From the NCBI GenBank assembly GCA_016786705.1, contig JAEUVV010000002.1, positions 50,106-114,105 on the forward strand: DNA of 64,000 nucleotides. The letters are read 5' to 3'. Below the pieces are notes generated by a model. That model saw only the letters and a list, made by a program, of their open reading frames with translations, searched no databases and had not been told where the DNA came from. Below, piece after piece: positions 1-64,000 of the stretch (the first letter of the stretch is position 1; each line of letters starts with the position of its first letter). The DNA comes from Taibaiella sp. (GTDB lineage: Bacteria > Bacteroidota > Bacteroidia > Chitinophagales > Chitinophagaceae). The position numbers and the translations under genes are program-made.

Positions 1-71
1 TGTTATTAACTACCAGCCGGTGCTGCATTATTAAAATGAGCTATTATTGATTAAATTCGCAACCTTCGATC

Positions 72-845
72 ATGCTAAAAAGTAACCTGACGTTCTTTAT
101 GCTGCTCCTCTCCTATTTTGCTTTTAGTCAATCAGGGAAGCCCTTTGATAACCATAACCCGAAGCTCGACGAGGCGGAAGCGCAATGGTTAAATGAACAT
201 GTGACAGCATCCGACTTTGATTTCAATGGTAAAACAATTGATTTTATTCATGTGGTACCCGCGTTATTTGGTATCGGGCAAGATTATTATCATAACAATA
301 AAAAAATGTTGCTGAGCACCAAGGCCAGGGAATATCTTTTGAAAGTAATTGTACTGGAAAGCAGCGAAAAAGCCACAACAAAAGGTTATGATGCGCTGCT
401 TGTATTTTCCCTGAAAAAACATCAGAAAAAATTTAAGAACAGCAACAAAGCCGAAGCATTAGCATTTTCGCGCAACCGTTATCCCCAGATACCGGAAGGC
501 GCCGGTACTGATAACAATAACCAATTATCCCTGGTGAATGCTACTTTCTTCAATCGGTTGTATGCACATGATCCTTACCTGGAACATTTTGATTTTACGA
601 ATAAAAAAGTACTGCTCGTTGAAACTGACTATTGGGGTGGAATTCTTAAATTTATAAACATTAGTCAATACGTACAGCAGGTAAAAAATGAACTATACAG
701 ATTGCCTGTGTTCCACCCCGGGGATGCGTATGTGCTCAACGAAGCACAGCGAAAACAAAGCGGTTATGATGTAGTCTTGAATATCCGCAATACTAAGAAA
801 GGGATAGACATCGATAAATTATTCAAATTCCTGGACCAAAAGTGA
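72..845 (+). CDS. Secreted hypothetical protein with two tandem copies of an uncharacterised domain
   Basis: 257-aa ORF with signal peptide; motifs L..(E/N)...(L/F)N, FDF..K and GYD occur twice; similar to 49036..49524. Confidence 0.8.
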   Translation: MLKSNLTFFMLLLSYFAFSQSGKPFDNHNPKLDEAEAQWLNEHVTASDFDFNGKTIDFIHVVPALFGIGQDYYHNNKKMLLSTKAREYLLKVIVLESSEKATTKGYDALLVFSLKKHQKKFKNSNKAEALAFSRNRYPQIPEGAGTDNNNQLSLVNATFFNRLYAHDPYLEHFDFTNKKVLLVETDYWGGILKFINISQYVQQVKNELYRLPVFHPGDAYVLNEAQRKQSGYDVVLNIRNTKKGIDIDKLFKFLDQK

Positions 846-894
846 AGGACTTTACCTGACATCTAAACTTTGTAATAATTTTATAATACTCCGC

Positions 895-933
895 CAAAAG
901 CACAGTCCACAAGCATCCCGGGATGTGCTTTTG
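895..933 (+). terminator. Probable intrinsic terminator
   Basis: caaaagcaca...tgtgcttttg inverted repeat downstream of 72..845. Confidence 0.5.
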
Positions 934-1017
934 TTATTTCCGGCAACCTGACTAAGCCCTTCTATTGATTACTTTAAGATATTTTCAGTAAATTGGCTTA
1001 AGCCAAAATAACGGAAT

Positions 1018-2523
1018 ATGAATATAGTAGTACGAAAATTAAGACTGGAAGATTACGAGGGGTTAAAACAATCCATGATAGAAGCATATGGCAATGTAGG
1101 TGGCTACTGGCATAAAAGCTCGATCAACAAACTGATTGAAGTGTTTCCTGAAGGACAGTTCTGCGTGGAAGTAGACGGAAAAGTAGCGGCCTGTGCCCTA
1201 TCCATCGTGGTCTTGTATGAATTATATGGCAACGACCATACTTACCAGGAGATCACCGGGGATTTTTCTTTTGATACCCATACCGATGACGGCGATATCC
1301 TTTACGGCATCGAAGTATTTGTAGGGCCGGAGTACCGGGACCTACGCCTGGGCAGAAGACTATATGACGCCCGCAAAGAGCTTTGTGAAAAGCTGAATTT
1401 AAAAGGTATCATCATAGGTGGCAGGCTACCTAATTACCATAAATATAGCGCTGAACTCTCCCCCAGGGATTACATCAACAAGGTACGCGCTAAAGAGATC
1501 CATGACCCCGTATTAAACTTCCAGCTGGCCAATAATTTCCACGTGATCCGGGTATTGAAAAATTACCTGAAAGGAGATACCCAATCGGAAGAGTACGCGG
1601 CACTGTTGCAATGGAACAATATATACTATTCCCGTAAAAAGAATGCCATGACCGACAGCATCATCCGGTTGGGACTGGTACAATGGCAGATGCGGCCGTT
1701 TAAAGACATTGCCGCCTTTTTTGAGCAATGCCTTTTCTTTATTGACGTACTGGCTGATTACAAATCAGATTTCGTCATGTTCCCCGAATTCTTCAACACA
1801 CCTTTACTCTCCGCCTACAATCACCTGCCGGAGCATGAGGCCATGCGCGCACTATCGGAGCATACGGAAGCGATAAAATCAAAGCTTTCTGAATATGCGA
1901 TTGCCTATAATGTAAATATTATTTCGGGAAGTATGCCCTATGTAGAAGCGGGCTTACTATATAATGTATCTTATGTGCTGCACCGGAACGGGAAAATAAG
2001 TGAATACCGGAAAATTCATATCACCCCGAATGAAAAGAAATATTACGGTATCACCGGTGGCGATAAGATCCGGGTGATTGATACCGATTGTGGTAAAATA
2101 GGGGTACTTATCTGCTACGATGTAGAGTTCCCGGAACTCTCCCGGTTACTGGCCGACCAGGGCATGAAGCTGCTCTTTGTCCCCTATCTCACCGATACCC
2201 AGAATGCTTATACACGGGTAAGAGCCTGTGCACAGGCCCGCGCGATCGAAAATGAGTGTTACGTAGCCATTACAGGTTGTGTGGGCAACCTGCCCGGTGT
2301 CAGCAATATGGATATACAGTTTGGCCAGGCAGCCGTTTTTACCCCTTCCGATTTTGCGTTCCCGGTCAATGCGACCAAGGCCGAAGCCACCCCGAATACG
2401 GAAATGACCATTATCGTGGACGTAGATCTCAACCTCTTAAAAGACCTGCACTACAATGGTTCCGTCCGTACGATGACCGACCGTAGAAAAGACCTGTACG
2501 AGTTAAAACTAAAAAACAAATAA
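1018..2523 (+). CDS. Bifunctional GNAT acetyltransferase / carbon-nitrogen hydrolase (nitrilase family)
   Basis: N-terminal GNAT (EVFVGPEYRDLRLGRRL); C-terminal nitrilase triad FPEFF, YRKIH, ICYDVEF. Confidence 0.92.
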   Translation: MNIVVRKLRLEDYEGLKQSMIEAYGNVGGYWHKSSINKLIEVFPEGQFCVEVDGKVAACALSIVVLYELYGNDHTYQEITGDFSFDTHTDDGDILYGIEVFVGPEYRDLRLGRRLYDARKELCEKLNLKGIIIGGRLPNYHKYSAELSPRDYINKVRAKEIHDPVLNFQLANNFHVIRVLKNYLKGDTQSEEYAALLQWNNIYYSRKKNAMTDSIIRLGLVQWQMRPFKDIAAFFEQCLFFIDVLADYKSDFVMFPEFFNTPLLSAYNHLPEHEAMRALSEHTEAIKSKLSEYAIAYNVNIISGSMPYVEAGLLYNVSYVLHRNGKISEYRKIHITPNEKKYYGITGGDKIRVIDTDCGKIGVLICYDVEFPELSRLLADQGMKLLFVPYLTDTQNAYTRVRACAQARAIENECYVAITGCVGNLPGVSNMDIQFGQAAVFTPSDFAFPVNATKAEATPNTEMTIIVDVDLNLLKDLHYNGSVRTMTDRRKDLYELKLKNK

Positions 2524-2590
2524 TACAATTTCATATTCATCTGCCAATTGCTTATATTTGAGACTTATCGAGAATATAAGCAATTGTTGT

Positions 2591-4087
2591 ATGAAGACTA
2601 CCCTATTTTTATTGATCCCTTCATTATTGTCAGGTATTGGCACATATGCGCAAACCTCCCAGGCTGAGGCGATCCCTTATGAAACATTCATAGCGCAAAA
2701 AGAAAAGTCGCGAAAATTCCGTGAGGAGCATACCCCGCTGGTAATGGCGCAGCGTTGCACCAATACCGCGACCTATACTAATAATGTAATCTCAGACACA
2801 ACCCGGCTTACTTATACCCATCCCAGGGGCTCCAATGCTTCTAAAAATGCCTTCAATATTGGAAGCGCGCCGGATACTATTTTCCGGATCGCGCTCAATA
2901 GCAACCAGGCTTCTGTTAAGGAGATCAATGAATACGATGCGGCTAACAAGCACATTGCTTCAACTTATTTCCTCTATGGTCAGCAAGTAGGCACTACATC
3001 CAACCAGTACCACAGTAACGGCACTTTGCAGCAACAAGAATATGACTATGATGATGGTACCGATCTGAAATTATACCGCAAATCGATACGTAATAATGAA
3101 GGATTGCTGCTGTATGATACGACCTATCAGCATACCTATAACCAGCAAGCTTCAATGAATTACTTTGTTGCAGGCAAGTACGAGTATGATCAGCTCAACA
3201 GGGTAACGCAGTACAACAGCCATATGGCTTTTAATAATTACAATAATGTCCTTAAGTCCGTAACCAAACATTACTATGCGGGCAATAACACAAAACCTTT
3301 CCTGGACAGTATTTTCGATTATCTGCCTAACGGCAGCGTGCTTAAATCAGCCCGCAAGTTTTATTATCATCCTGATGGCAGAAACCTGATTGATACTGCA
3401 TTTACCGGAACAGGCAGCCCGGCAAACACCACACAATATACCTATAATGGCTCAATAGTCACTGCTGTACGCCGTTCCTATAACGGCAGCACCTGGTCCA
3501 ACACTTCCCGTAATATCTCTCTGAACAATAATGACGGGCTCCTGCTGTATAGCAGATCTTTTAACTGGATCACTACAAATAGCAGCTGGCAGCTTGTCTC
3601 TGAAGACAGCGCTTTTTATAATACAGCTGGTTACATGATCAGGTATCATAAACGCAATGCCAACAACCCTAATAATCTACTCCAGACAACACAACAACAT
3701 TTTATAGAGCGCAATAGTTATAACAATACTTATAAATGGACCGTTAAAAACTATAGTAACGGGGCAGTGAGTGACGAAACAACGAACCTGTATTACTTTG
3801 AAGATTATGATAATGGTTTAAGTCTAAAACCAGTTGCGCACAAGATCAGGGCCAATATATACCCTAACCCTGCGCAAAAAAGCTTAAAGGTCGATATTGA
3901 TGATCCACGGGCAACAAAGCTTAACCTCTCCATTTATGAACTAAGTGGCAAAACAATTTCCTGTTTTCCTGTTAAAGGGCCACAGCAAACCCTTGATATA
4001 AGCCATTTACCGGCCGGCACTTTTATATTTACCATCCAGGACAAGAATGGTACGCCTCTATTTTCACAAAAGTTTTTAAAACAATAA
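2591..4087 (+). CDS. T9SS type A CTD-bearing secreted protein with YD-like Tyr-rich repeats
   Basis: Signal peptide MKTTLFLL...YAQ (ORF track starts at 2558); C-terminal IYPNPA...LSIYELSG...LPAGTF...KFLKQ. Confidence 0.85.
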   Translation: MKTTLFLLIPSLLSGIGTYAQTSQAEAIPYETFIAQKEKSRKFREEHTPLVMAQRCTNTATYTNNVISDTTRLTYTHPRGSNASKNAFNIGSAPDTIFRIALNSNQASVKEINEYDAANKHIASTYFLYGQQVGTTSNQYHSNGTLQQQEYDYDDGTDLKLYRKSIRNNEGLLLYDTTYQHTYNQQASMNYFVAGKYEYDQLNRVTQYNSHMAFNNYNNVLKSVTKHYYAGNNTKPFLDSIFDYLPNGSVLKSARKFYYHPDGRNLIDTAFTGTGSPANTTQYTYNGSIVTAVRRSYNGSTWSNTSRNISLNNNDGLLLYSRSFNWITTNSSWQLVSEDSAFYNTAGYMIRYHKRNANNPNNLLQTTQQHFIERNSYNNTYKWTVKNYSNGAVSDETTNLYYFEDYDNGLSLKPVAHKIRANIYPNPAQKSLKVDIDDPRATKLNLSIYELSGKTISCFPVKGPQQTLDISHLPAGTFIFTIQDKNGTPLFSQKFLKQ

Positions 4088-4118
4088 GTTATTTTGCTGA
4101 ACAACAAAACAATAGAAT

Positions 4119-4898
4119 ATGAGCATAGAACAGTCCGCCAAAACAAATCCCGTTCAATTTAAAGCATTACATCAAAAAAGCGAACCTTTGCTGATCGCCA
4201 ATGTATGGAATGCGCACTCCGCCAGCCTGGCGGAACAAGCAGGTTTTGCTGCTGTAGCTACATCCAGCCATGCCATTGCTAATGCCCTGGGGCATGAAGA
4301 TGGTGAGGAGATGAGTGTACAGGAGCTCCTGTTTATCGTAAAAAGAATTAAATCCGCGGTCAGGATCCCTGTATCCGTTGATTTTGAAGCCGGTTATTCC
4401 AATGACCCTATGGAAGTGGCCGAATATGTAAAACAACTATCAGACCTCGGTGTAGCCGGGATCAACCTGGAAGATGGTACCGTTCAGAACGGTAAAAGAC
4501 TTTTAGGCGATGCCGATCTCCTGGCCGAAAAAATCCGGGTCATTAAATCCACGATGGATATATTTATCAACGCGCGTGCAGATACCTTTACGACCAAGCA
4601 CCCAAATGCCCTGGAGGAATCTATCCGTCGTGCACAGCTTTACCAGGCAGCCGGCGCTGATGGTATCTTTGTGCCCCTGATCGAGCAGGAAGCAGATATC
4701 AAATCTTTCGTAGAAAAAGTAAGTTTGCCTTTAAATGTATTTACCACACCAGCCCTTCCTGATTATGCCCGCCTGGCGGCCCTGGGCGTAAAAAGGATCA
4801 GCCATGGTGCCAAACAGTATGAGCAGCTTATGAAAAAGTCGGAAGAGATCTTTGTCAACTATTTTAAAACGAAAAACTACGGTATAGTATTAGGATAA
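4119..4898 (+). CDS. Isocitrate lyase/PEP mutase family protein
   Basis: ANVWNAHSA, TSSHAIA, VDFEAGY, GINLEDG, FINARAD, AGADGIF motifs. Confidence 0.93.
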   Translation: MSIEQSAKTNPVQFKALHQKSEPLLIANVWNAHSASLAEQAGFAAVATSSHAIANALGHEDGEEMSVQELLFIVKRIKSAVRIPVSVDFEAGYSNDPMEVAEYVKQLSDLGVAGINLEDGTVQNGKRLLGDADLLAEKIRVIKSTMDIFINARADTFTTKHPNALEESIRRAQLYQAAGADGIFVPLIEQEADIKSFVEKVSLPLNVFTTPALPDYARLAALGVKRISHGAKQYEQLMKKSEEIFVNYFKTKNYGIVLG

Positions 4899-4919
4899 GC
4901 AATACCTACCACTAAACAG

Positions 4920-4950
4920 AAAGCGGGCAGATTGAACTGCCCGCTTTTTT
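4920..4950. terminator. Intrinsic terminator between convergent genes
   Basis: aaagcgggcag-attgaa-ctgcccgcttt followed by T-run. Confidence 0.85.
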
Positions 4951-4971
4951 ATTCCATATGATAGTGTGCTT

Positions 4972-6669
4972 TTACTGTTTAATGAACTTCTGGGTATATA
5001 GGCCATCTTTACCTGTAGCTTTCAGGAAGTAAACGCCCGGGGCCAACTGGTCAATAGCCAGGTAAGCCTTAGTTGTTTTTGGCTGCATCACTTCTTGTCC
5101 CAGTGAATTGACAATGATCACATTTTTGAACCCGCTCAATCCTTCTACAAACAATTTATCATTTGCGGGATTCGGGTAAACATTGATGGCTTTTTGCCCT
5201 TCGGTTTTGCGGATGCTTACTCCACTAGGGATCCTGCTTTTCGCTGTATTAGTTACAACAGCAGGGTTAATATCAAAATAAATGTGCGCGGTATTGTCAA
5301 TCTGTGTACCCGCGGCCAGGCCGGTTTTAGCATTGATCTGGTAAGTAACAAAACCTTTATTTTCATTCGGGGCGCTTGCATCAGCCAGCAGGATGTTGGC
5401 AAAATCAAATCTTAAAGTGCTCATCGGGCCATTCTCGATCATTTGCGCACTTACCGGGTGAGAGCTGGTGATGACTTTGAAAGTCGCCGGGTCAACGTAG
5501 GCGGATAAGGTATCCATGATATGAATATTAAAGGCCGTATCATTACCTAAATTTTCAAAGTGGATCGTGTAAGTTAACAGCTCACCCTGGGCAATTTCAC
5601 CGATCGGGTATACGTGTTTTTCATTCGGGTCAAATGAGGCGCGGATTGAATCTACCATCGGGTAAGTATTATTAGCCGGGTTTACATCACCGGTAGTTGG
5701 CGTGATGCTTACTGTATTCATTACTGTATCGCCTAAAGTCGGCGTACCTACTGCATTCAAGGTAAGCCAAATCATATCGGTGCTGGTATTAGAGATATTG
5801 TTTACGTTCCAGGTGATCGTATTGCCACTCACGCTGGCAGGAGTAATATTGGCACCAACAAATGAGTACTTAGGGCTAAGGTTCAGCGTAACTACACCAT
5901 TAGTACCGGTACAGGCACTATTTCTCGGATAAAGATAGAGGTAAGAGTTAGCAACCGGTCTGAAAAAGCCGGTACCCGTTACCGATAGATCGAATCCTGT
6001 TGCTGATGCATCACAATCAAAACCAAAATTGAATCCATCAAAGTTGGCATAATCCAGGGTATCAAATTTAAAGGTATAGGTGGGTGTAGGACAGGCCAGT
6101 ACCATACCGTTCGGTGCGCTTAACAGGTGCAGGGTAAATACAGAAGTAAGATCAGCGCCATTTATTTTTTTGTAAATATTACCGTTGGCGTGTATCGTAT
6201 CTACAGGAACACCTGCTTTACGCACCTCGATTGAAAAAGGTGTATTAATGATAGGTTCTGTGGTATAGTCCCAGGAACAGTTATTATCAGCACGCTTGTA
6301 GCCGGCGCCCTGTACTACAGAACAAAATGAATTGACTGTTTGATACATCGTATCTACTGCGGTAGTCCCGTCAAACAATACCCCCGCTACGGTATAAACA
6401 CCCACTGAAGAATAACCATGCGTGCCATTAAAATAACCCTGTCCATTACTATTAGCCAGGTTAGAGGTTCCATCTCCCCAATAAACTTCCACGCTGGTAT
6501 TCGCATTAGCATTATTTACTTGTGCATAAAAGTAAATAATGCTCAAGCCGGCAGCATTATAACAAGAGTCGCCAAATGTATGAAAGGCATTAAAGCTCGG
6601 CGCCTGGGCAAAGCCTCCAAATTTAGAAAGTAACAGTACCGTGAGTACCAGAATAAATTTTTTCAACAT
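4972..6669 (-). CDS. T9SS cargo: PKD-like plus DUF11/DUF7619-type domain plus type A CTD
   Basis: Signal peptide ending FAQ; VYWGDG PKD-like motif; SFDPNEK...YTIHFENLGNDTA; VYPNPA...KFIKQ CTD. Confidence 0.88.
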   Translation of the reverse strand: MLKKFILVLTVLLLSKFGGFAQAPSFNAFHTFGDSCYNAAGLSIIYFYAQVNNANANTSVEVYWGDGTSNLANSNGQGYFNGTHGYSSVGVYTVAGVLFDGTTAVDTMYQTVNSFCSVVQGAGYKRADNNCSWDYTTEPIINTPFSIEVRKAGVPVDTIHANGNIYKKINGADLTSVFTLHLLSAPNGMVLACPTPTYTFKFDTLDYANFDGFNFGFDCDASATGFDLSVTGTGFFRPVANSYLYLYPRNSACTGTNGVVTLNLSPKYSFVGANITPASVSGNTITWNVNNISNTSTDMIWLTLNAVGTPTLGDTVMNTVSITPTTGDVNPANNTYPMVDSIRASFDPNEKHVYPIGEIAQGELLTYTIHFENLGNDTAFNIHIMDTLSAYVDPATFKVITSSHPVSAQMIENGPMSTLRFDFANILLADASAPNENKGFVTYQINAKTGLAAGTQIDNTAHIYFDINPAVVTNTAKSRIPSGVSIRKTEGQKAINVYPNPANDKLFVEGLSGFKNVIIVNSLGQEVMQPKTTKAYLAIDQLAPGVYFLKATGKDGLYTQKFIKQ

Positions 6670-6732
6670 AATGTTTTAATTTAAGGGTTTAAGAAATAAA
6701 AGACAACCAGTAGTAAACTGCGTTTAAATAAA

Positions 6733-6759
6733 AGACGCAGTACCTGCGGTTTACCCTTA
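6733..6759 (-). promoter_or_regulatory. Putative ECF-sigma promoter TAAGG-N17-CGTCT
   Basis: Minus strand TAAGGGTAAACCGCAGGTACTGCGTCT about 65 nt upstream of 6669; CGTC is an ECF-type -10 element. Confidence 0.55.
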
Positions 6760-6838
6760 CTCAAATCTCACTTTTATTAAAATTATTTTCTAAACCTGTC
6801 CTCCTACTTTACAAATGCCAGGTCGTGCATAGGCCAGA

Positions 6839-8095
6839 TCAATTCCCGGACCGGAACAAGTACAAACGGAGGCCTACCTGGAAGCCAATCCAGGAACGGG
6901 TATAAGTACTCCTGTTGGATGAAAAATTTTCGGATAAATTAAATATCCTGGGAAACAAGCTAAAATTTTCTTCCACTAAGGGTACAGCGGCCGGGATAAA
7001 AGTATGAGGCGCCTGAATGACCTCATTATACAATATTTCCGTGCGGGAACGGTTAAAGCTCAGGCCCGAAAATAATTCCAGCCTGTTCCCAAGCTGCCAG
7101 TCCAGGTTGATGCCTGCCTTCCATACCTTACCGTTTAGCTTATAGGCGGCACTTCCTGTCACAGGGATTATTACTAATGAATCAGGGGGAGTACCTGTTA
7201 TACTGTCATATTGATAATTCAGCCGTTTGTCCAGGTTCGGGATCGCACCGTAATTGCCCCATAAAGAAATACGCAGGCTATTATTAATAGGTTTTGTATA
7301 GCTCAATCCAAAACGAAAATGAGACAGGTCACCCCGTATCGCATAATTCCCGCTAACAGATAGATTGCCCCAGTGTAAGCTCAGGCCGGGGTTCAGGTAA
7401 AAAACTTCATCGCCGGCAACATTAAAGGATAAGCCAAACTTCTGATACCAGTACTCACCAAGCGATGTAACTTCGGGATTATCCAGCCGATCCGTGTTTT
7501 CACTAATGCTTACCGTCTCTTTTTCCGGGGCAATCTTCCATTCGTACACAGAAATCAATTTACTATCAACCGTAAAAGTATCTGTAAAATCAGCAATGGT
7601 ATCCAGGGCCTCTAAAGGCAAAGCAGGCACCACTATAACCGGTGCTAAAGGTACTGCACTTCCGGACTTCGGTTTTAAGGGTTCCTCTGCTGCCAATATC
7701 CGCGTTTTAGCTTTCCTCTTTTTAGGGGTATGGCGTGCCAGCGCTTTTACCTCTTTCTGCAGAATAATGTGCTTACCGATAAACTTTGCCCGGATATGGT
7801 AGTTCTTGTTGAGCAAAACCGCCAGCTCTTTAGCGGTCATGCTTGATTTGGGTAAGCGCACCCGGGTTCTGCTTTTGATCTGTTGGGCATCATAAGAAAC
7901 AGAAATATCAGCCTGCTGCTGCATCAGTGTAGTCAGCTCATACACCGTGTAAGACTGCTTGGAAAAATTATAAGTATGGTTCAGTACTGCGCCTTGCCCC
8001 GCAGCTTTTGAGGAAACAAGCAACAACAATATCAGTACACTACAATATTGTTTAATTGGATGTAAAAATAATAGTATCCGTTGCACGCGCTTCAT
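6839..8095 (-). CDS. STN-domain outer-membrane protein with small C-terminal beta-barrel
   Basis: Signal peptide; STN-like N-domain (ISVSYDAQQIK...AKFIGKHIILQK); Pro-rich linker; alternating amphipathic strands ending FQVGLRLYLF. Confidence 0.7.
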   Translation of the reverse strand: MKRVQRILLFLHPIKQYCSVLILLLLVSSKAAGQGAVLNHTYNFSKQSYTVYELTTLMQQQADISVSYDAQQIKSRTRVRLPKSSMTAKELAVLLNKNYHIRAKFIGKHIILQKEVKALARHTPKKRKAKTRILAAEEPLKPKSGSAVPLAPVIVVPALPLEALDTIADFTDTFTVDSKLISVYEWKIAPEKETVSISENTDRLDNPEVTSLGEYWYQKFGLSFNVAGDEVFYLNPGLSLHWGNLSVSGNYAIRGDLSHFRFGLSYTKPINNSLRISLWGNYGAIPNLDKRLNYQYDSITGTPPDSLVIIPVTGSAAYKLNGKVWKAGINLDWQLGNRLELFSGLSFNRSRTEILYNEVIQAPHTFIPAAVPLVEENFSLFPRIFNLSENFSSNRSTYTRSWIGFQVGLRLYLFRSGN

Positions 8096-8975
8096 ATTTA
8101 ATGTCCAGAGTTTCCCTGATGATGTCCAGTACCTGGTCCAGGCTCAGGTCTTTACCTTTTAAGGTAAGCATTCTATCGGCAAGTATATGCTCCCCAATCT
8201 GCAGATCAGTATGGAAGTAGGTACCGATGCTGTCACATACCTGTTTTAAAGAATAATCTTTGTAATCAAAATCACCGGTAAGGGCTGTTTTCACAAAGCC
8301 GGAAGCTTTATTAAAAGTCAGCACTTCATTTTTTCCCACCAGTACCGTATCTTTTTGATACCAGGCAGCCACCATACCCCTGTATACCGTTATTTTTGCC
8401 AATCCGGCATCGCCTTCCACCAGGAATTTTGTACCTATGTCTTTTATATAGACCCCGGAAGGCAGCTCCAGGCGAAAGCCCGGGAAATCATTACTGAACG
8501 TAAACAAGGCATTGCCTTTAAGCGTAAAAGTTGTATCACCAGCTAAAATTTCTTCTTTTAAAAGAGCATCAGGCATCAGCCGGACTATTGCCCCCTCCTT
8601 GAGGTCAAATTGCTGGCTGGTTACCGAATAAGCAAAAACCCGGCTTTCACCTTTAGTAATCTTTCTATTTTGCCATAATACGATGCCAAGCACTAAAACC
8701 AGCATGGCGGCATAGGGCAACCACCTCAAAACTTTAGCTTTTTGTTTTACCGGGACCTGGTTATAGTTTGCTTTTCCGGCAAATTGTTGCCAGAGTTGGT
8801 CCATATCAGGGTTTTGATACTTATGATCTGCCGCCCAGATAGCCTTCAGCTCATTAAAAGATTGCTCATGCTCAGGCTGCTCCCTTCGCCATTCATCAAT
8901 ACGCAATGCCTCCCCGGGACTGGCCAGCCCCGAAAAATATTTAATCAGCAGATCCGTATTAACAGAATAGTTCAT
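8052..8975 (-). CDS. FecR family anti-sigma factor
   Basis: DLLIKYFSGLASPGEALRIDEW N-domain, one TM helix, LKGNALF, IKDIGTKF, VYRGMV, C-terminal F....LKQV..L..I. Confidence 0.9.
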   Translation of the reverse strand: MNYSVNTDLLIKYFSGLASPGEALRIDEWRREQPEHEQSFNELKAIWAADHKYQNPDMDQLWQQFAGKANYNQVPVKQKAKVLRWLPYAAMLVLVLGIVLWQNRKITKGESRVFAYSVTSQQFDLKEGAIVRLMPDALLKEEILAGDTTFTLKGNALFTFSNDFPGFRLELPSGVYIKDIGTKFLVEGDAGLAKITVYRGMVAAWYQKDTVLVGKNEVLTFNKASGFVKTALTGDFDYKDYSLKQVCDSIGTYFHTDLQIGEHILADRMLTLKGKDLSLDQVLDIIRETLDIKYEARATDTIIFTSN

Positions 8976-9507
8976 ATAACACTACTATTTGTATAAGACT
9001 CAGCTTATCCCTGTTTACCCTTATAAATTCCTGGATTATTTTTAAAGCTTTAGACATATGCGCCTCTACCGTTTTTACCGACAGACCCATTTCCACTGCT
9101 ATTTCCCTGTACTTTTTACCCCCGGCCCGGCTTTGCAGGAATACCTGCTTACACTGTTCCGGTAATTGCTCCAATACTTTATCAATAATCAGGCGCATAT
9201 CTGCACTTCTTTCCGCCTCAACTCTTTGTTCTTCAGCACTCATTTGTACCGCGCCCTCCTGTGCCGCAAATGCCGAATGCTTGTCTTCGGTAGCCCTTTT
9301 TCTTAACTGGCTTACCGCGGTATTATAAACGGTCCGGTATAAATAAGCCTTATCATAAGCGATGACTTTACCCGCTTCCAATTGATTATAATATTTCACA
9401 AAAGCATCCTGCACGACATCGGTCGACCATTCATGGTCTTCCAGGATCGTGAAGGCATAGCGATGCAGGTCCGGAAATAGTTGACGATATAATTGTTCGA
9501 AAGACAA
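8959..9507 (-). CDS. ECF RNA polymerase sigma-70 factor (FecI-like)
   Basis: DVVQDAF region 2; LPEQCKQVF...KYREIA..MGLSVKTVEAHMSKAL region 4; overlaps the fecR-like gene. Confidence 0.93.
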   Translation of the reverse strand: MSFEQLYRQLFPDLHRYAFTILEDHEWSTDVVQDAFVKYYNQLEAGKVIAYDKAYLYRTVYNTAVSQLRKRATEDKHSAFAAQEGAVQMSAEEQRVEAERSADMRLIIDKVLEQLPEQCKQVFLQSRAGGKKYREIAVEMGLSVKTVEAHMSKALKIIQEFIRVNRDKLSLIQIVVLYELFC

Positions 9508-9756
9508 TGAATTGCTTGGGAATTTCCGGAAAAATAGTAAAAAATACAGAAAGCCTCAAACATAAAGTATTAAGAAATAAATCCAATGGAAATATAAGCC
9601 TGACAAACACTACAATTCACTACATTGTGAAAATAAACCCTCATTTAGCCGGAACTTCAGCGTTCCGGTATCACCAGGTCCTGTTGAGATCCGGTTAGCG
9701 CGGAGCAATAAAGAAAACATGATTTATGCTTAAGCGACCTGCATTGAATACGATAT

Positions 9757-10488
9757 TTAATGTTTTGGTATAAATCGTTTATTCACCCCTACAACGAACT
9801 TTGGCGCGATCCGGCCAACGGTACTTTCTTCGGTAGCCAGCGCATTGCTAACATAGCTCATGCTAATTTGAAAATAAAAATTGAGCTGCTTTCCTCCCAA
9901 TTCATATGAAAAATATGGGTCCACCACGGGAAACCGTTTACCGGATTTTGATTCATATAAGGCATCTCCGGAAGCATCAATGTGCAAAAAATGAATAGCA
10001 CCTACCCTGGCCCCTATGCCAATGCGCGATCTTGCCTCCAGCAGCAACAGGGAAGGTTGCGCGCTGAGTATAACAAATTTATTATTAAGATCGCCATGCT
10101 GATTATACCCATAGGCAAGGTTGCCAAACAGGTTAATCCTGTTTTTATTGGCCAAAGCTCTACTATAGCCTGCCCCGGCCTCAGCGCTGATACCAAAGAG
10201 ACTCGTGCTGTAACTGGAGAAATTCCATTCGTAAGTGTTATAGGTCATTGAGCGCAACCGGAACGCTCCTTTTAGTATTAAATGGTCCGTTGGTGCAAAT
10301 CCACCGGACAGGTCAATAGATGGGAAGCCCGAGAATGGGGCTACGGGAACTGAAAGATTGGCGCTACCTTCTTTCTTTGTCCCGATCATAGGGTCATGAA
10401 CCGCCTCCGCACGGTATAAGGTCTTATTGCAAGAGACCAGCAATAACAGGAAGCCTGTTGCCGACAGGCAGAATAATTTGGCGTTCAT
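9757..10488 (-). CDS. Predicted lipoprotein with beta-rich (barrel-like) body
   Basis: Likely start MNAKLF at 10488 (ORF track starts at 10569); lipobox LVS-C; amphipathic beta strands. Confidence 0.7.
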   Translation of the reverse strand: MNAKLFCLSATGFLLLLVSCNKTLYRAEAVHDPMIGTKKEGSANLSVPVAPFSGFPSIDLSGGFAPTDHLILKGAFRLRSMTYNTYEWNFSSYSTSLFGISAEAGAGYSRALANKNRINLFGNLAYGYNQHGDLNNKFVILSAQPSLLLLEARSRIGIGARVGAIHFLHIDASGDALYESKSGKRFPVVDPYFSYELGGKQLNFYFQISMSYVSNALATEESTVGRIAPKFVVGVNKRFIPKH

Positions 10489-11494
10489 AGGCGATAAGCA
10501 TGAAATGTTCTTCAGGTAAAGGTATACAGGTAATAGGTAAGGCGCGCGCTCCCCCCTGCACTTCCTCAATAATTATTTTCTGTACCTCGTCAGCTTTTTC
10601 TACAAGTACCGAATGGCCCGCATCCGGGAAAGCATACAACCTCTTAGCAGGCGCTTTAAGCTGTTCATAATAAGCGGTAGCTATACCATGATTGGTCTGC
10701 AGGTCTTTTTGACCTATAAAGAAGTAAACCGGGCACTTGACTTCAGGTAAAGTCTGGAACAGGTTCCGCCGCATAGCCGCATTCCAGGTAGGCAGCCATA
10801 CTGCCGCCCAATCTTCCAGGTACTTTTTTACTTCCTTTATTTCGCCCTCCTTAAAAGTTAAACCATCATGATGAAACATCCATTTCCGGGAATAGAAAAC
10901 CTGCTCAGCATTTTCAAAAGGGATCTTTACTTTATGCAACTCACCCTGGGCAATTTTGTCGGTCCGGGTAGCTGCTTTCAATGTATCAATAAGCATCCGC
11001 TCACTTTCTTCCTGGTTGATCACCGGGCTAAAAGCCAGGTAAGCATATAACAGTTCGGGATAGCTTGCCGCCATCTTAAACCCCGGTACCGTTCCCCAGG
11101 ACTCTCCCGCAAGATAAAGCTTAGGCTTATTAAACTTTTTCAGCAAAGCCAGCACCACTTCATACGTATCCTCTTCCATTCTTTCCAGGGTAATCGGCAA
11201 AGGTGATTTATTCAGCGCCAATGTCCTGCCGGCATCCCGCTGGTCCCACTGGACCACCATAAAATGCTTGCTCAGTTCCGAAGTAAACAATTCAGCCTGG
11301 CGCATCCTGGAGCTTCCCGGGCCCCCATGCAAAAATAATAGTACCGGCCGCTCTGGAGACCCGGTATAACTTACCACCTGCCGGATCCCTCCGATCTTCA
11401 AGGTATCATATACAGGCGTAGCTTGCTGTGCAAAAGACTTTACGCAACAGTGCAACAAAAGGAAAAAACAAACGATGCTCAACTGCTTTGACAT
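10424..11494 (-). CDS. Secreted alpha/beta hydrolase, proline iminopeptidase-like
   Basis: Signal peptide; HGGPG, WDQRDAG, GESWG nucleophile, AGHS His; C-terminal tail overlaps the next gene. Confidence 0.85.
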   Translation of the reverse strand: MSKQLSIVCFFLLLHCCVKSFAQQATPVYDTLKIGGIRQVVSYTGSPERPVLLFLHGGPGSSRMRQAELFTSELSKHFMVVQWDQRDAGRTLALNKSPLPITLERMEEDTYEVVLALLKKFNKPKLYLAGESWGTVPGFKMAASYPELLYAYLAFSPVINQEESERMLIDTLKAATRTDKIAQGELHKVKIPFENAEQVFYSRKWMFHHDGLTFKEGEIKEVKKYLEDWAAVWLPTWNAAMRRNLFQTLPEVKCPVYFFIGQKDLQTNHGIATAYYEQLKAPAKRLYAFPDAGHSVLVEKADEVQKIIIEEVQGGARALPITCIPLPEEHFMLIAYERQIILPVGNRLPVIAGLLQ

Positions 11495-11632
11495 ACGGTT
11501 CCATTAAAAGGTATGGCAACAAATTTAATACTTTATCCTTAAGCCGGATACACTAATACATTAAGCTTTCTTTCCCAAACCTTTTCAATAATAGGTCGTA
11601 TTTTTGAATCAAGAAGCAATCCAATATTTATA

Positions 11633-12415
11633 ATGTTACATTACCATAAAATAGGCAAGGGCAAACCGGTCGTACTGATACATGGTTTTCCAAACGACAG
11701 CAGCGCATGGGATTCCCTGCTGCCCCTGCTGTCTCCGGGTTATCAATATTTCATTCCCGATCTTCCTGGAGCGGGAAAAAGTACTCCTATAGCAGACCTG
11801 AGCCTTGAAAAAATGGCCCGGGGCATCCAGGAGATCCTGGACAAAGAATCCATCGAAAAAGCGATCTGGACCGGGCACTCCATGGGCGGCTATACCATAA
11901 TGGAAGCCACCCAGCATTTCCCCGAACGGATACAGGCTATCTCCCTGGTACATTCTCTCGCTTCTGCCGATAGTGAAGAAAAAAAGGAAGCACGCAGAAA
12001 ATCCATCAAACTCCTGCAAAACGGTGATTCCGGCAAAAGCGTCTTCCTGAAAGCTATGGCGGAAAACCTTTTTGCCGAAACCTTCAAAACGCAGCACCCG
12101 GAAGCAGCGGCGACCGTGGCAGCTAAAGGCATGGAATTACCAGCAGATACTCTTGCCGCGTTCTATAACGCTATTATGCTGCGTTCTGATAAAACAGGCT
12201 GGCTGAAAACCAATAACAGCATCCCCATGCAATGGATCATCGGCTCGGAAGACAATGCCACTTCAATGAAAGAAGGCCTGGAGCAATGCCATCTCGGTTT
12301 TCTTAACGAGGTACACTTATACCGCTCCGTAGGCCATATGTCTATAGTAGAAACTCCCGAAAGATTAGCGAAAGACCTGAATCGTTTTTTTGATTTTGCC
12401 TGGAACAGAAAATAA
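11633..12415 (+). CDS. Alpha/beta fold hydrolase
   Basis: LIHGFP, PDLPGAG, GHSMGG, GHMS. Confidence 0.9.
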   Translation: MLHYHKIGKGKPVVLIHGFPNDSSAWDSLLPLLSPGYQYFIPDLPGAGKSTPIADLSLEKMARGIQEILDKESIEKAIWTGHSMGGYTIMEATQHFPERIQAISLVHSLASADSEEKKEARRKSIKLLQNGDSGKSVFLKAMAENLFAETFKTQHPEAAATVAAKGMELPADTLAAFYNAIMLRSDKTGWLKTNNSIPMQWIIGSEDNATSMKEGLEQCHLGFLNEVHLYRSVGHMSIVETPERLAKDLNRFFDFAWNRK

Positions 12416-12420
12416 ATCTT

Positions 12421-14451
12421 ATGCAGTTTAAACTTCAAGCACCCTACCAGCCCGCGGGCGACCAGCCCTCTGCCATAGCCCAACTTACCGAAGGTTTGCA
12501 AAGCGGGGAAGCTTTCCAGACACTCCTGGGGGTTACCGGCTCCGGTAAAACATTTACCATGGCCAATGTAATCCAGAACCTGCAAAGGCCAACGCTGATC
12601 TTAACCCATAATAAAACACTGGTAGCTCAGCTATACGGGGAGTTCAAACAGTTCTTTCCGGACAACGCGGTCAACTATTTCGTTTCCTATTACGATTACT
12701 ACCAGCCCGAAGCCTATATGCCGGTCAGCGATACCTATATCGAAAAAGACCTGGCTATCAACGAAGAGCTGGAAAAGCTACGCCTGCGCACTACCACAGA
12801 TTTGTTAAGCGGGCGGCGTGATATCCTGGTTGTGGCCTCGGTATCCTGCATCTATGGTATGGGTAACCCTACCGATTATGAAAATGGGATCACGCGTATT
12901 GCTGTAGGTGATGAGGTCTCCCGTAACGGCTTCCTGCACAACCTGGTCAATGCCTTATACAATCGCTCCCAGGGCGAATTTTCAAGGGGTACTTTCCGCG
13001 TAAAAGGAGATACGGTTGATATCAATTTACCTTATGTGGATTACGGCTACCGCATCACTTTCTTCGGTGATGAGATAGAAAGTATAGAAAGCTTTGATGT
13101 AGAGAACGGTAAGCGCATCCTCAGTATCGAAAATGCCGCCATCTTCCCGGCCAACCTTTACGTAGCGCCTAAAGACCAGATGGGGCAGATCATCCGGGAG
13201 ATCCAGGATGAATTGCACGCGCAGATAGAATACTTTAAAAGAGAAGGCAAACACATCGAGGCACAACGTATCAAGGAGCGGGTCAACTACGACCTGGAAA
13301 TGATCCAGGAACTGGGTTACTGCAGTGGTATTGAAAACTACTCCCGCTTCCTGGACCGAAGGAATCCCGGGGCAAGACCTTTCTGCCTGATCGATTATTT
13401 CCCTAAAGACTTTTTACTTTTTGTAGATGAGAGCCACGTAACCATCCCCCAGATATCAGGTATGTACGGCGGCGACCGCTCCCGTAAGATGAACCTGGTG
13501 GATTTCGGCTTCAGGTTGCCTTCCGCGCTGGACAACCGGCCACTTAGCTTTAATGAGTTTGAAAGCCTGCTGGACCAGGTAGTCTTTGTGAGCGCCACCC
13601 CCGGCAGTTTTGAGCTCAACACGACCGAAGGGCTCGTAGTTGAACAGGTGGTGCGGCCTACAGGATTGCTGGACCCTCCTATCCATATCCGGCCCAGCCT
13701 CAACCAGATTGATGACCTGCTGGATGAAATTGACCAGCGGGTACAACGCAATGAACGGGTGTTGGTCACCACGCTGACCAAGCGTATGGCCGAAGAACTG
13801 GATGCCTACCTGCAGCGGATCAATGTAAGCTCAAGGTACATACACAGCGAGGTAGACACCCTGGAACGGGTGGAAATATTGCGGCAGCTTCGCCTGGGTG
13901 AAATCGATGTTTTAGTCGGCGTAAACCTCCTGCGGGAAGGACTGGACCTGCCCGAGGTTACCCTGGTAGCCATACTCGATGCGGATAAAGAAGGCTTCTT
14001 AAGAGATGAACGCTCCCTGACGCAGATGGCCGGGCGTGCAGCCAGGAATGCCGATGGTATGGTCATTTTCTATGCGGATAAGATCACGGATAGTATGCAA
14101 CGTACGATTGATGAAACGCAAAGAAGAAGGGAAAAGCAGATCGCTTATAACGCGGAGCACGGTATCACGCCAAAAACCGTTATCAAATCAGTGGAACAGA
14201 TCATGAAACAAACAGCCGTACTGGACATTAAAGGGTATGATGAAGACAGTCCTTTAGCGGTTTATGACCTGGAAAACAATATCGCGGCGGAGGACTATAC
14301 AGAATATAGCTCTAAAGCCGATTTGCAGAAAGCCGTTGACAAAATTAAAAAAGCTATGCAGAAGGCGGCTAAAGATCTTGACTTCATGGAAGCGGCCCGC
14401 TTACGGGATGAAATGTTCATACTGGAGCAAAAGCTGGCGGCCACAAAATAA
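12421..14451 (+). CDS. uvrB: Excinuclease ABC subunit UvrB
   Basis: GVTGSGKT, FVSYYDYYQPEAY, DESH, RSLTQMAGRAARN, C-terminal UVR coil DFMEAARLRD. Confidence 0.99.
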   Translation: MQFKLQAPYQPAGDQPSAIAQLTEGLQSGEAFQTLLGVTGSGKTFTMANVIQNLQRPTLILTHNKTLVAQLYGEFKQFFPDNAVNYFVSYYDYYQPEAYMPVSDTYIEKDLAINEELEKLRLRTTTDLLSGRRDILVVASVSCIYGMGNPTDYENGITRIAVGDEVSRNGFLHNLVNALYNRSQGEFSRGTFRVKGDTVDINLPYVDYGYRITFFGDEIESIESFDVENGKRILSIENAAIFPANLYVAPKDQMGQIIREIQDELHAQIEYFKREGKHIEAQRIKERVNYDLEMIQELGYCSGIENYSRFLDRRNPGARPFCLIDYFPKDFLLFVDESHVTIPQISGMYGGDRSRKMNLVDFGFRLPSALDNRPLSFNEFESLLDQVVFVSATPGSFELNTTEGLVVEQVVRPTGLLDPPIHIRPSLNQIDDLLDEIDQRVQRNERVLVTTLTKRMAEELDAYLQRINVSSRYIHSEVDTLERVEILRQLRLGEIDVLVGVNLLREGLDLPEVTLVAILDADKEGFLRDERSLTQMAGRAARNADGMVIFYADKITDSMQRTIDETQRRREKQIAYNAEHGITPKTVIKSVEQIMKQTAVLDIKGYDEDSPLAVYDLENNIAAEDYTEYSSKADLQKAVDKIKKAMQKAAKDLDFMEAARLRDEMFILEQKLAATK

Positions 14452-14462
14452 AAGCGCAGCGC

Positions 14463-14509
14463 TTAAAGATAAAGCCTGAAGAAACTTTTCCTTCAGGCTT
14501 TATCTTTAA
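14463..14509. terminator. Bidirectional terminator
   Basis: Perfect 19-bp inverted repeat ttaaagataaagcctgaag / cttcaggctttatctttaa between convergent genes. Confidence 0.9.
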
Positions 14510-14536
14510 TATACAATAATATTTAAAAAAAATCGG

Positions 14537-15349
14537 TTATTCCATATAATTATCACTGCCGCTTTTAGTAGTGATCAGGATAATCCCATTCGCACCGCGG
14601 CTGCCATAAATGGCCTTCCCGGTTGCATCTCTAAGCACGGTTAAGTATTGTACATCATTTGGGTTAATCGTATTCAAGGAACCGGTATAAGGCGCTCCGT
14701 CCAATACAATTAATGGGTCTGTAGAGGATATGAGAGAACCGCGCCCCCTTATTGTAAACCGGAAATTGGTGGCAATACCATTCCATATCCCATTTGCCGT
14801 CAAACCTGGTACTGATCCTACGAGGACTTCATCTAATGTAGCGCTATTCCTGATACGGATATCATCTGCCGTTAGTGTAGTGTGGGCACCGTTAAAGCTC
14901 CGGGGATGAATTTTCATACCAAATAGACTCGGCTGCCGGGGATTGCCTTTACCTTCAGCACGCAATAGGATATGATAATGCGATTCTGCATCATCTAAGT
15001 CAAAGGTTCTTTCTACTAAACCTGGAGCTCCTATTACCAGTTGTTTTTCACTCATCGGTACGCTGATAACAAACTGACCCTCGTAATCGACACTTGAAAC
15101 ATAATTTGAATTTTCAACTCTCACATATGGCAATGTGGCAAATCCTTCCGATTCGATTCTTCCGGTAATTAAGCGCTCCTCTTGTACTTCCTCCTTATGA
15201 AAGAGATTCAGGATAGCGCCTAAGAGCGTACCCTGCTGCCGGGTGCGCAGGTCTGGTTTTTCACTTTGAGCTAATGAAACATCCCCACTTAACACAACAG
15301 AAAATAAAAGAACTGCACCGGCAATTATTTTTAAGTAGTTTTTTTTCAT
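14537..15349 (-). CDS. Secreted CarboxypepD_reg-like plus SusC-type TonB plug protein, no barrel
   Basis: Signal peptide; ITGRIE...VSSVDYEGQF; PGL...FTIRGRGS...DPLIVLDG...INPNDVQYLTVLRDATGKAIYGSRGANGIILITTK, stop 8 residues later. Confidence 0.85.
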   Translation of the reverse strand: MKKNYLKIIAGAVLLFSVVLSGDVSLAQSEKPDLRTRQQGTLLGAILNLFHKEEVQEERLITGRIESEGFATLPYVRVENSNYVSSVDYEGQFVISVPMSEKQLVIGAPGLVERTFDLDDAESHYHILLRAEGKGNPRQPSLFGMKIHPRSFNGAHTTLTADDIRIRNSATLDEVLVGSVPGLTANGIWNGIATNFRFTIRGRGSLISSTDPLIVLDGAPYTGSLNTINPNDVQYLTVLRDATGKAIYGSRGANGIILITTKSGSDNYME

Positions 15350-15383
15350 GCTTTGTTCATTTAAATTAATTAAGGAATATAGT

Positions 15384-15412
15384 TAAGATGATAAATCCTA
15401 GCAGAAGGTTGG
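15384..15412 (-). promoter_or_regulatory. Putative ECF promoter CCAACC-N16-CATCT
   Basis: Same motif and spacing as 17308..17336. Confidence 0.6.
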
Positions 15413-15591
15413 TTCCTGATTTATTTTCTGTTCCGAAAACAATAATTACCTAAACTCATCAATATATACCCTGACAGGAACATTATATGTATGTAAATTA
15501 CAAAAAAAACGGGATATTACTATCCCGCCTTTCTATTCAATCTTATACCCTAAACTTTTTAACTTTGATATTTAACAGTTCATAAGTATTC

Positions 15592-16749
15592 TTACTGGCC
15601 GGGAACTGCTTTTCCTTTTTTCAACGTGATGACAATCACCCCGTTCTTAGCCCTGTCCCCATAGAGCACCCTTGCGGTGGCTTCCGGGAGGATCTTGACC
15701 TCTTTGATATGTTTTGAATTGATATCAGAAAATTTCCCGGTATAAGGTGCACCATTAATGATAATCAGCGGGTCGGTCGATGGAGCCTGGCGGAACATGG
15801 TTTGCTGCTTTTGCTTACTGGCCAGCTCTTGCCTTATGCTCGTAGTAGTCAGGGGGCTGGAATATAAGTTTTGCATCCCACGGCTCCTGTTATAGCGGGC
15901 AATATCGTTCAGCAAAGCCACATTGCTTTGTTCAGGGGAAATTTCTATTTTATAGGTATGCCGCTCAGCAACTTTTACGTATTTAGTTTCATTTCCGTAA
16001 GATTGCACCATAATAAACCGGGCCGTATCCGGGGCCTCTAAAGTAAATGCTCCCCTTTCATCTGAAGTGACTACCCTATCTGTTCCTGGTACGCTTACCC
16101 TGGCATTGGCCAAAGCAACACCTGCTTTATCAACTATGACACCCTGCAGTTGCAGCGATCGGGCTTCCGGCAAGCCGGGAGCAATATGCCGCTTTTCATA
16201 AACCGGAGCTTCTGTCAGTACAGGTGCTTCAAAAATTCCTGTCGCAGTATTTCCCGCAATTCTTGATCCGAATGATTCCGGGCCGGCATTAAGCTGTTCC
16301 AGGCTAAAATGAGGCGCTGATGGTATATTGCCGGTAGTAGCTATTCGGTTATCCGTATTTTGATTGCCAGGGATTGCGGTTACAATCACCGGGGCCTTTA
16401 CCCCCTCCTGTTTTATGGCCGGCTGGTTTTCAGCAGGTGTCGCCAGTATTGGTTGTTCCGCTTTTACCTGATCCTGTACTGGAGTACTTTTGCGGGCTGC
16501 GACCTCATTCTCATTGCTCTTCACACCGAAAAACTGGTTCCAACCTACCGCGATGCCTGTAATTAATACCAGGGCAGCAGCCATATATTTAATTGCGGAA
16601 AAAGAAAACAACTGTATTTTTTTAGTTTCCTGTTTATCCAATTGCTGCTCTATTCTGTTCCACAGCTTATCCTGAGCAAGAAAAGTCGTTTGCTCATCAG
16701 CAACTGCGGCCTCTTTAAACGCTTCGAACAACTTATTTTGCGATTCCAT
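15592..16749 (-). CDS. Putative anti-sigma factor with periplasmic CarboxypepD_reg-like and plug-like domains
   Basis: Overlaps the ECF gene; N-terminal KLWNRIEQQL then TM helix; LQGVIVDKAGVALANARV..SDERGAFTL; DPLIIINGAPY...LYGDRAKNGVIVITLK. Confidence 0.8.
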   Translation of the reverse strand: MESQNKLFEAFKEAAVADEQTTFLAQDKLWNRIEQQLDKQETKKIQLFSFSAIKYMAAALVLITGIAVGWNQFFGVKSNENEVAARKSTPVQDQVKAEQPILATPAENQPAIKQEGVKAPVIVTAIPGNQNTDNRIATTGNIPSAPHFSLEQLNAGPESFGSRIAGNTATGIFEAPVLTEAPVYEKRHIAPGLPEARSLQLQGVIVDKAGVALANARVSVPGTDRVVTSDERGAFTLEAPDTARFIMVQSYGNETKYVKVAERHTYKIEISPEQSNVALLNDIARYNRSRGMQNLYSSPLTTTSIRQELASKQKQQTMFRQAPSTDPLIIINGAPYTGKFSDINSKHIKEVKILPEATARVLYGDRAKNGVIVITLKKGKAVPGQ

Positions 16750-17287
16750 TTTCTTTATTTTTTAATTCATAGTGATGTTTTACCAGCTTCTGCAATTTCA
16801 CTCGGGCCACATTCACCTGGGATTTAGAGGTACCTTCAGATATCTGCAGCAATGCCGCGATTTCTTTATGGCCATAGCCTTCTATGGCAAAAAGGTTAAA
16901 TATGGACCGGCAGCCATCCGGTAAATAATCCAGTAGCTTCAGCAGGTCCTTATGTTCCAGCTGCTGGGTGGTGGATTGTTCATATACAGGCTCCTGCTTG
17001 ATATCGTCCAGCGACAGGTTGAAATTAACTTTTTTGCGCAGAAGCTGCAGGCTTTGGTTTACCGCCACCCTTTTAGCCCAGCCATATAAAGCATCGGCAT
17101 CTTTTAAGGTGTTCATTTTTGTAAAAATGAGTACGAAACTTTCCGCCAGGGCATCTTCGATTTCCATATCCAACTTCAAATAACGCTTACACACGCTATG
17201 CAGCATAGGGGCAAGCTGCAGATACAAGCTATGCTGCGCCTTTCTATCTCCTGATATACATGCTTTTATAATTGCCTCGTTGCTCAA
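16733..17287 (-). CDS. ECF RNA polymerase sigma factor
   Basis: TTG start; GDRKAQHSLY, DALAESFV, LPDGCRSIFNLFAIEGYGHKEIA.LLQISEGTSKSQ. Confidence 0.93.
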   Translation of the reverse strand: MSNEAIIKACISGDRKAQHSLYLQLAPMLHSVCKRYLKLDMEIEDALAESFVLIFTKMNTLKDADALYGWAKRVAVNQSLQLLRKKVNFNLSLDDIKQEPVYEQSTTQQLEHKDLLKLLDYLPDGCRSIFNLFAIEGYGHKEIAALLQISEGTSKSQVNVARVKLQKLVKHHYELKNKENGIAK

Positions 17288-17307
17288 ATTTTTGCTTATT
17301 TACCTAC

Positions 17308-17336
17308 TTAGATGCAGGGACTTCAAAAAAGGTTGG
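17308..17336 (-). promoter_or_regulatory. Putative autoregulatory ECF promoter CCAACC-N16-CATCT
   Basis: Minus strand CCAACCTTTTTTGAAGTCCCTGCATCTAA about 20 nt upstream of the sigma start. Confidence 0.6.
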
Positions 17337-17390
17337 AAGGATACAGCAATTCACTCAAATTAAATAAAACATCATAAATAACGTTAAAAA

Positions 17391-18377
17391 TCAGATAAGG
17401 CCCTCACGGATCATATCATGCAGGTGCACCATCCCCCGGTACTTTCCCTTACCGGTCACCAGCAACTGGGAAATGTTATAAGTACGCATCAGCTCCAGGC
17501 CTTCTACGGCCATAGCCTCTTCTTCTATTGATTTTGGATTCAGGGTACAGATATCTTTTGCTTTGATACCGGAAAGCTCTTCATGCTTTTCCAGCATCCG
17601 CCGCAAGTCGCCGTCTGTAATAACGCCCAGTAAAGTTTCATTTTCCAGCACCGCGGTGGCCCCCAGCCGGTTAGAAGATATCGCAATGATAATATCTTTC
17701 AGGTTAGCATTAGCGGCTACACTGGGCGCAGCATGCTGACTGCTCAGGTCTTTAATACGCAGGTAGAGTCTTTTGCCCAAAGCACCTCCGGGATGGAAAC
17801 GGGCAAAATCTTTAGCGGAGAACCCCTTTAACTGTAATAAGCAAACCGCAAGCGCATCTCCCATTACCAGCTGTGCCGTAGTGCTCGTGGTTGGCGCCAG
17901 GTTATTAGGGCAGGCTTCCTGATCAATAGTAGTATCCAGGAAAATATCCGACTGCAGGGCCAGGAAAGAGGCCGCGTTCCCGCAAATAGCGATAATCGGG
18001 TTCCCGAAGTTCTTGATAAATGGAATTAAAGCTTTGATTTCGGGGCTTTCCCCACTCTTGGATATAATGATCACGATGTCACCCTGCTGGATCATGCCCA
18101 GGTCGCCATGGATAGCGTCCGCGGCATGCATGAATAATGCCGGCGTACCGGTAGAATTCATGGTAGCGACTATTTTTTGTGCAATGATGGCACTCTTGCC
18201 GATCCCCGTAATCACCACTCTTCCGGTAACGGTATGCAGTAACCGCACAGCCTGCTCAAAACGCAGGTCAATGGAGGCGGTCATCCGCACCAATGCGCGG
18301 GTTTCATTTTCGATGGTGGATTTTCCTAACTGTACTATATCTATCAGGTCTGGCATATACATGAGTTCTGCCCTCAA
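17391..18377 (-). CDS. kdsD: KpsF/GutQ family arabinose-5-phosphate isomerase (SIS plus CBS)
   Basis: TGIGKSAII, STGTPALFMH..AIHGDLG, APTTSTT, FHPGGALG, CBS pair. Confidence 0.93.
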   Translation of the reverse strand: MRAELMYMPDLIDIVQLGKSTIENETRALVRMTASIDLRFEQAVRLLHTVTGRVVITGIGKSAIIAQKIVATMNSTGTPALFMHAADAIHGDLGMIQQGDIVIIISKSGESPEIKALIPFIKNFGNPIIAICGNAASFLALQSDIFLDTTIDQEACPNNLAPTTSTTAQLVMGDALAVCLLQLKGFSAKDFARFHPGGALGKRLYLRIKDLSSQHAAPSVAANANLKDIIIAISSNRLGATAVLENETLLGVITDGDLRRMLEKHEELSGIKAKDICTLNPKSIEEEAMAVEGLELMRTYNISQLLVTGKGKYRGMVHLHDMIREGLI

Positions 18378-18413
18378 AATTAAAGAGTAAATCTGATTTT
18401 AAAGCAGTAATCA

Positions 18414-19454
18414 TCATTCGGCCTCATCAGCCGCCTTATCCAACCGCTTCCGGATCTGCTCCAGCTTTTTACCGATCAGCCAGAATGACAAGGCCATGAT
18501 GGCAAAAAAGATGCCTTTATTGGTCACATCCCATAAGTATTCAAAATAGCGGGTATATAAGTTTAAAACAAGGAACAGCAAAACCATATCACGCAAGCTT
18601 TTGTCCTTTGCCTTGATAGCATAAAACAACAAACCCGCCAATATTAAAGTATAGCCGACAGCCCAGCCCAGCACACGGCTTTGGCGCATGGTAAACCAGC
18701 CATCCAGGTCAAAATTGCCGAATACAGAAACACCCCATGCCGTGGTAAAAAACAGTATCCAGACCGCGAAATAATTGACACTGGCAAATTGCTGCAACCA
18801 GGATCTTTTATAGATGAGGTAATGAATGGTCAATAAGACCAGGCTCAATAGCAGTAAACGTACCGGCATATTCATACCCCAGAAAAAGGGATCACTCTGC
18901 TCATAAGTAAAAGAAGCCCACCAACCGGCAATGGCTGCGATCATACAGCCCCATAACAACCTGGAGCGCACAAAAAAGGCCTCTACCGCGAATAAAGCCC
19001 CGGCCGCAAAGATCAGCCAGTAATAACCTTCATTGTTCTGCCCCAACGCTTTACCAAAATAAGTAATAGCAATACAGGTACTTAGCGCAAGCAATATGCT
19101 CAAAGATTCATTAGCCCATACCGCGTTCAGGTATTTTTGCTTCCGCTTCCGGATATACCACACTAAAAACACGCATAAACCGGCAAATAAAATACCAATA
19201 GTAAATTCTGAGAATGAAAAGTAGCTACGCATTCTCTCGATCCATTTCTCATCCAGCACCAGGGCACCAAAGGCCAGGAGCGCGCAGGAAATAGCCGCGA
19301 AAAAGGCATAAAAAGTAAGCGTCTTGTAATCTCCCGCATCTGATTGGTAACTTGCCCGCAACTGCTTCGCTTTAGCGGTATCTATAAGCTCCTGCTCTTC
19401 CCATGCCTCAATTACTCTATCCAGCAAAGCGGCATCCTTATTATTCAATCTCAT
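18414..19454 (-). CDS. DUF2157-like membrane protein
   Basis: N-terminal W.EQELID...QL motif followed by many TM helices. Confidence 0.7.
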   Translation of the reverse strand: MRLNNKDAALLDRVIEAWEEQELIDTAKAKQLRASYQSDAGDYKTLTFYAFFAAISCALLAFGALVLDEKWIERMRSYFSFSEFTIGILFAGLCVFLVWYIRKRKQKYLNAVWANESLSILLALSTCIAITYFGKALGQNNEGYYWLIFAAGALFAVEAFFVRSRLLWGCMIAAIAGWWASFTYEQSDPFFWGMNMPVRLLLLSLVLLTIHYLIYKRSWLQQFASVNYFAVWILFFTTAWGVSVFGNFDLDGWFTMRQSRVLGWAVGYTLILAGLLFYAIKAKDKSLRDMVLLFLVLNLYTRYFEYLWDVTNKGIFFAIMALSFWLIGKKLEQIRKRLDKAADEAE

Positions 19455-19610
19455 AAGCCGGAAATTATTTGTTCAAAGATAAATGATTTTATAGGAATGC
19501 TTTTGTAATCAGCAGAGTTACAAGCCCATCCGGGATTTGCAGCCCATATTTCCTTTCCACATTAGCCCGATAAACGTATCTTTGAGATCAAAACAAAAAA
19601 TTCCATAACA

Positions 19611-20387
19611 ATGAGTTTCATATTAAAAGAAGTAATCGACCGGGTAGCCTATATTACCTTTAACCGCCCGGAAAAATTCAACAGCTTCAACCGGGAGATG
19701 GCGATGGACTTCCAGAAAGCCTTAGACGAATGTATGTCTGACGATGCGGTAAGAGCGGTATACATCACAGCTACCGGGAAAGCATTTTGTGCCGGCCAGG
19801 ACCTCGCAGAAGCAATGGACCCGGACGGGCCTGAATTACGGGCTATCGTACACGGGCATTACAATCCTATCATTGAGCGCATCCGTAATATCGAAAAACC
19901 GGTTGTATGCGCGGTGAACGGTGTAGCAGCGGGAGCAGGGGCCAACCTGGCACTTTGTTGTGATATCGTCGTAGCTACAGAGCAGGCTACTTTCATCCAG
20001 GCATTCAGCAAAATAGGCCTGATACCGGATTGCGGTGGCACTTATTTCTTACCCCGCCTCATCGGGTTCCAGAAAGCATCCGCACTGATGATGATGGGCG
20101 ATAAGATCGATGCTAAAGAGGCGGAGCGCCTGGGCATGATCTATAAATACTTCCCGGCAGAAACGTTTGAGGAGGAAAGTAAAAATATTGCCCGCTACCT
20201 GGCCACGATGCCCACGCAGGCATTCGCTTATACAAAGCTGGCCCTGAACGAAAGTTTCCAGAACAACCTGACCCGGCAATTAGCCCTGGAAGAAGATTAC
20301 CAGGCTACCTGTGGGGAAACGGCTGACTTTGAAGAAGGTACTGCCGCTTTTTTAGAAAAAAGAACGCCTAATTTTATTGGGAAATAA
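19611..20387 (+). CDS. paaG: Enoyl-CoA hydratase/isomerase (PaaG-like)
   Basis: AFCAGQDL, VAAGAGANLAL, FIQAFSKIGLIPDCGG. Confidence 0.88.
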   Translation: MSFILKEVIDRVAYITFNRPEKFNSFNREMAMDFQKALDECMSDDAVRAVYITATGKAFCAGQDLAEAMDPDGPELRAIVHGHYNPIIERIRNIEKPVVCAVNGVAAGAGANLALCCDIVVATEQATFIQAFSKIGLIPDCGGTYFLPRLIGFQKASALMMMGDKIDAKEAERLGMIYKYFPAETFEEESKNIARYLATMPTQAFAYTKLALNESFQNNLTRQLALEEDYQATCGETADFEEGTAAFLEKRTPNFIGK

Positions 20388-20442
20388 TTTATTGATCATT
20401 GGTGAAGAGCCTATGCGACTGCTTCACCAATGATGTTTTTAA

Positions 20443-21102
20443 TTGCTGTTCATGAAACTCAGATACCTGGTTATTGTCATTGTGCTACTGGCTTTGCTCT
20501 CCTGGCTGGCTTACTTCTTTGGTAAGCAACAGGGTAATGTGCAGGTCACTAATATTGCGACCAATGAGGTCCTCATTAAGGAGATAGCGGAGCTGGCTTC
20601 GCTGGAAGTACAGGGAAATGCCGAGATTACAGAGAGTAATATGGACAATAGTGATGGCATTATACAATCTATTCGCAAAGCGTTTATCGAACAGACGATA
20701 CATCTCAATATACCCTATGTAGCTAAATACGGGATCCAGGCCGACAGCAATACGATGGAAATCATCGTAAAAGAGGACAAGTCACTGCTGATCCGGCTAC
20801 CGGAAGCAAAATTGTTGAGCTATGAAATGCGACTGGACAAGGCCACCCAGAGCAGTACACAAGGCTGGCTGAAAAGCGAGAGCTACAACAGCTATAACGC
20901 GGTGCAGCAAAAATTGTACAAACAGGCCCGTGCAGAAGCGGAAGCCAGTATCAAAAACAAAGAAGTCGCCCAGGAAAAGCTAATCGGCATCCTGAAAAAT
21001 TATTACAAGCCGCTTGGCTATAAGGTACAGGTCCAGTTTGGCGATCAAAAAAGCATTGAGCTTTTCCCGGTATTAGAGACACCGGCTGCTACTACAGAAT
21101 AA
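20443..21102 (+). CDS. DUF4230 domain protein
   Basis: N-terminal TM; EIAELAS, AKYGI, IRLPEAKLL pattern; start may be 20452. Confidence 0.75.
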   Translation: MLFMKLRYLVIVIVLLALLSWLAYFFGKQQGNVQVTNIATNEVLIKEIAELASLEVQGNAEITESNMDNSDGIIQSIRKAFIEQTIHLNIPYVAKYGIQADSNTMEIIVKEDKSLLIRLPEAKLLSYEMRLDKATQSSTQGWLKSESYNSYNAVQQKLYKQARAEAEASIKNKEVAQEKLIGILKNYYKPLGYKVQVQFGDQKSIELFPVLETPAATTE

Positions 21103-21212
21103 AGGACTAAATTAAATGCCGCCAACTGAAAAAATTCAAACTATTTTCCATTCAAAAATTCGCCATCGAGGCTACATGGTGAAACCGGCTAAAGAGCTAC
21201 CTGTACTCAGGA

Positions 21213-21244
21213 TTTGACCGCAACAAAGTAATCAATTACTTTTG
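21213..21244 (+). promoter_or_regulatory. Bacteroidota primary-sigma promoter (copy 1)
   Basis: TTTG-N20-TACTTTTG. Confidence 0.8.
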
Positions 21245-21429
21245 CAGCCAAAACCAGATTAAAATTGAAAAAAATAACCTGCAACGTCCTGATAATATTA
21301 TTTGCCCTAATTTTTACCCCGCTATTATCTTTCGCCCAGTCAAAGACAAACCTCGATAACCCGGACAGCCTCATTCATTATTTAAAAATGGATAAGCACC
21401 CGGATTATCCTGAAGCTTCTGCTTTCTAC
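21225..21429 (+). repeat. 205-nt direct repeat, copy A (partner 23380..23584)
   Basis: Two mismatches counted by eye; covers the promoter and first 55 codons. Confidence 0.9.
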
Positions 21430-23259
21430 ATCCATAAAACGCTGGAAGAGGAATTGAATAATTTTGATGCCATTATGATCTTCGACATTGCGATCAAAAT
21501 ATTCGAAGTTAAAGATGCAGAGGACTACTTTCAACTCCTCCTGCCGCAATTTTCTTCAGGCATAAATTTAAAAGTACTGAGAATTACTACCTATAATTTA
21601 GAAAATGACAAGGTAACAACAACACATGTGGATAGAAGCTTCCTTAATCGAAAAAAACTAGAGCATTATCCACCTGTTCAATTTATTTCCGATTCCAAAA
21701 TAAAGAAAGGTTCTATAGTACGCTGCCAGATTCAATTCCAGGGTTCAAGTATTTTCAACAAATTTAATTTCCAGGAAATCCTTCCTGTTGAATACGCGGC
21801 TTTCCGCTTAAAAATACCTAAAGACCGCACAATAAAAGTAACAGAGCATGTAGGTACACCATTTCAAAAATTTGTAAACAAAGCATATTTTGAGACAGCG
21901 ATAAACTTTTCCAGCTCTGCTGTTTACTTTGAAAACAGGAGCGCAGTTCATAGCTGGGTCAGGCGAAAAGTACCACCTATAAAAAGGGAACTCTTCAATG
22001 ATGACCAGGTAGTAGAAAATGTGTTATTCGAATTTACACATAAGGATATTGAACAAAAAAGAAAGGACTGGGAGTCGGAGCTAAACAATATGACCTGGCA
22101 GGACTATAATTCAAATCTTTATAATGGCCGGTACCAGATCGCTTTTGAAAAAAATGAATATTTATATGACCTTATACCATCAATAGTCCATAAAGAGAAA
22201 GATAGTTTTATCATTGCGCGCTTACTCTTTAAATACATACAGGGTAATTTCACCCCTATAGATCAAGACAGAGTATTTCATTTTGAAACAATTGATGAAG
22301 ATAAAGAAGCTACGCCACTTACATTAAACCTTTTCTTATGCGCACTATACCGACATGCCGGTTTTCAAAGTGACCTGGTTTATATCTCCACCGACCGAAA
22401 AAACCCTCTAACTCCTGATAAAGTCAGCGATAAAAATATTGCCATTGCTGTTCGTGTCATTATGAATGGCACATCCTATTTCTGTAATCCCGCTTTGAAA
22501 AAGCTACCCTTCGGATATTTGCCATACAGCTATTACAATGGCTATACACGTTTAATCAATAAAACCGGGGGATTCATAGTCCTAAATCCTGAACTGGCCA
22601 AAAACCAATATAATATAGAAACAGCATTAAGCCATATTGATGCTGAACCTAATAAATTCAAACTGTCTATGAAAGAGAGCTTTGGCATATATGGATCCAT
22701 TCGCGAAAGAGAAGAATATACCAAAGATTCTATAGCTTATAAAAACGACTATAAAAAGCACCTGCAAAAATTAAATTCGGACTTAGACATCAATCATTAT
22801 ACCTTAAAAGTTGAAAATCTTCACGATATCGAATCCCCTTTTATGTTAACGGCTGAAGCAGAAATTGAATCGGGCAATAACTGGGACCAATTATTAATAG
22901 ATCCTTTTTTGCAAAAAGTATATAATGGAGAGAACCCTTTCCAAAAAATGAAAGACCGGAAAACGGATATCAAAATGGACTTCTGTAATAATTTTAATTA
23001 TACTTTTCGTTTTAACCTGGGTAACGGTATTACAGTTGAAGCGCTACCTTCCAAAACTGCACTACAGTATGCAAACCCGGCAGCAATTAAATATACCCAA
23101 GATGCCAGCTACAATGCAGGTACTCAAACGGTTGAAGCTAAATATAATTATGATATCATCCCTGCATTCTATGCTCCGGAAGAAGTCGAAGACCTTAATG
23201 CTTTTTATGCTGCAATCATAAAAGCCTCCAACCAAAAATTACTGCTCCGTAAACGATAA
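21265..23259 (+). CDS. DUF3857/transglutaminase-like protein, non-catalytic paralog 1
   Basis: TTG start, signal peptide, FQEILPVEYA DUF3857-like motif; ATPLTLN at the GDCK position. Confidence 0.8.
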   Translation: MKKITCNVLIILFALIFTPLLSFAQSKTNLDNPDSLIHYLKMDKHPDYPEASAFYIHKTLEEELNNFDAIMIFDIAIKIFEVKDAEDYFQLLLPQFSSGINLKVLRITTYNLENDKVTTTHVDRSFLNRKKLEHYPPVQFISDSKIKKGSIVRCQIQFQGSSIFNKFNFQEILPVEYAAFRLKIPKDRTIKVTEHVGTPFQKFVNKAYFETAINFSSSAVYFENRSAVHSWVRRKVPPIKRELFNDDQVVENVLFEFTHKDIEQKRKDWESELNNMTWQDYNSNLYNGRYQIAFEKNEYLYDLIPSIVHKEKDSFIIARLLFKYIQGNFTPIDQDRVFHFETIDEDKEATPLTLNLFLCALYRHAGFQSDLVYISTDRKNPLTPDKVSDKNIAIAVRVIMNGTSYFCNPALKKLPFGYLPYSYYNGYTRLINKTGGFIVLNPELAKNQYNIETALSHIDAEPNKFKLSMKESFGIYGSIREREEYTKDSIAYKNDYKKHLQKLNSDLDINHYTLKVENLHDIESPFMLTAEAEIESGNNWDQLLIDPFLQKVYNGENPFQKMKDRKTDIKMDFCNNFNYTFRFNLGNGITVEALPSKTALQYANPAAIKYTQDASYNAGTQTVEAKYNYDIIPAFYAPEEVEDLNAFYAAIIKASNQKLLLRKR

Positions 23260-23367
23260 ATATTCCGCTTCAAAATAAGTACAGGACTGCTTCTAGGTTA
23301 TTTTATCCTACCCGCAACCGCTGCAAATTTCAGTCGACCCGCTTCAGGCACCCGATGAAGTTCCTGA

Positions 23368-23399
23368 TTTGACCAGAATAAAGTAATCAATTACTTTTG
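23368..23399 (+). promoter_or_regulatory. Bacteroidota primary-sigma promoter (copy 2)
   Basis: TTTG-N20-TACTTTTG. Confidence 0.8.
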
Positions 23400-23584
23400 C
23401 AGCCAAAACCAGATTAAAATTGAAAAAAATAACCTGCAACGTCCTGATAATATTATTTGCCCTAATTTTTACCCCTCTATTATCTTTCGCCCAGTCAAAG
23501 ACAAACCTCGATAACCCGGACAGCCTCATTCATTATTTAAAAATGGATAAGCACCCGGATTATCCTGAAGCTTCAGCTTTCTAC
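23380..23584 (+). repeat. 205-nt direct repeat, copy B
   Basis: Near-identical to 21225..21429. Confidence 0.9.
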
Positions 23585-25411
23585 GTTCATAGAATCATCC
23601 AACAATACTATGATAATTATGATTCGGATATAACATTAGATATTGCCCTTAAAGTATTTCAAATTAAGGATGTCGAAGAACTGGCCAACCTGATTTTGCC
23701 AAAATTTGCCAATGGGATAAAACTAAAAGATCTTAAGATGACTACCTACAACCTGGAAAATGGTGTCGTTCAGACTAAAGAGCTGGACAAAACTGCACTC
23801 CAGGAAACTAAGCTCGGGCAAGGTAATTCTATTCGACTGATGACTGCGGCTCATGCCAAAAATGGCTCTATTGTCCGTTACCAGCTTACTGTAAAAGGAG
23901 CAAGACCAATCTTCGGGTTTGACTTCCAGGAGGAGCTGCCTGTCGCCTATGCAGCCTTTGAACTTAAAATATTAAAAAAACGGCTTATCCGGGTGGAAAA
24001 GACGGTAAAGTTTCCCTTCCGGGAGTTCCAGGACACTACAGCCTTTAATGCAAGTACACTACCCGCCACATCTATGGTCACCTTTCGAAACAGGCATACG
24101 ACCTATAAATGGGTAAGACGGAATGTTGCTCCGTTCAAGTTAGAAGCATTTACTTCCAAACAAAGCCCGGAGCACCTTCAAATTCATTTTGATACTGAAA
24201 AAATTACAACCTTGAAACGAATGAATGTAGTTGATTCCAATAATTTAGCCTGGGAAACTTACAATACTAAACTTTACAATTCCTACAGTCACTCTTTTGC
24301 TAAAAATGATGATTTATACAAACAACTCCCTTTAATTATCAATGCGGAAACCGATAGCCTTAAAATAGCCATGCAGCTGTTTAAGTATGTCCAGGATAGT
24401 TTTAGTTTAATAAGCCATTCTTTTGCAACAGACTTCAAGGAAATTATTAAAGAAAAAAAAGGTACTCCTGTGGCACTTAATCAATTACTGTGCGCGCTTT
24501 ACCGGCATGCAGGCCTGCCCAGCGACCTGGTATACGTTTCTACAGACAGGAAGAATCCCTTTACCCCCGATAAAGTTAATGAAGTAGCTATAGCAGTAGC
24601 TGTTCGGGTAATATTAAACGGCGTATCTTATCTGTGCGCCCCGGATCAGAAAAAACTGCCTTTCGGCTACCTGCCTTACAGGTATTATAACGGCTATTCC
24701 CGTTTAATCAATAAAACGGGTGGTGCTATTACTTTAGATCCTATTTTAGCCAAAAATAGTTATAATACAGATGTAACCCTTACTCCCCTTGATTCTGCCT
24801 CGAATAAATTCAAGATCAGCTTCCGAAAAAATTTCGGTTTCTACACTTCTCCGGACGAAAGAGAGGAATACAAAGCTGATTCCGTTACTTACAAGGAATT
24901 ATATCAAAAACACCTGGAAAGTATCACTCCGGACCTGAGCATCAGCAACTATACTTTAAGTGTTGAAAACCTGAAAAATATCGAACAGCCCTTTATTGTA
25001 CATGCGCAAGCAGAGATAGACCTTGGAGATAACTCAAACATACTATTCCTGGATCCTTTCCTGCAAAAAATATATAACGGCCAAAACCCGTTCCAGAAAA
25101 TAAAAGATCGGGACAATGAGGTGGAAATGGATTTTTGCTATACGCTGAATTATAGTTTCCGCTTACAACTCAATGATAACCTCAGGGTCGGGGAACTGCC
25201 CTCTAAAAATGCAATGCAATATGCCAGCCCGGCAGCGATCAGGTATTCCCAGGGAGCCAGCTACAATCCATCTGACAATAGCGTTGAAGTAAAATACACT
25301 TATGATATTATCCCGGTATTTTATGCACCTGAAGAAGTAGCAGACCTCAATGCATTTTATACAGAAGTTATGAAAACCATCAATCAAAAATTATTGCTTA
25401 AAAAACGATAA
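23420..25411 (+). CDS. DUF3857/transglutaminase-like protein, non-catalytic paralog 2
   Basis: Paralog of 21265; GTPVALN at the GDCK position. Confidence 0.8.
   Translation: MKKITCNVLIILFALIFTPLLSFAQSKTNLDNPDSLIHYLKMDKHPDYPEASAFYVHRIIQQYYDNYDSDITLDIALKVFQIKDVEELANLILPKFANGIKLKDLKMTTYNLENGVVQTKELDKTALQETKLGQGNSIRLMTAAHAKNGSIVRYQLTVKGARPIFGFDFQEELPVAYAAFELKILKKRLIRVEKTVKFPFREFQDTTAFNASTLPATSMVTFRNRHTTYKWVRRNVAPFKLEAFTSKQSPEHLQIHFDTEKITTLKRMNVVDSNNLAWETYNTKLYNSYSHSFAKNDDLYKQLPLIINAETDSLKIAMQLFKYVQDSFSLISHSFATDFKEIIKEKKGTPVALNQLLCALYRHAGLPSDLVYVSTDRKNPFTPDKVNEVAIAVAVRVILNGVSYLCAPDQKKLPFGYLPYRYYNGYSRLINKTGGAITLDPILAKNSYNTDVTLTPLDSASNKFKISFRKNFGFYTSPDEREEYKADSVTYKELYQKHLESITPDLSISNYTLSVENLKNIEQPFIVHAQAEIDLGDNSNILFLDPFLQKIYNGQNPFQKIKDRDNEVEMDFCYTLNYSFRLQLNDNLRVGELPSKNAMQYASPAAIRYSQGASYNPSDNSVEVKYTYDIIPVFYAPEEVADLNAFYTEVMKTINQKLLLKKR
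25223..25399 (+). repeat. 177-nt direct repeat, copy A (partner 27348..27524)
   Basis: Five mismatches counted by eye, four of them synonymous. Confidence 0.9.
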
Positions 25412-25501
25412 GAAAAGAGAGAGCCTCGAAATAAATACGGGCCTGCTCTGATCGCAGTAAATCCCGGCCAAACCGCTTCAGACAGCAGACAGAGCGCCCG
25501 A

Positions 25502-25533
25502 TTTGACCGAAAAAAAGTAATGAATTATTTTTG
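25502..25533 (+). promoter_or_regulatory. Bacteroidota primary-sigma promoter (copy 3)
   Basis: TTTG-N20-TATTTTTG. Confidence 0.8.
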
Positions 25534-25553
25534 CAGCCAAAACCAGATTCACC

Positions 25554-27536
25554 TTGAAAAAAATAACCTGTAAAATTCTTTTAATTTTATTTGCGGTACT
25601 ATTAACCCCTCTGTTATCCCGCGCCCAGGTAAAACCGGACCTTGACAATGAGGACAGCCTGGTTCGTTATTTAAAAATGGATAAGCATCCGGATTATCCC
25701 GAAGCTTCAGCCTTCTATATACAAAACATTGTCCGGCAAAATATTGACCCTTACGGATCGGATATCCAGGTAGATATCGCCTTAAAAATATTTAAGGTTA
25801 ATGACGTAGCGGAGTATGTCAACTTTATTTTACCCAAATTTACCCAGGGTATTAAATTAAAAGAATTTAAAGTAAGGACCTATAATCTCGAAAATGGATT
25901 GTTGCAAACAAGAGAACTGGATAAGAAATCACTCCAGGAAACTAAAATAAAAAAAGGCAAATCAATTCAAACGATCAGTGCAGCACATGCAAAAGACGGC
26001 TCTATTGTCCACTACCAGTTCACCATACATGGCAGCGCTGCCGGCTTGTTCCTATTCCAGGACGAATTGCCGGTACACTATGCTGAATTTACAGTAAAAA
26101 CATTAAAGGATACAAAGATTAAAGTAAAAGAAAGTATCAACACGCCATTTAAGGTATTTACCGATAAACCGGCATTCTTTAGTTCGCCCCTGCCTTCAAT
26201 TGCGATTGCCGACAGGCAGAGAAGATATATCGTCTATACATGGATCAAAAGAGACCTTGCCCCGTTTAAAGAAGAAATATTTACCTCTAAACAAAAACCG
26301 GAGCAATTAAGTATTGATTTTTACCATATAGAACAAAACATTCATAGTGAAGACAGCGAATTCCAAAACTACACCTGGAAAACTTACAATACCGTCTTGT
26401 ATCAACAGTACAGCAGTGCTTTTACAAAAAATAATTTTTTAGCAAAGCATTTACCTGCGATAACCGGGAAAGAGCAGGATACCCTTAAATTGGCACAAAA
26501 TCTTTTTAAATATGTTCAGGACAGCTTTAATGTAGGGAATGATTTAAAAACGAAAGATATCGAAAAGCTGGTGAAGGATAAAGAAGGTAACCAGGATGCT
26601 TTAAATATGCTACTATGTGCCCTATACCGGCAGGCAGGCCTGACCAGTGATCTTGTATTGGTGAGTCTGGAAAGGAAAAGACCCTTATCGCCCGGCAGGG
26701 TCACTATGAGCCACACAACGATTGCCGTAAGAGTGATGATCAATGGTGTAGCCTATCTTTGTGCCCCCGACCAGAAAAAATTACCTTTTGGCTATTTGCC
26801 CTATGCTTACTATAATGGATATACCCGCTTAATCAATAAAGAAGGGGGTTCAATAGTATTAAGCCCTGAATTGGCAAAAAACAAGATCGACGTAGCGGTG
26901 ACGATAAGTCCTGTTGATACGCTGCATCGGAAATTTAAAATTGAGTTCCGTAAAAGTTACGGTATATATGGCTCTGCCAGTGAACGGGAGCGTTACCGGA
27001 AAGACACTGCCGCCTATCACGATTTTTTTAAAAAACGTCTTGAAGCGCTTAGCCCTGATCTGAATACGAGCAATTACGCCTTCAAAGCAGAAAACTCAGA
27101 AAATATAGAACAGCCTTTGGTCCTAGCCGGGGCAGGAGAAATCGACCTGGGTGACCATCCCGGGATATTGTTTTTAGACCCATTCTTACAAAAAATATAT
27201 GATGGTCAAAACCCGTTCCAGCAAATGAAAGATCGGGATACTGATGTGGAAATGGATTTTTGCTATACGCTGAATTATAACTTCCGTTTACACCTCAATC
27301 CTAAAATGAGCGTTGAAGAACTGCCTTCAAGAAGCACTCTTCATTACGCCAGCCCGGCAGCGATCATGTATTCCCAGGGAGCCAGCTACAATCCATCTGA
27401 CAATAGCGTTGAAGTAAAATACACTTATGATATTATCCCGGTATTTTATGCGCCTGAAGAAGTGGCAGACCTCAATGCTTTTTATACAGAAGTTATGAAA
27501 ACGATCAATCAAAAATTATTGCTTAATAAAAAATAA
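25554..27536 (+). CDS. DUF3857/transglutaminase-like protein, non-catalytic paralog 3
   Basis: Paralog; GNQDALN at the GDCK position. Confidence 0.8.
   Translation: MKKITCKILLILFAVLLTPLLSRAQVKPDLDNEDSLVRYLKMDKHPDYPEASAFYIQNIVRQNIDPYGSDIQVDIALKIFKVNDVAEYVNFILPKFTQGIKLKEFKVRTYNLENGLLQTRELDKKSLQETKIKKGKSIQTISAAHAKDGSIVHYQFTIHGSAAGLFLFQDELPVHYAEFTVKTLKDTKIKVKESINTPFKVFTDKPAFFSSPLPSIAIADRQRRYIVYTWIKRDLAPFKEEIFTSKQKPEQLSIDFYHIEQNIHSEDSEFQNYTWKTYNTVLYQQYSSAFTKNNFLAKHLPAITGKEQDTLKLAQNLFKYVQDSFNVGNDLKTKDIEKLVKDKEGNQDALNMLLCALYRQAGLTSDLVLVSLERKRPLSPGRVTMSHTTIAVRVMINGVAYLCAPDQKKLPFGYLPYAYYNGYTRLINKEGGSIVLSPELAKNKIDVAVTISPVDTLHRKFKIEFRKSYGIYGSASERERYRKDTAAYHDFFKKRLEALSPDLNTSNYAFKAENSENIEQPLVLAGAGEIDLGDHPGILFLDPFLQKIYDGQNPFQQMKDRDTDVEMDFCYTLNYNFRLHLNPKMSVEELPSRSTLHYASPAAIMYSQGASYNPSDNSVEVKYTYDIIPVFYAPEEVADLNAFYTEVMKTINQKLLLNKK
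27348..27524 (+). repeat. 177-nt direct repeat, copy B
   Basis: Near-identical to 25223..25399. Confidence 0.9.
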
Positions 27537-27543
27537 AGCTGCC

Positions 27544-29478
27544 ATGCAAAATACTCTCCTTTACCTCCTCACCTGCCTGCTGGTACTCCTCTCTTGTACT
27601 ACTGCTTATACCAATCCATACGCTTTTGACAAAATACCGGATACACTGAAGCATAATGCACATGCGGTAATACGGCTGGACAGCACCAGGATTGAGATCA
27701 AAAACAATGGATTCGTTAAACGATCCACCTATATTGTTACTATACTCTCCGAAGAAGGGGACCAATTCGCAACTTTTGTCGGTGACTACAACTCCTACAG
27801 CACTTTTGAATCGCTGACCGCAGTACAATACAATGAAAAAGGAAAAGAAGTACGTAAAAAAAGTAAATCTGACTTTAACGACATTTCTGCTTTTGGCACT
27901 AATTATGCCTTCCTGCAGGATGACCGTTTTAAGGTATTTGATTTCAATTGCCAGACCTACCCTTATACGGTAAAATTTGAATATGAAAAAAAATTCAAAA
28001 GCCTGTTCTTTATCTCCAACTGGCAACCTCAAAGCAATCCAAAACTTTCTGTAGAAAAGGCGGTACTTGAAATTGCTTACCAGGGAGCGCAGCCTCTGCG
28101 GCACAAATCGGTCAACTTTCTGACATCCGATCATTTCCGTGAGGATAATACCGACCCTAAAAAGCAAATTTACAAATGGACCTTTCTTAACCTGAATGCC
28201 TTTGACTATCAACCTTACTCCAGGACCTTTCTATTGAAAAAACCCGTTGTCGAATTATTTGCCAACAAGATACAATTAGATAACTATGAAGGACCGGCAA
28301 CTACATGGAATGATTTTGGCTTCTTTTTCTACAACCTGAATAAAGATAAAGACCTGCTGTCTGCTAAAAATGCAGCCCAGATCGCAGAACTGACTAAAGG
28401 AGTAGCAGACCCCAAAAAGAAAGTAGAACTATTATATAATTACCTGCAACAAAACACGCGCTATGTACTTAATTCCAGAGGTATATTAGGCTGGCAAACG
28501 ATCTCGGCAAATGATGTGCATGAAACCGGTTATGGCGACTGTAAAGGCCTCTCCAATTATATGAAGGCTATGCTGAAAGCAGTAAACATACCCGCCTACC
28601 TGACCCTGGTATATGCCGGTGATAAACTGGGACATACAATGGATAAAGACTTTCCCACCAATACTTTTAACCATGTTATTTTATGTGTTCCCCTGGAAAA
28701 AGATACGGTCTGGCTGGAATGTACCTCCAATCTCTATCCGGCTGGATATCTCGGCGATTTCACCCACAACCGGGAGGTTTTGGTCCTTACAGAGAATGGC
28801 GGACAGATAGCCTATACACCTCATTATAAACAAAAAGACTGTTTCCTGGAAAGGAGTATAACAGTAGACCTTGACCTTGAAAAATCGGCACAAAATATAA
28901 ACTGGCAGTCGAAATATGCCGGGATTATGGCAGAGAAGGCACTGGATATGGCTACCAATAAACCTAAGAAGGCTTATGAAGACTTTTTAAACAAAGCTGT
29001 GCCCTATAAGAATTTCAAAACTAAGGAAGTGCATTCAGAGAAAAAGACATCCTCCACACACATCCCGGTGGTAAAAGAAACGGCCACCTATGAAGTGGAC
29101 CATCTTCTGACGGAAACAAAAACCAGGTACCTGCTTTCTTTGCCGCTCATACAAACCGAGCTGCCTGATATCGAAACAAAATCTGCAAGAACAGAGTCTT
29201 TCGTTTTCGTTTCAGACCTCAAGTTGAATTACCTGTATACTATAGCTTATCCGGACTCTTTAGTCCCGGAAAATATCCCTAAAGTAATAACGGAGCAATA
29301 TCCTTTCGGTAGTTATAGCTATACACCTACTGTTTCCGGAAATAAAATTTCAGTGCGTATAGAATTACTGATCAATGAAGGCACCTTTGGTCCTGAACTC
29401 TATAATCATTACCTGCAATTCTATAAAACAGCAATCAATAACACCAAACAAATCACGCTTTCCTTTCTAAAAAAATAA
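27544..29478 (+). CDS. DUF3857 plus transglutaminase-like protein with intact catalytic residues
   Basis: Signal peptide; YGDCKGLS (Cys), FNHVI (His), WLECT (acid). Confidence 0.9.
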   Translation: MQNTLLYLLTCLLVLLSCTTAYTNPYAFDKIPDTLKHNAHAVIRLDSTRIEIKNNGFVKRSTYIVTILSEEGDQFATFVGDYNSYSTFESLTAVQYNEKGKEVRKKSKSDFNDISAFGTNYAFLQDDRFKVFDFNCQTYPYTVKFEYEKKFKSLFFISNWQPQSNPKLSVEKAVLEIAYQGAQPLRHKSVNFLTSDHFREDNTDPKKQIYKWTFLNLNAFDYQPYSRTFLLKKPVVELFANKIQLDNYEGPATTWNDFGFFFYNLNKDKDLLSAKNAAQIAELTKGVADPKKKVELLYNYLQQNTRYVLNSRGILGWQTISANDVHETGYGDCKGLSNYMKAMLKAVNIPAYLTLVYAGDKLGHTMDKDFPTNTFNHVILCVPLEKDTVWLECTSNLYPAGYLGDFTHNREVLVLTENGGQIAYTPHYKQKDCFLERSITVDLDLEKSAQNINWQSKYAGIMAEKALDMATNKPKKAYEDFLNKAVPYKNFKTKEVHSEKKTSSTHIPVVKETATYEVDHLLTETKTRYLLSLPLIQTELPDIETKSARTESFVFVSDLKLNYLYTIAYPDSLVPENIPKVITEQYPFGSYSYTPTVSGNKISVRIELLINEGTFGPELYNHYLQFYKTAINNTKQITLSFLKK

Positions 29479-29638
29479 ATACCTTTTCCAAACAACCGCT
29501 CTCCATATTGGTGAACACAACAAAGCGGTTAATAATTAATCCGTAAAACTTCATTGAAAAAACCGCAAGAAAGCGGCTCCAGAACCTAGTCAAAAATACC
29601 CCCAACATTTAAAATAGTATTAAATTTTCAGCTAAGCT

Positions 29639-30541
29639 TTGTCAACTAATACTACTGCTGTAAATTCGCTAAGAATAAAACTACTTCCTTCATTCTTAGA
29701 AAACCTGATCGCATCAAAAACAGGCAAGTATTTATTTTATCTTTTTAATATTTTCATGATGGAAAAAAGAGTGTTTATTGTTACCGGTGCAGCGGTAGGA
29801 TTGGGCTTTGCCACTGCAAATCAACTGGCCTCCACAGGTGCGGAATTAACCCTGGTGGATTATGATGCAGCCGCGTTAAAACTTGCAAAAAAAACGATCG
29901 GTGAAAAATACCCGGATATCGCAATCGTTACGGTAGTAGGGGATGTTTCAAAAGAAGAAACGGCGAAGAATTATGTAGCGGAAACAATGAAGGTATTCGG
30001 CCGCATCGACGGTTTGTACAACAATGCCGGCATTGAAGGCCGCCAGGCTCCTCTAGTGGAATACAACCTGGAGATTTTTGAAAAAGTTATCGATATCAAT
30101 TTAATGGGCGTTTACTTTGGTATGCGCCACGTCATCCCGGTGATGCAGGATCAGCAATACGGACGTATCGTTAATGTAGCTTCTGTAGGCGGCATCCGTG
30201 GTGTCGTTAACCAAACCGCCTATGTAGCCTCTAAGCATGCAGTTGTAGGCATGACCAAAAATGCAGCGATTGAATATGCAAAAGACAACATTCTGACGAA
30301 TGCGATTGCACCAGGCGCGATCCTGACACCTATGGTCGAAGAGGCTTTCAAACAAGTCAACCCGGAAGATCCAAAAGCTGCGGAAGCTACTTATGCCAGC
30401 CGCAACCCTACAAGAAGACTGGGCGTTCCTGAAGATGTAGCAAAAGTAGTGTCGTTTCTGCTAAGCGAAGACAATGGTTATGTAAACGGACAGACGATTG
30501 CCATTGATGGTGGTGAGTCTGAGTTATATGGCAATGCCTAA
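29639..30541 (-). CDS. Short-chain dehydrogenase/reductase
   Basis: TGAAVGLG, NNAGIEG, YVASKHAV, NAIAPG; real start likely MMEKRV at 30424 on the minus strand. Confidence 0.93.
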
Positions 30542-30608
30542 ATGATAAAGCCTTTAACGTTCCAAAGGAATTAATACCGGAATCAGGCAATCAAATCATT
30601 TCAAAATA

Positions 30609-30643
30609 AAAGCCCCCGCAAAGTGACACTTTACGGGGGCTTT
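30609..30643. terminator. Intrinsic terminator downstream of the 30701-34688 operon
   Basis: aaagcccccg...cgggggcttt hairpin. Confidence 0.8.
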
Positions 30644-30700
30644 CGAATAATGGCTTAATTTACGTTTAAAGTAAACTGCAATAATGATCGACCGCGGGTT

Positions 30701-31630
30701 CTAATTTGTGATCTTCTTGAATTGGATTACTCCTTTGTCACCATTGGCTAACTGGTAACGCATAAAGTAAGTACCGTCCGAAAGGGTTGACACATCCACT
30801 GCGATCTTATTCTGCCCATTGACCAGCTTTTGATTCAACTTTAAGCGCTCTATACCGGAAACTACATTAAACACACTGATGTCCATAGTTCCACCAGGCT
30901 CATCTTGATACAATTCCAAGAAGATAAACCTGCTGGCCGGGTTAGGATACCAGACTACAGCATTCTCTTTTTTATAAATCAGCATCCTTACCGGGCTATA
31001 CATCATACTGCCATCTTCATCCATAATCTTCAGCCGATAAAAATTATATCCTTTAGCCAGTCTTTCATCTATATACCTGTAGTTTTGCTTACCTGCCCCC
31101 GCAGTCGCATGTATAGTACCCAGGTAATGGAATGTTCGTCCATCATAAGACCGTTCAACTTCGTAGCGTACCTTTGTCTGCGTACTACCGGTTGCGGTCC
31201 ATTCAAGCAATGCAGCGTCCTGCTGATACAAACGTACTGTAAAATCCAGCAGATCCAAAGGAAGCGGCGCTCCATTACAATCAAACTGAACAAGCGTATC
31301 TGTGTAACAGGTGTTATTACTCACACGGAATACTGCTGAAGTGATCCCAGCCACACCGGAAAAAGTACCTGTCGTATTATCCGCTACAGGCGCGATTGCA
31401 GGTGTTGTGTTTACTATAGAATATACGTAGCCTGCGTTATGATTAGACACATGAACTTGTATTGGTATACCACTCGTACAGTTATAGCTTACCGAATCTA
31501 TTACAGGAAGCGCATTAACCTGGACCTGGGTAGTCGACAGCACCTGTGCACCGGCCTGCTGCGGGAGCATGAGTATCCCGCAACAAGCTATGCTGTACAC
31601 ATAAATAACAATAAACCTGAAACAATACAT
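30701..31630 (-). CDS. Small T9SS cargo (putative anchor subunit): N-terminal strand, one Ig-like module, PLPLDLL junction, type A CTD
   Basis: Signal AGA|Q; mature QVLSTTQVQVNALP; WYPNPA...LSDGTYF...QFKKITN. Confidence 0.85.
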   Translation of the reverse strand: MYCFRFIVIYVYSIACCGILMLPQQAGAQVLSTTQVQVNALPVIDSVSYNCTSGIPIQVHVSNHNAGYVYSIVNTTPAIAPVADNTTGTFSGVAGITSAVFRVSNNTCYTDTLVQFDCNGAPLPLDLLDFTVRLYQQDAALLEWTATGSTQTKVRYEVERSYDGRTFHYLGTIHATAGAGKQNYRYIDERLAKGYNFYRLKIMDEDGSMMYSPVRMLIYKKENAVVWYPNPASRFIFLELYQDEPGGTMDISVFNVVSGIERLKLNQKLVNGQNKIAVDVSTLSDGTYFMRYQLANGDKGVIQFKKITN

Positions 31631-31670
31631 CCTGATTCTTTTTTTCTACTTGAGTATTAAAAAAGCTACT

Positions 31671-32945
31671 CTAAGGGGTCACCGGATTGCTACATCCATT
31701 TGCGTCCGTTATTTTCATCAGGTTATACGTATTGGTCGCGTTAGGTGTAATCATTGAAGATGGTATCGTAACAGTACCACCATTCGCTACATTAGAATAA
31801 GTCTGGGTACCGCTTACACCACTTTTCTCAATTTCAAGGCTAAAGTTTCCTGTACCACAGGTTGCATTGAAGGATAATTGTACTGCTGAGCCTTCACAAA
31901 GCTCCGGAGCAAGCGCCGCGATAGAGCCATTAGGTTTAGGACGTACCGTTACGGTAAAGGACTGTGGCGTACCCGCACAGGCTACTGCATTGTTAGTAAA
32001 TGTTGGTGTTACTGCTATCGTAGCCACTTCATTGGTACAAGAAGGCGTGTTATCGTTGGCAGCAGTGAAGGCAGCTATATTGCCGGTACCGCTCGCTGCA
32101 ATACCTACAGCAGTATTGGTATTGGTCCAGTCATAGGTAACACCACCTGTGCTCGTACTGGAGAAGCTGATCTCGGGCACTGAATTGCCTTCACATTTCG
32201 TAATATCACTTAAAGTGCCTGCAAATGCCGGAGTAGGATTAACCGTGATCGTATAGGTCACTGCCGTACCGGTACAACCTTCATATACCGGGGTAATAGA
32301 AATTGTAGCAGTCACCGGAGCGGTACCCGTATTGCCGGCGGTGAAGCCGGGTACCTGAGACACATTAGTAACATCGGCTAAACCTATACCGGCACCTCCG
32401 CTGATGTTAAAGGTCACACCAGGCGTTACGCCGGTAGGTGTACTACTCACACTTGTTGCCGGAACAGCCTGACTGTTACATACGGTCATATTAGCCGGTG
32501 CAGTAGCGGTAGGTATTGGATTAATCGTTACTGTAACCGGTAGGGCGTTCGTTGTATAGTTACAATAACCACCTTCGGCCCTTACATAGTATGTTTTCGT
32601 GATCGGCTGTGTGCCGGTATTAGCAGGGCTGACGGTAAGGCTTGCACCGTTTCCTATAGAAGTGCTGCCTGTTGTAGGCGCTGCATCAGCGTACCACACC
32701 CATTGAGCGGCCGGGGTTCCGGAGCCCAGATGTCCGTTTGAAATAGACAAGGTAGTACTTCCACCGGTACAAAAACTGGTATTGGAAGCGGATACAGTAG
32801 CTCCCGATATAGAGGAGCTATCGTTGACAACAACGCTTGTTGAACTGATCTGGGCGAGGGTCTTCTGGCTCCCCAGGAAAGTAATGCCTACGGCACCGCA
32901 AAGTGCCCATAACATTACACGCATAGTGTAATTGATTCTTTTCAT
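31671..32945 (-). CDS. Secreted Ig/PKD-like repeat protein without CTD (putative shaft subunit)
   Basis: Signal TLA|Q; mature QISSTSVVVN; repeats ending TVTINPIP, TITVNPTP, TVTVRPKP; ends KITDANGCSNPVTP*. Confidence 0.8.
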   Translation of the reverse strand: MKRINYTMRVMLWALCGAVGITFLGSQKTLAQISSTSVVVNDSSSISGATVSASNTSFCTGGSTTLSISNGHLGSGTPAAQWVWYADAAPTTGSTSIGNGASLTVSPANTGTQPITKTYYVRAEGGYCNYTTNALPVTVTINPIPTATAPANMTVCNSQAVPATSVSSTPTGVTPGVTFNISGGAGIGLADVTNVSQVPGFTAGNTGTAPVTATISITPVYEGCTGTAVTYTITVNPTPAFAGTLSDITKCEGNSVPEISFSSTSTGGVTYDWTNTNTAVGIAASGTGNIAAFTAANDNTPSCTNEVATIAVTPTFTNNAVACAGTPQSFTVTVRPKPNGSIAALAPELCEGSAVQLSFNATCGTGNFSLEIEKSGVSGTQTYSNVANGGTVTIPSSMITPNATNTYNLMKITDANGCSNPVTP

Positions 32946-32996
32946 TTTTTCCTACTTGTTTAAAATGGATAATTAATTTTTATTTCATAAGGTCTG

Positions 32997-34688
32997 TTAA
33001 GGTGATTGCTTGACGCAACCATTATTATCGGTAATCTTGGTCAGGTTGAAAGTAGTAGTTATAGCGACGTTACCCACCGCTGTAAAGGGGGTACCGCTCG
33101 TAATATTTGTATAGGTAGTTCCATTAATAATCAAACTAAAAGGCCCGGCGCCTGATGTTGCGGTAAAAATGAGCTGCACGGCATTGCCCTCGCATACGGG
33201 ACTGGCTGCTGCGCTGATTGTACCATCTGGCAAAGCGTTGACCACGACAGTAGCGGTAGCGGACATGGTATTATTACAGACCGGTGCCGATTGAAAAGCC
33301 ACACTCTGAACGACATAGGCGAAGTTACCCGCCGTACCGGTAGGGACAGCCAGGGTCGCATTACCGGATGCCGGTACATTAATCGTTTGGTTAGCCCCGC
33401 CATTGAGTTTATAGGTCACAGTAACCGGCAGCGATGCCGGATTGCTAAAAGTAATGCTGGGGGAAGGTGCATTCATACAAACAGTAGTCCCGCCACTTAA
33501 AGTAACAGAAGGTACAGGTCTTATGACCACTTTAACCACGTTGCTTTCGTCGGTCAGTGTTGTGGCAGAAGGCATACCGCTATTTGTGCGGGTGACACTT
33601 AATACTCTGCGGTAAAAATAAGTACCTGCAGCCGTAACGGTGGGAGTATAAGAAATGCCGTTTGCGCCGCTTACATTAGTAAAATTAACACTGTCGGATG
33701 AAAGTTGCCATTGGTAGCTCACCGTAAATCCTGCAGTTGAAGCTATCGGGGCATCTGTGAACGCATTGTTCCCGCTCAGCTGTGCGATCGTACCTCCACT
33801 ACAGATCGTCTGGTCTGCAGCTATAGTATTAGGTACTTTTGCCAGGTTCTGGAAGCTCAGCCGGTTTCCTCCTGCAGATTCATAATACTCCAGCAATAAA
33901 TTAGAATTTCCACTAAGCTTAAAAAATTGTTTAGGATAATTAGTATAGCCTTGCTCTACCCACCTGTTAAACACCAGCACGTTATCAACCGTTAGCCGCA
34001 CCCCGTCATCGGCCCCCATATCGGCAAGATAAATGCCCTTGGGTTTGGTACTGTTCATCCTGAGCCGGGTAGCAAAATATTCTGTGTACAAGCGTGCTCT
34101 TAATGTATTATTCGAATACATATCAACACATGCCGCATCGCCGTCAAAGCCATAGTCAAATGACTCCGGTTGCGGTGTGACTGCCAGACCTATATACCGG
34201 TTAAATCCATTGGTCTCATTAGGAGCAGAAGCAGAACCATCTAAGCGTTTGTAGTAGTGAACCTGCCATTGATTGGCACCCGCAGCCAGGGCATTATCTT
34301 CGGTATTACTGCCCCCGGAAAAGGTATGAGTGATCGTTGTGGAGCCACTACCGAAAGTTCTGCAATTGTACACTCTAACTTGCCCGGAAATTGCCGCAGT
34401 AAATGTTATCGAATTGCCTGTACTGCTGTGTAAAGTAGCACTTCCGTTAATTACAGTAATCCCATTTACAGAATTGCTGACTGTATATTGAAGGCCTTTT
34501 ATTACATTCAATAACGTATAATTGCCGAAGCCGACACCTGAAATAGTGGGATTGACACCATTACCAATGCAAATATAAACTGGTGCCCCTACACTGGAAC
34601 CTCCGCTACACTGAGCATAGCCCTTTGAAGAAAAAACAAACAGACCTAAATGGACAAAAGCCCATAAGGATACTTTAAAAATTTTCAT
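32997..34688 (-). CDS. Secreted PA14-like plus Ig-repeat protein without CTD (putative tip adhesin)
   Basis: Signal GYA|Q; ADDGVRLTVD...LEYYESAGG PA14-like motif; ends KITDNNGCVKQSP*. Confidence 0.8.
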   Translation of the reverse strand: MKIFKVSLWAFVHLGLFVFSSKGYAQCSGGSSVGAPVYICIGNGVNPTISGVGFGNYTLLNVIKGLQYTVSNSVNGITVINGSATLHSSTGNSITFTAAISGQVRVYNCRTFGSGSTTITHTFSGGSNTEDNALAAGANQWQVHYYKRLDGSASAPNETNGFNRYIGLAVTPQPESFDYGFDGDAACVDMYSNNTLRARLYTEYFATRLRMNSTKPKGIYLADMGADDGVRLTVDNVLVFNRWVEQGYTNYPKQFFKLSGNSNLLLEYYESAGGNRLSFQNLAKVPNTIAADQTICSGGTIAQLSGNNAFTDAPIASTAGFTVSYQWQLSSDSVNFTNVSGANGISYTPTVTAAGTYFYRRVLSVTRTNSGMPSATTLTDESNVVKVVIRPVPSVTLSGGTTVCMNAPSPSITFSNPASLPVTVTYKLNGGANQTINVPASGNATLAVPTGTAGNFAYVVQSVAFQSAPVCNNTMSATATVVVNALPDGTISAAASPVCEGNAVQLIFTATSGAGPFSLIINGTTYTNITSGTPFTAVGNVAITTTFNLTKITDNNGCVKQSP

Positions 34689-34745
34689 TTTTAGGTAGTT
34701 ATACTTCTTTCAGAGGGTAGTGCTAACTGTAGTAACAGTTAAGCG

Positions 34746-34753
34746 CAAAGGTA
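34746..34753 (-). promoter_or_regulatory. -7 element for the 34688 operon
   Basis: TACCTTTG on the minus strand about 58 nt upstream of the start. Confidence 0.55.
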
Positions 34754-34903
34754 TATTTATTATTTACATAACTACAACACTATTTAAATATAATTATTAA
34801 AACTATATAAAATAATTATAAATAGAAACACTAAACCGCATTGTCTCCTACATTAATTTTTATTAAAATTTCACAGGTCTGCAAACAGGCTGGCATTTAT
34901 GCT

Positions 34904-35599
34904 CTAGAACAAATAACCGACCCGGACACTTAATGGAAAATTGACATTCCAGGAACGGCCTTCCCGGTTAAAAGCCGTCGGGAAATTAAAATGCGGCACC
35001 GGGGCAAATCCATCTTGTGGATTGATCCGCCCTGAATGTGTCGCATTACGGTATTGTAGCCCTATACCGCCGTAAAAATCTACTATAATGCGCTTAAAAC
35101 TGGTATAGTAGCCGAATTTAAAATTCAGGCAAAAGTTGTTTTTGGTAAGCTCAAAAGTATCCTTGTAATGTTGCAGTTCAGATAATTCAAAATTCATTGC
35201 CGCTCTGTTCCGGCTGTACATATAATCCACTTCCCCGGCAACATAAGTCCCTTTATGCCCCAGCTTACGCAGGTAATATTTTTGCTCTGCTGCTATTTTA
35301 AAGCCCTTTTTGTCCGGGTCAACTGTCGTTTCAAAAATGTTTAAAGGAGGGCGCGGGAGTAAATAAGTCCCTGCAAGCTGTGTACTCCATCTGCTTTTAT
35401 ACATACGTTCATAGCTCAGCTCTACCCCGGGATTTACCCAACCTATTAACTTAAGGGGTGTAAATTTTAGCTGGTTAAAATAACCTTTGACGCCGGGATG
35501 CTGAAACGCCAGTTCCTTATAACTCTGGCCTGCAGCCCATGTATGGCACACAATTAACAGCCAGAAGCTGCCAGCCAGTTTTCCAAGTATAGATCTCAT
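34904..35599 (-). CDS. DUF3575-like outer-membrane beta-barrel protein, paralog 1
   Basis: Signal peptide; NQLKFTPLKL, ELSYER; ends SVRVGYLF. Confidence 0.75.
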   Translation of the reverse strand: MRSILGKLAGSFWLLIVCHTWAAGQSYKELAFQHPGVKGYFNQLKFTPLKLIGWVNPGVELSYERMYKSRWSTQLAGTYLLPRPPLNIFETTVDPDKKGFKIAAEQKYYLRKLGHKGTYVAGEVDYMYSRNRAAMNFELSELQHYKDTFELTKNNFCLNFKFGYYTSFKRIIVDFYGGIGLQYRNATHSGRINPQDGFAPVPHFNFPTAFNREGRSWNVNFPLSVRVGYLF

Positions 35600-35627
35600 G
35601 TAAAGGGTTTTATTGGTATTAACCTTG

Positions 35628-35655
35628 TAGACGTGAAAAAACCTCCTTAAACTTA
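35628..35655 (-). promoter_or_regulatory. Putative ECF promoter TAAGT-N17-CGTCTA
   Basis: About 28 nt upstream of 35599. Confidence 0.45.
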
Positions 35656-35739
35656 GCCATACAGAATTGTTATCAAATTATTGATAGTTTTAAACACCGC
35701 TGTAAACAACATGCTTATGGCCATACTAAAATTTATTTA

Positions 35740-36450
35740 CTAAAACAGGTAACCGATCCGCATTGTTAATGGGAAATAGGGCTCCCAGGAACGCCCATCA
35801 CGATTATAAATAGGTGCTAATGTGAAATGTGGAAACGGCCCTGCAAATTGGTCCTGTGGATGGATACGCCCTGACTGTTGTGCATTGCGATATTGTGCTC
35901 CCAATCCCCCGGAAAAGCTAACCATTATTCTCTTTAAAGTGAAGTAATAGCCACATTTAAGACTAAAATAAAGGTTGTTCTTAGTAATTTCAAAAGTATC
36001 CCTGTAAGGACGGGCCAGGGTGATTGATTCAAAGCTCATTGCAGTTGTATTACGGCTATATAAATAGGCGACCTCTGCGGCCACATAGAAGCCCTTGCGC
36101 GCCATTTTATGCACATAAAATTTTTCTTCCGCAGCTATTTTAAAGCCGCTTTTATCCCCGTATGGCGCCGGCGGCCGCTTTTCTAATAAAGTGTATGGCA
36201 ATAAATAGGTTGCTGTCAACTGGCTGCTCCACCTGCTTTTATCCATACGTTCATAACCGAGCTCTATCCCGGGGTTGAGCCAGCCCAATAATTTAAGCGG
36301 TGCAAACTGTAATTGATTAAGATAACCTTTCAATCTAAACGAGGTATCGCCAGCTACAGCAGGATCATTATTAGTTTGGGCAAAAGCTGCAGTAGGGAGC
36401 AACAAAAGGAAACAAAAACTATTGATCAGCCTGAACCGGGTAGCTTTCAT
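35740..36450 (-). CDS. DUF3575-like outer-membrane beta-barrel protein, paralog 2
   Basis: Close paralog of 34904..35599; ends TMRIGYLF. Confidence 0.75.
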   Translation of the reverse strand: MKATRFRLINSFCFLLLLPTAAFAQTNNDPAVAGDTSFRLKGYLNQLQFAPLKLLGWLNPGIELGYERMDKSRWSSQLTATYLLPYTLLEKRPPAPYGDKSGFKIAAEEKFYVHKMARKGFYVAAEVAYLYSRNTTAMSFESITLARPYRDTFEITKNNLYFSLKCGYYFTLKRIMVSFSGGLGAQYRNAQQSGRIHPQDQFAGPFPHFTLAPIYNRDGRSWEPYFPLTMRIGYLF

Positions 36451-36474
36451 AAGTGATTTAGCTTTACATTCAGG

Positions 36475-36501
36475 TAGACGTATAGAAACGCTTAAACCTT
36501 A
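36475..36501 (-). promoter_or_regulatory. Putative ECF promoter TAAGG-N16-CGTCTA
   Basis: About 24 nt upstream of 36450. Confidence 0.45.
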
Positions 36502-36531
36502 TAAGACCAGCGGAACATACCGCTTAAAGCA

Positions 36532-36559
36532 AAAGAGCAGGACATATATCCTGCTCTTT
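36532..36559. terminator. Intrinsic terminator
   Basis: aaagagcagga-catata-tcctgctcttt. Confidence 0.8.
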
Positions 36560-36565
36560 CCGGCT

Positions 36566-36781
36566 CTATTTATGCAGCCAATCTTTCAATAGCCTCTGGA
36601 CCGTAGGGATCATGATATAAACCATTATCGGCACTAAAATGATCGTGAGGATCAGCGTACGCAGGGGCACAAATTCAATCTTACCTATATGCGGCCCTAT
36701 GAGCAGGGAAACAATAGTGATCAGGGGATAAATGGCCAGCCAGATCACTATGGCCATTTTCCATCTTTTGGGAGGTTTCAT
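36566..36781 (-). CDS. Small two-TM membrane protein
   Basis: PPKRWKMAIVIWLAIYPL resembles the membrane tail of some ABM-monooxygenase-fused proteins. Confidence 0.7.
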   Translation of the reverse strand: MKPPKRWKMAIVIWLAIYPLITIVSLLIGPHIGKIEFVPLRTLILTIILVPIMVYIMIPTVQRLLKDWLHK

Positions 36782-36840
36782 CTTATGTTATAAATATTTT
36801 TAAACTTGATAATTTTCAGAGGACATTCTTGCCCGCTTAT

Positions 36841-39800
36841 TTACAAAGCACCTTCAAGGAAAAAATGTACATCGTCCATACTGTGAATGTGATTCACCAC
36901 AAGTAAAAACACGGTACCCATCTGCTTCATTTTGGCCTGGTTGGTACCCGTCTGTATATAATTCATAATCTTATGAAAGGTCTCACTTTCATAATAGGGA
37001 GAATCCGGGTTATTGATGAAATACAAACGCATCACTTTGTTCTTGATGATCAGTTTCTCGAAGCCCAGGTCTTTTGCCATTTTACGGCAACGCACTACAG
37101 TAAACAGGTCCTTCACTTCCCGCGGTATCGGCCCGAAACGGTCTACCAGCATAGCTTCAAAGGACCGCAGCTCTTCTTCCGTTTCCAGGTTATCCAGCTG
37201 CGTGTATAAAGATAAACGTTCTGTGATACTGCCCACATAAGTATCGGGAATCAATATCTCGAGATCAGTGTCGATCGTACAGTCAGAAACATAATCTTTC
37301 TTACGCTCCATTTCTTCGGCAAATACTTCTTTGAAGTCGCTTTGCTTTAATTCCCGGATCGCTTCTGCCAATATCTTCTGGTACATCTCAAAACCTATGT
37401 CCGCTATAAAGCCGCTTTGCTCACCGCCCAGCAGGTTACCCGCTCCCCGGATATCCAGGTCGCGCATAGCGATCTGGAAGCCGCTGCCCAGCTCATTAAA
37501 CTCTTCCAGTATCTGTAAACGCCTGCGACTGTCATTTGGCAAAGTCAACAAAGATGGGGCGACCAGGTAACAGAATGCTTTCTTGTTACTACGCCCTACC
37601 CGGCCCCTTAACTGGTGCAGGTCGCTCAGGCCGAACTGGTGCGCGTTGTTGATAATAATGGTATTGGCATTACTGATATCCACACCCGACTCCACGATAT
37701 TGGTACAGCAGATCACATCATATTTATGCGCGATAAAGTCCATCAGCGTTTTCTCCAGCTTCGCACCTTCCATCTGGCCATGCGCTACAGCGATTTCCAG
37801 GTCAGGACACAGCGCTTTAATCTTCTCCGCCATAGACGGCAGGCTCTGCACGCGGTTATGGATAAAGTAAACCTGTCCGCCCCGCTCCGCTTCATAATAA
37901 ATGGCATCCCGGATAAAGTCTTCATCAAAACCGATGAGCTCGGTATGCACCGGCTGGCGGTTAGGCGGCGGAGTATTGATAATACTCAGGTCACGCGCCG
38001 CCATCAGCGAAAACTGCAGCGTACGCGGTATAGGTGTAGCCGTTAAGGTAAGCGTATCAACATTCAGTTTGCGCTCTCTTAATTTTTCTTTAGCGGCCAC
38101 CCCAAATTTCTGCTCTTCATCCACGATATATAAACCCAGGTCTTTAAATTTCACATCCTTACCCATTAGCGCATGTGTGCCTATAAGAATATCGATTTTA
38201 CCTTCCTCCAGTTTTTGTAAAGTTTCTTTTTTGTCCTTAGCCGATTTAAAACGGTTCAGGTAATCTACGTTCACCGGGAAGTCCTTCAGCCGCTCACTAA
38301 AGGTCTGGTAGTGCTGGTAAGCCAGGATGGTTGTCGGCACCATCACCGCCACCTGTTTACTATCGGTAACCGCTTTAAAAGCGGCACGTACGGCGACTTC
38401 GGTCTTGCCGAACCCAACATCTCCGCACACCAGGCGGTCCATAGGATTAGGCGATTCCATATCCCGTTTCACATCCGCCACAGCTTTAGACTGGTCCGGG
38501 GTATCTTCATAGAAGAAAGAAGCTTCCAGTTCCGTTTGCAGGTACGAGTCCGGGGTAAACATAAAACCTTCTGCCGCTTTGCGCTGCGCATAAAGCCGGA
38601 TCAGGTCGGCAGCGATGTCTTTCACCTGCCGCTTGGTCTTATCTTTTAAGCGGTTCCAGGTATCACTCCCCAGCTTATGCACCTTGGGCTCCGTACCTTC
38701 TTTGCCCGCATATTTAGAGATCTTATGCAGGGAGTTGATGCCTACATAAAGCACATCATTGTCTTTATAAATGATCCTTACCGCTTCCTGCTTAGCACCG
38801 TTCACATCAATGGTTTGCAGCCCACTGTACACGCCCACACCATAGTCTATATGGCTGACGAAATCGCCGGGCTGCAATTCCCGCAAAGACTTTATGGTAA
38901 TCGCTTTGCCTTTACTATAGGCCTGCTTGATCTTATATTTATAAAAGCGCTGGAAGATCTGGTGATCAGTATAGACCAGGACTTTTTTATCATGATCGAT
39001 AAAACCATTACTGATCGAAACCGGTACCGGTACAAAGCTGACGCTGGCATTGGTGTCTTCAAAGATCACCCTTAAACGTTCCAGCTGCTTCACGTTCTCG
39101 GCAAAAATATAAGCGGTATAATGCTGTTCTGCCCATTTTCTCAGATTGGCCGATAAGAGGTCAAAATTCCGGTTGAAGCTGGGCTGTGGCTCTGTATGAA
39201 AAGTAAGGCTCACATTTTCGCCACCTTCTTTTCCTTCTGTATTGGAAAACTGGATTTGGTGATAATCATTGATGCGCGCTTTCCAGGATTCCGCGGATTC
39301 AAAATCCGCTTCCGTCAACAGTTTAGGCTCCTCGTCCTCCTCTGCACGTTGTTCCAGTACCCCCTCATTGATAGCAAGTAGTTCTTGCAATTTGTCTTCA
39401 TAATGCGCCAGCTTGCCCAGGAAAATATCTTTATCCTTAAACCAGAAGACGGTATTCCCGGGCACAAAATCCAGCAGGGACACCTTTTCCGTAGCCTCAA
39501 AACGGGTTTCTATATTCGGCAGGATGGATACCTGCAGCAATTTCCGTTCCGACAATTGCGTTTCAGGATTAAAAATCCGGATACTATCTACTTCATTGCC
39601 AAAAAGCTCAATCCGGTAAGGATGCTCATTCCCGAAAGAGTAAATATCCAGGATTCCCCCGCGCATGGCGAATTGTCCCGGTTCATATACAAAATCCTCG
39701 TGCCGGAATCCCAGCTCAACCAGTCGCGTCAGTATCCCTTTTACATCGAGGTGATTATTGACCGCGATCTGGATCATATTTTTACTCAGGGTCTTGGCCT

Positions 39801-40209
39801 GTACCACTTTTTCAAAGAGCGCTTCCGGGTAAGTGACCATCACTTTCTTACGCACCTGTTCGCCGCTCCATTTATTGAGGGCTTCGGTACGCAGCATAAC
39901 ATGGCTGCTGTTGATGTCGGTATACACCCCGGTCTTTTTATTAGAATCCGGGAAAAAGAAAATATCCAGGGCACCGCTCAGGTGCTCGAAATCGTTGTGA
40001 AAATAGGCGGCTTCGTCTTTATCATCCAGGATGAAGATATGGTTCAGCTCCGATTGCTCCCAGATACTATGCGCTACAAAACCTACCGCGTTGGCTTTCA
40101 GGTTTTGCAGGAGTATGTTTTGCTTGGGTTGGGGCAATGAGCAGGCGGCTGCCAGTTCTTTTAAACGGACATCAGACGAGTATAAGCCTTGCAGTGTTTG
40201 CAGGTTCAT
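36841..40209 (-). CDS. mfd: Transcription-repair coupling factor Mfd
   Basis: FAMRGGILDI, CarD-like GDFVSHIDYGVG, CGDVGFGKTEVA, DEEQKFGV, QLRGRVGRS, RDLDIRGAGNLLG. Confidence 0.99.
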   Translation of the reverse strand: MNLQTLQGLYSSDVRLKELAAACSLPQPKQNILLQNLKANAVGFVAHSIWEQSELNHIFILDDKDEAAYFHNDFEHLSGALDIFFFPDSNKKTGVYTDINSSHVMLRTEALNKWSGEQVRKKVMVTYPEALFEKVVQAKTLSKNMIQIAVNNHLDVKGILTRLVELGFRHEDFVYEPGQFAMRGGILDIYSFGNEHPYRIELFGNEVDSIRIFNPETQLSERKLLQVSILPNIETRFEATEKVSLLDFVPGNTVFWFKDKDIFLGKLAHYEDKLQELLAINEGVLEQRAEEDEEPKLLTEADFESAESWKARINDYHQIQFSNTEGKEGGENVSLTFHTEPQPSFNRNFDLLSANLRKWAEQHYTAYIFAENVKQLERLRVIFEDTNASVSFVPVPVSISNGFIDHDKKVLVYTDHQIFQRFYKYKIKQAYSKGKAITIKSLRELQPGDFVSHIDYGVGVYSGLQTIDVNGAKQEAVRIIYKDNDVLYVGINSLHKISKYAGKEGTEPKVHKLGSDTWNRLKDKTKRQVKDIAADLIRLYAQRKAAEGFMFTPDSYLQTELEASFFYEDTPDQSKAVADVKRDMESPNPMDRLVCGDVGFGKTEVAVRAAFKAVTDSKQVAVMVPTTILAYQHYQTFSERLKDFPVNVDYLNRFKSAKDKKETLQKLEEGKIDILIGTHALMGKDVKFKDLGLYIVDEEQKFGVAAKEKLRERKLNVDTLTLTATPIPRTLQFSLMAARDLSIINTPPPNRQPVHTELIGFDEDFIRDAIYYEAERGGQVYFIHNRVQSLPSMAEKIKALCPDLEIAVAHGQMEGAKLEKTLMDFIAHKYDVICCTNIVESGVDISNANTIIINNAHQFGLSDLHQLRGRVGRSNKKAFCYLVAPSLLTLPNDSRRRLQILEEFNELGSGFQIAMRDLDIRGAGNLLGGEQSGFIADIGFEMYQKILAEAIRELKQSDFKEVFAEEMERKKDYVSDCTIDTDLEILIPDTYVGSITERLSLYTQLDNLETEEELRSFEAMLVDRFGPIPREVKDLFTVVRCRKMAKDLGFEKLIIKNKVMRLYFINNPDSPYYESETFHKIMNYIQTGTNQAKMKQMGTVFLLVVNHIHSMDDVHFFLEGAL

Positions 40210-40470
40210 AAGGCTGCAAAATTAAGAAAAGCTGCATTAAGGAAACGATAATATTATCGGGTCTATATTTTCTCTTCAGCTTCCGTCCGGAACACTCAAT
40301 AGATCTTATTAAAAATTAAAAACATTTAACTTTACAAACACATAAATAAGCAAAGGATACCCCTAAATATTTTATGTATTACAGGAATTCGTATCCCTAT
40401 TTATTATTCCCAGTCAGTTTTTTTCTTGCCAAAACCCTTAATTTAGCGCCCCCTATTTTTTGAATAGTAA

Positions 40471-43326
40471 ATGAGCAAGGATACAAAAGCGCAGATCGAA
40501 TTATTACTGAACCCCGAAGCACTGGATACAGAGCAAAAACCATTCGCGGTATTGGCTGTAGATAAATCTACAAAATTTCCCTCTTTTAAAATGAGTGAGC
40601 TGACCGACAAGGCCATTGAAACGCATTTTAAAGACCGGGACTGGATCGTGACCGAGAAATTGCGGCAGCTAAGCACAGAAGGCTTTGCCTTCGGGATCAA
40701 CCAGCTCAAAAAACAGCACCAGAAAAATAAATCGGGCGTGAGCCAGGAGCGTTTCCTGGAAAAGGCAGTACCCCGTCACCTGCAAACCTGTGTAGAAGAG
40801 TTGCTACATGCCTTACCTTCTACGGCTCTTTATCACCGGGTCAAAAATCCGAAAACCGGCAACTACCTGATCGCGAAAGCGACTATTAATACCACAAAAC
40901 TAAAACCGGTTTTTGAAGTAACCCGGAAGCCTGATAACAATCTTGAGGTACAAATATTTTTACAGCAGGAAGAACAGCTAATCCCCTATGAAGCCTTTAC
41001 GGCATTCAGCTTTTTATTGCTCAAAGACAATCAATATTATTTAATAGACAACAACAGCCGGCAAACCATAGACTGGCTACAGGAGGGTATCGTAGCGCAA
41101 TACCAAAGTAATGATGCCCTTTTCGTAGAACGGGTTATCAAAAAACTGGAAGCACATTATACCGTAAAAAAAGAAGGCATCTTCACCCAAAACCTGATCG
41201 AATCCCAACCGGCCAATTGCCTGTTTTTAAGCGAGCTCAGCGATACCATGCTCATGCTGACCCCGAGATGGGATTATGAAGGCATCCTTGTCGATATCCC
41301 TTTCCAGGCATTACACGATACCGTACGCCAGGGGGTTAATTATTCTATCAAAAGGGACGAGGCGGCAGAATCCGGTTTTATCAACTACCTCAAAACCCTG
41401 CACCCGGCCTTTGAGAAACAAAACAATTTCCATTACCTGAGCTTTGCCGATGCTAAGAAGAAACAATGGTTCCTGAAAACCTATCATCGTTTGCTGGAAG
41501 ATGATGTGGCCATCATCGGCATGGAAATGCTGAAACATTTCCGTTATTCGCCGCATGCGCCCGAAACAAATTTTGAAGTGATCGAATCCTCGGAAAAGCG
41601 GCTTACCGCGAAAATGGAGATCGCTTTCGGCAACGAAAAAGTAAAGCTTACGGAAGTACAAAAATTATTGCTATCCGGCCAAAATACCATTTTACTCAAA
41701 GATGATTCTATCGGGGTATTCCCCGATGAATGGATGGAACAATATGCCCGTATCCTGAAACATGCCAAAGTGCGCAACGGGGAAATATCCGTATCCAAAT
41801 GGCTGGCCATGGGCCTGAAAGCGGGTGCGGTAAAAGACACACTGCTACCCGTAATCAGCCGGGAATGGCAGACTAAATGGATGCAATGGCAATCAGAAGA
41901 ACAGGCGATCTATCCATTACCGGCCTTACTCCACGCAGAACTAAGAAATTACCAATATAAAGGTTTTGAATGGATCAGCCTGCTGGCCGAGATCGGTGCC
42001 GGGGCCTGCCTGGCCGATGATATGGGCCTGGGCAAGACCCTGCAAACGATCGCTTACCTCTGCCGCGCGGTAGAGCAAAACCCCGACGCGCATATCCTCA
42101 TCAGTTGCCCGATGACCCTGGTGTTCAACTGGCAAAACGAGCTCCGGAAATTCGCGCCGCAACTAAGCGCCACGATCCATAATGGCGCGCAACGCAACCT
42201 GGGTGAATATTTTGCCGGTGGCCATAATATCTTAATCGTGTCTTATGGCACCCTGCGCAATGATATAGAACAGCTCACCGCCATCAAATGGGACGTAGTG
42301 GTGGCCGATGAAAGCCAGAATGTGAAAAACACGCAGGCGCTGACCACAAAGGCTTTGCTGCAACTCGAAGCGGAAATGCGCATTGCCCTGACCGGTACAC
42401 CGATCATGAACAACACGGCCGATATCTATGCGCAGATGGAATTCCTGGTACCGGGACTGCTGGGAAGTTTAGAATTCTTCAAGAAAGAATACGCGCAGCC
42501 GATCGACAAAGATGCCAATGAGTACAAGATGCAGCAATTGCAACAGATCGTAGGTCCATTCCTGCTCAAAAGAGATAAGAAGCATGTAGCGGCCGACCTG
42601 CCGGAGAAAACGGAAAGCATACTCTGGTGCCAGATGAATGAGCGCCAGCAAATTTTATATGAAGCGGTTAAAGCGCAGGTGGGCGAAAGCATTTTCCTGG
42701 ACATCAGCAACCAGGGACTGGGCGGCAGCAAGCTGAACATCTTACAGGCGATCTTAAAATTAAGACAGATCTGCGCCGCGCCGCAATTATTGGAAGAGTA
42801 TAAAGAAGAAAGTGCTTCTGTAAAACTGGAATTACTACTGGAGCAGATGGAAAAGCTAAAGGATAAAAAGATGCTGGTATTCTCGCAGTTTAAAGGGATG
42901 CTGCACCTGATCGCGCAGGCCTGCCGTAATCATGGCCTGGCTTACTATCATTTCGATGGCGACACGCCGCTGGCCCAAAGAAAAGAAATGGTGGAGCAAT
43001 TCCAGGACCCGGAAAACACAACCAATATCTTCCTCATCAGCCTGAAAGCGGGTAATGCAGGCCTGAACCTGACCGCAGCGGAATATGTATTCCTGGTGGA
43101 TCCCTGGTGGAACCAGGCGGTACAGCAGCAGGCCATAGACCGTACCCACCGGATCGGGCAGACCAAGAATATTTTCGCCTACCAGATGTTGTGTAAAGAC
43201 ACGATCGAAGAGAAGATGGTGCTACTGCAACAGAAGAAAGCGACTATATCAGACGGGCTGGTACATGCGGAAGAAAACTTTGTGAAGAACCTGAGCGAAG
43301 CGGATGTGCAGTATTTGTTTAGTTAG
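40471..43326 (+). CDS. SNF2-family helicase/ATPase
   Basis: LADDMGLGKTLQ, DESQNVKN, LTGTPIMN, SLKAGNAGLNL, DPWWN, DRTHRIGQ. Confidence 0.95.
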   Translation: MSKDTKAQIELLLNPEALDTEQKPFAVLAVDKSTKFPSFKMSELTDKAIETHFKDRDWIVTEKLRQLSTEGFAFGINQLKKQHQKNKSGVSQERFLEKAVPRHLQTCVEELLHALPSTALYHRVKNPKTGNYLIAKATINTTKLKPVFEVTRKPDNNLEVQIFLQQEEQLIPYEAFTAFSFLLLKDNQYYLIDNNSRQTIDWLQEGIVAQYQSNDALFVERVIKKLEAHYTVKKEGIFTQNLIESQPANCLFLSELSDTMLMLTPRWDYEGILVDIPFQALHDTVRQGVNYSIKRDEAAESGFINYLKTLHPAFEKQNNFHYLSFADAKKKQWFLKTYHRLLEDDVAIIGMEMLKHFRYSPHAPETNFEVIESSEKRLTAKMEIAFGNEKVKLTEVQKLLLSGQNTILLKDDSIGVFPDEWMEQYARILKHAKVRNGEISVSKWLAMGLKAGAVKDTLLPVISREWQTKWMQWQSEEQAIYPLPALLHAELRNYQYKGFEWISLLAEIGAGACLADDMGLGKTLQTIAYLCRAVEQNPDAHILISCPMTLVFNWQNELRKFAPQLSATIHNGAQRNLGEYFAGGHNILIVSYGTLRNDIEQLTAIKWDVVVADESQNVKNTQALTTKALLQLEAEMRIALTGTPIMNNTADIYAQMEFLVPGLLGSLEFFKKEYAQPIDKDANEYKMQQLQQIVGPFLLKRDKKHVAADLPEKTESILWCQMNERQQILYEAVKAQVGESIFLDISNQGLGGSKLNILQAILKLRQICAAPQLLEEYKEESASVKLELLLEQMEKLKDKKMLVFSQFKGMLHLIAQACRNHGLAYYHFDGDTPLAQRKEMVEQFQDPENTTNIFLISLKAGNAGLNLTAAEYVFLVDPWWNQAVQQQAIDRTHRIGQTKNIFAYQMLCKDTIEEKMVLLQQKKATISDGLVHAEENFVKNLSEADVQYLFS

Positions 43327-43465
43327 GATTTAAAGCGATCTTATAAATTTAAAATGCAAGCCTCGGGGTTTGTATTTTACATTTATGACAACTTATTTCT
43401 TGCCATAGCACAAGTCCTGAATATTTTTAAACGGTTAATTTTGCTGCCGCAAATTAATCAGCCAT

Positions 43466-44122
43466 ATGGTACCATTATTATTTCTCCTCATTGTTATCGC
43501 CGCATTAGCCCTGTTTTATTTTGGTACATGTAAAAACAGGAAAGTCCTCTTATATTTTTTAGTTTGGCAGGTAATCATCAGTAGCCTGGCCCTGCTCCGG
43601 GTATTTGAACAAAAACCGGGGATATTTATTGCTGTTATCATAGGTACCATACTACTGACTATAGTATCACTCAAAAACATTAAAACCGCTGCACTGAATA
43701 GCAGGCTGCTGCTTTCTATCCACATATTGAGAATCCCGGTAGAACTGGTTTTATACCAGCTCTACCTGCAGCATAAGATTCCGCTAAGCATGACTTATAA
43801 AGGGGTGAATTTTGATATAGTAATGGGCATTTCCGCACTTCTCCTGCCGGCATATAGCCTGCTAAGCGGCAAGCAAATCAACCGCGGCTTTTTTATCGCC
43901 TGGAATATTCTGGGCATAGGTTTCCTCATATTTATTGTTATCCTGGCTATACTATCCTCCCCGCTGCCAATACAACAGTTTGCCTTTGATCAGACGAATA
44001 TAGCCGTACTGACATTCCCTTATTGCCTCTTACCCGCGGTTGTAGTGCCGCTTGTACTCATGGCCCATATATTATTGCTCCGGGAAGAAAAAAGACGATC
44101 TTTTTCAAAAGACAATTTGTAG
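43466..44122 (+). CDS. Hypothetical multi-pass membrane protein
   Basis: Several hydrophobic helices; HILRIPVE and GVNFDI motifs. Confidence 0.75.
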   Translation: MVPLLFLLIVIAALALFYFGTCKNRKVLLYFLVWQVIISSLALLRVFEQKPGIFIAVIIGTILLTIVSLKNIKTAALNSRLLLSIHILRIPVELVLYQLYLQHKIPLSMTYKGVNFDIVMGISALLLPAYSLLSGKQINRGFFIAWNILGIGFLIFIVILAILSSPLPIQQFAFDQTNIAVLTFPYCLLPAVVVPLVLMAHILLLREEKRRSFSKDNL

Positions 44123-44188
44123 CGTTTCATTTTAGCAGATACAAATTCAGTTCTTTTTTTTATTTACTTTAGCTGAAGTAATACCCCA

Positions 44189-44713
44189 ATGCAACCCTAT
44201 ATGGACAGTATCAATTACATAGAAAATTTTATAGATAAGCCACAGGAATTATTTGACTATTTATCTGAAACCGTCAACTGGGACGAACGCATGAGCGCCC
44301 GTAAAACCGCCAGCTACGGTAAAGCTTACAATTATTCGCAAATGGCTTATTCCTACCAGGACTTCCTACCGGGGCTGCAAACAATCATCAATCAACTCAA
44401 ACCGGTCATTGGCTTTGAAGCGAATAACTGCCTGATCAATTATTATACGGATGGCAGTTCTAAAATGGGCTACCATTCCGATCAGACCGATATACTGGAA
44501 CCCGGTACCGGTATCGCCATTGTCTCTGTAGGCGCGACAAGAACTCTTAAGTTCAGAAATATCAATGACCCGGAACTATTCTTTACTTACGAATTAACTG
44601 CCGGCAGCCTGGTGTATATGAGCCAGGAAATACAAGCGCTCTGGCAACATGCGATACCCAAAGCAAAAACAGAACAGGGCCGCATGAGCCTTACGTTCAG
44701 AAAAATGATTTAA
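44189..44713 (+). CDS. AlkB-like 2OG-Fe(II) oxygenase
   Basis: CLINYY, MGYHSD, WQHAI, RMSLTFR. Confidence 0.92.
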   Translation: MQPYMDSINYIENFIDKPQELFDYLSETVNWDERMSARKTASYGKAYNYSQMAYSYQDFLPGLQTIINQLKPVIGFEANNCLINYYTDGSSKMGYHSDQTDILEPGTGIAIVSVGATRTLKFRNINDPELFFTYELTAGSLVYMSQEIQALWQHAIPKAKTEQGRMSLTFRKMI

Positions 44714-44760
44714 TTTACTTATGCTCAGGTTTATTCTATAACAAACAATCAGATCAAGAT

Positions 44761-45288
44761 ATGAAATATCATTTGCTATGTTGCTTTTTCATAACACTGG
44801 CTTCCTGCACCGAAAGCCGTAGTACAGCAAATAAAGAACAGGGCGGTATTCCCGATAATGCTCCTGATACTTTTAGCGAGTTTGAAAAAGCATGGACCAA
44901 TCTTGAGCATTACACAAAGGACACTTTAAAAACAATAGAGTTTCCAGGGGAAGGCGGTGAGGTAATCGTATACCACTCCCAAGCCGAGCATTTATTGATG
45001 CAGGTTTTTATCTACGGGACAACCGGAAAAATCAATTACTTTTATTTATTGGACAAAAAATTAAATCATAAGCTCACAAAAATAGTCCGATACTACTACG
45101 ACAGACCATTCACAGAAACAAATATGCAAATCGATTCTACGATTAATTATATAAACTATCTGCCCGGAATAAGCTATTTCGACAGTAATCGAATACTTAT
45201 TAAAGATACTTCAATCACCTCAGCATTAAAAACCGAATCGGAATCTCTGTTTAAAGACATCATTAGTAAAACCGACCTTCATAAATAA
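44761..45288 (+). CDS. Hypothetical lipoprotein
   Basis: Lipobox LAS-C. Confidence 0.7.
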   Translation: MKYHLLCCFFITLASCTESRSTANKEQGGIPDNAPDTFSEFEKAWTNLEHYTKDTLKTIEFPGEGGEVIVYHSQAEHLLMQVFIYGTTGKINYFYLLDKKLNHKLTKIVRYYYDRPFTETNMQIDSTINYINYLPGISYFDSNRILIKDTSITSALKTESESLFKDIISKTDLHK

Positions 45289-45478
45289 AAGATTATTTGC
45301 TTCGTAATGAATTGATCAGCTAGGAAATAAAAAGTAGATTCAAGTAAAAAATACAACTGAGTAACGGCCTGAAAAAGCTTGCCTTATGCCGGAAAAACAA
45401 ATCTTAGAACCATGCTGCATTCAATTTTAAACCCTAAGCAGGCTGACTTTTAAAAAATATAGCTTATTTTGTAATTAA

Positions 45479-46120
45479 ATGCTTACTGAGAAAAATCTCA
45501 ATAAACCGAATAACATAAGCCACATGAAATCAAAAGATATTTTCCTGGCACAGAGTTATGACAAGTTAGCGCAAGCGATCAGTGATATCCCGGAAGAAGT
45601 AACTACAGATATTTATGCCTTGTCCATTTTCTATTATGCAGAAGATGATGATCCCCGCTTCCCTTGTATTGAGGTAAGCTACAATACGCAGGCGCAATAT
45701 CTCCAGCAAACGGCCAATGCGACTCATGAAACAGAAGCGAAATGGAACTATGCTTTCTGGCTGCAGGAGTCTATTGCAAAAATAGGTGGGAAATCAGATG
45801 TGTTACTTAATGATTGGTTCAAAGCCAGTCCTTATTATTATTCAGAAACTGAAAACGAAGCCGCGAAAGAGGATGATGAACTATTCGACCGGCTTATGGA
45901 ACTGGGTGAAAATTTTGAAACTGAATTTATAGAGCATATCATTAACCACACCCGCAAATTATTCAAAGAACATGTGATAGAAAAGAAATTCGGCCAGGAC
46001 ATCCCTGTGATCATCCACGAGCTGGAATATTACGACCAACCTATTAGCTGGACCCAGAAAGCCAATAAAACCAACCTGATCGAAGAATTCCTGGAAGCAT
46101 ATCAAAACGGTAAACTATAA
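45479..46120 (+). CDS. DUF4303-like acidic protein
   Basis: DIYALS, AKWNYAFW, IPVIIHELEY; start may be 45524. Confidence 0.65.
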   Translation: MLTEKNLNKPNNISHMKSKDIFLAQSYDKLAQAISDIPEEVTTDIYALSIFYYAEDDDPRFPCIEVSYNTQAQYLQQTANATHETEAKWNYAFWLQESIAKIGGKSDVLLNDWFKASPYYYSETENEAAKEDDELFDRLMELGENFETEFIEHIINHTRKLFKEHVIEKKFGQDIPVIIHELEYYDQPISWTQKANKTNLIEEFLEAYQNGKL

Positions 46121-46227
46121 GAAAACAAACGCCATATCTCAGAGATTGATCAGGACAACTATAGAAAAGGCTATCTTGCAATAGCCCCCTCATCGATTAC
46201 CACAGGTATTTAATCAGCTACAATACA

Positions 46228-47847
46228 ATGGACCTTATTATACTCATTACAGGACTGCTCATCGGTACAATACTCACCTACCTGATCCTCAGCCTGCTGC
46301 ATCGATCAAAACATGTAACGAAAACCGAGCATGAATTATTAAGAACACAATTCAATAACAATACTATGCAATTAAAAGTCGCGGAAGACCGGCTTTTATC
46401 GCAACAGCAACTCCAGGCACAGCTACAGCTCAGGTTTGAACGCGGGCAGATGGAACTCAAAGAACTACAGGCAAAAAATGTGGCCCTCGAAACCAACGCG
46501 AAAAACAAAACCGAAAAGATCAACGAATTGAGCCAGGCATTATCGGAACAAGTAAACGCCGGCTACACACTACAAGATAAAGTCCAGGAGCTCAACAAAA
46601 AGTTGACGGAAGCTTTAGTGCTCAACCGTTCGCTGCAGGACCAGCTCGAACTGCAAAAAACAAGCATGCAGCAACAGGCAGAACAGCTGACACAACTGAA
46701 CGAAAAGAACCTGCAACTACATACAGACAACAGCGAATGGAAAGCTAATAACGCAGCACTCAAAGACAGGCTGGCGACCCAAAAAGAAGAGATCATTGAG
46801 CTGCAGCAAACAGCCCACTTACAATTTGAAAAAATCGCCCAGCAAATTTTTGAAGATAAATCCGGGAAATTCACCGAAGCCAACAAAGCCAATATTGAAG
46901 CCCTGCTGAAACCGCTGGGAGAAAATATTGACCTGTTCAAAAAGAAAGTAGAAGAAACCTATGACAAGGAATCCAAACAAAGGTTTTCCCTGGAAGAAAA
47001 AGTAAAAGAGCTGGTAGAACAAACCAATAAAGTAAGCAGCGAAGCTAACAACCTGGCGAGCGCCTTAAAAGGGCAGTCTAAAAAGCAGGGCAACTGGGGC
47101 GAGGTCATCCTCGAAAGCATCCTCCAGCAATCCGGCCTGGTAAAAAACCGGGAATACTTCCTGCAGCAAACCATAAAAGATGAGGCCGGCAGGAGCTTAA
47201 GACCTGATGTATTGGTCAAACTTCCTGACAACCGCATCATCATCATCGATTCTAAAGTTTCATTGGTAGCCTATGACCGCTTCTCGGCCGCCGACAATGC
47301 AGAACAGCAAACCATTCATTTAGCGGAACACCTCAAATCGGTATACATTCATATTGATGAGCTGAGCAGTAAACAATACGACAACCTGGATGCCGCCTTG
47401 GATTTCACCATGATGTTCGTTCCCATAGAGCCGGCCTACCTGGTAGCTATACAGGCCGACCAGGACCTCTGGGCTTATGCCTATGCCAAACGCGTACTGC
47501 TGGTGAGCCCTACCAACCTGATCGCCTGTTTAAAGCTAATGGCCGACCTGTGGAAGCGCGAAATGCAAAGTAAAAATGCCCTGGAGATTGTAAAGCGCGG
47601 CGAATTGCTGTATGAAAAATTTGTCAGCTTTGTAAGTACCCTGGAAGAACTGGGCCGCCAGATCAACAAAACACAGCAATCTTACACCACGGCCATCGGG
47701 CAATTGAACACCGGTAACGGTCATTTAATAGGGCAGGCGCTAAAACTTAAAAACCTGGGTCTGAAATCAAGTAAAGAAATTTCGCCGGCCTTATTACCTC
47801 CGGATTATGACCCGGAACACTTCCCTTCTGCAGCGCCTCTTCAATAA
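46228..47847 (+). CDS. rmuC: DNA recombination protein RmuC
   Basis: N-terminal TM, coiled coil, GNWGEVILE, RPDVLVKLP, IIDSKVSL, MFVPIE. Confidence 0.95.
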   Translation: MDLIILITGLLIGTILTYLILSLLHRSKHVTKTEHELLRTQFNNNTMQLKVAEDRLLSQQQLQAQLQLRFERGQMELKELQAKNVALETNAKNKTEKINELSQALSEQVNAGYTLQDKVQELNKKLTEALVLNRSLQDQLELQKTSMQQQAEQLTQLNEKNLQLHTDNSEWKANNAALKDRLATQKEEIIELQQTAHLQFEKIAQQIFEDKSGKFTEANKANIEALLKPLGENIDLFKKKVEETYDKESKQRFSLEEKVKELVEQTNKVSSEANNLASALKGQSKKQGNWGEVILESILQQSGLVKNREYFLQQTIKDEAGRSLRPDVLVKLPDNRIIIIDSKVSLVAYDRFSAADNAEQQTIHLAEHLKSVYIHIDELSSKQYDNLDAALDFTMMFVPIEPAYLVAIQADQDLWAYAYAKRVLLVSPTNLIACLKLMADLWKREMQSKNALEIVKRGELLYEKFVSFVSTLEELGRQINKTQQSYTTAIGQLNTGNGHLIGQALKLKNLGLKSSKEISPALLPPDYDPEHFPSAAPLQ

Positions 47848-47869
47848 ATTGTAAATAATAAAAATTCTG

Positions 47870-47910
47870 AAATCCCGTTTTTCCTATTATCGGAAACGGG
47901 ATTTTTATTA
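47870..47910 (+). terminator. Intrinsic terminator after rmuC
   Basis: aaatcccgttt...aaacgggattt plus T-rich tail. Confidence 0.75.
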
Positions 47911-48172
47911 TTAGTTCCACCATCTTCCCAGGTACTTTCAGGAAGCTAAATAAGCTTTCGCACTTCACCAATTATCAGTTTTACTGATAAGTATCCATTA
48001 TACGTTTAAACTATCAGGCCAGTTTATAAATTACTGGTTTTCCCTTATTGCCAGCTTAATACAAATAACTGAACTTTGCTCTTAGTGAGGAAGGAAAATA
48101 ATCAGGCACGACCTTAGCAGGTGTACACAATTGATTAACAATAAATTACAAGCACTAAAAAACAAGTAAACA

Positions 48173-48883
48173 ATGAAACTCTTTACCCTCAGGCTATTCT
48201 TTATTACCTTATTGCTACAAGGCGTGCTTTTGAATGCCCATGCACAGGACGCAGAATACCGCGGTGTAGATTATTACCTGGACACACTTCATCAATTGGA
48301 AACCCAGGCCCTGAAAAAAGAAGGTTTATTGGATAGCAGCGGTTTAAGAATCGCCAGGCAATACAGGGTACCCGGCAAGGAATACTTCACTCCTGAAGCA
48401 TACACCCGGTACGAGGCCATCATCATGAACGTACGCCTGTCTTTCTTCAAAGACTTTATGTACCAGCAGCATATCATCTATAATGATGAAGCTTATGTCC
48501 TTTATTTTTCTATGGATAATAATGAAGATGCCGAGTGGCAGATCCTGAAGTTCAATAAAGGAAGCTGGCATAAAGAGGACCGGATCGCTAAGCAACGTAT
48601 TGCTTATTGTAACATCGCTTCCGGGCAGGAATGCGACTTCCAGCCTATCGCCTTTAAATACCGGGAAGGAAACCGGAATTTAGAAAATGTAAAGATGTTT
48701 GTGAAGAACGATTTCCTGGTATTGGAAAGAGACGGGCTTTACCAGAGTTTATTTGATTTAAAACAACAAAAATTAGTTTTTAAGGAAGAAAACCCGGCCT
48801 ATACTACCAGTGAAAAATCAAAAGTAAATATGCTGCAAGAGGAGCGCCTGCATGAGAAAATTGACCAGGTGATCAACCAGTAA
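48173..48883 (+). CDS. Secreted hypothetical protein
   Basis: Signal peptide AHA|Q; 236-aa ORF. Confidence 0.7.
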   Translation: MKLFTLRLFFITLLLQGVLLNAHAQDAEYRGVDYYLDTLHQLETQALKKEGLLDSSGLRIARQYRVPGKEYFTPEAYTRYEAIIMNVRLSFFKDFMYQQHIIYNDEAYVLYFSMDNNEDAEWQILKFNKGSWHKEDRIAKQRIAYCNIASGQECDFQPIAFKYREGNRNLENVKMFVKNDFLVLERDGLYQSLFDLKQQKLVFKEENPAYTTSEKSKVNMLQEERLHEKIDQVINQ

Positions 48884-48920
48884 TACCAACTTGTTCCCTT
48901 TTTTTAATTGATATATACAG

Positions 48921-48957
48921 ATGGGCTATTGAGCAATCAATGGCCCATTCGCTTTTT
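48921..48957 (+). terminator. Probable terminator
   Basis: atgggctattga-gcaa-tcaatggcccat plus T-run. Confidence 0.6.
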
Positions 48958-49035
48958 CTCTAAAACAATTTTCATACTACAGACTGAGCGTATCCGTTCT
49001 TTTACTTTAAATTTGTTTCAAATCAAAACACACCC

Positions 49036-49524
49036 ATGAAAGCTATTGTATGGAGTGGCACTCTTATTTTTTTCCTGCTATTTACAGGAAGTATTACTTA
49101 CGAACAGGTTTTCGGCATACCCATAGAAAAGATTGATACAGCCGTTTTCATCTATTTGGAAGATTGTGGTAATGACGATGCGCCGACGCTAAATAACGCG
49201 GAAAGCAGCTACCTGAATGCCGTAATGTACCGTTATCCTAAGCGGCCTTTCGATTTCAGCCATAAGAGCATTGCATTTGTAACCGGCAGTAGCGGGAAGA
49301 CCATTTCCGGCAAACAAGCCTATTTTAATACAGAAAAAAAACGACTCCGGGACCGGGATAATAGGTCCTTAAATGGTGGCCAACTGGTTGTTTTTAACGA
49401 GCTCGAAAAACAACAGTCCGGAGGCTACGACGCGGTCATCGTATACTGGAGCAAATTATTAGCTACAAAAAAAGGGCTCATAAAACTACTGAATAAACAA
49501 GCTCCCCAACAAATTAAATCATAA
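49036..49524 (+). CDS. Secreted hypothetical protein, single copy of the domain duplicated in 72..845
   Basis: GNDDAPTLNNAESSYLN...FDFSHK...EKQQSGGYDAVIV. Confidence 0.75.
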   Translation: MKAIVWSGTLIFFLLFTGSITYEQVFGIPIEKIDTAVFIYLEDCGNDDAPTLNNAESSYLNAVMYRYPKRPFDFSHKSIAFVTGSSGKTISGKQAYFNTEKKRLRDRDNRSLNGGQLVVFNELEKQQSGGYDAVIVYWSKLLATKKGLIKLLNKQAPQQIKS

Positions 49525-49526
49525 AT

Positions 49527-50291
49527 ATGTCTATAACAACACAAGCTGAATTAACAGGCATGCAGGAAGCCAGCAAAGCCGTAGCCTATACCTTAAAAGC
49601 CATGATCGATTATGCCCAACCCGGCATGAGTACACTCGAATTAGACCAATATGGCGCTAAAATACTCTCCGGATTTGGCGCACGTTCCGCCCCCTATTTA
49701 ACCTATAAATTCCCGGGGTGGACCTGCATTAGCGTAGATAAAGAATTCTGTCATGGTATCCCTTCTCCGAAAAGAATCCTGAAAGAAGGCGACCTGGTCA
49801 ATATTGACGTTTCCGCGGAACTGAATGGTTTCTGGTCCGATAACGGTGCTTCCTTTATACTGGGCGCCGATATACAGCAACATCAAAAATTGGTAGACGC
49901 GTCGAAAGATATTTTAAGGAAAGCGATTAGCCATATAAAAGGTAGTGTGAAGATCGCAGATATCGGCTACCTTATGGAAACCGAAGCGAAAAAGAAAGGC
50001 TACCGGGTGATCAAAAACCTGGGCGGGCATGGTATCGGCAGAAGCCTGCACGAGCAGCCGGAAGAATTATTGAATTACAAAAACCGCTTTGATAATAGGC
50101 GGTTTCGCAAAGACAGTGTTGTAGCCATAGAAACGTTTATTGCCACCGATTCTACACTTGCTGTAGCGTTCAGGGACGGGTGGACCATGGTGGGCAACCG
50201 GGGTGGCTATATGGCCCAGCACGAGCATACGATCGTGGTCACAGATGGCGCTCCTATAATCCTGACCGCCGGGAATGAGATATTTGGTTAA
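49527..50291 (+). CDS. map: Type I methionyl aminopeptidase
   Basis: CHGIP, NIDVS, WSDN, GHGIGRSLHE, AIETF, HEHT. Confidence 0.95.
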   Translation: MSITTQAELTGMQEASKAVAYTLKAMIDYAQPGMSTLELDQYGAKILSGFGARSAPYLTYKFPGWTCISVDKEFCHGIPSPKRILKEGDLVNIDVSAELNGFWSDNGASFILGADIQQHQKLVDASKDILRKAISHIKGSVKIADIGYLMETEAKKKGYRVIKNLGGHGIGRSLHEQPEELLNYKNRFDNRRFRKDSVVAIETFIATDSTLAVAFRDGWTMVGNRGGYMAQHEHTIVVTDGAPIILTAGNEIFG

Positions 50292-50478
50292 TGAATCCTT
50301 GAATTATATCTCCACCCTTTAAAAGAGTAAGCCTGATCATTTTCTTGTCCCTTTAAAGATGAAGATGAGTACTTTATTTATCCCTATAAAGAGACTTAAA
50401 TTCAGCTTATCTCGTAATCAATTTAAAGAAGATTAAAACAATACTACTATCCTTTAATAAATATATGCACAATAAAAA

Positions 50479-50521
50479 ACCCCTCAACCATTATACCTGG
50501 GAACAGGTTATGGAGAGGGGG
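50479..50521 (-). terminator. Terminator of the giant T9SS gene
   Basis: cccctc..ccat..acctg-ggaa-caggt..atgg.gagggg; U-run on the minus strand. Confidence 0.65.
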
Positions 50522-50562
50522 TAAGTATGAAACAAAATCTTTACTTATATTGTATTGCTGTG

Positions 50563-53500
50563 CTAATTTTTAAGTTTTATGAATTTCTCTACGCTTGTAG
50601 CAGTACCCGAAATAACCTGCAGATGATAAATGCCGTCTAACAATTGACTTAGATCAAGTGTGACTTTGGAGGCATTATGCTGCGTCTCCAAAACCAACCT
50701 ACCGCTCAGGTCAAGCACCCGCAAGGTTGCATTGCCGCTTAGGCCTTCTATGGTCATCACCCCTGATACCGGGTTGGGATAAATCTTGAGGCCACTACTA
50801 TGATTGTGCGCAAACGTTACCATACGCACATCGCCGGCGCGCTGCTTACCATCATAATCAGTTTGCAACAAACGGTAGAAGTGCTTACCGATCAATGGCA
50901 CGGCATCAACAAAATGATAATCCAACCTGCTACTGCTATTGCCGCCTGCCGCCAGGCTGCTCTGGAAACCGATATTTTTCCAGGTAAAGCCATCTGCACT
51001 ACGTTGGATATAGAAACCCTTATTCTGCTGCTCCCGGCCAGTAGCCCATTCTAAAGCGACATGCTTGCCTGATATTACAGCGTCGAAAAACAGGAACGCA
51101 ACCGGCAATGGCTGCCCCCAGCTGATCGTATAAGTAGCCGGAGTGGGATCTCCTGCGCGGGCGGCATCCACATAAGCATATTGAAAACTCATGCTGGTAT
51201 ACCCCGATCCGGTAAGTACTACACTAAATAAAGAAGGGTTGGTAAAAATTGTTGTGTTCAGGTCTGCGGAAGTCACCTGCACCCCGTTATACCATAACTG
51301 TCCGTTGGTAGGTAGGCTACTAATGCGCACGCCTTGCGGACTTCGGTTTTCACCCAAATTACCATTGTACGTTCCATCTTCATTATCCAATCCGGACATT
51401 AAAGGTGCATTACCGGCACCGCCACTTAATGATATAGATGTATTACCAACAGGCTGTACTGGTAAGATATAAGTTTTGGGGTCAGAATCTGGCACCTTGT
51501 TAATCCCAAAATTTACATTATTGTTACTTTGGGTAACCGTGCCTACGGCTATAATGCCGTTAGCAGTTCCATCACTACCTGTACTAGTACCAATTACTTC
51601 TCCGGTATTTGAGAAGCCGTCAGGCAAGACCGTTACCGGCACTGCCGTCTGGCCTATTGTTACTGCATTTGAGCTGGTAAGATAAATGGTATATGCGCTT
51701 CCTGGTGTTGCTAAAAATGAATATTCTCCACTGGTAACTGTCACCACTGAATCTACTTTACCGGTAGTATTGTTGTACAATACAGCATATAAAGGAGTGC
51801 TTTGGTTATAGACAGCTCCGTTCACGGTATTGTCTTCTAAGCCATTACCATCCATAAGCACCTTACCACAAACAGAAGCTTTAACCGTATCTAATTTGCT
51901 CACAATACAATTGTTGCTGCCCACATAACGTGCAAAAACCGTATAGCTTCCAGGTATAAGGCCGGAAAACAGCGGACTGGTTTGCCAGGCACCACTGCTG
52001 AGCCTGTATTCATAACTAGACCCTACAGGAGTGGATACGGTAATACTTCCGCTTGACTGGTTACAGTCTGAATGCACTACGGTAGTAATAGGATCAGCAG
52101 GAGGCAATAACTTGAATTCAATATCATCCAGAGACAGATCATTACCAGAACCTCCGGGTGCATTGTTCCTGATCACAAGGTCGAAGCTGGAAGATGCAGC
52201 AGTAAATGAGGGAATACCAAATTGCTGCCAGGTTGCCGTAAGAATATCGCCGGAGGTTGCCGATTGCAATACCGTATATGTATTAGGATCAATGACTTCA
52301 AATGTCACATTTGGCTTGATCGTAGCCCCGGGGTTGATATTGGCTACCCAGGCAGTAAATGCATAAGTAGCACCGGGAATGACATTGGTAAAGCGTCTTC
52401 TGAAGAAGGCATCTTGTTCATTATTGGCATCAACCACCATGGCACGACCATTTACATCACTCGGTGTATGATCGGCAAAATTGGTTGCTCCGGGGAAAAG
52501 GTCTGTGTTTACGTTCGATACAATATACTGATTGGAAAAACTGACCCCACCATTCATATAATGATAAGAGGTTTGTCCGGCAAGTGGCGTAGCTGCTGTA
52601 GCCGTTGTTCCAAAGGTCTCAATATAGCGGCTATTGCAATCGCTGGACATGACAAATGGATTGACTTTAGTGTTTTCAAACACTACGCCTACCGTTTCGC
52701 CATCCACTACGTTAATGGTGGCATTATTACCCACCAAATCAAATGAAGAGTTGGTAGTAGGATCAAACAACTGGATATTCGTCAAATCCCAACCGGCAGG
52801 AACCAGTTCAGAGACCGTATATGTTCCAGGCGCAACAGGGATTAATATCCCATTTCCTTCAGAGCTTAACCTAATCCTCTCATCATTGAGCCATAATATT
52901 TCAGTTGCACTTTTTATCCGGGTATAAATATTTTTACTGTTGTCGCTTACGTTTAACTCATTGGTTGTGCCCCATACTAAATTACCTAAACCACCTGTCA
53001 TACGGGACGCATATTTTCTACTGGTAGTTTCTCCCGCAAGCCAGGAGGTACCACTTCCGCTATATTCATATACAAAGTCTTGCGTTGAGCCAAAGATTGT
53101 ACCGTTTGCTGTAACGGCAACATCTCTGTTCATGGACACTCCAGCATTACCCAGGTTGATAACCGTCGTATTGGTTTGTGTTGGCACTGTTGGAAGTGCG
53201 GGCGGTACGTACCGGTAAATATTACCATTTGCTCTTCTTACTATCGCATCTCCAGTAACCGGGTCGGCATCCACATCTTGGCAATCTGTAGCAGCACTTA
53301 AACGTATCCAGGTCTGTGAGCCCGTAGCACCACGCGGATACATATAAAGTATATCATTAAAAATCCCATAAATATGACCTTTCCAATCGGATGCAATATC
53401 TTGCCAGCCCTGAGCCGGGCTGAGTAATGTTGCCCCAGCTGTAGTAACCAAATAGGCATATCCATTAGTTGTGGCGCTTGCACCCTGGTTATTGACCATT

Positions 53501-56499
53501 ACAGCCGTATTACCAGGACCACCATCAATTCTGTTTGCAGTGGTTATCGTAGGATGCTGAACCCATAGTGAAGAATTTGGCAAGCGATAATATGCACGGG
53601 CAGAGTTTTCTCCTGTAGCCCATAGTGTTCCATCCTGAGAAGCACCTAAATCCAATACGGAGTTCAAGGTATTCAAATCATTCAAATTAAAGCTGGGCAC
53701 AGTTGTTGGGCCTGCCGTTATGGTAAACGGAAAGGCAATGCTTTCTTCTTCACTGAGGGCTTTCTTGTGGACGTAGATATAGCCAAATGGTTGCTTGATG
53801 CCAAAATTGGCATTCGCCGCACCAGCAAACGTTGGTGTTACAGATAATGCACCATCGGCACTACCATCATTGCCAATATTATCGCAGCAGTCTTCACCTA
53901 CAGTAATCCAGCCTCCGCTGCCTGCACCAGTAAAAGGCGATGTTGGATTAGCAGTTGCATTAGTACCTAGCACTACATTGTAAGCCACACCCGCTTGAGC
54001 TGCATCTGTAAAGCTGTAAGTGCCATTAGTGGTGCTCACGGGCACAGTTGCAACGAGTGTTGTACCCTGGTAAAGGCTTGCATATAAGGTTGGGGCTCCC
54101 GTAGCAGTATTGATCGTACTGCCATCAATATTGGTACCGCCATTTACATCATTATAAACAGTTCCGGTTATGGTAACATTTGCCAGGGCACCAAATTCAG
54201 AAGTATTACCATTGGCATCAATAGCAACAGCCGTTATTTTATCAGACGCTGTGAATGTTGCTCCTGCAACCAGCGTAAAGGTAGTATTAAAGCTATTTGA
54301 CACACCGGTTATAGCACCCAGATATTGCACACCTTCGCCATGTGGCACTACTCTCGAACAGCCACTAGTAAGCGCTCCGTTCTGATTGCCATCATCGGCT
54401 ACTTTGTAGAATTGGATTGTTTTGTTTCCTGATATGGCTGCTCCGGCTGTCATTTCATTGCCATTGCAATTGCTTACATAGCCCGTTACGGTCATTGTAG
54501 TACCGGATAGCGAAAAACTCGTAATTACGGGATAGTCGAGCAGTAAATTAACTTCGCCAGTAGTTATTGCACCATCATTGGGCGTTACGCCTACAGTAGT
54601 GGCATCTGCCATTAAATCTATGGACAATGACGCATTATTATAATAAATATTTCTGGAAAAACGATTACCAGTAGCGGTGCCGGTAGCACCGGCAGCCTTG
54701 GCAAAGCTGATGCCCGATTTAAGCGTGGCATTGACGTTTCCCCCGTTATTGGCAATAATGTTAGCTTCAATATCATCTCTTACGCCATCGTCGTTAGCGC
54801 CAATGCGATTATTGTTGATACCACGTGTATGAGAAAAATATACCCCAGCGTGACCATTGCCCAAAGCTGTGGTACCATCTGCACCTACGCCTATATAATT
54901 ACCGGCTACTACGTTGCCCTCACTAGCAAATGTACCCGAAGAAAAATAAATACCCGCTCCATTACTATTACCGGAAATAACATTCCGCTCCAAAGCATCA
55001 TCATCGCCATCGCTATCGGTACCTATGCGATTATTGATAGAGCTGATGATAGCAACACCCGCACCTGTGGTGATGGCACTTGTAGGCCCAGCCTGTCCAT
55101 TGGGTAATGCTGTATTACCCGTAACATCTACGCCAATATAATTACCAGCAACCACCACATTTTTGGTACGAGAGCTTGGATTGGTAGCCGGATTGGAAGT
55201 TGCAATCCCAACAGCCCTTCCGTGGTTACCCGAAATAACATTACGTACAAAAGGTGCTACTGCTGCACTATGCTTGGTATCATCAAAACCGATTACTACG
55301 TTTTGTGCAAGATCAGCCTCATCAACAAAATCTGCAATCTGAGTTACATAAACTGCTACCCATGAATTGGAAGTAGTACCAATAGTACCAGTAGCTCTAC
55401 TTAATGTACCAGTGGCATCGGTACCAATATAGTTTCCTGCTATGTCTACACCTCTTGAATTTTCTAAAATTATGCCATAACTCCTACAATTAGCAATTAC
55501 ATTGCGCTCTAATGCATCTGAGGTACCATCGCCATTGCTGCCTATTACAAAATTTGTACCATTTACTCTAAACATTGTCACGCCTGAGCCTCCATCTCCT
55601 CCAGCCGAAGCACCCGAAGCTCCTATTTGGGCAGTGGAGCTACCATCGGGTCTTAGGCCTATGTAATTGCCAGAAATTTTAATATTGCTTGCTGTTATTC
55701 GGCCAGTGGTACCACCGTCATTAGTTGCAATTTCAATACCATCACCACCTGTTGAAGCGGTGGAATTGCCTATCACATTGCCTTCATTGGCATCATTGGT
55801 GCCATCGCCATTGGTGCCAATGGTAATATTGGAAAGGGTATAAGGTTGAATTGAACCAACTGTTGTATTAATTTCTATCAGGTTGCCTTTTATTTCACTT
55901 CCTGTTGGTGGTAAAGTGCCATTGGCTAAAATACCTATATAATTGCCCCAAATATGTACATCAGATGAGTTCATTTGTATTCTAATGCCATTACCACCCA
56001 ACGAACCGTTGTAAATAGCTAATCCACTTACCGAAGATCCTGAACCAGAGGGACTGATTTCAATAGAACTAAACCCTCCGCCATTTATCTCGATACGTAT
56101 AGAACGCGTAGCGCCGATGGGTGCTTGTACTGAACCGGGCTGCGTATAACCATTAATGTTGACCGGGCTGCTGATCACCGGCAATTCTGATGAAAGCGTG
56201 ATCGTATGAGGTCCGGTACCGGTAATGTTGAATACAATATTGTCGGCAACCAGAGCAGTAGCGTTGGCATTGATAATTGCCTGTCGAAGTGAGCCTGTAC
56301 CGGCATCATTGGTGTTGGTTACGGTGTAAGTGGCGGCCATTACCGGTAAAACCGTGCAAAGTAGTAAACAAAAAGTAACAGTCAATAGCTTGCTCAGCGG
56401 ACGCATGGCATAAATAACGTTCCCAGCAAAAGCAACAACTGTACTTTTTGTGGCCGAAGTAATAGAATACTTTCCTAAAATTGTTAATTTTTGTTTCAT
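50563..56499 (-). CDS. Giant (1978 aa) T9SS surface protein: beta-helix repeats, SdrD-B-like and propeller-like regions, type A CTD
   Basis: VTNTNDAGTGSLRQAI; repeated GNYIG / ERNVI; PLPVAFLFF junction; IYPNPV...KFIKLKN. Confidence 0.9.
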   Translation of the reverse strand: MKQKLTILGKYSITSATKSTVVAFAGNVIYAMRPLSKLLTVTFCLLLCTVLPVMAATYTVTNTNDAGTGSLRQAIINANATALVADNIVFNITGTGPHTITLSSELPVISSPVNINGYTQPGSVQAPIGATRSIRIEINGGGFSSIEISPSGSGSSVSGLAIYNGSLGGNGIRIQMNSSDVHIWGNYIGILANGTLPPTGSEIKGNLIEINTTVGSIQPYTLSNITIGTNGDGTNDANEGNVIGNSTASTGGDGIEIATNDGGTTGRITASNIKISGNYIGLRPDGSSTAQIGASGASAGGDGGSGVTMFRVNGTNFVIGSNGDGTSDALERNVIANCRSYGIILENSRGVDIAGNYIGTDATGTLSRATGTIGTTSNSWVAVYVTQIADFVDEADLAQNVVIGFDDTKHSAAVAPFVRNVISGNHGRAVGIATSNPATNPSSRTKNVVVAGNYIGVDVTGNTALPNGQAGPTSAITTGAGVAIISSINNRIGTDSDGDDDALERNVISGNSNGAGIYFSSGTFASEGNVVAGNYIGVGADGTTALGNGHAGVYFSHTRGINNNRIGANDDGVRDDIEANIIANNGGNVNATLKSGISFAKAAGATGTATGNRFSRNIYYNNASLSIDLMADATTVGVTPNDGAITTGEVNLLLDYPVITSFSLSGTTMTVTGYVSNCNGNEMTAGAAISGNKTIQFYKVADDGNQNGALTSGCSRVVPHGEGVQYLGAITGVSNSFNTTFTLVAGATFTASDKITAVAIDANGNTSEFGALANVTITGTVYNDVNGGTNIDGSTINTATGAPTLYASLYQGTTLVATVPVSTTNGTYSFTDAAQAGVAYNVVLGTNATANPTSPFTGAGSGGWITVGEDCCDNIGNDGSADGALSVTPTFAGAANANFGIKQPFGYIYVHKKALSEEESIAFPFTITAGPTTVPSFNLNDLNTLNSVLDLGASQDGTLWATGENSARAYYRLPNSSLWVQHPTITTANRIDGGPGNTAVMVNNQGASATTNGYAYLVTTAGATLLSPAQGWQDIASDWKGHIYGIFNDILYMYPRGATGSQTWIRLSAATDCQDVDADPVTGDAIVRRANGNIYRYVPPALPTVPTQTNTTVINLGNAGVSMNRDVAVTANGTIFGSTQDFVYEYSGSGTSWLAGETTSRKYASRMTGGLGNLVWGTTNELNVSDNSKNIYTRIKSATEILWLNDERIRLSSEGNGILIPVAPGTYTVSELVPAGWDLTNIQLFDPTTNSSFDLVGNNATINVVDGETVGVVFENTKVNPFVMSSDCNSRYIETFGTTATAATPLAGQTSYHYMNGGVSFSNQYIVSNVNTDLFPGATNFADHTPSDVNGRAMVVDANNEQDAFFRRRFTNVIPGATYAFTAWVANINPGATIKPNVTFEVIDPNTYTVLQSATSGDILTATWQQFGIPSFTAASSSFDLVIRNNAPGGSGNDLSLDDIEFKLLPPADPITTVVHSDCNQSSGSITVSTPVGSSYEYRLSSGAWQTSPLFSGLIPGSYTVFARYVGSNNCIVSKLDTVKASVCGKVLMDGNGLEDNTVNGAVYNQSTPLYAVLYNNTTGKVDSVVTVTSGEYSFLATPGSAYTIYLTSSNAVTIGQTAVPVTVLPDGFSNTGEVIGTSTGSDGTANGIIAVGTVTQSNNNVNFGINKVPDSDPKTYILPVQPVGNTSISLSGGAGNAPLMSGLDNEDGTYNGNLGENRSPQGVRISSLPTNGQLWYNGVQVTSADLNTTIFTNPSLFSVVLTGSGYTSMSFQYAYVDAARAGDPTPATYTISWGQPLPVAFLFFDAVISGKHVALEWATGREQQNKGFYIQRSADGFTWKNIGFQSSLAAGGNSSSRLDYHFVDAVPLIGKHFYRLLQTDYDGKQRAGDVRMVTFAHNHSSGLKIYPNPVSGVMTIEGLSGNATLRVLDLSGRLVLETQHNASKVTLDLSQLLDGIYHLQVISGTATSVEKFIKLKN

Positions 56500-56881
56500 A
56501 ATACTTGTTTTAATGATTATAGTAGCGCATCCTGAAGACGCGTTAATTTACATATTTACTAAACTGCTTTTTCATTTAGGTAAGGAGAAATGATCCAAAT
56601 CAGACTTAGAACAATCAAATAGCCCATCTTTAGGAGTATTACAACACTTAAGCAGGAGTAATTGATATCATTTAAAGGCAGGTTTGGCTGCTGCTTGTGC
56701 GCAGATTAGGAATCAGTTAAATGATTATCAGCTTTTCTAAATGTCCAGTTTTGGCCTGATCAATGTAGCATTTTATTCAGTAGTCCCAAATGTTCCATGT
56801 AGGTAGGTAATTAATGTATAGGAAAGGTTATTCAACTTTGGGGGTAATCATGATAATCGGGTAGCATGTATAATTCAAACA

Positions 56882-56914
56882 CAAAGGTATGTTGCCAAGG
56901 CAAGAAAAAGCAAA
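56882..56914 (-). promoter_or_regulatory. Bacteroidota primary-sigma promoter upstream of the giant gene
   Basis: Minus strand TTTG-N21-TACCTTTG. Confidence 0.6.
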
Positions 56915-57368
56915 AAAATCACCCCCCAAGAACCCCCTATTATTATAAATAATTGTCTATCAAAATAATACAAAATAATATTTTGTACAAAGTAATACCT
57001 ATTCGTAATTGATAAGTTTAAGTACATATAAAACAAAAAAATATATACCTCATGGGGTTAAGCCATGGGGCTTAAACATTAACTGGCCTGCCGACATATA
57101 ATAGTCCGGTTGAATGATGATCATAGTATACCCAAGTCATGAATGTATATATAGATTGGCCGTAGTGGCAGGTAATGAGCGGAGGCTGTATGATCACAAG
57201 GATAATAAGCATACCCTATCAACAAGAAACCAGATTGTTTACTTCCAAACACTGGTAAGGCTCAAGGCCTCAGTCAATGAGCAGGCAATAAGGCATATAC
57301 ATAACTTTTTATTACATATAATTTAAATGATATATGATAATCATATTGGGTTGCTGTCCGGTCTTGAG

Positions 57369-59051
57369 TTATTCCAGTTCCCTGCCTGGCTGCAGATTAT
57401 TGAGCCATACGGCAAAGCTGTCTTCCTGGGGCACATTAAACTTTTTACGCAGGTTAGAGCGATTGTTTTCAATCGTTTTGGGAGATTTAAAAGTATAATC
57501 AGCAATTTCCTTGGTACTGAAACCTAAATAAATGTAAGCTGCCAGGGTGAGTTCACTCACTTTTAGGCCTGGCACAAGCTTGATAAGCCTATTTTTTACT
57601 TCAGGGTAAGCTTCGTTAAATTTTAACCAAAATTGAGGATGATTACTTTTAGCTAAATCTATCAATTCGACAAATGAGCTATTCAGCTTTAGTTGAAGCG
57701 ACCGCGCCTCCTGCTCTTTTTGCAGGATCATCTCTTTTAACTGTTCCGCTTCCTGAGCTTGTTTTGAAAGCCTTTCTAAAGAATCATTAATCTCCCTATC
57801 TTTTATAGTCAATAATTGCTTGTTTTCTTTTAATGTAAAGTCTTTCTCAGCAATTGCTTTTTCTTTTTGGATAAGTGCAAGCTGCTTTTTCCTTTTATAT
57901 TTTTTAAAAAACATAAGGACAAACAAAAGCAGCACTACTGATAATACAATAATGCTGCCCAATACTATCCTGCCTTTTGACTCCGATTGTTTAATTTTCT
58001 CTTCCTGCTGACTGATCAGCCTGATTAAGGTATTATCTCTGCCCTTGTTTTTAACATGGTCCAGGCTATCCTTAAGTTGTCTTTGTAAAAGAAGGTAATC
58101 ACGCTCCTTTTCTGTTGCTCCTATTTTATTATATATCCTTTGCTTAAACCCATAAATGAGCATCAGATTATCAAAAATCCCACTCTCTCTAAGCAAATCT
58201 TCTGCTTTACTTAATTGTATCAAAGCACTACTGTATTCACCCTCCTCTTCTGCTACTAACCCTATACTTGCCAGTGCTAAAGCTTCCAAAAACTTGCTGG
58301 GTACCAACCTGGAAATCGCTAATGTCTGTTCATAATAATACCGGGCAGAATCTAAATGGCCATTTTTCAGGTTGACATATCCCATCTTCTCAAACAGTTC
58401 AGCTCTTTTCACTAATCTCTCTTCTTTAGGAAAAGATTCCGGGTAATCGATTTGTTTGCTGATGGCCAATCCTTTTAGATAATATTCATACTGGGGCTCC
58501 AGTTCTTCAAAACCAAGATGTGCATTTATATAATATACCAATAAAGAATGTTGCCTTTTGAACACATCCTTTTCCTGCAAAATGACCTCTTTAGCCTGAT
58601 TATAAAGTGTTGTTGCGACTGAATAGAAACCCAGCTCATAGTTATTAGTAGCCTCCAGCAATAACAGGTTAAATGCATCCGTCCTGTGGTTAGCCAAATG
58701 CTGCCTATACAGTTTGGATTTTTCAATATATTCAATACTTTTTTCGAAATTACGTGTGTCAGCAAGAAATACTGCAATCGTGTAATACCCGATTTGCAAC
58801 CCGCGTTCATAACCGGCTTTCTTAGACAGCCTTATTGCCTCATAAGCCGTTTCTAATGCTTTTTTTACATTGCCTTCTTTATGATTCTGATGATGTGTTA
58901 GCAACAATAAACTATCTATACTCGCTGTTTTTTGAGCATAGTTATTGTTTCCCAAAAACAAAACAATCAGCAAAATGCTAAAAAATTTTATCCGGATCAT
59001 TCTATGTTTCATCTTGTACAAAATACATGCAAAATAATGAATAGAAATCAT
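57369..59051 (-). CDS. Membrane-spanning TPR-sensor / LuxR-type HTH regulator
   Basis: Signal-like N-terminus (start likely 59010), TPR-like helices, TM helix, coiled coil, LKVSELTLAAYIYLGFSTKEIA...KTIENNRSNLRKK. Confidence 0.88.
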   Translation of the reverse strand: MISIHYFACILYKMKHRMIRIKFFSILLIVLFLGNNNYAQKTASIDSLLLLTHHQNHKEGNVKKALETAYEAIRLSKKAGYERGLQIGYYTIAVFLADTRNFEKSIEYIEKSKLYRQHLANHRTDAFNLLLLEATNNYELGFYSVATTLYNQAKEVILQEKDVFKRQHSLLVYYINAHLGFEELEPQYEYYLKGLAISKQIDYPESFPKEERLVKRAELFEKMGYVNLKNGHLDSARYYYEQTLAISRLVPSKFLEALALASIGLVAEEEGEYSSALIQLSKAEDLLRESGIFDNLMLIYGFKQRIYNKIGATEKERDYLLLQRQLKDSLDHVKNKGRDNTLIRLISQQEEKIKQSESKGRIVLGSIIVLSVVLLLFVLMFFKKYKRKKQLALIQKEKAIAEKDFTLKENKQLLTIKDREINDSLERLSKQAQEAEQLKEMILQKEQEARSLQLKLNSSFVELIDLAKSNHPQFWLKFNEAYPEVKNRLIKLVPGLKVSELTLAAYIYLGFSTKEIADYTFKSPKTIENNRSNLRKKFNVPQEDSFAVWLNNLQPGRELE

Positions 59052-59482
59052 TAGAAAAAAACTATAATATAAAATATTTATAAGTATAAACCAGCTAACT
59101 GGATGAGTAAGGCAGTCTATTAACCTGGAACCTTAGGAGCCCCAACAAGAACGTGGCACTGGAAAAAGGTTTGCCGGAATAGGTTCTATGCTTAACCTAC
59201 TGCTTAGGAAGACAAGTTTAATAGTGAAAGTCCAATCTGGCCAAAATGAAGGTCTCAAGCCAGTAAAAAGTCCAATGACTGTCATATTATTTGAAAAGGT
59301 GGGAGTAAATATTGATTAACAGTAGAAGGACTAACGGTTATCATCTGTGTAAAAGCCTGATGAAAAATAATGACCAGGTCCAAATCTTTACTCGCTAATA
59401 TCCTAATTTTTTTCCGAGCATGATATTTATAGAGAGAAAAAGGATCGCATAGTTCATTAAAACAATTATAAATATCAAAAAA

Positions 59483-59507
59483 GTAGCTGCCCTTTTGGGA
59501 CAGCTAC
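59483..59507 (-). terminator. Terminator after the RND operon
   Basis: gtagctg-cccttttggga-cagctac; U-run on the minus strand. Confidence 0.75.
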
Positions 59508-59530
59508 AACTTCTTCAGGAAAAGTAAATC

Positions 59531-60694
59531 TTACTCTTCCGCCTTATTTTTAAGTGCCATCAATAAACTGTAAGCGCCATGAACAACGATATTTTTCCGG
59601 TCCAAAAAACCGGCATGTTGTATTACGGTAAATCCATTAGCGCTAAGGCCTGCGCTCACCTCCAGTAATTTAAACCTGTTGCCGGATAAAGCTTCAAATA
59701 CATAAGCTTTGCCCTCATAAGACACGACACTAGAGTCCGGTAATACATCCGTTTGATAATGTACCAGTTCCAGCTCGGCATTGATGTACATCCCCTTCAT
59801 AAGTGCCGGGGCTGGCTTTTCCAGCTTTGCGATGATCTCTGCAGCACCATCGGTATCTATATCAGGCACAATACTGATCACTTTAGCCCTATATTGCTGA
59901 TCCGGGTTTTGATTCGTATACGCATGCAACAGTTGACCAATTTCAATACCTGAAATTTCATTTTCAAAAACCTTCAGTTTAAGCAAGATACCCTGTGGGT
60001 CGATCAATTCAAAAACGGGATCCGAAGCGGTAATGTACTGCCCTGTCTTGACAAATACCTTGCTCACGATACCACTAAAAGGCGCGGCAAGAGGAATACT
60101 ACGGACTATATTATGGGCCTGTATGCCTGATGGATTAATATGGATTAGTTTTAATTTTTCTTCTAAAGCCTTTTGGGTAGCTAACAAAGTTTTGTATTCC
60201 GCCTCTGCCAGCTGCAGTTCTTTATCACTACTGGCTTTATTTTCATTCAACTGGCGCTGGCGTTCATAGTTAAGCCGGGCGGCTACGATTTGTGCTTTAC
60301 TCACCAGGTAGTCCTGTTGCAGCTGGATGAAGCTATGGTCTTCTATCCGGGCCAGGACCTGCCCTTTACTGAACTTATTGCCAGGCAGCACCCGGATCTC
60401 TGTAATATGTCCACCGATCATGCTGGATAAGGCACTGATATGGGAAGGTGCGATATCTACTTTCCCATTCAGCCGGACCGTTTGATCCATTGCTTTCTTT
60501 TGAACACTTGTTGTGGTGATGCCGATGCTATGCACCTGCGCCTCACTAAGCTGGAGCAAATCACTACCAGCTGTTGCCTTTTGCATCACTACAGGCGATT
60601 CATCTGCCGGTTTATCTTTATTTGCGCCACAGGCGTACAAGAACAGGCAGCATGCCAGGCAACAGCCCAGCCGTATTAATTTATAATGGCTCAT
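59531..60694 (-). CDS. RND efflux periplasmic adaptor (CzcB/CusB family) lipoprotein
   Basis: Lipobox LYA-C; lipoyl-like GHITEIRVLPG and APFSGIVSKV..GQY motifs. Confidence 0.92.
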   Translation of the reverse strand: MSHYKLIRLGCCLACCLFLYACGANKDKPADESPVVMQKATAGSDLLQLSEAQVHSIGITTTSVQKKAMDQTVRLNGKVDIAPSHISALSSMIGGHITEIRVLPGNKFSKGQVLARIEDHSFIQLQQDYLVSKAQIVAARLNYERQRQLNENKASSDKELQLAEAEYKTLLATQKALEEKLKLIHINPSGIQAHNIVRSIPLAAPFSGIVSKVFVKTGQYITASDPVFELIDPQGILLKLKVFENEISGIEIGQLLHAYTNQNPDQQYRAKVISIVPDIDTDGAAEIIAKLEKPAPALMKGMYINAELELVHYQTDVLPDSSVVSYEGKAYVFEALSGNRFKLLEVSAGLSANGFTVIQHAGFLDRKNIVVHGAYSLLMALKNKAEE

Positions 60695-60700
60695 TTTCGG

Positions 60701-63700
60701 TTATTTTGTATTTAAGTAATTGATTTGTGCTGTCAAAAGGTTTAACTGCTCTAAAGCATCTGTGTAATCAGACCGGACTTTTATCGATTGGTTGACCAGG
60801 ATCACCCAATCCAGGTAATTGATATCACCGGCAATATATTTTTCTTCAGCCGTTGTTAAAATTTGCCGGGCCCGGGGTAATTGCCGCGTTTCAAAATTGC
60901 TGACAATAAGCAATTGATTCCGGTAAGCGCTATTCAATTGTTCTAAGCTTGCATTGAGCTGCGCCTGCTTTAAAGCCAGCTCATTGGCCGCGATAGCTAC
61001 CTGTTGCCGGGAAGCCCTGATTGCCGCCCCCTGTGCCCTGTTGAAGATAGGAATACCAATCCCCAGTTGCACAGAGTTAAACCTTTGTGCCCCAAGGTTT
61101 TTCATAGTCTTATTTTCATAAGCGAATGAAAGGTCCGGCAAAAGTTTGCTCTTTTCATATTTTACCAGGGATTCGTTGATATGCAACTGGTTTTCCATTA
61201 GCCTAAGCTCAGGGTGCGATTGTCCGCTACCAGTACCAGCTCCCTGGGCCTGCTCCAGAGCAAGTTTAGGGCTGGCAGCAACCGGGATAACCTCTTCATC
61301 AGCTTGTGTCAGGAACTGCAATTGCAAGCCGGCAATACGGATCGCATTTGTTATAGCATTTAGCTGCACTTTTATTTGTTCCCTTTGGATTTCAGCAGTA
61401 CTTTGCTCCAGTAAATCGGCCGCACCTAAAGCGACCTTCAAGGCCGCCTTCTCGGCAAAGCTGGCATAAATACTATCGGAATACTGTAATAATCTATGTT
61501 GCTCCTGTAATACCAGTACCTGGTAAAATATTACTGAAATTTTCTGCTTGAGCTGCGCCCGGACCAATGCTTGCCCGGAAAGCGCATAATTCAATTCTTC
61601 CAGTAAAACTTCCTGCTTTCTTTTGTACACCACGGGAAAGCTCATACGCTGGCTAATACTAAAGCTATTGTCATTTTCAAGCCCTTCCGTCTGTCCATAT
61701 ACGGCGCCCAATTCTGCCTGTGGCACTTGCCAGGCTGTTTTGGTCGACAACTCCGCGTATTTTACTTTCAGCTCCGCGCCCGTAATGTCTTTATGCCTCC
61801 GGGCCGCCATTTCAAATGCCTGCTCTAAAGTAATGGATTGCTGCGCATTTGCCAGGATACCCGCTGAAAACATTGCCATCAGTAACATGACTGCTCGCTT
61901 TTTCCTTTTAAAGCGAGGCATTTTAATATGTTCAAACAGGATGTACAAGATCGGCAACACAAAAAGAGTAAGTAAAGTGGCCAGCATCAGTCCGCCAATC
62001 ACTACCGTTGCCAAAGGCCGCTGTACTTCAGCCCCGGAGCCATTACTGATCGCCATAGGCAAAAATCCCAGTGAAGCCACGAAAGCGGTCATCAGCACGG
62101 GCCTTAGCCGCATCCGGGTGCCGTGCAGCACGATACGGGTAGTATTCCTCAGGCCGCTTTTCCTGAGGCGGTTAAATTCCGCGATCAAAACAATACCATT
62201 CAGTACCGCTACGCCAAATAAGGCAATAAAGCCGATACCGGCACTAATACTAAAAGGCATGCCCCGCAGCGCCAGGAAATAAATACCACCAATGGCCGAA
62301 AGCGGGATCGCAGTATAGATCAACAAACTATGTTTTACAGAACCAAACGCGAAAAACAAGAGTAAAAAAATAAGTACTAAAGAGACAGGAACGGCAATGC
62401 CCAGGCGGGCTTTGGCCTGGTTCAGATTTTCAAATGCCCCGCCATAATTGATCGAATAGCTGCCGGGTAACTTTATCTCTTTCGCTACTTTCGACTGCAA
62501 TTCTTCTACAATACTCTGTACATCCCGACCTCTTGTATTAAAGCCTACAACGATCCTTCTCCGGCTTTCTTCCCGCTGTATTTGGTTAGGGCTGCTTTTC
62601 AGCTCAATAGCGGCCAGCTGATGCAGCGGCACCTGTATCCCGTTCGCGGCAGGGATAAGCAGGTTGCTGATCTGCCCGACATCCTGTTTTTGCTCATTAT
62701 CCATCCTTACCACGAGCTCAAACCTGCGCTCACCTTCAAATACCAGGCCGGTACTTTGGCCGGCCAATGCCATATTCACAACCCGGTTGGCCTCGCGGAT
62801 GCTGATACCATACCGGGCCAGGGCAGCCCTGTTAAAACCGATTACCAGCTGCGGCGCACCGGCTACCGGCTCTATATACAGGTCCTGGGCGCCTTTAACC
62901 GTATTGATAATACTACCCAGCCGCTCTGCAAGTATAGCAAGGCTATCCAGGTTTTCGCCATAGATCTTACAGACCACATCCTGCCGCGCCCCGGTCATCA
63001 ATTCATTAAAGCGCATCTGTACCGGGAACTGGAAACCTGTGGTCAGCCCCGGGATCACTTTTAAAGAATTACTCATTTTTTCCGCCAGTTCCGGGAAACT
63101 TTTAGCCGAGGTCCATTCAGCTTTTGGCCGGAGTACAATGATCATATCACCGGCATCCATAGGCATCGGCTCGGTAGGTATCTCCGCGCTGCCTATTTTC
63201 GTGACCACCTTTTGCACCTCGGGATATGCTTCCCGCAGGATAGCGGCAGCCTGGTTGGTCACCTCGATCGTTTTATTGATATTACTTCCCTGCAGGATGC
63301 GCATTTCTACGGCGAAGTCGCCTTCTTCCAGAGTCGGGATGAACTCGCCGCCTAGCCTTGTCAATACTAATACTGTACCCAGGAACAAAACAATAACGGT
63401 CGCGATCACCGCCTTACGGAATTTCAATGCCCTCACAAGGTATTTTTGATGGAGCAGCTCCAGCTTCGCCATCACCCGGTCTGATACACTAGCCTTGACT
63501 TTTATTTTACGGCTCAATACCAGGGCACTCATCATAGGGATATAAGTTAGCGAAAGAATAAACGCACCGATCAGGGCAAAAGCCACCGTTTGCGCCATCG
63601 GTTTGAACATTTTCCCTTCAATACCCTGGAGCGTTAAAATAGGCAGGTAAACAATCAGGATAATGATCTGCCCGAAAACGGCGCTGTTCGCCATTTTAGT

Positions 63701-64000
63701 AGCCGAACCGGTTACTTCCCCATCCATTTCTTTTCTACTCAAAATATTACTTTGTCCAAAGCTCTTTCTCTGCGCCAGCTGGTGCAATACGGCTTCCACG
63801 ATGATGACCGCGCCATCCACGATAAGACCGAAATCCAAAGCACCCAGGCTCATCAGGTTGCCCCCTACCCCGGACAGGTTCATCATAATGACCGCGAACA
63901 GCATCGCCAGGGGAATCACGGAGGCGACAAGAAGACCGGCCCTGAAATTACCTAAGAACAGTACCAGGATAAACACCACGATCAGCGCTCCCTCCATCAG
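60701..64000 (-). CDS. CusA/CzcA heavy-metal RND permease fused to a C-terminal TolC-like domain (5' end outside window)
   Basis: GALDFGLIVDGAVIIVE, GVAVLNG, RLRPVLMTA, QRPLATVVIGG, then about 380 aa of OEP-like sequence. Confidence 0.93.
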   Translation of the reverse strand: MMEGALIVVFILVLFLGNFRAGLLVASVIPLAMLFAVIMMNLSGVGGNLMSLGALDFGLIVDGAVIIVEAVLHQLAQRKSFGQSNILSRKEMDGEVTGSATKMANSAVFGQIIILIVYLPILTLQGIEGKMFKPMAQTVAFALIGAFILSLTYIPMMSALVLSRKIKVKASVSDRVMAKLELLHQKYLVRALKFRKAVIATVIVLFLGTVLVLTRLGGEFIPTLEEGDFAVEMRILQGSNINKTIEVTNQAAAILREAYPEVQKVVTKIGSAEIPTEPMPMDAGDMIIVLRPKAEWTSAKSFPELAEKMSNSLKVIPGLTTGFQFPVQMRFNELMTGARQDVVCKIYGENLDSLAILAERLGSIINTVKGAQDLYIEPVAGAPQLVIGFNRAALARYGISIREANRVVNMALAGQSTGLVFEGERRFELVVRMDNEQKQDVGQISNLLIPAANGIQVPLHQLAAIELKSSPNQIQREESRRRIVVGFNTRGRDVQSIVEELQSKVAKEIKLPGSYSINYGGAFENLNQAKARLGIAVPVSLVLIFLLLFFAFGSVKHSLLIYTAIPLSAIGGIYFLALRGMPFSISAGIGFIALFGVAVLNGIVLIAEFNRLRKSGLRNTTRIVLHGTRMRLRPVLMTAFVASLGFLPMAISNGSGAEVQRPLATVVIGGLMLATLLTLFVLPILYILFEHIKMPRFKRKKRAVMLLMAMFSAGILANAQQSITLEQAFEMAARRHKDITGAELKVKYAELSTKTAWQVPQAELGAVYGQTEGLENDNSFSISQRMSFPVVYKRKQEVLLEELNYALSGQALVRAQLKQKISVIFYQVLVLQEQHRLLQYSDSIYASFAEKAALKVALGAADLLEQSTAEIQREQIKVQLNAITNAIRIAGLQLQFLTQADEEVIPVAASPKLALEQAQGAGTGSGQSHPELRLMENQLHINESLVKYEKSKLLPDLSFAYENKTMKNLGAQRFNSVQLGIGIPIFNRAQGAAIRASRQQVAIAANELALKQAQLNASLEQLNSAYRNQLLIVSNFETRQLPRARQILTTAEEKYIAGDINYLDWVILVNQSIKVRSDYTDALEQLNLLTAQINYLNTK

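What the first reader, a model, noticed from the sequence alone, without database searches (positions are those of the whole stretch)
14537..17287. ECF sigma / anti-sigma system built on barrel-less TonB plug domains
Seen: the ECF sigma overlaps a gene with an anti-sigma-like N-terminus, one TM helix, a CarboxypepD_reg-like domain and the C-terminal half of a SusC plug (DPLIIINGAPYTG...YGDRAKNGVIVITLK). The next gene is a separately exported CarboxypepD_reg plus full plug (DPLIVLDGAPYTG...YGSRGANGIILITTK) that stops cleanly and is followed by a strong terminator. Known: these domains normally sit inside SusC/RagA barrels. Inference: free periplasmic plugs act as sensor and decoy, for example reporting TonB engagement or unfolded TBDT load, with the soluble plug protein as a feedback effector.
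Basis: partly seen in the sequence, partly recalled or inferred. Interest (0 to 1): 0.72.

Follow-up and report, generated by a model that had tools for sequence, protein, structure and literature searches.

The report
ECF sigma system with barrel-less plugs
A soil/bioreactor Bacteroidota bacterium has a conserved three-gene stress-signalling unit whose membrane sensor and secreted product are both built from the "plug" part of an outer-membrane transporter without the transporter barrel; this is a previously undescribed use of that module.

Summary
On the minus strand lie an ECF sigma factor (16733-17287), an overlapping single-pass anti-sigma-like protein (15592-16749) ending in a SusC-type NTE domain plus the last ~60 residues of a plug, and a separately exported NTE plus full plug protein (14537-15349) with no barrel.

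These are not recent truncations. Orthologs down to 31-46% identity keep the same lengths, stops and synteny, and dN/dS is 0.03-0.2.

New here:
- An intrinsic terminator separates the anti-sigma and plug genes.
- An identical bipartite motif (CCAACC-N16-CATCT) precedes both the sigma operon and the plug gene. It occurs only twice in 64 kb and is conserved in all orthologous loci. The plug protein is therefore very probably a direct target of the sigma.
- Neither protein keeps a Ton box, so TonB sensing is unsupported here.
- The anti-sigma belongs to a wide, unannotated Bacteroidota family (NTE-plug, often plus a YfbK-type vWA domain; probably ECF289-like).
- The ~60-aa half-plug also occurs as tandem repeats on BlaR1-like sensors.
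- In related genomes the same promoter motif precedes an alpha-2-macroglobulin-like protein and a DUF4139 protein that carry inserted plugs.
- The plug gene is a recombination/divergence hotspot.

The signal sensed remains unknown.

The parts
17310..17336 (-). ECF-type promoter motif CCAACC-N16-CATCT upstream of the sigma operon. The -10 box ends 23 nt before the TTG start.
   Evidence: One of only two perfect matches in 64 kb. It is conserved at the same position in all orthologous loci that include this region, including Taibaiella, while the spacer varies.
16733..17287 (-). ECF sigma factor, 184 aa, TTG start.
   Evidence: Pfam Sigma70_r2, r4_2 and ECF; TIGR02937. It is 91-98% identical among close loci, with omega 0.03-0.06.
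16618..16749 (-). Anti-sigma cytoplasmic N-terminus (aa 1-44), MESQNKLFEAFK...KLWxRIEQQLDK. The first 17 nt overlap the end of the sigma gene.
   Evidence: Nearly invariant in 18 orthologs. The signature recurs in 28 of the 150 best cluster representatives. Its conservation tracks that of the sigma. It has no Pfam or PDB match.
16528..16617 (-). Single transmembrane helix (aa ~45-74).
   Evidence: The only hydrophobic windows in the protein are at aa 45-70. AF2 predicts a helix over aa 3-73.
16168..16527 (-). Disordered Pro/Ala-rich periplasmic tether (aa 75-194).
   Evidence: pLDDT below 50. The segment is hypervariable, with omega 0.39-0.65.
15925..16167 (-). Sensor NTE (CarboxypepD_reg/Ig-like) domain (aa 195-275).
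   Evidence: Pfam PF13715. pLDDT above 90. Foldseek match to the SusC NTE structure 9hfj, TM 0.91, rmsd 1.1 A. omega 0.04-0.11.
15784..15924 (-). Degenerate remnant of the Ton-box region and N-terminal half of the plug (aa 276-322). Predicted helical at low confidence, but under selective constraint.
   Evidence: Alignment to SusC and relatives. AF2 predicts helices at aa 274-289 and 302-318, pLDDT 47-72. omega 0.10-0.14.
15595..15783 (-). Half-plug, the SusC/RagA signature module (aa 323-385), predicted strand-strand-strand-helix-strand.
   Evidence: TIGR04056 positions 151-208. 48% identical to aa 209-264 of the neighbouring plug protein. pLDDT 83-90. 42% identical to the levan SusC plug over 62 columns. 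omega 0.03-0.08.
15503..15534 (-). Intrinsic terminator after the anti-sigma gene (GGGAUAGUAAUAUCCC plus U8).
   Evidence: Terminator scan. Fold energy -18.4 kcal/mol, z = -6.1. Conserved in orthologous loci, with an analogous hairpin in L017.
15386..15412 (-). Second copy of the promoter motif CCAACC-N16-CATCT, 37 nt upstream of the plug gene's ATG.
   Evidence: It is present wherever the plug gene exists, including L017 (CATCC variant).
14537..15349 (-). Exported barrel-less NTE plus plug protein, 270 aa. It comprises a signal peptide (aa 1-27, SLA|Q), a conserved helix motif GTLLGAILNLF (aa 40-50), an NTE-like domain (aa ~57-132), an unconstrained linker with no Ton box (aa 133-150), and a full plug (aa 151-264).
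   Evidence: Pfam Plug positions 5-107 of 107; TIGR04057 above its cut-off. AF2 model and Foldseek matches to SusC/RagA plugs and to the NTE. Ton-box alignment. omega 0.10-0.18 overall. RNA contigs from a near-identical strain map inside it.
14464..14508 (.). 21-bp hairpin between the convergent plug and uvrB genes (a probable bidirectional terminator).
   Evidence: -31.2 kcal/mol, z = -6.1.

Best explanation
This is a conserved ECF sigma / anti-sigma signalling unit of an Edaphocola/Taibaiella-related Chitinophagaceae lineage.

The sigma is held at the inner membrane by the short cytoplasmic N-terminus of the 385-aa single-pass protein. That protein reaches into the periplasm on a ~120-aa disordered tether. 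It ends in an input module derived from the N-terminus of a SusC-type transporter: an NTE Ig-domain plus a plug remnant in which only the last ~60 residues are kept.

When the anti-sigma is inactivated (inferred: by regulated proteolysis, as for other single-pass anti-sigmas), the sigma transcribes two units from identical promoters (CCAACC-N16-CATCT). One is its own operon. The other is the adjacent gene for a Sec-exported, Ton-box-less NTE plus full plug protein.

The product is a paralogue of the sensor's input module. The most likely logic is therefore mimicry: the soluble plug protein competes with the sensor for whatever periplasmic partner or protease engages NTE/plug modules, which buffers or shuts off the response.

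Shown in silico: the gene structures, the domains, barrel-lessness across orthologs, purifying selection, the two transcription units, and the shared conserved promoter motif.

Inferred: sigma binding, proteolytic activation, competition, and the identity of the signal.
For: - Domains and topology.
- Conserved lengths and synteny (KpsF, sigma, anti-sigma, plug, convergent uvrB) at 31-99% identity.
- The N-terminus co-varies with the sigma while the tether does not.
- The same N-terminus is coupled to a 184-aa ECF sigma in distant relatives whose periplasmic domains differ (L010, L016).
- A terminator lies between the genes.
- The promoter motif has two perfect hits in 64 kb, both at the expected sites. 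It is conserved in every orthologous locus with a variable spacer. It gives 18 hits in 584 kb of plug-related metagenome loci against 0.43 expected, all on the gene strand.
- Purifying selection on structured parts, omega 0.03-0.14.
- The only near-identical RNA contigs within this 3.3-kb locus fall inside the plug gene.
- In related genomes the same motif precedes other plug-bearing periplasmic proteins (A2M-like with NTE plus plug; DUF4139 with plug). Sensor and regulon products therefore share the module.
Against: - No experiment or multimer model shows that the N-terminus binds the sigma. It matches no known anti-sigma domain by sequence.
- The promoter assignment is purely comparative, with no mapped transcription start site.
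- Plug-protein divergence is uncorrelated with sensor divergence, so a tight sensor-product complex is not indicated.
- One short-form relative (L015) has no adjacent plug gene.
- RNA support is sparse and comes from assembled contigs.
- The ligand or signal is unknown.
Confidence: 0.55

Rival explanations
1. Spare-plug / sealant effector. The sigma-induced free plug is not a regulator. It inserts in trans into plug-less or damaged TonB-dependent transporter barrels to close them during envelope stress. Lacking a Ton box, it would be a permanent seal.
For: - The full plug is retained under purifying selection (omega 0.05-0.12).
- The Ton box is lost.
- An isolated plug is reported to behave as an unfolded protein outside its barrel (Usher 2001, as cited in PMC11658791), which suggests it needs a partner.
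- AF2 confidence for the plug part is only moderate (pLDDT 50-78).
- From my own knowledge, not checked here: separately exported FhuA cork and barrel were reported to reassemble in vivo (Braun and co-workers, 2003).
Against: - No plug-less barrel gene is seen in the window or in any locus.
- The model does not explain why the anti-sigma, A2M-like and DUF4139 proteins carry the same module.
- The fast-evolving NTE half of the protein has no role in this model.
Confidence: 0.12
2. TonB-engagement sensor. The free and tethered plugs are pulled by, or compete for, TonB and so report the energisation state of TonB-dependent transporters.
For: - Several relatives of the anti-sigma keep a canonical Ton-box-like strand between NTE and plug: LSDVVVVGYG, LEEVVVTAYQ, LDEVVVTAFG.
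- The NTE is hypothesised in the literature to influence TonB pairing (PMC7782687; 2026 preprint).
- Half-plug repeats co-occur with TonB_C domains on BlaR1-like proteins.
Against: - In the window's clade the Ton-box position reads ALLNDIARY in the anti-sigma. In the plug protein and its orthologs it is a variable Pro/Gly-rich segment (NPRQPSLFG, ADNGPAMYG, PFGKSGIHG).
- That linker is the least constrained part of the plug protein (omega 0.39-0.73).
Confidence: 0.08
3. Not a regulatory pair. The 385-aa protein is merely a co-transcribed membrane protein, and the 270-aa ORF is an unrelated neighbour or a decaying SusC fragment.
For: - No recognised anti-sigma domain by Pfam, NCBIfam or PDB sequence search.
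- Most other short plug-only hits in databases are truncated or frameshifted SusC genes.
Against: - All ORFs are intact, with conserved stops, in more than 12 loci, and dN/dS is 0.03-0.2.
- Promoter and terminator are conserved.
- The overlap with the sigma gene is retained from this clade out to vWA-type relatives.
- The N-terminal signature is linked to a 184-aa ECF sigma in every context inspected.
- There is no barrel remnant downstream.
Confidence: 0.05

Closest known systems
ECF289-type sigma / anti-sigma pairs (anti-sigma with von Willebrand A plus DUF3520/YfbK_C; Casas-Pastor et al. 2021, PMC7826278)
   Same: Distant relatives of the window's anti-sigma share its N-terminal signature, TM helix and coupled 184-aa sigma, and they carry vWF_A + VWA + YfbK_C after NTE + plug. 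Examples are Taibaiella L010, P0147, P0149, P0156 and P0201. The autoregulatory promoter motif is shared with Taibaiella.
   Different: The window's anti-sigma has no vWA/YfbK part and only a half plug, and it has a separate plug gene under the same promoter. The paper's main text mentions neither plug nor NTE in these anti-sigmas. Group membership of the sigma could not be tested because no ECF group models were available.
[quoted passage not shown] 2024, PMC10927553)
   Same: A Bacteroidota-specific design: a short cytoplasmic sigma-binding N-terminus, one TM helix, a long intrinsically disordered periplasmic tether, and a C-terminal domain borrowed from outer-membrane proteins.
   Different: Dma proteins end in an 8-stranded outer-membrane beta-barrel (OMP_b-brl_2). 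This protein ends in a soluble NTE plus half plug with no barrel. No sequence relationship was tested.
FecA-FecR-FecI / SusC-STN trans-envelope signalling
   Same: An ECF sigma and a single-pass anti-sigma linked to the N-terminal periplasmic parts of TonB-dependent transporters.
   Different: There the transporter's STN domain contacts a FecR-type anti-sigma. Here the anti-sigma itself carries transporter N-terminal modules. It has no FecR or STN domain and no Ton box, and no cognate transporter gene is in the window.
Periplasmic feedback inhibitors of envelope-stress systems (CpxP for CpxA; RseB for RseA). Comparison from general knowledge.
   Same: A small exported protein encoded next to, or within the regulon of, the stress system, proposed here to modulate the sensor.
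   Different: Here the exported protein is a paralogue of the sensor's own input module. No binding has been shown, and its divergence does not co-vary with the sensor.
SusC/RagA N-terminus (NTE + Ton box + plug)
   Same: The NTE fold matches 9hfj and 6ytc. The plug matches SusC/RagA plugs at 29-38% identity over 113-144 columns. The SusC/RagA signature TIGR04057 is present.
   Different: No 22-strand barrel and no Ton box. One copy is tethered to the inner membrane and the other is soluble.

Membership tests
ECF (group 4) sigma-70 factors | Only sigma-2 and sigma-4 regions, ~180-200 aa. | tested here: met
   Pfam Sigma70_r2 (aa 21-86) and r4_2 (aa 114-165); TIGR02937 at 70.3 bits against a cut-off of 42.9.
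ECF (group 4) sigma-70 factors | Co-transcribed cognate anti-sigma, and an autoregulated promoter with an AAC-containing -35 box and a short -10 box. | tested here: met
   A 17-nt overlap with the downstream membrane protein. A conserved CCAACC-N16-CATCT motif lies 23 nt upstream of the start in all loci. This is comparative evidence only; no transcription start site was mapped.
Class I anti-sigma factors (ASD / zf-HC2 / RskA) | A recognisable ~80-90 aa anti-sigma domain, often with an HxxxCxxC zinc site. | tested here: not met
   No Pfam or NCBIfam hit on aa 1-75 at E<=1. A profile of the N-terminus finds nothing in the PDB. The cytoplasmic part is only ~44 aa and lacks Cys/His motifs.
SusC/RagA TonB-dependent transporters | 22-strand beta-barrel. 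| tested here: not met
   The proteins end 6-10 residues after the plug. Orthologs are the same length. There is no room downstream because uvrB lies 85 nt away.
SusC/RagA TonB-dependent transporters | Ton box (e.g. DEVVVTG in Bt1763) between NTE and plug. | tested here: not met
   Alignment. The reference Ton box is taken from PMC7782687. The segment is relaxed, with omega 0.39-0.73.
SusC/RagA TonB-dependent transporters | NTE (PF13715) and plug (PF07715) with the TIGR04057 signature. | tested here: met
   Met fully for the 270-aa protein. The anti-sigma has the NTE plus a partial plug only.
ECF289-type anti-sigma (vWA + DUF3520) | vWF_A / VWA / YfbK_C domains in the periplasmic part. | tested here: not met
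   Absent from the window protein. Present in relatives L010, P0149 and P0156.
ECF289-type anti-sigma (vWA + DUF3520) | Sigma assigned to group ECF289 by the group HMM. | not testable with these tools
   No ECF-group models were available, and the supplements of PMC7826278 are not held.
[quoted passage not shown] | C-terminal 8-stranded outer-membrane beta-barrel. | tested here: not met
   The AF2 model and Pfam show NTE plus half plug and no barrel. The family definition is from PMC10927553.
FecR-type sigma regulators | FecR / FecR_C domains and an STN-bearing transporter partner. | tested here: not met
   No FecR domains. No other plug-bearing gene in the window. An unrelated FecR_C protein lies at 8052-8975.

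The most novel reading that the evidence does not exclude
A 'protease alarm and decoy' system in which the barrel-less plug is a sacrificial bait. A free plug is loosely folded. Any protease that reaches the periplasm would cleave the anti-sigma's NTE/plug module and so trigger intramembrane proteolysis and release of the sigma.

The sigma would then induce soluble decoy baits (the 270-aa plug protein). In related genomes it would also induce an alpha-2-macroglobulin-like trap that carries NTE plus plug at or next to its bait-region position and keeps a thioester motif (GCTEQ).

This reading would explain three things: why sensor and regulon products share one module, why no Ton box is needed, and why the plug gene is a recombination/divergence hotspot (an arms race).

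Basis:
- The promoter motif precedes the A2M-like and DUF4139 plug proteins.
- Alignment to ECAM residues 969-1229, including the thioester motif.
- The ECAM bait region lies at about residues 923-956 (PMC4498604).
- A divergence island is confined to the plug gene.

The bait-position argument is an extrapolation across an unaligned stretch.
Probability: 0.15. Interest if true: 0.85.

Novelty: new variant of a known kind. Interest (0 to 1): 0.66.

Why it matters
1. It defines an unannotated family of Bacteroidota anti-sigma factors. The family spans 28 of the 150 best 50%-identity clusters and is labelled 'hypothetical' or 'Ca-activated chloride channel' in public sources. Its input domain is the periplasmic N-terminus of a SusC-type transporter without a barrel.

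2. It shows that the last ~60 residues of the plug are an autonomous, repeatable periplasmic module. The module is used on ECF anti-sigmas, on BlaR1/M56-like transducers, on an alpha-2-macroglobulin-like protein and on a DUF4139 protein. This gives a handle on what plug and NTE surfaces bind outside a barrel. The function of the SusC NTE is still open in 2026.

3. It gives a concrete, testable regulon signature (CCAACC-N16-CATC[CT]) that links the sensor to products carrying the same module.

4. The localised allele replacement in the plug gene hints at an antagonistic interaction in the periplasm.

Tried and rejected
- Recent truncation or pseudogene: rejected. Lengths and stops are conserved, omega is 0.03-0.2, and there is no downstream remnant. 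Other short plug-only database hits are mostly contig-end or frameshift fragments of real SusC genes; P0101 lies in a locus of fragmented ORFs.
- Ton box: looked for and not found in either window protein.
- Known anti-sigma domain: none by Pfam, NCBIfam or a PDB profile search.
- Sigma group: PDB and NCBIfam give only generic ECF matches, with RpoE closest. The ECF289 supplement is not held.
- Homology between the L028 motif-driven 615-aa T9SS protein and the window's tandem 660-aa paralogs: none.
- Defence-system (PADLOC) and phage (PHROGs) libraries: no hits. Viral contigs hold no relatives of the plug protein.
- Rfam on the locus: only sub-threshold chance hits.
- Literature searches for barrel-less plugs on anti-sigma or BlaR1 proteins, and for a defined NTE function: nothing found.
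- The last homolog search, with the N-terminal profile, returned only short fragments and was uninformative apart from source names.
- Phmmer of the A2M-like protein's N-terminal 1100 aa against the PDB found nothing useful.
Full report
**1. What is there**

The first (16733-17287, 184 aa, TTG start) is an ECF sigma factor. It has Pfam Sigma70_r2 and r4_2, and TIGR02937 scores 70 bits against a cut-off of 43.

The second (15592-16749, 385 aa) starts 17 nt inside the sigma gene. Its parts are:
- a ~44-aa cytoplasmic N-terminus;
- a single hydrophobic span at aa 45-70;
- a ~120-aa Pro/Ala-rich segment that AlphaFold2 leaves disordered (pLDDT below 50);
- a confidently modelled Ig-like domain at aa 198-270 (pLDDT above 90), whose best PDB match is the solved NTE domain of a SusC (9hfj, TM 0.91, rmsd 1.1 A);
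- two low-confidence helices;
- a final strand-strand-strand-helix-strand unit at aa 328-376 (pLDDT 83-90), which matches the plug of the levan SusC at 42% identity over 62 columns.

Pfam sees Plug profile positions 31-107 just under threshold. BLAST shows that only the last ~56 residues are clearly plug-like.

The third ORF (14537-15349, 270 aa) has these parts:
- a signal-peptide-like N-terminus ending SLA|Q;
- a conserved short helix motif (GTLLGAILNLF);
- an NTE-like domain seen by structure;
- a complete plug (Pfam positions 5-107 of 107 at 57.6 bits; SusC/RagA signature TIGR04057 above its cut-off).

It ends 85 nt from the convergent uvrB gene. A 21-bp hairpin lies between them, so no barrel remnant can exist. 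These are the only two plug-bearing ORFs in the 64-kb window. The surroundings are ordinary chromosomal genes: uvrB, mfd, kpsF, an SNF2 helicase and an RND pump. The window comes from a bioreactor metagenome.

**2. Not a recent truncation**

Anti-sigma orthologs at 48-96% identity are 384-394 aa. Plug-protein orthologs at 61-99% identity are 259-274 aa, and they sit on the same contigs.

In every locus fetched from this clade the order is KpsF, sigma, anti-sigma, plug, then convergent uvrB. A deeper relative (L017) has an anti-sigma only 31% identical that still carries a full Pfam plug. It has the same arrangement, and its plug protein is 46% identical.

A metagenome-wide scan with the plug-protein profile found only five further full-length orthologs. 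Each one with enough flank lies directly downstream of an anti-sigma of this family. The next-best matches are ordinary 1051-1070-aa SusC genes.

Reference genomes place the family in Chitinophagaceae (Edaphocola, Taibaiella).

All three genes are intact in six loci compared codon by codon:

| Region | omega (dN/dS) |
|---|---|
| Sigma | 0.03-0.06 |
| Anti-sigma NTE | 0.04-0.11 |
| Anti-sigma half-plug | 0.03-0.08 |
| Anti-sigma degenerate middle region | 0.10-0.14 |
| Plug protein's plug domain | 0.05-0.12 |
| Anti-sigma tether | 0.39-0.65 |
| Plug-protein linker at the Ton-box position | 0.39-0.73 |

Only the last two are relaxed.

**3. Transcription architecture (new)**

A canonical intrinsic terminator (GC stem plus U8, z = -6.1) follows the anti-sigma gene.

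Phylogenetic footprinting of the two intergenic regions reveals the same bipartite motif. CCAACC-N16-CATCT lies 23 nt upstream of the sigma start and 37 nt upstream of the plug ATG. These are the only two perfect matches in the 64-kb window.

Both sites are conserved at the equivalent positions in all orthologous loci while the spacer sequence varies. The sigma-proximal site is also present in Taibaiella and in L015. The plug-proximal site is present wherever a plug gene exists, including L017.

The plug gene is therefore a separate transcription unit, very probably driven by the same autoregulated sigma.

A metatranscriptome containing a near-identical strain provides weak support. Its only near-identical contigs within this 3.3-kb locus, and two of only five across 40 kb, lie inside the plug gene, and none lie on sigma or anti-sigma. 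Contig data cannot prove absence.

**4. Is the 385-aa protein an anti-sigma?**

It matches no known anti-sigma domain. The case rests on four points:
- The translational overlap with the sigma gene is conserved.
- The N-terminal 48 residues are 44-94% identical across relatives in step with the sigma (48-95%), while the tether is 21-36%. Part of the invariance of MESQNK reflects dual coding with the end of the sigma gene.
- The same N-terminal signature (ME.QDKLF..FK.AA...E...F....W.R.E..LD) plus TM helix is coupled to a 184-aa ECF sigma in relatives whose periplasmic parts differ.
- The overall design parallels the experimentally studied Dma anti-sigmas of Bacteroides: a short N-terminus, a TM helix, a disordered tether and an outer-membrane-derived C-terminal domain (PMC10927553).

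**5. The wider family**

An exhaustive profile search, followed by classification of the 150 best cluster representatives and Pfam scans, gave this breakdown:

| Class | Count | Notes |
|---|---|---|
| Anti-sigma N-terminal signature, short | 23 | end 3-50 residues after the plug signature |
| Anti-sigma N-terminal signature, with vWA | 5 | continue with vWF_A + VWA + YfbK_C |
| BlaR1/Peptidase_M56-like | 29 | 3-7 tandem half-plug repeats, often with TonB_C and NTE domains |
| Other | 39 | 2-6 repeats |
| Full-length SusC | 21 | |
| Single-copy hits | 33 | probably fragments |

[quoted passage not shown] DUF3520 is YfbK_C, so this is probably the described face of the family. The plug/NTE content is not mentioned there. 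JGI labels fragments of these proteins 'Ca-activated chloride channel'.

Barrel-less plug modules on signal transducers are therefore common in Bacteroidota but, as far as the held literature shows, undescribed.

**6. Ton box**

The Ton box of the SusC protein Bt1763 is DEVVVTG, directly after the NTE (PMC7782687). An alignment of NTE-plug modules shows the following at that position:

| Group | Sequence at the Ton-box position |
|---|---|
| Canonical SusC fragments | LDEVVVVGYG |
| Several anti-sigma relatives | LSDVVVVGYG, LEEVVVTAYQ, LDEVVVTAFG |
| Taibaiella type (degenerate) | LSSVNVYA |
| Window's anti-sigma | ALLNDIARY |
| Plug-protein orthologs | variable Pro/Gly-rich residues |

Together with the relaxed omega of that linker, this argues against TonB engagement in the window's system. 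It leaves TonB engagement open for other branches of the family.

**7. Regulon hints from related genomes**

In 584 kb of metagenome loci retrieved by plug similarity, the motif CCAACC-N16-CATC[CT] occurs 18 times against 0.43 expected. Every hit is on the strand of the plug gene.

Besides the sigma and free-plug sites, it precedes:
- a 1983-aa secreted alpha-2-macroglobulin-like protein with NTE plus full plug inserted at aa 1102-1296 (L041);
- a 640-aa DUF4140/DUF4139 protein with a plug inserted at aa 314-418 (L046 and L059). L046 comes from the same assembly as L034, a vWA-type sigma locus that uses the same CATCC variant;
- two T9SS-sorted proteins that lie just upstream of SusC genes (L028, L032). 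L032 comes from the same assembly as the trio locus L021.

In the vWA lineage a 176-aa plug-only protein (signal peptide plus plug) lies between uvrB and the sigma gene (L030).

The plugs of all these proteins belong to one subfamily (KIDKRxY...PLIVLDGAPYSG...KAVYGARAANG). The window's free plug is closest to that subfamily: 48% identity to the Taibaiella anti-sigma plug and 50% to a SusC of that type.

The sensor and several likely regulon products thus share the module.

**8. An unexplained feature**

Between the window and L019, DNA identity is 87-97% across kpsF, sigma, anti-sigma and uvrB. It drops to 63-77% over the plug promoter region and the first two-thirds of the plug gene. dS is 1.46 there, against 0.26 for the neighbouring genes.

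Among eight close loci:

| Protein | Pairwise identity |
|---|---|
| KpsF and sigma | 91-99% |
| Anti-sigma | 50-89% |
| Plug protein | 40-82% |

Plug identity does not follow sensor identity. This looks like allelic replacement or balancing selection confined to the plug gene. It argues mildly against a tightly co-evolving sensor-product complex and is reminiscent of loci in antagonistic interactions. No defence-system, phage or viral links were found.

**9. Mechanism**

The best-supported reading is as follows. An autoregulated ECF sigma is held by a single-pass anti-sigma whose input is a tethered NTE/half-plug module. On activation, the sigma transcribes its own operon and the gene for a soluble paralogue of that input module. 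That paralogue most plausibly competes for the same periplasmic partner or protease, which gives feedback.

Rival readings and their probabilities are listed in the Rival explanations section. They are a spare plug that seals barrels, TonB sensing, and a non-regulatory bystander.

The most novel reading not excluded is a protease-bait alarm. In the A2M-like relative the region after the insert aligns to ECAM residues 969-1229, including the thioester motif (GCTEQ against CLEQ). ECAM's bait region lies at about residues 923-956 (PMC4498604). By extrapolation, the NTE-plug insert sits at or next to the bait position. An isolated plug is reported to behave as an unfolded protein (PMC11658791), which would make it a good protease substrate. 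This reading is inference only.

**10. Verdict**

The system is a new variant of the ECF sigma/anti-sigma kind. It belongs to a broad, unrecognised family, and the signal it senses is unknown.

Noticed in passing
window 14650-15550: A divergence island confined to the plug gene and its promoter region. DNA identity to locus L019 is 63-77% here, against 87-97% in the flanking kpsF, sigma, anti-sigma and uvrB genes. dS is 1.46 against 0.26. This suggests allelic replacement by recombination.
   Followed up: partly
L041:647-6595 (metagenome contig PJTQ01000024.1): A 1983-aa secreted alpha-2-macroglobulin-like protein (A2M and bMG10 domains, GCTEQ thioester motif) with NTE plus full plug inserted at aa 1102-1296, next to the expected bait-region position. 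The same CCAACC-N16-CATCT motif precedes it.
   Followed up: partly
L046:3059-4978 and L059 (RCUP01000019.1; Ga0256908_1000024): A 640-aa DUF4140/DUF4139 protein with a plug domain inserted at aa 314-418, preceded by CCAACC-N16-CATCC. L046 comes from the same assembly as L034, a vWA-type sigma/anti-sigma locus that uses the same -10 variant.
   Followed up: partly
L030:2130-2696 (also L031, L034, L037): In the vWA-type lineage a 176-aa plug-only protein (signal peptide plus plug, no NTE) lies between uvrB and the sigma gene, bracketed by terminator hairpins. A near-match to the promoter motif (AACC-N17-CATCT) lies upstream.
   Followed up: partly
proteins P0143-P0146, P0150-P0155, P0172, P0222: The ~60-aa half-plug (PLxxxDG...VLKDxxAxxxYGxxGxNGVIxIxTK) occurs as 3-7 tandem repeats in BlaR1/Peptidase_M56-like membrane proteins, often with TonB_C and NTE domains, and in small secreted repeat proteins. 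It appears to be an autonomous periplasmic module.
   Followed up: partly
window 21265-29478 (+): Four tandem genes of 644-664 aa with no Pfam match. The first three are paralogs (49-60% identical, near-identical signal peptides); the fourth is only 21-24% identical to them.
   Followed up: partly
window 6839-9555 (-): A second, unrelated ECF-type unit: a sigma-like ORF (8962-9555), a FecR_C-containing protein (8052-8975) and a 418-aa ORF with no Pfam hit (6839-8095). Near-identical metatranscriptome contigs map at 7740-7924 and 8615-8818.
   Followed up: no
window 60701-63997 (-): An AcrB-type RND pump ORF runs in frame, with no stop, into an OEP/TolC-like segment that has its own signal-like start (MPRFKRKKRAVMLL...). 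This is either a fusion or a lost stop. The ORF is cut by the end of the window.
   Followed up: no
window 50563-56499 (-): A 1978-aa protein whose only Pfam hit is a T9SS C-terminal sorting domain.
   Followed up: no
P0156 aa 173-265; PDB 9n2d_E: NTE-type domains of this family weakly match BamP (NCBIfam NF053692, E 4.6e-6). The NTE models match a subunit of the Flavobacterium johnsoniae BAM complex by fold, so the Bacteroidota BAM machinery also contains an NTE-like Ig domain.
   Followed up: no

Follow-up and report, generated by a model that had tools for sequence, protein, structure and literature searches.

A candidate fibrillar adhesin of Bacteroidota split into three secreted proteins that may join by donor-strand complementation

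Chaperone-usher pili (Fim/Pap) are built from Ig-like subunits that lack the C-terminal G strand and carry N-terminal extensions, with a lectin-like tip; their tip, shaft, and terminator subunits are acceptor only, acceptor and donor, and donor only, respectively. Type V pilins (FimA/Mfa1) are synthesized as lipoprotein precursors, their N-terminal strand is cut off by a protease, and their donor strands are C-terminal. Beta-sandwiches are also completed in trans without chaperone-usher in TasA of Bacillus, in archaeal thread and bundling pili, and in SpyTag/SpyCatcher (a CnaB2 split). Giant Ig-repeat proteins, such as GhpA of Aureispira, are single polypeptides of 1000-6800 aa, and the SprB-like proteins of Flavobacterium presumably belong with them. 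The giant Flavobacterium examples have 'TLIK'-type tails, which we take to be type B C-terminal sorting domains (CTDs), and a downstream neighbour of ~333 aa that we assume to be PorP/SprF-like. [quoted passage not shown] The literature searched contained no precedent for T9SS transport of a non-covalent hetero-oligomer, nor for a donor-strand assembly based on a T9SS type A CTD, of which the initial annotation likewise knew none.

Three adjacent genes on the minus strand, A, B, and C, were analysed in a window of 64,000 nucleotides from Taibaiella sp., which is the whole stretch of DNA studied (Table 1). The anatomy that the initial annotation had described was found there position for position. 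With moderate confidence, and on the basis of their sequences, we read A, B, and C as one fibrillar surface protein divided over three genes, with both breaks in the F-G loop of an Ig-like domain. It is also fairly probable that the three form a head-stalk-anchor fibre, which would be joined by donor-strand complementation and exported via the CTD of C.

Like chaperone-usher pili, the locus encodes Ig-like subunits without a C-terminal G strand (A and B), each followed by a subunit (B and C) whose N-terminal extension corresponds to the missing strand and may insert in its place. The order is also alike, with a lectin-like head on an acceptor-only tip, a middle subunit that is both, and a last subunit that is donor only. 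However, chaperone-usher pili come with PapD-like chaperone and usher genes, and neither family was found in the genes called around six operons, nor in the neighbouring genes of the window that were scanned. The subunits here are multi-domain rods rather than single pilin domains, each is encoded once per operon, nothing points to polymerisation, and passage of the outer membrane would use the T9SS through one CTD. Type V pili share the phylum and, if strands are exchanged here, the mode of assembly. In contrast to their lipoprotein precursors, the three proteins have signal-peptidase I sites (A|Q) with Gln at +1, which in A precedes the Cys. The polarity is reversed, with the donor N-terminal and the acceptor C-terminal, the CTD is on the base subunit rather than on the tip as in Mfa5, and no FimA or Mfa Pfam family matched A, B, or C at E<=1. 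The giant Ig-repeat proteins have the same domain type and the same rod of tandem Ig-like repeats, whereas here the rod is divided among three secreted chains, only one of which has a CTD, of type A. TasA, the archaeal pili, and SpyTag/SpyCatcher differ in their unrelated folds and export routes, and some of them form isopeptide bonds.

Table 1. Features of the A-B-C locus (positions within the window)
Feature	Position	Strand	Description
Gene A, 563 aa, proposed head/tip subunit	32997..34688	-	Signal peptide residues 1-25; PA14-like head, Ig-like domains, truncated terminal domain
Putative terminal acceptor domain of A, residues 485-563	33000..33236	-	Ig-like; stops 5 residues past the F-strand Cys; without strand G
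Gene B, 424 aa, proposed stalk subunit	31671..32945	-	Signal peptide residues 1-31, then the putative donor strand and four complete Ig-like domains; terminal domain truncated; without a CTD
Proposed donor strand of B, residues 32-42, QISSTSVVVND	32820..32852	-	Mature N-terminus at predicted signal-peptidase I site
Putative terminal acceptor domain of B, residues 335-424	31674..31943	-	Six strands; stops 6 residues past the Cys
Gene C, 309 aa, proposed base subunit	30701..31630	-	Signal peptide residues 1-28 and putative donor strand, followed by a small beta-sandwich (44-116), an FN3-like domain (127-219), and the T9SS type A CTD
Proposed donor strand of C, residues 29-42, QVLSTTQVQVNALP	31505..31546	-	Mature N-terminus (predicted signal-peptidase I site); matches the internal-domain profile for strand G plus linker
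T9SS type A C-terminal sorting domain of C, residues 228-309	30704..30949	-	PF18962 and TIGR04183; AF2 strands at 235-306
Bacteroidota-type -7 promoter motif TAnnTTTG (TACCTTTG)	34746..34753	-	~65 nt upstream of the A start; consensus match only
A-B intergenic gap, 51 nt	32946..32996	-	Four in-frame stops; CAAGTAGGAAAAA before ATG
B-C intergenic gap, 40 nt	31631..31670	-	CAAGTAGAAAAAA before ATG
Intrinsic-terminator-like hairpin, 17 bp, -28.2 kcal/mol, z = -6.85, then UUUUAUUUU	30599..30644	-	Downstream of C

The only intergenic occurrence of the TAnnTTTG motif in the locus lies upstream of A. The motif is absent from the A-B and B-C gaps, so A, B, and C are probably a single operon. Genes A and B share a reading frame interrupted by the stop codons listed in Table 1, and the frame of C differs from that of B. 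Each gene has its own start and signal peptide, as the initial annotation had proposed, and a signal-peptidase I site with Gln at +1 is predicted in all three. Mature A would begin with QCSGG, and it has neither a CTD nor an N-terminal donor strand. Its PA14 match is weak (residues 218-252), while the Saprospiraceae orthologue of A reaches the PA14 gathering score. B matches the Pfam families Ig_7 and PKD_5, and its AF2 monomer model (pLDDT 88) has its best structural matches by Foldseek in Ig-rod fragments of the Aureispira Ig-repeat protein GhpA (9flp, 9fls, 9flv). The CTD is confined to C, in agreement with the initial annotation: C exceeds the cut-offs of both Por_Secre_tail (PF18962; 35.2 bits, cut-off 27) and TIGR04183 (26.8 bits, cut-off 23), and A and B gave no match to these models or to a type B CTD at E<=1. 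PF18962 is also carried by the C orthologues. A lipobox was not found in A or B.

The terminal modules of A and B are homologous (49% identity) and represent a conserved Ig-like domain. As had been claimed, both proteins stop 5-6 residues past the Cys, which closes strand F of this domain. A ends in ...TTFNLTKITDNNGC-VKQSP and B in ...NTYNLMKITDANGC-SNPVTP, each directly before the stop codon, whereas internal modules run on past the equivalent Cys (PVC-NNTMS-ATATVVVNALP in A, AC-AGTPQ-SFTVTVRPKP in B). All 13 of 13 A orthologues terminate in ...ITD.N.C plus 3-5 aa. Giant Bacteroidota proteins commonly repeat this type of domain: its profile had 2638 matches, and the best 150 of these each have 3-46 copies. 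Nearly all copies that reach the ...GC end in the giant relatives (579/581) are internal and lead into a loop and then a strand of consensus SGSATVTVNPLP ("atVtVNPLP"). In 52 distinct A- and B-type proteins, the domain stops 2-6 residues past the Cys. When only proteins beginning with Met were counted, neither the truncated end nor the N-terminal motif occurred in any of 132 giant unsplit relatives; the two occurred together in 28 B-type proteins, the truncated end alone in 13 A-type proteins, and the motif alone in 9 C-type proteins. By this comparison, A and B each end in a shortened copy of a domain whose usual form has one strand more. A Lys in strand F is enriched in the truncated domains, but some operons have Gln or Ser in its place; there is no evidence for a covalent lock.

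The AF2 model of B agrees with the loss of a strand. Seven strands were modelled in the first domain (residues 50-142) and six in the terminal domain (339-344, 355-363, 368-374, 381-386, 391-394, and 407-413). With pLDDT 80-94, the terminal domain is a confident model although the seventh strand is absent, and it may be stable by itself. The N-termini of B and C were unbound coil in the monomer models, with pLDDT <50 over residues 23-38 of B (mean 46 for residues 31-40) and 21-38 of C (mean 39 for residues 31-40).

The initial annotation had noted that the mature N-termini of B and C resemble strand G and its linker, and profile ranking, score gain, and loop length all indicate homology. A profile was built from the residues after the Cys in internal domains and used to rank the open reading frames of at least 100 aa in the window; the N-termini of C and B came directly below the true internal junctions of A and B and above the other 51 frames. 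Addition of the cognate N-terminus raised the full-domain profile score of the B terminal domain from 64.5 to 71.0 bits (+6.5), which none of 1000 random 17-mers reached, and that of the A terminal domain from 62.9 to 66.3 bits (+3.4), which 42 of 1000 reached; the gain at the A-B junction is modest (p about 0.04). Shuffled N-termini matched the observed profile scores in 2-4% of trials. In these tests, the resemblance of the N-termini to strand G exceeds chance. Swapped pairs scored like cognate ones (A with the C strand, 70.4 bits; B with its own strand, 67.5 bits), so pairing specificity is not enforced by sequence alone. The distance from the Cys to the strand core in the split pairs (tail plus N-terminal offset) is 9-13 residues, compared to an internal median of 10 (IQR 9-12). 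This is a normal loop length, which places the break in the F-G loop. About 20 operons yielded no clear residue covariation between the terminal domains and their partner strands.

These operons come from Chitinophagaceae, Saprospiraceae, and metagenomes. In all of them the genes are ordered A-B-C, the truncation falls at the same point, and the N-terminal strand is kept; the conservation of the split spans two classes of Bacteroidota. Adjacent genes in this order on one strand were found in Edaphocola, Taibaiella, Saprospiraceae, and unassigned metagenome contigs. No fused single-ORF orthologue was present among about 45 truncated-end proteins. Every operon has one B, no A-B-B-C operon was seen among those examined, and no conserved accessory gene accompanies the triad at the loci examined. 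The heads vary between operons (PA14-like, PKD_6, a weak fn3 match, or a 1541-aa DUF4347 and F5/8C protein) while B and C are constant. About 35 full-length B orthologues were found. Across B orthologues of 39-88% identity, the N-terminal strand is the most conserved segment, with a mean column identity of 0.76 compared to 0.65-0.68 for the domains.

For donor-strand joining, the central proposal of the initial annotation, all testable sequence-level predictions held, namely truncation, strand homology, position-tied conservation, and unbound strands in the monomers. The complex with its strand insertion, a 1:1:1 stoichiometry, periplasmic assembly, and CTD-dependent co-export of A and B are what we infer. 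In the proposed mechanism, every subunit would be exported by Sec and cut ahead of Gln by signal peptidase I. Once in the periplasm, B would use its free N-terminal strand to complete the last domain of A in place of the missing G strand, and C would complete the last domain of B likewise, without a chaperone or usher. The product would be a linear non-covalent chain of a variable head (A, PA14-like here), a stalk (B, an Ig rod), and a base (C). Since the type A CTD is on C alone, the chain would pass through the type IX translocon via C, which would draw it through as for one long unsplit adhesin. The chain would end on the cell surface or be released; the role of C as the anchor of the complex is uncertain, because species differ in whether type A CTD cargo stays attached to the cell or is released.

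A true pilus would form if B polymerised, with its own strand fitting the terminal domain of another B. The fibres would then be A-(B)n-C, of variable length, with A as the cap and C, a donor without an acceptor, at the end. We regard this as unlikely, in spite of the tip, shaft, and terminator logic that A, B, and C display by analogy, the 49% identity of the two terminal domains, and the high scores of the swapped pairs. The single B in every operon argues against it, and so does the lack of in-cis docking of the B strand into the B terminal domain in AF2, although the geometry could prevent such docking. B and C also show a conserved difference past the strand core (...VN-D-SSS in B and ...x-x-x-P-VIDS in C). 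Similarly doubtful is a new class of Bacteroidota pilus with periplasmic donor-strand assembly without chaperone or usher, a B that may polymerise, interchangeable lectin-like heads, and export of the whole fibre via the T9SS by the CTD of C. If that were true, A and B would be the first CTD-less proteins to hitchhike through the T9SS.

The split could also be a relic of gene fission. The proteins would then act separately, with stable six-stranded domains and N-terminal strands that are leftover linkers, and A and B would stay in the periplasm or reach the outside in some other way. It would be unexpected for such a linker to be the most conserved segment of B, and for the truncation point, motif, and gene order to persist across two classes while the truncated end and the motif are both absent from the 132 unsplit relatives. 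Periplasmic Ig-rod proteins with a lectin-like head also have no obvious role. We thus consider a relic improbable, even though AF2 is confident in the truncated domain without a seventh strand and the extracellular location of A and B is itself inferred.

Still less probable is that the N-terminal motif Q-I-S-S/T-x-T-V-x-V is not a donated strand but a signal, recognised by machinery of another kind (for instance a factor in the periplasm, a T9SS component, or one of the outer membrane). Short, conserved, and disordered in the monomer models, it looks like many recognition signals. However, among the Met-start proteins retrieved it occurs on B- and C-type proteins only, whose genes lie downstream of a gene with a truncated-domain end at the loci examined; it aligns with strand G and the linker of exactly the truncated domain, brings back the normal loop length, and belongs to a triad without a conserved accessory gene. 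A pseudogene or assembly artefact, in which a long adhesin gene was broken by mutation or sequencing error, would fit the common reading frame of A and B and the degraded copy in one Saprospiraceae MAG, but this is rejected as extremely improbable on the conservation data: a complete signal peptide and four stops separate A and B, the junction DNA is identical and free of indels across contigs of three independent metagenome runs (a fourth run has 9 SNPs and zero indels), and the split is retained in about 20 operons with the signal peptide intact on every subunit.

If donor-strand joining of A, B, and C is correct, this would be the first strand-swapped fibre linked to the T9SS, and the T9SS would export non-covalent hetero-oligomers. 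CTD-less proteins would then be T9SS cargo, which would change genome-based prediction of T9SS secretomes. It would also add a donor-strand fibre that is free of chaperone and usher, and raise the question of what keeps subunits from pairing too early or wrongly. The variable head on a constant stalk and base suggests a natural plug-in system in which adhesive heads can be exchanged, a design relevant to surface display in Bacteroidota. Cultured carriers exist (Edaphocola flava HME-24, E. aurantiacus H2, and Taibaiella spp. such as Taibaiella sp. KBW10), so the hypothesis is directly testable. The carrier of the genes described here is a soil Bacteroidota bacterium.

The split-gene observation of the initial annotation was confirmed and extended. 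Genes A, B and C (proposed head, stalk and base) are arranged head to tail with gaps of 51 nt (A-B) and 40 nt (B-C), and each product opens with a hydrophobic signal sequence that leads into Ala-Gln. The predicted cleavage junctions (YA↓QCSGG in A, LA↓QISSTSVVVND in B and GA↓QVLSTTQVQVNALP in C) conform to the signal-peptidase I "Q-rule" described for Bacteroidetes (PMC5837995, PMC10653852). [quoted passage not shown] A separate signal peptide for each gene and a CTD on C only, both proposed at the outset, are thus borne out. In a Pfam scan, B matches Ig_7 and PKD_5. The PA14 match of A is weak; in a Saprospiraceae orthologue, PA14 scores up to the gathering threshold. Upstream of A is a single promoter motif of the Bacteroidota type (TAnnTTTG), which is absent from both gaps, and downstream of C a 17-bp hairpin (-28.2 kcal/mol, z = -6.85) precedes a U-run, so that A, B and C look like one operon. 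The hairpin was established by folding and was not detected by a simple terminator scan.

Features of the triad and its surroundings in the window
Feature	Position	Strand	Remarks
Gene A	32997-34688	-	563 aa
Gene B	31671-32945	-	424 aa
Gene C	30701-31630	-	309 aa
CAAGTAG(G/A)AAAAA before B	32946-32965	-	just before start codon
CAAGTAG(G/A)AAAAA before C	31631-31655	-	just before start codon
Extra Cys of B, residue ~300	about 32046		fourth domain
Extra Cys of B, residue 364	about 31854		terminal domain
Two paralogous ~230-aa proteins	34904-35599, 35740-36450	-	signal peptides; end ...GYLF; possibly outer-membrane-like
Four tandem ~650-aa paralogues	21265-29478	+	three match Transglut_core (transglutaminase-like)
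First of the four paralogues	21265-23259	+	no Pfam match
Unsplit 1978-aa protein	50563-56499	-	own Por_Secre_tail CTD

The last domains of A and B share 49% identity and end shortly after a Cys (A ...NLTKITDNNGC-VKQSP; B ...NLMKITDANGC-SNPVTP). Within A and B, a short loop, a strand and a P-x-P linker come after the equivalent Cys. A terminal-domain profile run against 1.84 billion representative proteins matched 2638; the 150 that scored best are giant proteins in which the domain is repeated 3-46 times. Of the 581 copies in these 150 that extend to the ...GC end, 579 have an internal position and run on into a loop and strand (consensus ...TDANGC-SNALSGS-ATVTVNPLP), and only one lies within 12 residues of the C-terminus. 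The 52 distinct A- and B-type proteins end 2-6 residues past the Cys. The claim that the terminal modules are homologous and stop 5-6 residues after this Cys, with neither a final strand nor a CTD, stands. An AlphaFold2 model of B (29 orthologues, mean pLDDT 88) has seven strands in the first domain (residues 50-142), with the strand preceding each P-x-P linker modelled at 135-142, 229-236 and 328-335, and six strands in the terminal domain. Structurally, the model comes closest to rod fragments of the Aureispira Ig-repeat protein GhpA.

A junction profile, built from the 24 residues following the Cys in internal domains, was applied to the window. The top matches were the true internal junctions of A and B, and the mature N-termini of C and B came next, above all other ORFs. 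With the C N-terminus joined to it, the B terminal domain gained 6.5 bits against the full-domain profile (64.5 to 71.0 bits), a score that 0 of 1000 random 17-mers reached; with the B N-terminus, the A terminal domain gained 3.4 bits (62.9 to 66.3), reached by 42 of 1000. Counting both the tail beyond the Cys and the residues ahead of the strand core, nine split pairs have 9-13 residues, versus a median of 10 (IQR 9-12) in internal domains, which places the break in the F-G loop with loop length preserved. Ranking, score gains and loop length all agree with the proposed resemblance of the mature B and C N-termini to an internal last strand. In monomer models, these strands (B residues 32-42, C residues 29-42) are coil, each outside the first domain of its own protein, and pLDDT stays below 50 for B residues 23-38 and C residues 21-38, with means over residues 31-40 of 46 and 39, respectively. 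The N-terminal strand is nevertheless the most conserved segment of B, with a mean column identity of 0.76 versus 0.65-0.68 for the folded domains (27 orthologues).

Although A and B are in the same reading frame, four stops and a whole signal peptide separate them. The split is no artefact: contigs of three independent bioreactor metagenome runs have identical junction DNA, with no indels, and in a fourth run it differs only by SNPs. No fused, single-ORF orthologue was found. In a Saprospiraceae MAG (L014, 4730-8100), A is followed by inserted transposase-like ORFs, and frameshifts break B and C; this is a decaying copy of the triad, which the window copy does not resemble.

The predicted pairing of ITD.NGC-type ends with downstream N-terminal-strand proteins was found in about 20 adjacent same-strand A-B-C operons. 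Carriers include an uncultured Edaphocola, E. flava, E. aurantiacus, Taibaiella sp. KBW10, T. koreensis, several Saprospiraceae MAGs and unassigned metagenome contigs. B of this uncultured Edaphocola is 88% identical to that of the window, which is thus Edaphocola-like. All of the approximately 35 full-length B orthologues (383-426 aa) begin with signal peptide-AQ-I-S-S/T-x-S/T-V/I-T-V and end with Y-D/N-L-M-K-I-T-D-A-N-G-C plus 3-6 residues. Likewise, all A orthologues end with ...NLTKITD.N.C plus 3-5 residues, and all C orthologues begin with AQ-I/V-x-S-T-x-V-x-V-...-P. Among proteins beginning with Met, the truncated end and N-terminal motif occur together in 28 B-type proteins, the truncated end alone in 13 A-type proteins and the motif alone in nine C-type proteins; neither was present in any of 132 giant unsplit relatives. 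The operons share constant B and C subunits and differ in their heads, which are PA14-like, PKD_6, a protein with a faint fn3 match only, or a 1541-aa DUF4347 and F5/8C protein. Some Edaphocola and Taibaiella genomes have two tandem triads (loci L001, 9022-12213; L005; L006; L031; L032), the second adjoining mfd and having a head-less A of 312 aa with two Ig-like domains and the truncated terminal domain. One contig labelled as a Deltaproteobacteria MAG (L008) has a triad near-identical in organisation and sequence to those of Saprospiraceae, and the label is probably a binning error. Another locus (L030, 1549-5840) encodes an A-like head protein with the G strand still present in its last domain (...TVTVNPLPATGEIIPD before the stop) and, after it, two signal-peptide proteins of ~260 aa with the ends ITTD and ITTN; this arrangement differs from that of the triad.

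By anatomy, A is an acceptor only, B is both donor and acceptor, and C is a donor only and has the export tag. The most economical reading would be a non-covalent chain of head, stalk and base, for which sequences and comparisons give good support and whose assembly and export steps are inferred. The chain would form in the periplasm through donor-strand complementation and would have the topology of a giant adhesin in one piece, cut in two of its F-G loops. According to PMC9251779, the T9SS carries proteins over the outer membrane in folded form, the 6497-aa SprB among them, so threading of such a bead chain with the CTD of C leading is plausible. In a less likely reading, B would also accept another B and give a true pilus; swapped strand/domain pairs score as high as cognate pairs with the full-domain profile, but every operon has exactly one B. 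When full-length B was folded with 29 orthologues, its own N-terminal strand was disordered and did not dock in its own terminal domain, a result that is not decisive for polymerisation.

The subunit logic of the head-stalk-base chain resembles that of chaperone-usher pili, but the triad has no chaperone or usher. Unlike the type V pilus, it has no lipoprotein precursor and no FimA or Mfa domain, and its donor polarity is opposite. Its domains belong to the same family as those of giant Ig-repeat adhesins, but it is split and has a single type A CTD. Full-text literature searches found no precedent for donor-strand, piggyback or CTD-less T9SS cargo, in line with the initial annotation; apart from general reviews, they yielded only studies of type V pili, among them work on Mfa5, a tip protein with a CTD.

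Accessory partners and covalent locks were also considered. The two ...GYLF proteins immediately upstream of A have no Pfam match and no homology to similar-sized genes near other triads, were rejected as an outer-membrane partner and are probably outside the system. The two extra Cys of B are co-present or co-absent across orthologues and so probably pair with each other, which suggests an inter-domain disulfide; an intermolecular lock was rejected, as the odd Cys count in C does not track that of B. A Lys in the F strand (L-T/M-K-I-T-D; A residue 552, B residue 411) is found in 85% of truncated terminal domains and 2% of 490 internal copies, where Ser predominates. The enrichment may have come with the split state or be a trait of the clade alone. 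An isopeptide lock through this Lys is unsupported, as variant triads have Gln or Ser and a phylogenetic origin of the enrichment is possible. In Saprospiraceae, the F strand and its partner strand do not covary (e.g. T/T vs M/L).

The CAAGTAG(G/A)AAAAA motif of both gaps may belong to an A-rich translation-initiation region common to B and C or point to junction-module duplication. The neighbours of the triad (mfd, SDR, transglutaminase-like paralogues and SNF2 helicase) are all unrelated; the best-matching Transglut_core paralogue also has DUF3857 and DUF3858. With its own CTD, the unsplit 1978-aa protein indicates that the same genome also makes conventional large T9SS cargo.

Follow-up and report, generated by a model that had tools for sequence, protein, structure and literature searches.

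The subunits of chaperone-usher pili such as type 1 or P pili are Ig-like domains without their C-terminal G strand, which is supplied by the N-terminal extension of the next subunit. Operons of this kind encode a tip subunit that carries an acceptor but no donor, a shaft, and a terminator, i.e., a last subunit that carries a donor and cannot be extended. Engineered pairs of the SpyTag/SpyCatcher type consist of an Ig-like domain without its terminal strand and a short peptide that provides this strand in trans, with an isopeptide bond locking the two together. The type V pili of Bacteroidia, e.g., FimA/Mfa1 of Porphyromonas gingivalis, are surface fibers built by strand exchange from the tip, shaft, and anchor subunits of a single operon (PMC4789730, PMC8512630).

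Here, we describe an operon of three genes, A, B, and C, from a soil Bacteroidota bacterium, found in a window of Taibaiella sp. DNA (the whole stretch of 64,000 nucleotides that was analyzed). With a probability of roughly 0.6, we read its products as one surface adhesin that is split at two Ig-domain boundaries, with the pieces forming a periplasmic A·B·C rod via N-terminal donor strands that would be exported through C. Judged from the sequences, this would be a partly supported variant of the known donor-strand mechanism, while polymerization of B into a pilus is so far unsupported.

Layout and distribution of the A-B-C operon

Genes A (32997-34688; 563 aa), B (31671-32945; 424 aa), and C (30701-31630; 309 aa) form a single operon in the order A-B-C on the minus strand, on which all of the features described below are located as well. 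They were annotated from sequence, Pfam/NCBIfam searches, and orthologues (A), from sequence, Pfam, 26 orthologues, and AF2 models (B), or from sequence, Pfam/NCBIfam searches, alignment, and AF2 models (C). A and B share a reading frame with a spacer of 51 nt between them, and read-through translation from A into B (32517-33242) encounters 4 stop codons. All three pieces carry a signal peptide of their own and the split is conserved from family to family, which is why we rejected the reading as a pseudogene or broken gene.

The -7 promoter motif of Bacteroidetes is TAnnTTTG, and a pattern search for it returned the putative match TACCTTTG (34746-34753), which lies 65 nt upstream of the A start codon inside an AT-rich intergenic region of 215 nt. 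At the other end, an intrinsic terminator hairpin with a U-run that is apparent from the sequence (30603-30643; 16-bp stem, -26.2 kcal/mol) is located 58 nt past the stop codon of C and closes the operon. A scan with sigma-70 and terminator consensus patterns gave nothing above shuffles and missed this real hairpin. In a search of sequencing runs, the sequence of this locus was found only in DNA metagenome runs.

The tip subunit A comprises a signal peptide (aa 1-25, 34614-34688; cleavage between GYA and QC, from sequence), an N-terminal beta domain, a PA14-like domain (about aa 130-290, 33819-34301; from Pfam and orthologues), two complete Ig-like domains, and a terminal Ig-like domain without G strand; it has neither a donor strand nor a type IX secretion system (T9SS) C-terminal sorting domain (CTD). 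Its mature N-terminus, QCSGGSS, is not strand-like, and Q26 and C27 are nearly invariant in the orthologue alignment. A Gln at position -1 of the Cys is disallowed in a lipobox, and there is accordingly none in A; B and C have no lipobox either and no Cys near their cleavage sites. The head of A had been called PA14-like in the earlier note, which holds for 7 of 12 A orthologues that match PA14 (PF07691) at E<=0.01 (best E=2.3e-5) but is weak for the protein in the window, whose match is below threshold (15 bits with a cut-off of 24, E=0.022). NCBI lists a Saprospiraceae orthologue as a PA14 domain protein. This PA14-like head is probably glycan-binding.

The shaft subunit B consists of a signal peptide (aa 1-31, 32853-32945; cleavage between TLA and Gln, from sequence), a donor strand, a rod of three complete Ig-like domains (one Ig_7 and two PKD_5-like; aa 45-335, 31941-32813; from AF2 secondary structure and Pfam), and a terminal domain without G strand. 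Among the 26 orthologues, A31 and Q32 are nearly invariant. The match to Ig_7 (PF19081) scores 29.5 bits with a cut-off of 27.3, while the match to PKD_5 (PF19406) is below the cut-off (20.9 versus 25 bits) but recurrent in homologues. The AF2 monomer of B has a pLDDT of 88.5.

The anchor subunit C is composed of a signal peptide (aa 1-28, 31547-31630; from sequence and alignment), a donor strand, two beta domains, and a T9SS type A CTD (aa 225-309, 30704-30958; Pfam match 228-297), and it has no acceptor. Its CTD matches PF18962 (35.2 bits, cut-off 27) and TIGR04183 (26.8 bits, cut-off 23), whereas A and B gave no match to PF18962, PF13585, TIGR04183, or TIGR04131 at E<=1, i.e., a type A or type B CTD is found in C only. 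The Sec signal peptide of C was read by eye from its hydrophobic N-terminus and an AGA-Q cleavage site that agrees with the Bacteroidetes Q-rule (PMC5837995). With Sec signal peptides but no CTD, A and B would therefore need a carrier to reach the surface.

The A-B-C order and the asymmetry of donors and acceptors are conserved in Edaphocola, Taibaiella, Saprospiraceae, and metagenome contigs. Cultured carriers are Edaphocola flava HME-24, E. aurantiacus H2, Taibaiella koreensis THG-DT86, and Taibaiella sp. KBW10, and two tandem triplets each are present in Taibaiella sp. KBW10, E. flava, and E. aurantiacus. The heads of A are unrelated between loci (PA14, LamG/lectin-like, discoidin, or fn3) and range from 184 to 1541 aa, the longest from a gene called on a contig; in the comparison of operon order between loci, they measured 312 to more than 1093 aa. 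Flanking genes are unrelated as well and differ at every locus, with no conserved accessory gene beside the triplet, which is the sole conserved unit. One locus (L069) was considered as A-B'-B-C and rejected: its "400 + 471 aa" pair is a single A gene (cf. the 885-aa protein P0229) with a frameshift or assembly error. We also rejected a "Rosetta stone" reading of four 700-aa proteins (P0014, P0017, P0019, and P0021) as B-C fusions; they are ordinary PKD_5-repeat proteins, with a CTD in P0017 and P0021.

Neither a PapD-like chaperone nor an outer-membrane usher is encoded in or near any operon found. One would expect an Ig domain without its last strand to depend on a chaperone, and the lack of one nearby is a point against the best reading of the locus. 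Two outer-membrane-barrel-like paralogues upstream of the operon (34904-35599 and 35740-36450) were considered for an usher or anchor role and rejected: they belong to no Pfam/NCBIfam family and have no homologue in the 70 loci searched.

Candidate donor strands and truncated acceptor domains

The candidate acceptors are the last Ig-like domains of A (aa 484-563, 33000-33239) and B (aa 336-424, 31674-31940), which end with FNLTKITDNNGCVKQSP and YNLMKITDANGCSNPVTP, respectively, directly before the stop codon. We compared them to a profile of 102 positions made from 181 complete copies of the terminal-type Ig-like domain found in single-chain giant adhesins, i.e., proteins of 1000-5800 aa in which this domain is an internal structural repeat unit. 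In complete single-chain copies, ITDxNGC is always followed by ca. 5-9 residues and then by an "SxTVTVNxxP" strand (in its fuller form SxTVTVNPxP; examples are P0146 and P0240), whereas A and B stop 3-6 residues past the conserved Cys of ITDxNGC so that the final (G) strand is absent. On their own, the acceptors of A and B align only as far as profile position 77-82 of 102 in 15/15 triplets, with the match ending at position 80 for A and 82 for B in the window.

The truncation is kept in all A orthologues. Among the best 150 representatives at 50% identity, 32 end in the truncated domain, of which about 29 look genuine; contig ends have probably cut off the other three, which are long multi-repeat proteins. 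The AF2 model of B gives the same picture. Domains 2 and 3 of its rod (aa 144-335) finish with a full G strand at residues 229-236 and 328-335, while the last domain is modeled confidently (pLDDT 87-94) yet without a long final strand (339-344, 355-363, 368-374, 381-386, 391-394, and 407-413, then just 419-421). Residues 405-418, which comprise the F strand and Cys of this acceptor, are the most conserved 14-aa window of B across the 26 orthologues.

The G-strand-like candidate donors are the mature N-termini of B (QISSTSVVVNDSS, aa 32-44, 32814-32852) and C (QVLSTTQVQVNALP, aa 29-42, 31505-31546), as assigned from orthologue consensus, the profile test, and AF2 models. Mature B begins with QISSTSVVVN (residues 32-41, 32852-32823) and mature C with QVLSTTQVQVN (from 31546); these positions had been given in the earlier note, and all of its coordinates were confirmed. 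Among 26 orthologues of B with 39-88% identity, the donor has the consensus AQISSxTVTVNDxSS, in which V40 is invariant and Q32, S34, and S44 are at least 90% conserved, and with an entropy of 0.85 bits compared to 1.17 for the whole mature protein it is more conserved than B overall. The orthologue consensus of the C donor is AQIxSTxVxVxxxPVIDS, and Q-I-x-S-x-x-V-x-V are core positions common to both donors. Neither of them is packed on its own protein in the AF2 monomer models, where the B donor has no secondary structure (pLDDT 66) and the C donor is unstructured (pLDDT below 50).

When the mature N-terminus of B or C is appended to an acceptor, the profile match reaches position 92-98 in 15/15 triplets and position 96-97 for the pairs in the window. 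There, the B donor on the A acceptor gains 4.6 bits and the C donor on the B acceptor gains 8.4 bits, which corresponds to z of about 3.8-4.0 against 200 composition-matched shuffles; with a strand of only ca. 10 residues, these gains in bit score are modest. Across the 15 triplets, the mean gain is 7.6 bits for A+B and 6.0 bits for B+C, while the mature A N-terminus as a natural negative control changes the score by -0.2 to -0.6 bits. The asymmetry claimed in the earlier note, i.e., an acceptor only in A, a donor and an acceptor in B, and a donor and the CTD in C, is real, conserved, and non-random.

Class-specific residues that hold across all lineages were found neither in the donors (B versus C) nor in the acceptor F strands (A versus B), so no junction-specific code was recovered, and the partial tendency of F/Y in the A acceptor to follow V/I at donor position 7 is confounded by phylogeny. 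The non-cognate combination B+B gains 7.0 bits on average, so a B donor unable to fill the B acceptor, which the earlier note would have counted against polymerization of B, is not what we found at the profile level.

Proposed assembly and export of a split adhesin

The tip-shaft-anchor logic is the best reading of this asymmetry. In our model, Sec would export each piece to the periplasm, where signal peptidase I cuts before the Gln. The N-terminal strand of B would then occupy the open site in A's terminal domain, and the N-terminal strand of C the one in B's, at junctions that are presumably non-covalent because the donors have neither isopeptide nor Cys. The product would be a rod with A as the distal tip carrying the PA14-like head, B as a shaft of four Ig-like domains, and C as the base, whose type A CTD would carry the complete assembly through the type IX translocon in a piggy-back manner and anchor it to the surface. 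Parsimony and gene content suggest a default stoichiometry of 1:1:1; occasional B-B insertion could occur, though no evidence requires it. In the literature searched, we found neither a precedent for piggy-back export of CTD-less partners via the T9SS nor a type IX-secreted fiber built from split pieces that share donated strands.

Given that A, B, and C each have their own signal peptide and that single-chain relatives with the same domains exist, the operon could also be an evolutionary relic in which an ancestral single-chain adhesin was broken into three separately acting secreted proteins, with the strand-like N-termini and truncations as leftovers and with A and B staying periplasmic or leaving by another route. 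This is improbable when considering what has been retained: split points, donor sequence, and truncation persist between families that share 40-60% identity overall, the junction elements rank among the best-conserved regions of B, and the split recurs with many unrelated A heads. A free N-terminal strand and a destabilized terminal domain would not be expected to persist as relics.

A different role for the truncated domain itself is very improbable, i.e., that it serves A and B as a new C-terminal sorting or attachment signal or lets a T9SS component or some other partner dock. It is true that in lineages with a T9SS, this domain always forms the very C-terminus of secreted proteins that lack a CTD. 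In addition, T9SS CTDs are 7-stranded Ig-like beta-sandwiches themselves (PMC11285876). However, the domain does not resemble type A or type B CTD models (no match at E<=1) and is homologous to the structural repeats of giant adhesins, and a role of this kind would leave unexplained why the missing strand invariably begins the product of the following gene but never A.

The earlier note had gone further than a split adhesin and proposed that B also binds B, resulting in a chaperone-free, T9SS-anchored pilus of the type A-(B)n-C with A as distal cap and C as terminator and anchor. B is the sole subunit with both donor and acceptor, its two ends are more conserved than the A acceptor or the C donor, and the core positions shared by both donors as well as the absence of a junction-specific code among the residues compared would fit such self-addition. 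Homopolymerization is conceivable because non-cognate B+B pairs score like cognate pairs, but it is unsupported because of the single B per operon, the genetically set shaft length, and the missing chaperone and usher. Exactly one B lies between A and C in every operon found and never an A-B-B-C arrangement, while shafts come in genetically fixed sizes that differ between lineages (193-447 aa, i.e., 1-4 complete domains), which would matter little if n were free. Furthermore, A-type and B-type acceptors form two anciently separated classes in which every nearest neighbor belongs to the same class and B carries an insertion of 6-8 aa. Without chaperone and usher, there would presumably be no control over polymerization in the periplasm and no export of chains that lack C as a cap. 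A 1:1:1 assembly already gives the exact domain order of ordinary single-chain T9SS adhesins. We therefore consider a B-based pilus unlikely: of the earlier proposal, the conserved tip-shaft-anchor asymmetry stands, while fibers of variable length are left as a bare possibility. The same doubt applies to a broader version in which the junctions are generic connectors, so that B adds to itself and triplets mix subunits to form chaperone-free, T9SS-exported A-(B)n-C pili of variable length with exchangeable PA14, lectin-like, discoidin, or fn3 tips. Strand-exchange pili would then have arisen independently for a third time in Gram-negative bacteria, and the T9SS would be seen for the first time to export CTD-less proteins in a piggy-back manner.

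If the split-adhesin reading with complementation in trans is true, the T9SS can carry proteins without their own sorting domain that are plugged non-covalently into a CTD-bearing partner, which would change the prediction of T9SS secretomes. Donor-strand complementation has so far been a matter of chaperone-usher and type V pili; it would then also work without chaperone or usher between multi-domain rods. It would imply a plug-and-play design in which tips of very different kinds are mounted on the same conserved shaft and anchor, suggesting a way for Bacteroidota of soil and water to diversify their adhesion specificity. For protein engineering, the A-B-C junction would offer a natural split-Ig connector pair free of cysteines and isopeptides.

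Relationship to known strand-exchange systems and adhesins

The proposed A·B·C rod shares several features with chaperone-usher pili. A and B have Ig-like domains without G strand, the tip has only an acceptor and the last subunit only a donor, and the proposed topology is the same. The mature N-termini of B and C match the missing strand and are free in the monomer models, and they may correspond to the N-terminal extensions of these pili. Unlike these pili, the operons come without chaperone and usher, the subunits are multi-domain rods instead of single pilin domains and show no sequence relationship to pilins, and anchoring would depend on the type A CTD of C. Whereas the major subunit of chaperone-usher pili homopolymerizes, B would be compatible with B at the profile level.

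As with type V pili, A-B-C is a set of tip, shaft, and anchor from one operon of Bacteroidota with proposed strand exchange. Type V pilins are made as lipoprotein precursors from which a protease removes the N-terminal strand, and they donate C-terminal strands. By contrast, the precursors of A, B, and C appear to be signal peptidase I substrates cleaved between Ala and Gln, the donor is N-terminal while the C-terminus is the acceptor, the anchor uses a T9SS CTD, and the sequences show no similarity to type V pilins.

The split of an Ig-like domain into a strand-less body and a short strand peptide acting in trans, as proposed here, resembles SpyTag/SpyCatcher, but the split in A-B-C is natural and its donors have no isopeptide or Cys. 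In domain families and their order (head, Ig-like repeats, pre-CTD domain, and CTD), A-B-C is like the single-chain T9SS fibrillar adhesins with PKD_5, Ig_7, or SprB-like repeats, and the best PDB matches of B are Ig-rod fragments of the GhpA grappling hook of Aureispira (9flp, 9fls, and 9flv). Unlike in these adhesins, which are one polypeptide, the chain of A-B-C is broken in two places, both within a domain, where a stop codon and a spacer are followed by a new signal peptide; the final strand of A's and B's terminal domains would thus be encoded at the beginning of the gene that follows.

Layout of the operon and its products

The three genes of the triplet lie on the minus strand in the order A (32997-34688, 563 aa), B (31671-32945, 424 aa) and C (30701-31630, 309 aa). 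A candidate Bacteroidota -7 motif, TACCTTTG, matches 65 nt 5' of the A start codon in a 215-nt AT-rich upstream region, and a strong hairpin with a trailing U-run (30603-30643, -26.2 kcal/mol) stands downstream of C. Together with the tight spacing of the genes, these signals lead us to read A-B-C as one operon. A and B share one reading frame across the 51 nt (17 codons) that separate them (32946-32996, minus strand), where three further in-frame stops (TGA, TAA and TAG) rule out an A-B fusion by read-through; B and C, 40 nt apart, are in different frames.

Directly upstream of A on the same strand are tandem paralogues (34904-35599 and 35740-36450; 231 and 236 aa, 53% identical), each encoding a signal peptide and a C-terminus (..VGYLF and ..IGYLF) such as small outer-membrane beta-barrels typically have. 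The products match no Pfam or NCBIfam family, and no homologue of either was found in 70 comparison loci. On the plus strand, adjacent paralogous genes (25554-27536 and 27544-29478) encode products of 660 and 644 aa, the latter with DUF3857, a transglutaminase-like core and DUF3858, the former with only a weak match to the transglutaminase core (E=0.00015; 22.4 bits, just below the cut-off of 23). This pair, the SDR gene that follows it (29639-30541) and mfd on the other side (36841-40209) are unrelated to the triplet.

All three proteins carry Sec-type signal peptides, whose cleavage sites, assigned by eye, precede Gln (GYA/QCSGG, TLA/QISS and AGA/QVLS for A, B and C) in line with the "Q-rule" of Bacteroidetes (PMC5837995). 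A type A C-terminal sorting domain (CTD) for type IX secretion (T9SS) scores above curated cut-offs in C (PF18962, 35.2 vs 27; TIGR04183, 26.8 vs 23), and profile searches with the same families found none in A and B. B contains an Ig_7 domain and PKD_5-like repeats. The PA14-like head that the earlier note had given to A stands at the level of the family, with PA14 matched in 7 of 12 orthologues, though the match of the window protein itself is weak (E=0.022); we regard this head as probably PA14-like and sugar-binding. The domain preceding the CTD in C (residues 126-219, ~30974-31255; ..LPLDLLDF..LEW....RYEVERSYDGRTF..YRLKI.D.DGS..YS) is of the same type as the one found there in single-chain PA14 + CTD proteins (e.g., P0276), and this favours a reading in which the three proteins jointly mimic a single adhesin.

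Truncated acceptors and their candidate donor strands

Over their last ~85 residues, A and B share homology with one another and with a repeat that giant single-chain proteins of Bacteroidota (1000-5800 aa) contain in many copies. In those proteins, ..ITDxNGC is always followed by ~5-9 residues and a SxTVTVNPxP-type strand leading into the next domain (e.g., P0146 and P0240); A and B run on for just 3-6 residues past the Cys before they end (..NNGCVKQSP and ..ANGCSNPVTP). Against a profile of 181 complete copies (102 positions), the terminal domains of A and B alone match only to position 80-82, while joined to mature B or C the match reaches 96-97 and gains 4.6 and 8.4 bits for the window proteins (z ~3.8-4.0 vs 200 shuffles of the same peptide, statistics based on a 10-residue element). 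For 15 triplets drawn from different genomes, A+B gains 7.6 bits and B+C 6.0, whereas the mature N-terminus of A, a natural negative control, yields -0.6 and -0.2 bits. The allocation of an acceptor only to A, donor and acceptor to B, and donor and CTD to C is thus supported by truncation and extension, by the A control and by the CTD on C only, and the donor coordinates proposed for B (32852-32823) and C (from 31546) proved exact in the window. At the level of sequence, the donor/acceptor relationship is real.

Both ends of B are strongly conserved. All 26 orthologues (39-88% identity) begin AQISSxTVTVNDxSS, with V40 invariant and A31, Q32, S34 and S44 at least 90% conserved, and all end in ..KITDANGC plus 3-6 residues. 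The donor segment is better conserved than the whole mature protein (entropy 0.85 vs 1.17 bits), and the most conserved 14-residue window (405-418) comprises the acceptor F strand and Cys; C orthologues begin AQIxSTxVxVxxxPVIDS. We consider it improbable that these features are a relic with no interaction among A, B and C, and slightly less probable still that the terminal domain has another binding partner or acts as a novel sorting signal.

The AF2 model of B (26-sequence alignment, pLDDT 88.5) comprises four beta domains, with long final G strands in domains 2 and 3 (229-236 and 328-335). In its last domain (pLDDT 87-94) the F strand (407-413) is followed by a strand of just 3 residues, and the donor (32-44) lacks secondary structure (pLDDT ~66). 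In the C model, which is of modest confidence (pLDDT 65.9), residues 21-40 are unstructured and precede two beta domains and the CTD. Because the G strand of an Ig domain runs from N-pole to C-pole and the linker has 4-5 residues, a protein's own acceptor should be out of its donor's reach, and complementation would have to occur in trans. Foldseek neighbours of B are the Ig-rod of GhpA (9flp, 9fls and 9flv), the T9SS-secreted grappling hook of Aureispira (bioRxiv 10.1101/2024.01.29.577165).

Stoichiometry of the proposed assembly

The reading that we favour, with a probability of about 0.58, is a defined complex of A, B and C. Once exported by Sec, its parts would come together in the periplasm, where the N-terminal strand of B would complete the last domain of A and that of C the last domain of B, yielding a rod with the succession of folded "beads" of a single-chain adhesin. 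The CTD of C may then carry this rod through the T9SS, with A and B exported piggy-back, and anchor it with A as tip, B as shaft and C as base.

The earlier note had instead proposed A-(B)n-C fibres, and B alone indeed has both donor and acceptor. The donors of B and C have the pattern Q-I-x-S-x-x-V-x-V in common, and the profile does not tell the non-cognate pairs B+B (7.0 bits) and A+C (6.4 bits) from cognate ones, so that the B donor fits the B acceptor at this level; comparing donors and acceptors across triplets revealed no junction-specific residue code. However, substantial polymerisation of B seems unlikely to us, since all operons found have exactly one B and shaft length is set genetically by 1-4 complete domains. 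Moreover, A-type and B-type acceptors form two old, separately conserved classes (identity A-A 51%, B-B 56%, A-B 43%), with each nearest neighbour in the same class and a 6-8-residue insertion and extra Cys in the B-type. No chaperone or usher was found near triplets at the loci compared, so a self-polymerising B would grow unchecked in the periplasm, and chains without a C cap could presumably not exit. The remaining probability goes to readings outside the defined assembly and the alternatives named here.

Beyond one cysteine pair per domain, B has C303 (domain 3, ~32037-32039) and C363 (acceptor, ~31857-31859). Both are missing together in P0036 and P0041 (the L068 B protein) in the B alignment, which suggests an inter-domain disulfide staple. 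In a comparison of acceptor domains, C363 is also absent from the B proteins of loci L009 and L066, and in A-type acceptors its place is taken by S, Q or A. The very large A-type heads (>1000 aa) of L068 (1-3012) and L074 (1-3282), ending ..SISDANNNTNP and ..SITDSNNYSQP, have lost the otherwise near-invariant Gly-Cys of the acceptor, so this Cys is dispensable for the split design.

Distribution and comparison with known systems

The closest relatives are Edaphocola and Taibaiella (Chitinophagaceae), and an Edaphocola MAG gives the best match (88% identity). The A-B-C order with the same donor, acceptor and CTD roles recurs as two tandem triplets each in Taibaiella sp. KBW10, Edaphocola flava and E. 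aurantiacus, and is also found in T. koreensis, a Saprospiraceae MAG, a "Deltaproteobacteria" MAG and several metagenome contigs. The contig binned as "Deltaproteobacteria bacterium" (JBLMZC010000021.1, L007) is almost identical in triplet architecture to the Saprospiraceae MAG (L008), including a T9SS CTD protein, and is probably mis-binned Bacteroidota DNA. Flanking genes are unrelated between loci, leaving the triplet as the only conserved unit.

Heads are of PA14 type (470-563 aa), 312 aa long, lamin-tail/fn3-like (630-642 aa), LamG-like (~880 aa) or larger than 1000 aa, one of these with a discoidin domain. Complete tandem triplets (L001/L004, L005, L006, L067, L072 and L073) have different heads, e.g., a 562-aa PA14-type and a 312-aa one, and a separate B and C for each head; since the two copies hardly differ in their donors and acceptors, cross-assembly between triplets looks possible. 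The truncated C-terminal form occurs in 32 of the best 150 domain-bearing representatives (50% identity), three of them long multi-repeat proteins probably cut by contig ends; among the 32 are B-type shafts (193-447 aa) and A-type heads (184-885 aa). In L069 (4240-6901) as in L070 (274-2935), gene calling divides A into ORFs of 400 and 471 aa that jointly align with the 885-aa LamG-like head P0229, a frameshift or assembly error present in two independent assemblies.

Our full-text search of the T9SS literature for strand complementation, CTD-less cargo and heteromeric adhesins turned up nothing beyond papers on type V pili and on the T9SS in general, and we thus rate the triplet, within this literature, as an unreported variation on a known mechanism. 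The type V pili of Bacteroidia, built from lipoprotein precursors with C-terminal donors after proteolysis, differ from it in each defining feature tested. By descent, A, B and C are PKD_5/Ig_7-repeat T9SS adhesins, but the triplet is split inside two domains. In function, the closest analogue would be the chaperone-usher pilus: the two share an Ig fold without strand G, an N-terminal extension as (here predicted) donor, a tip without donor and a terminator without acceptor, but they have no sequence relationship, and two of the parts that define that pilus, chaperone and usher, are absent from the triplets compared.
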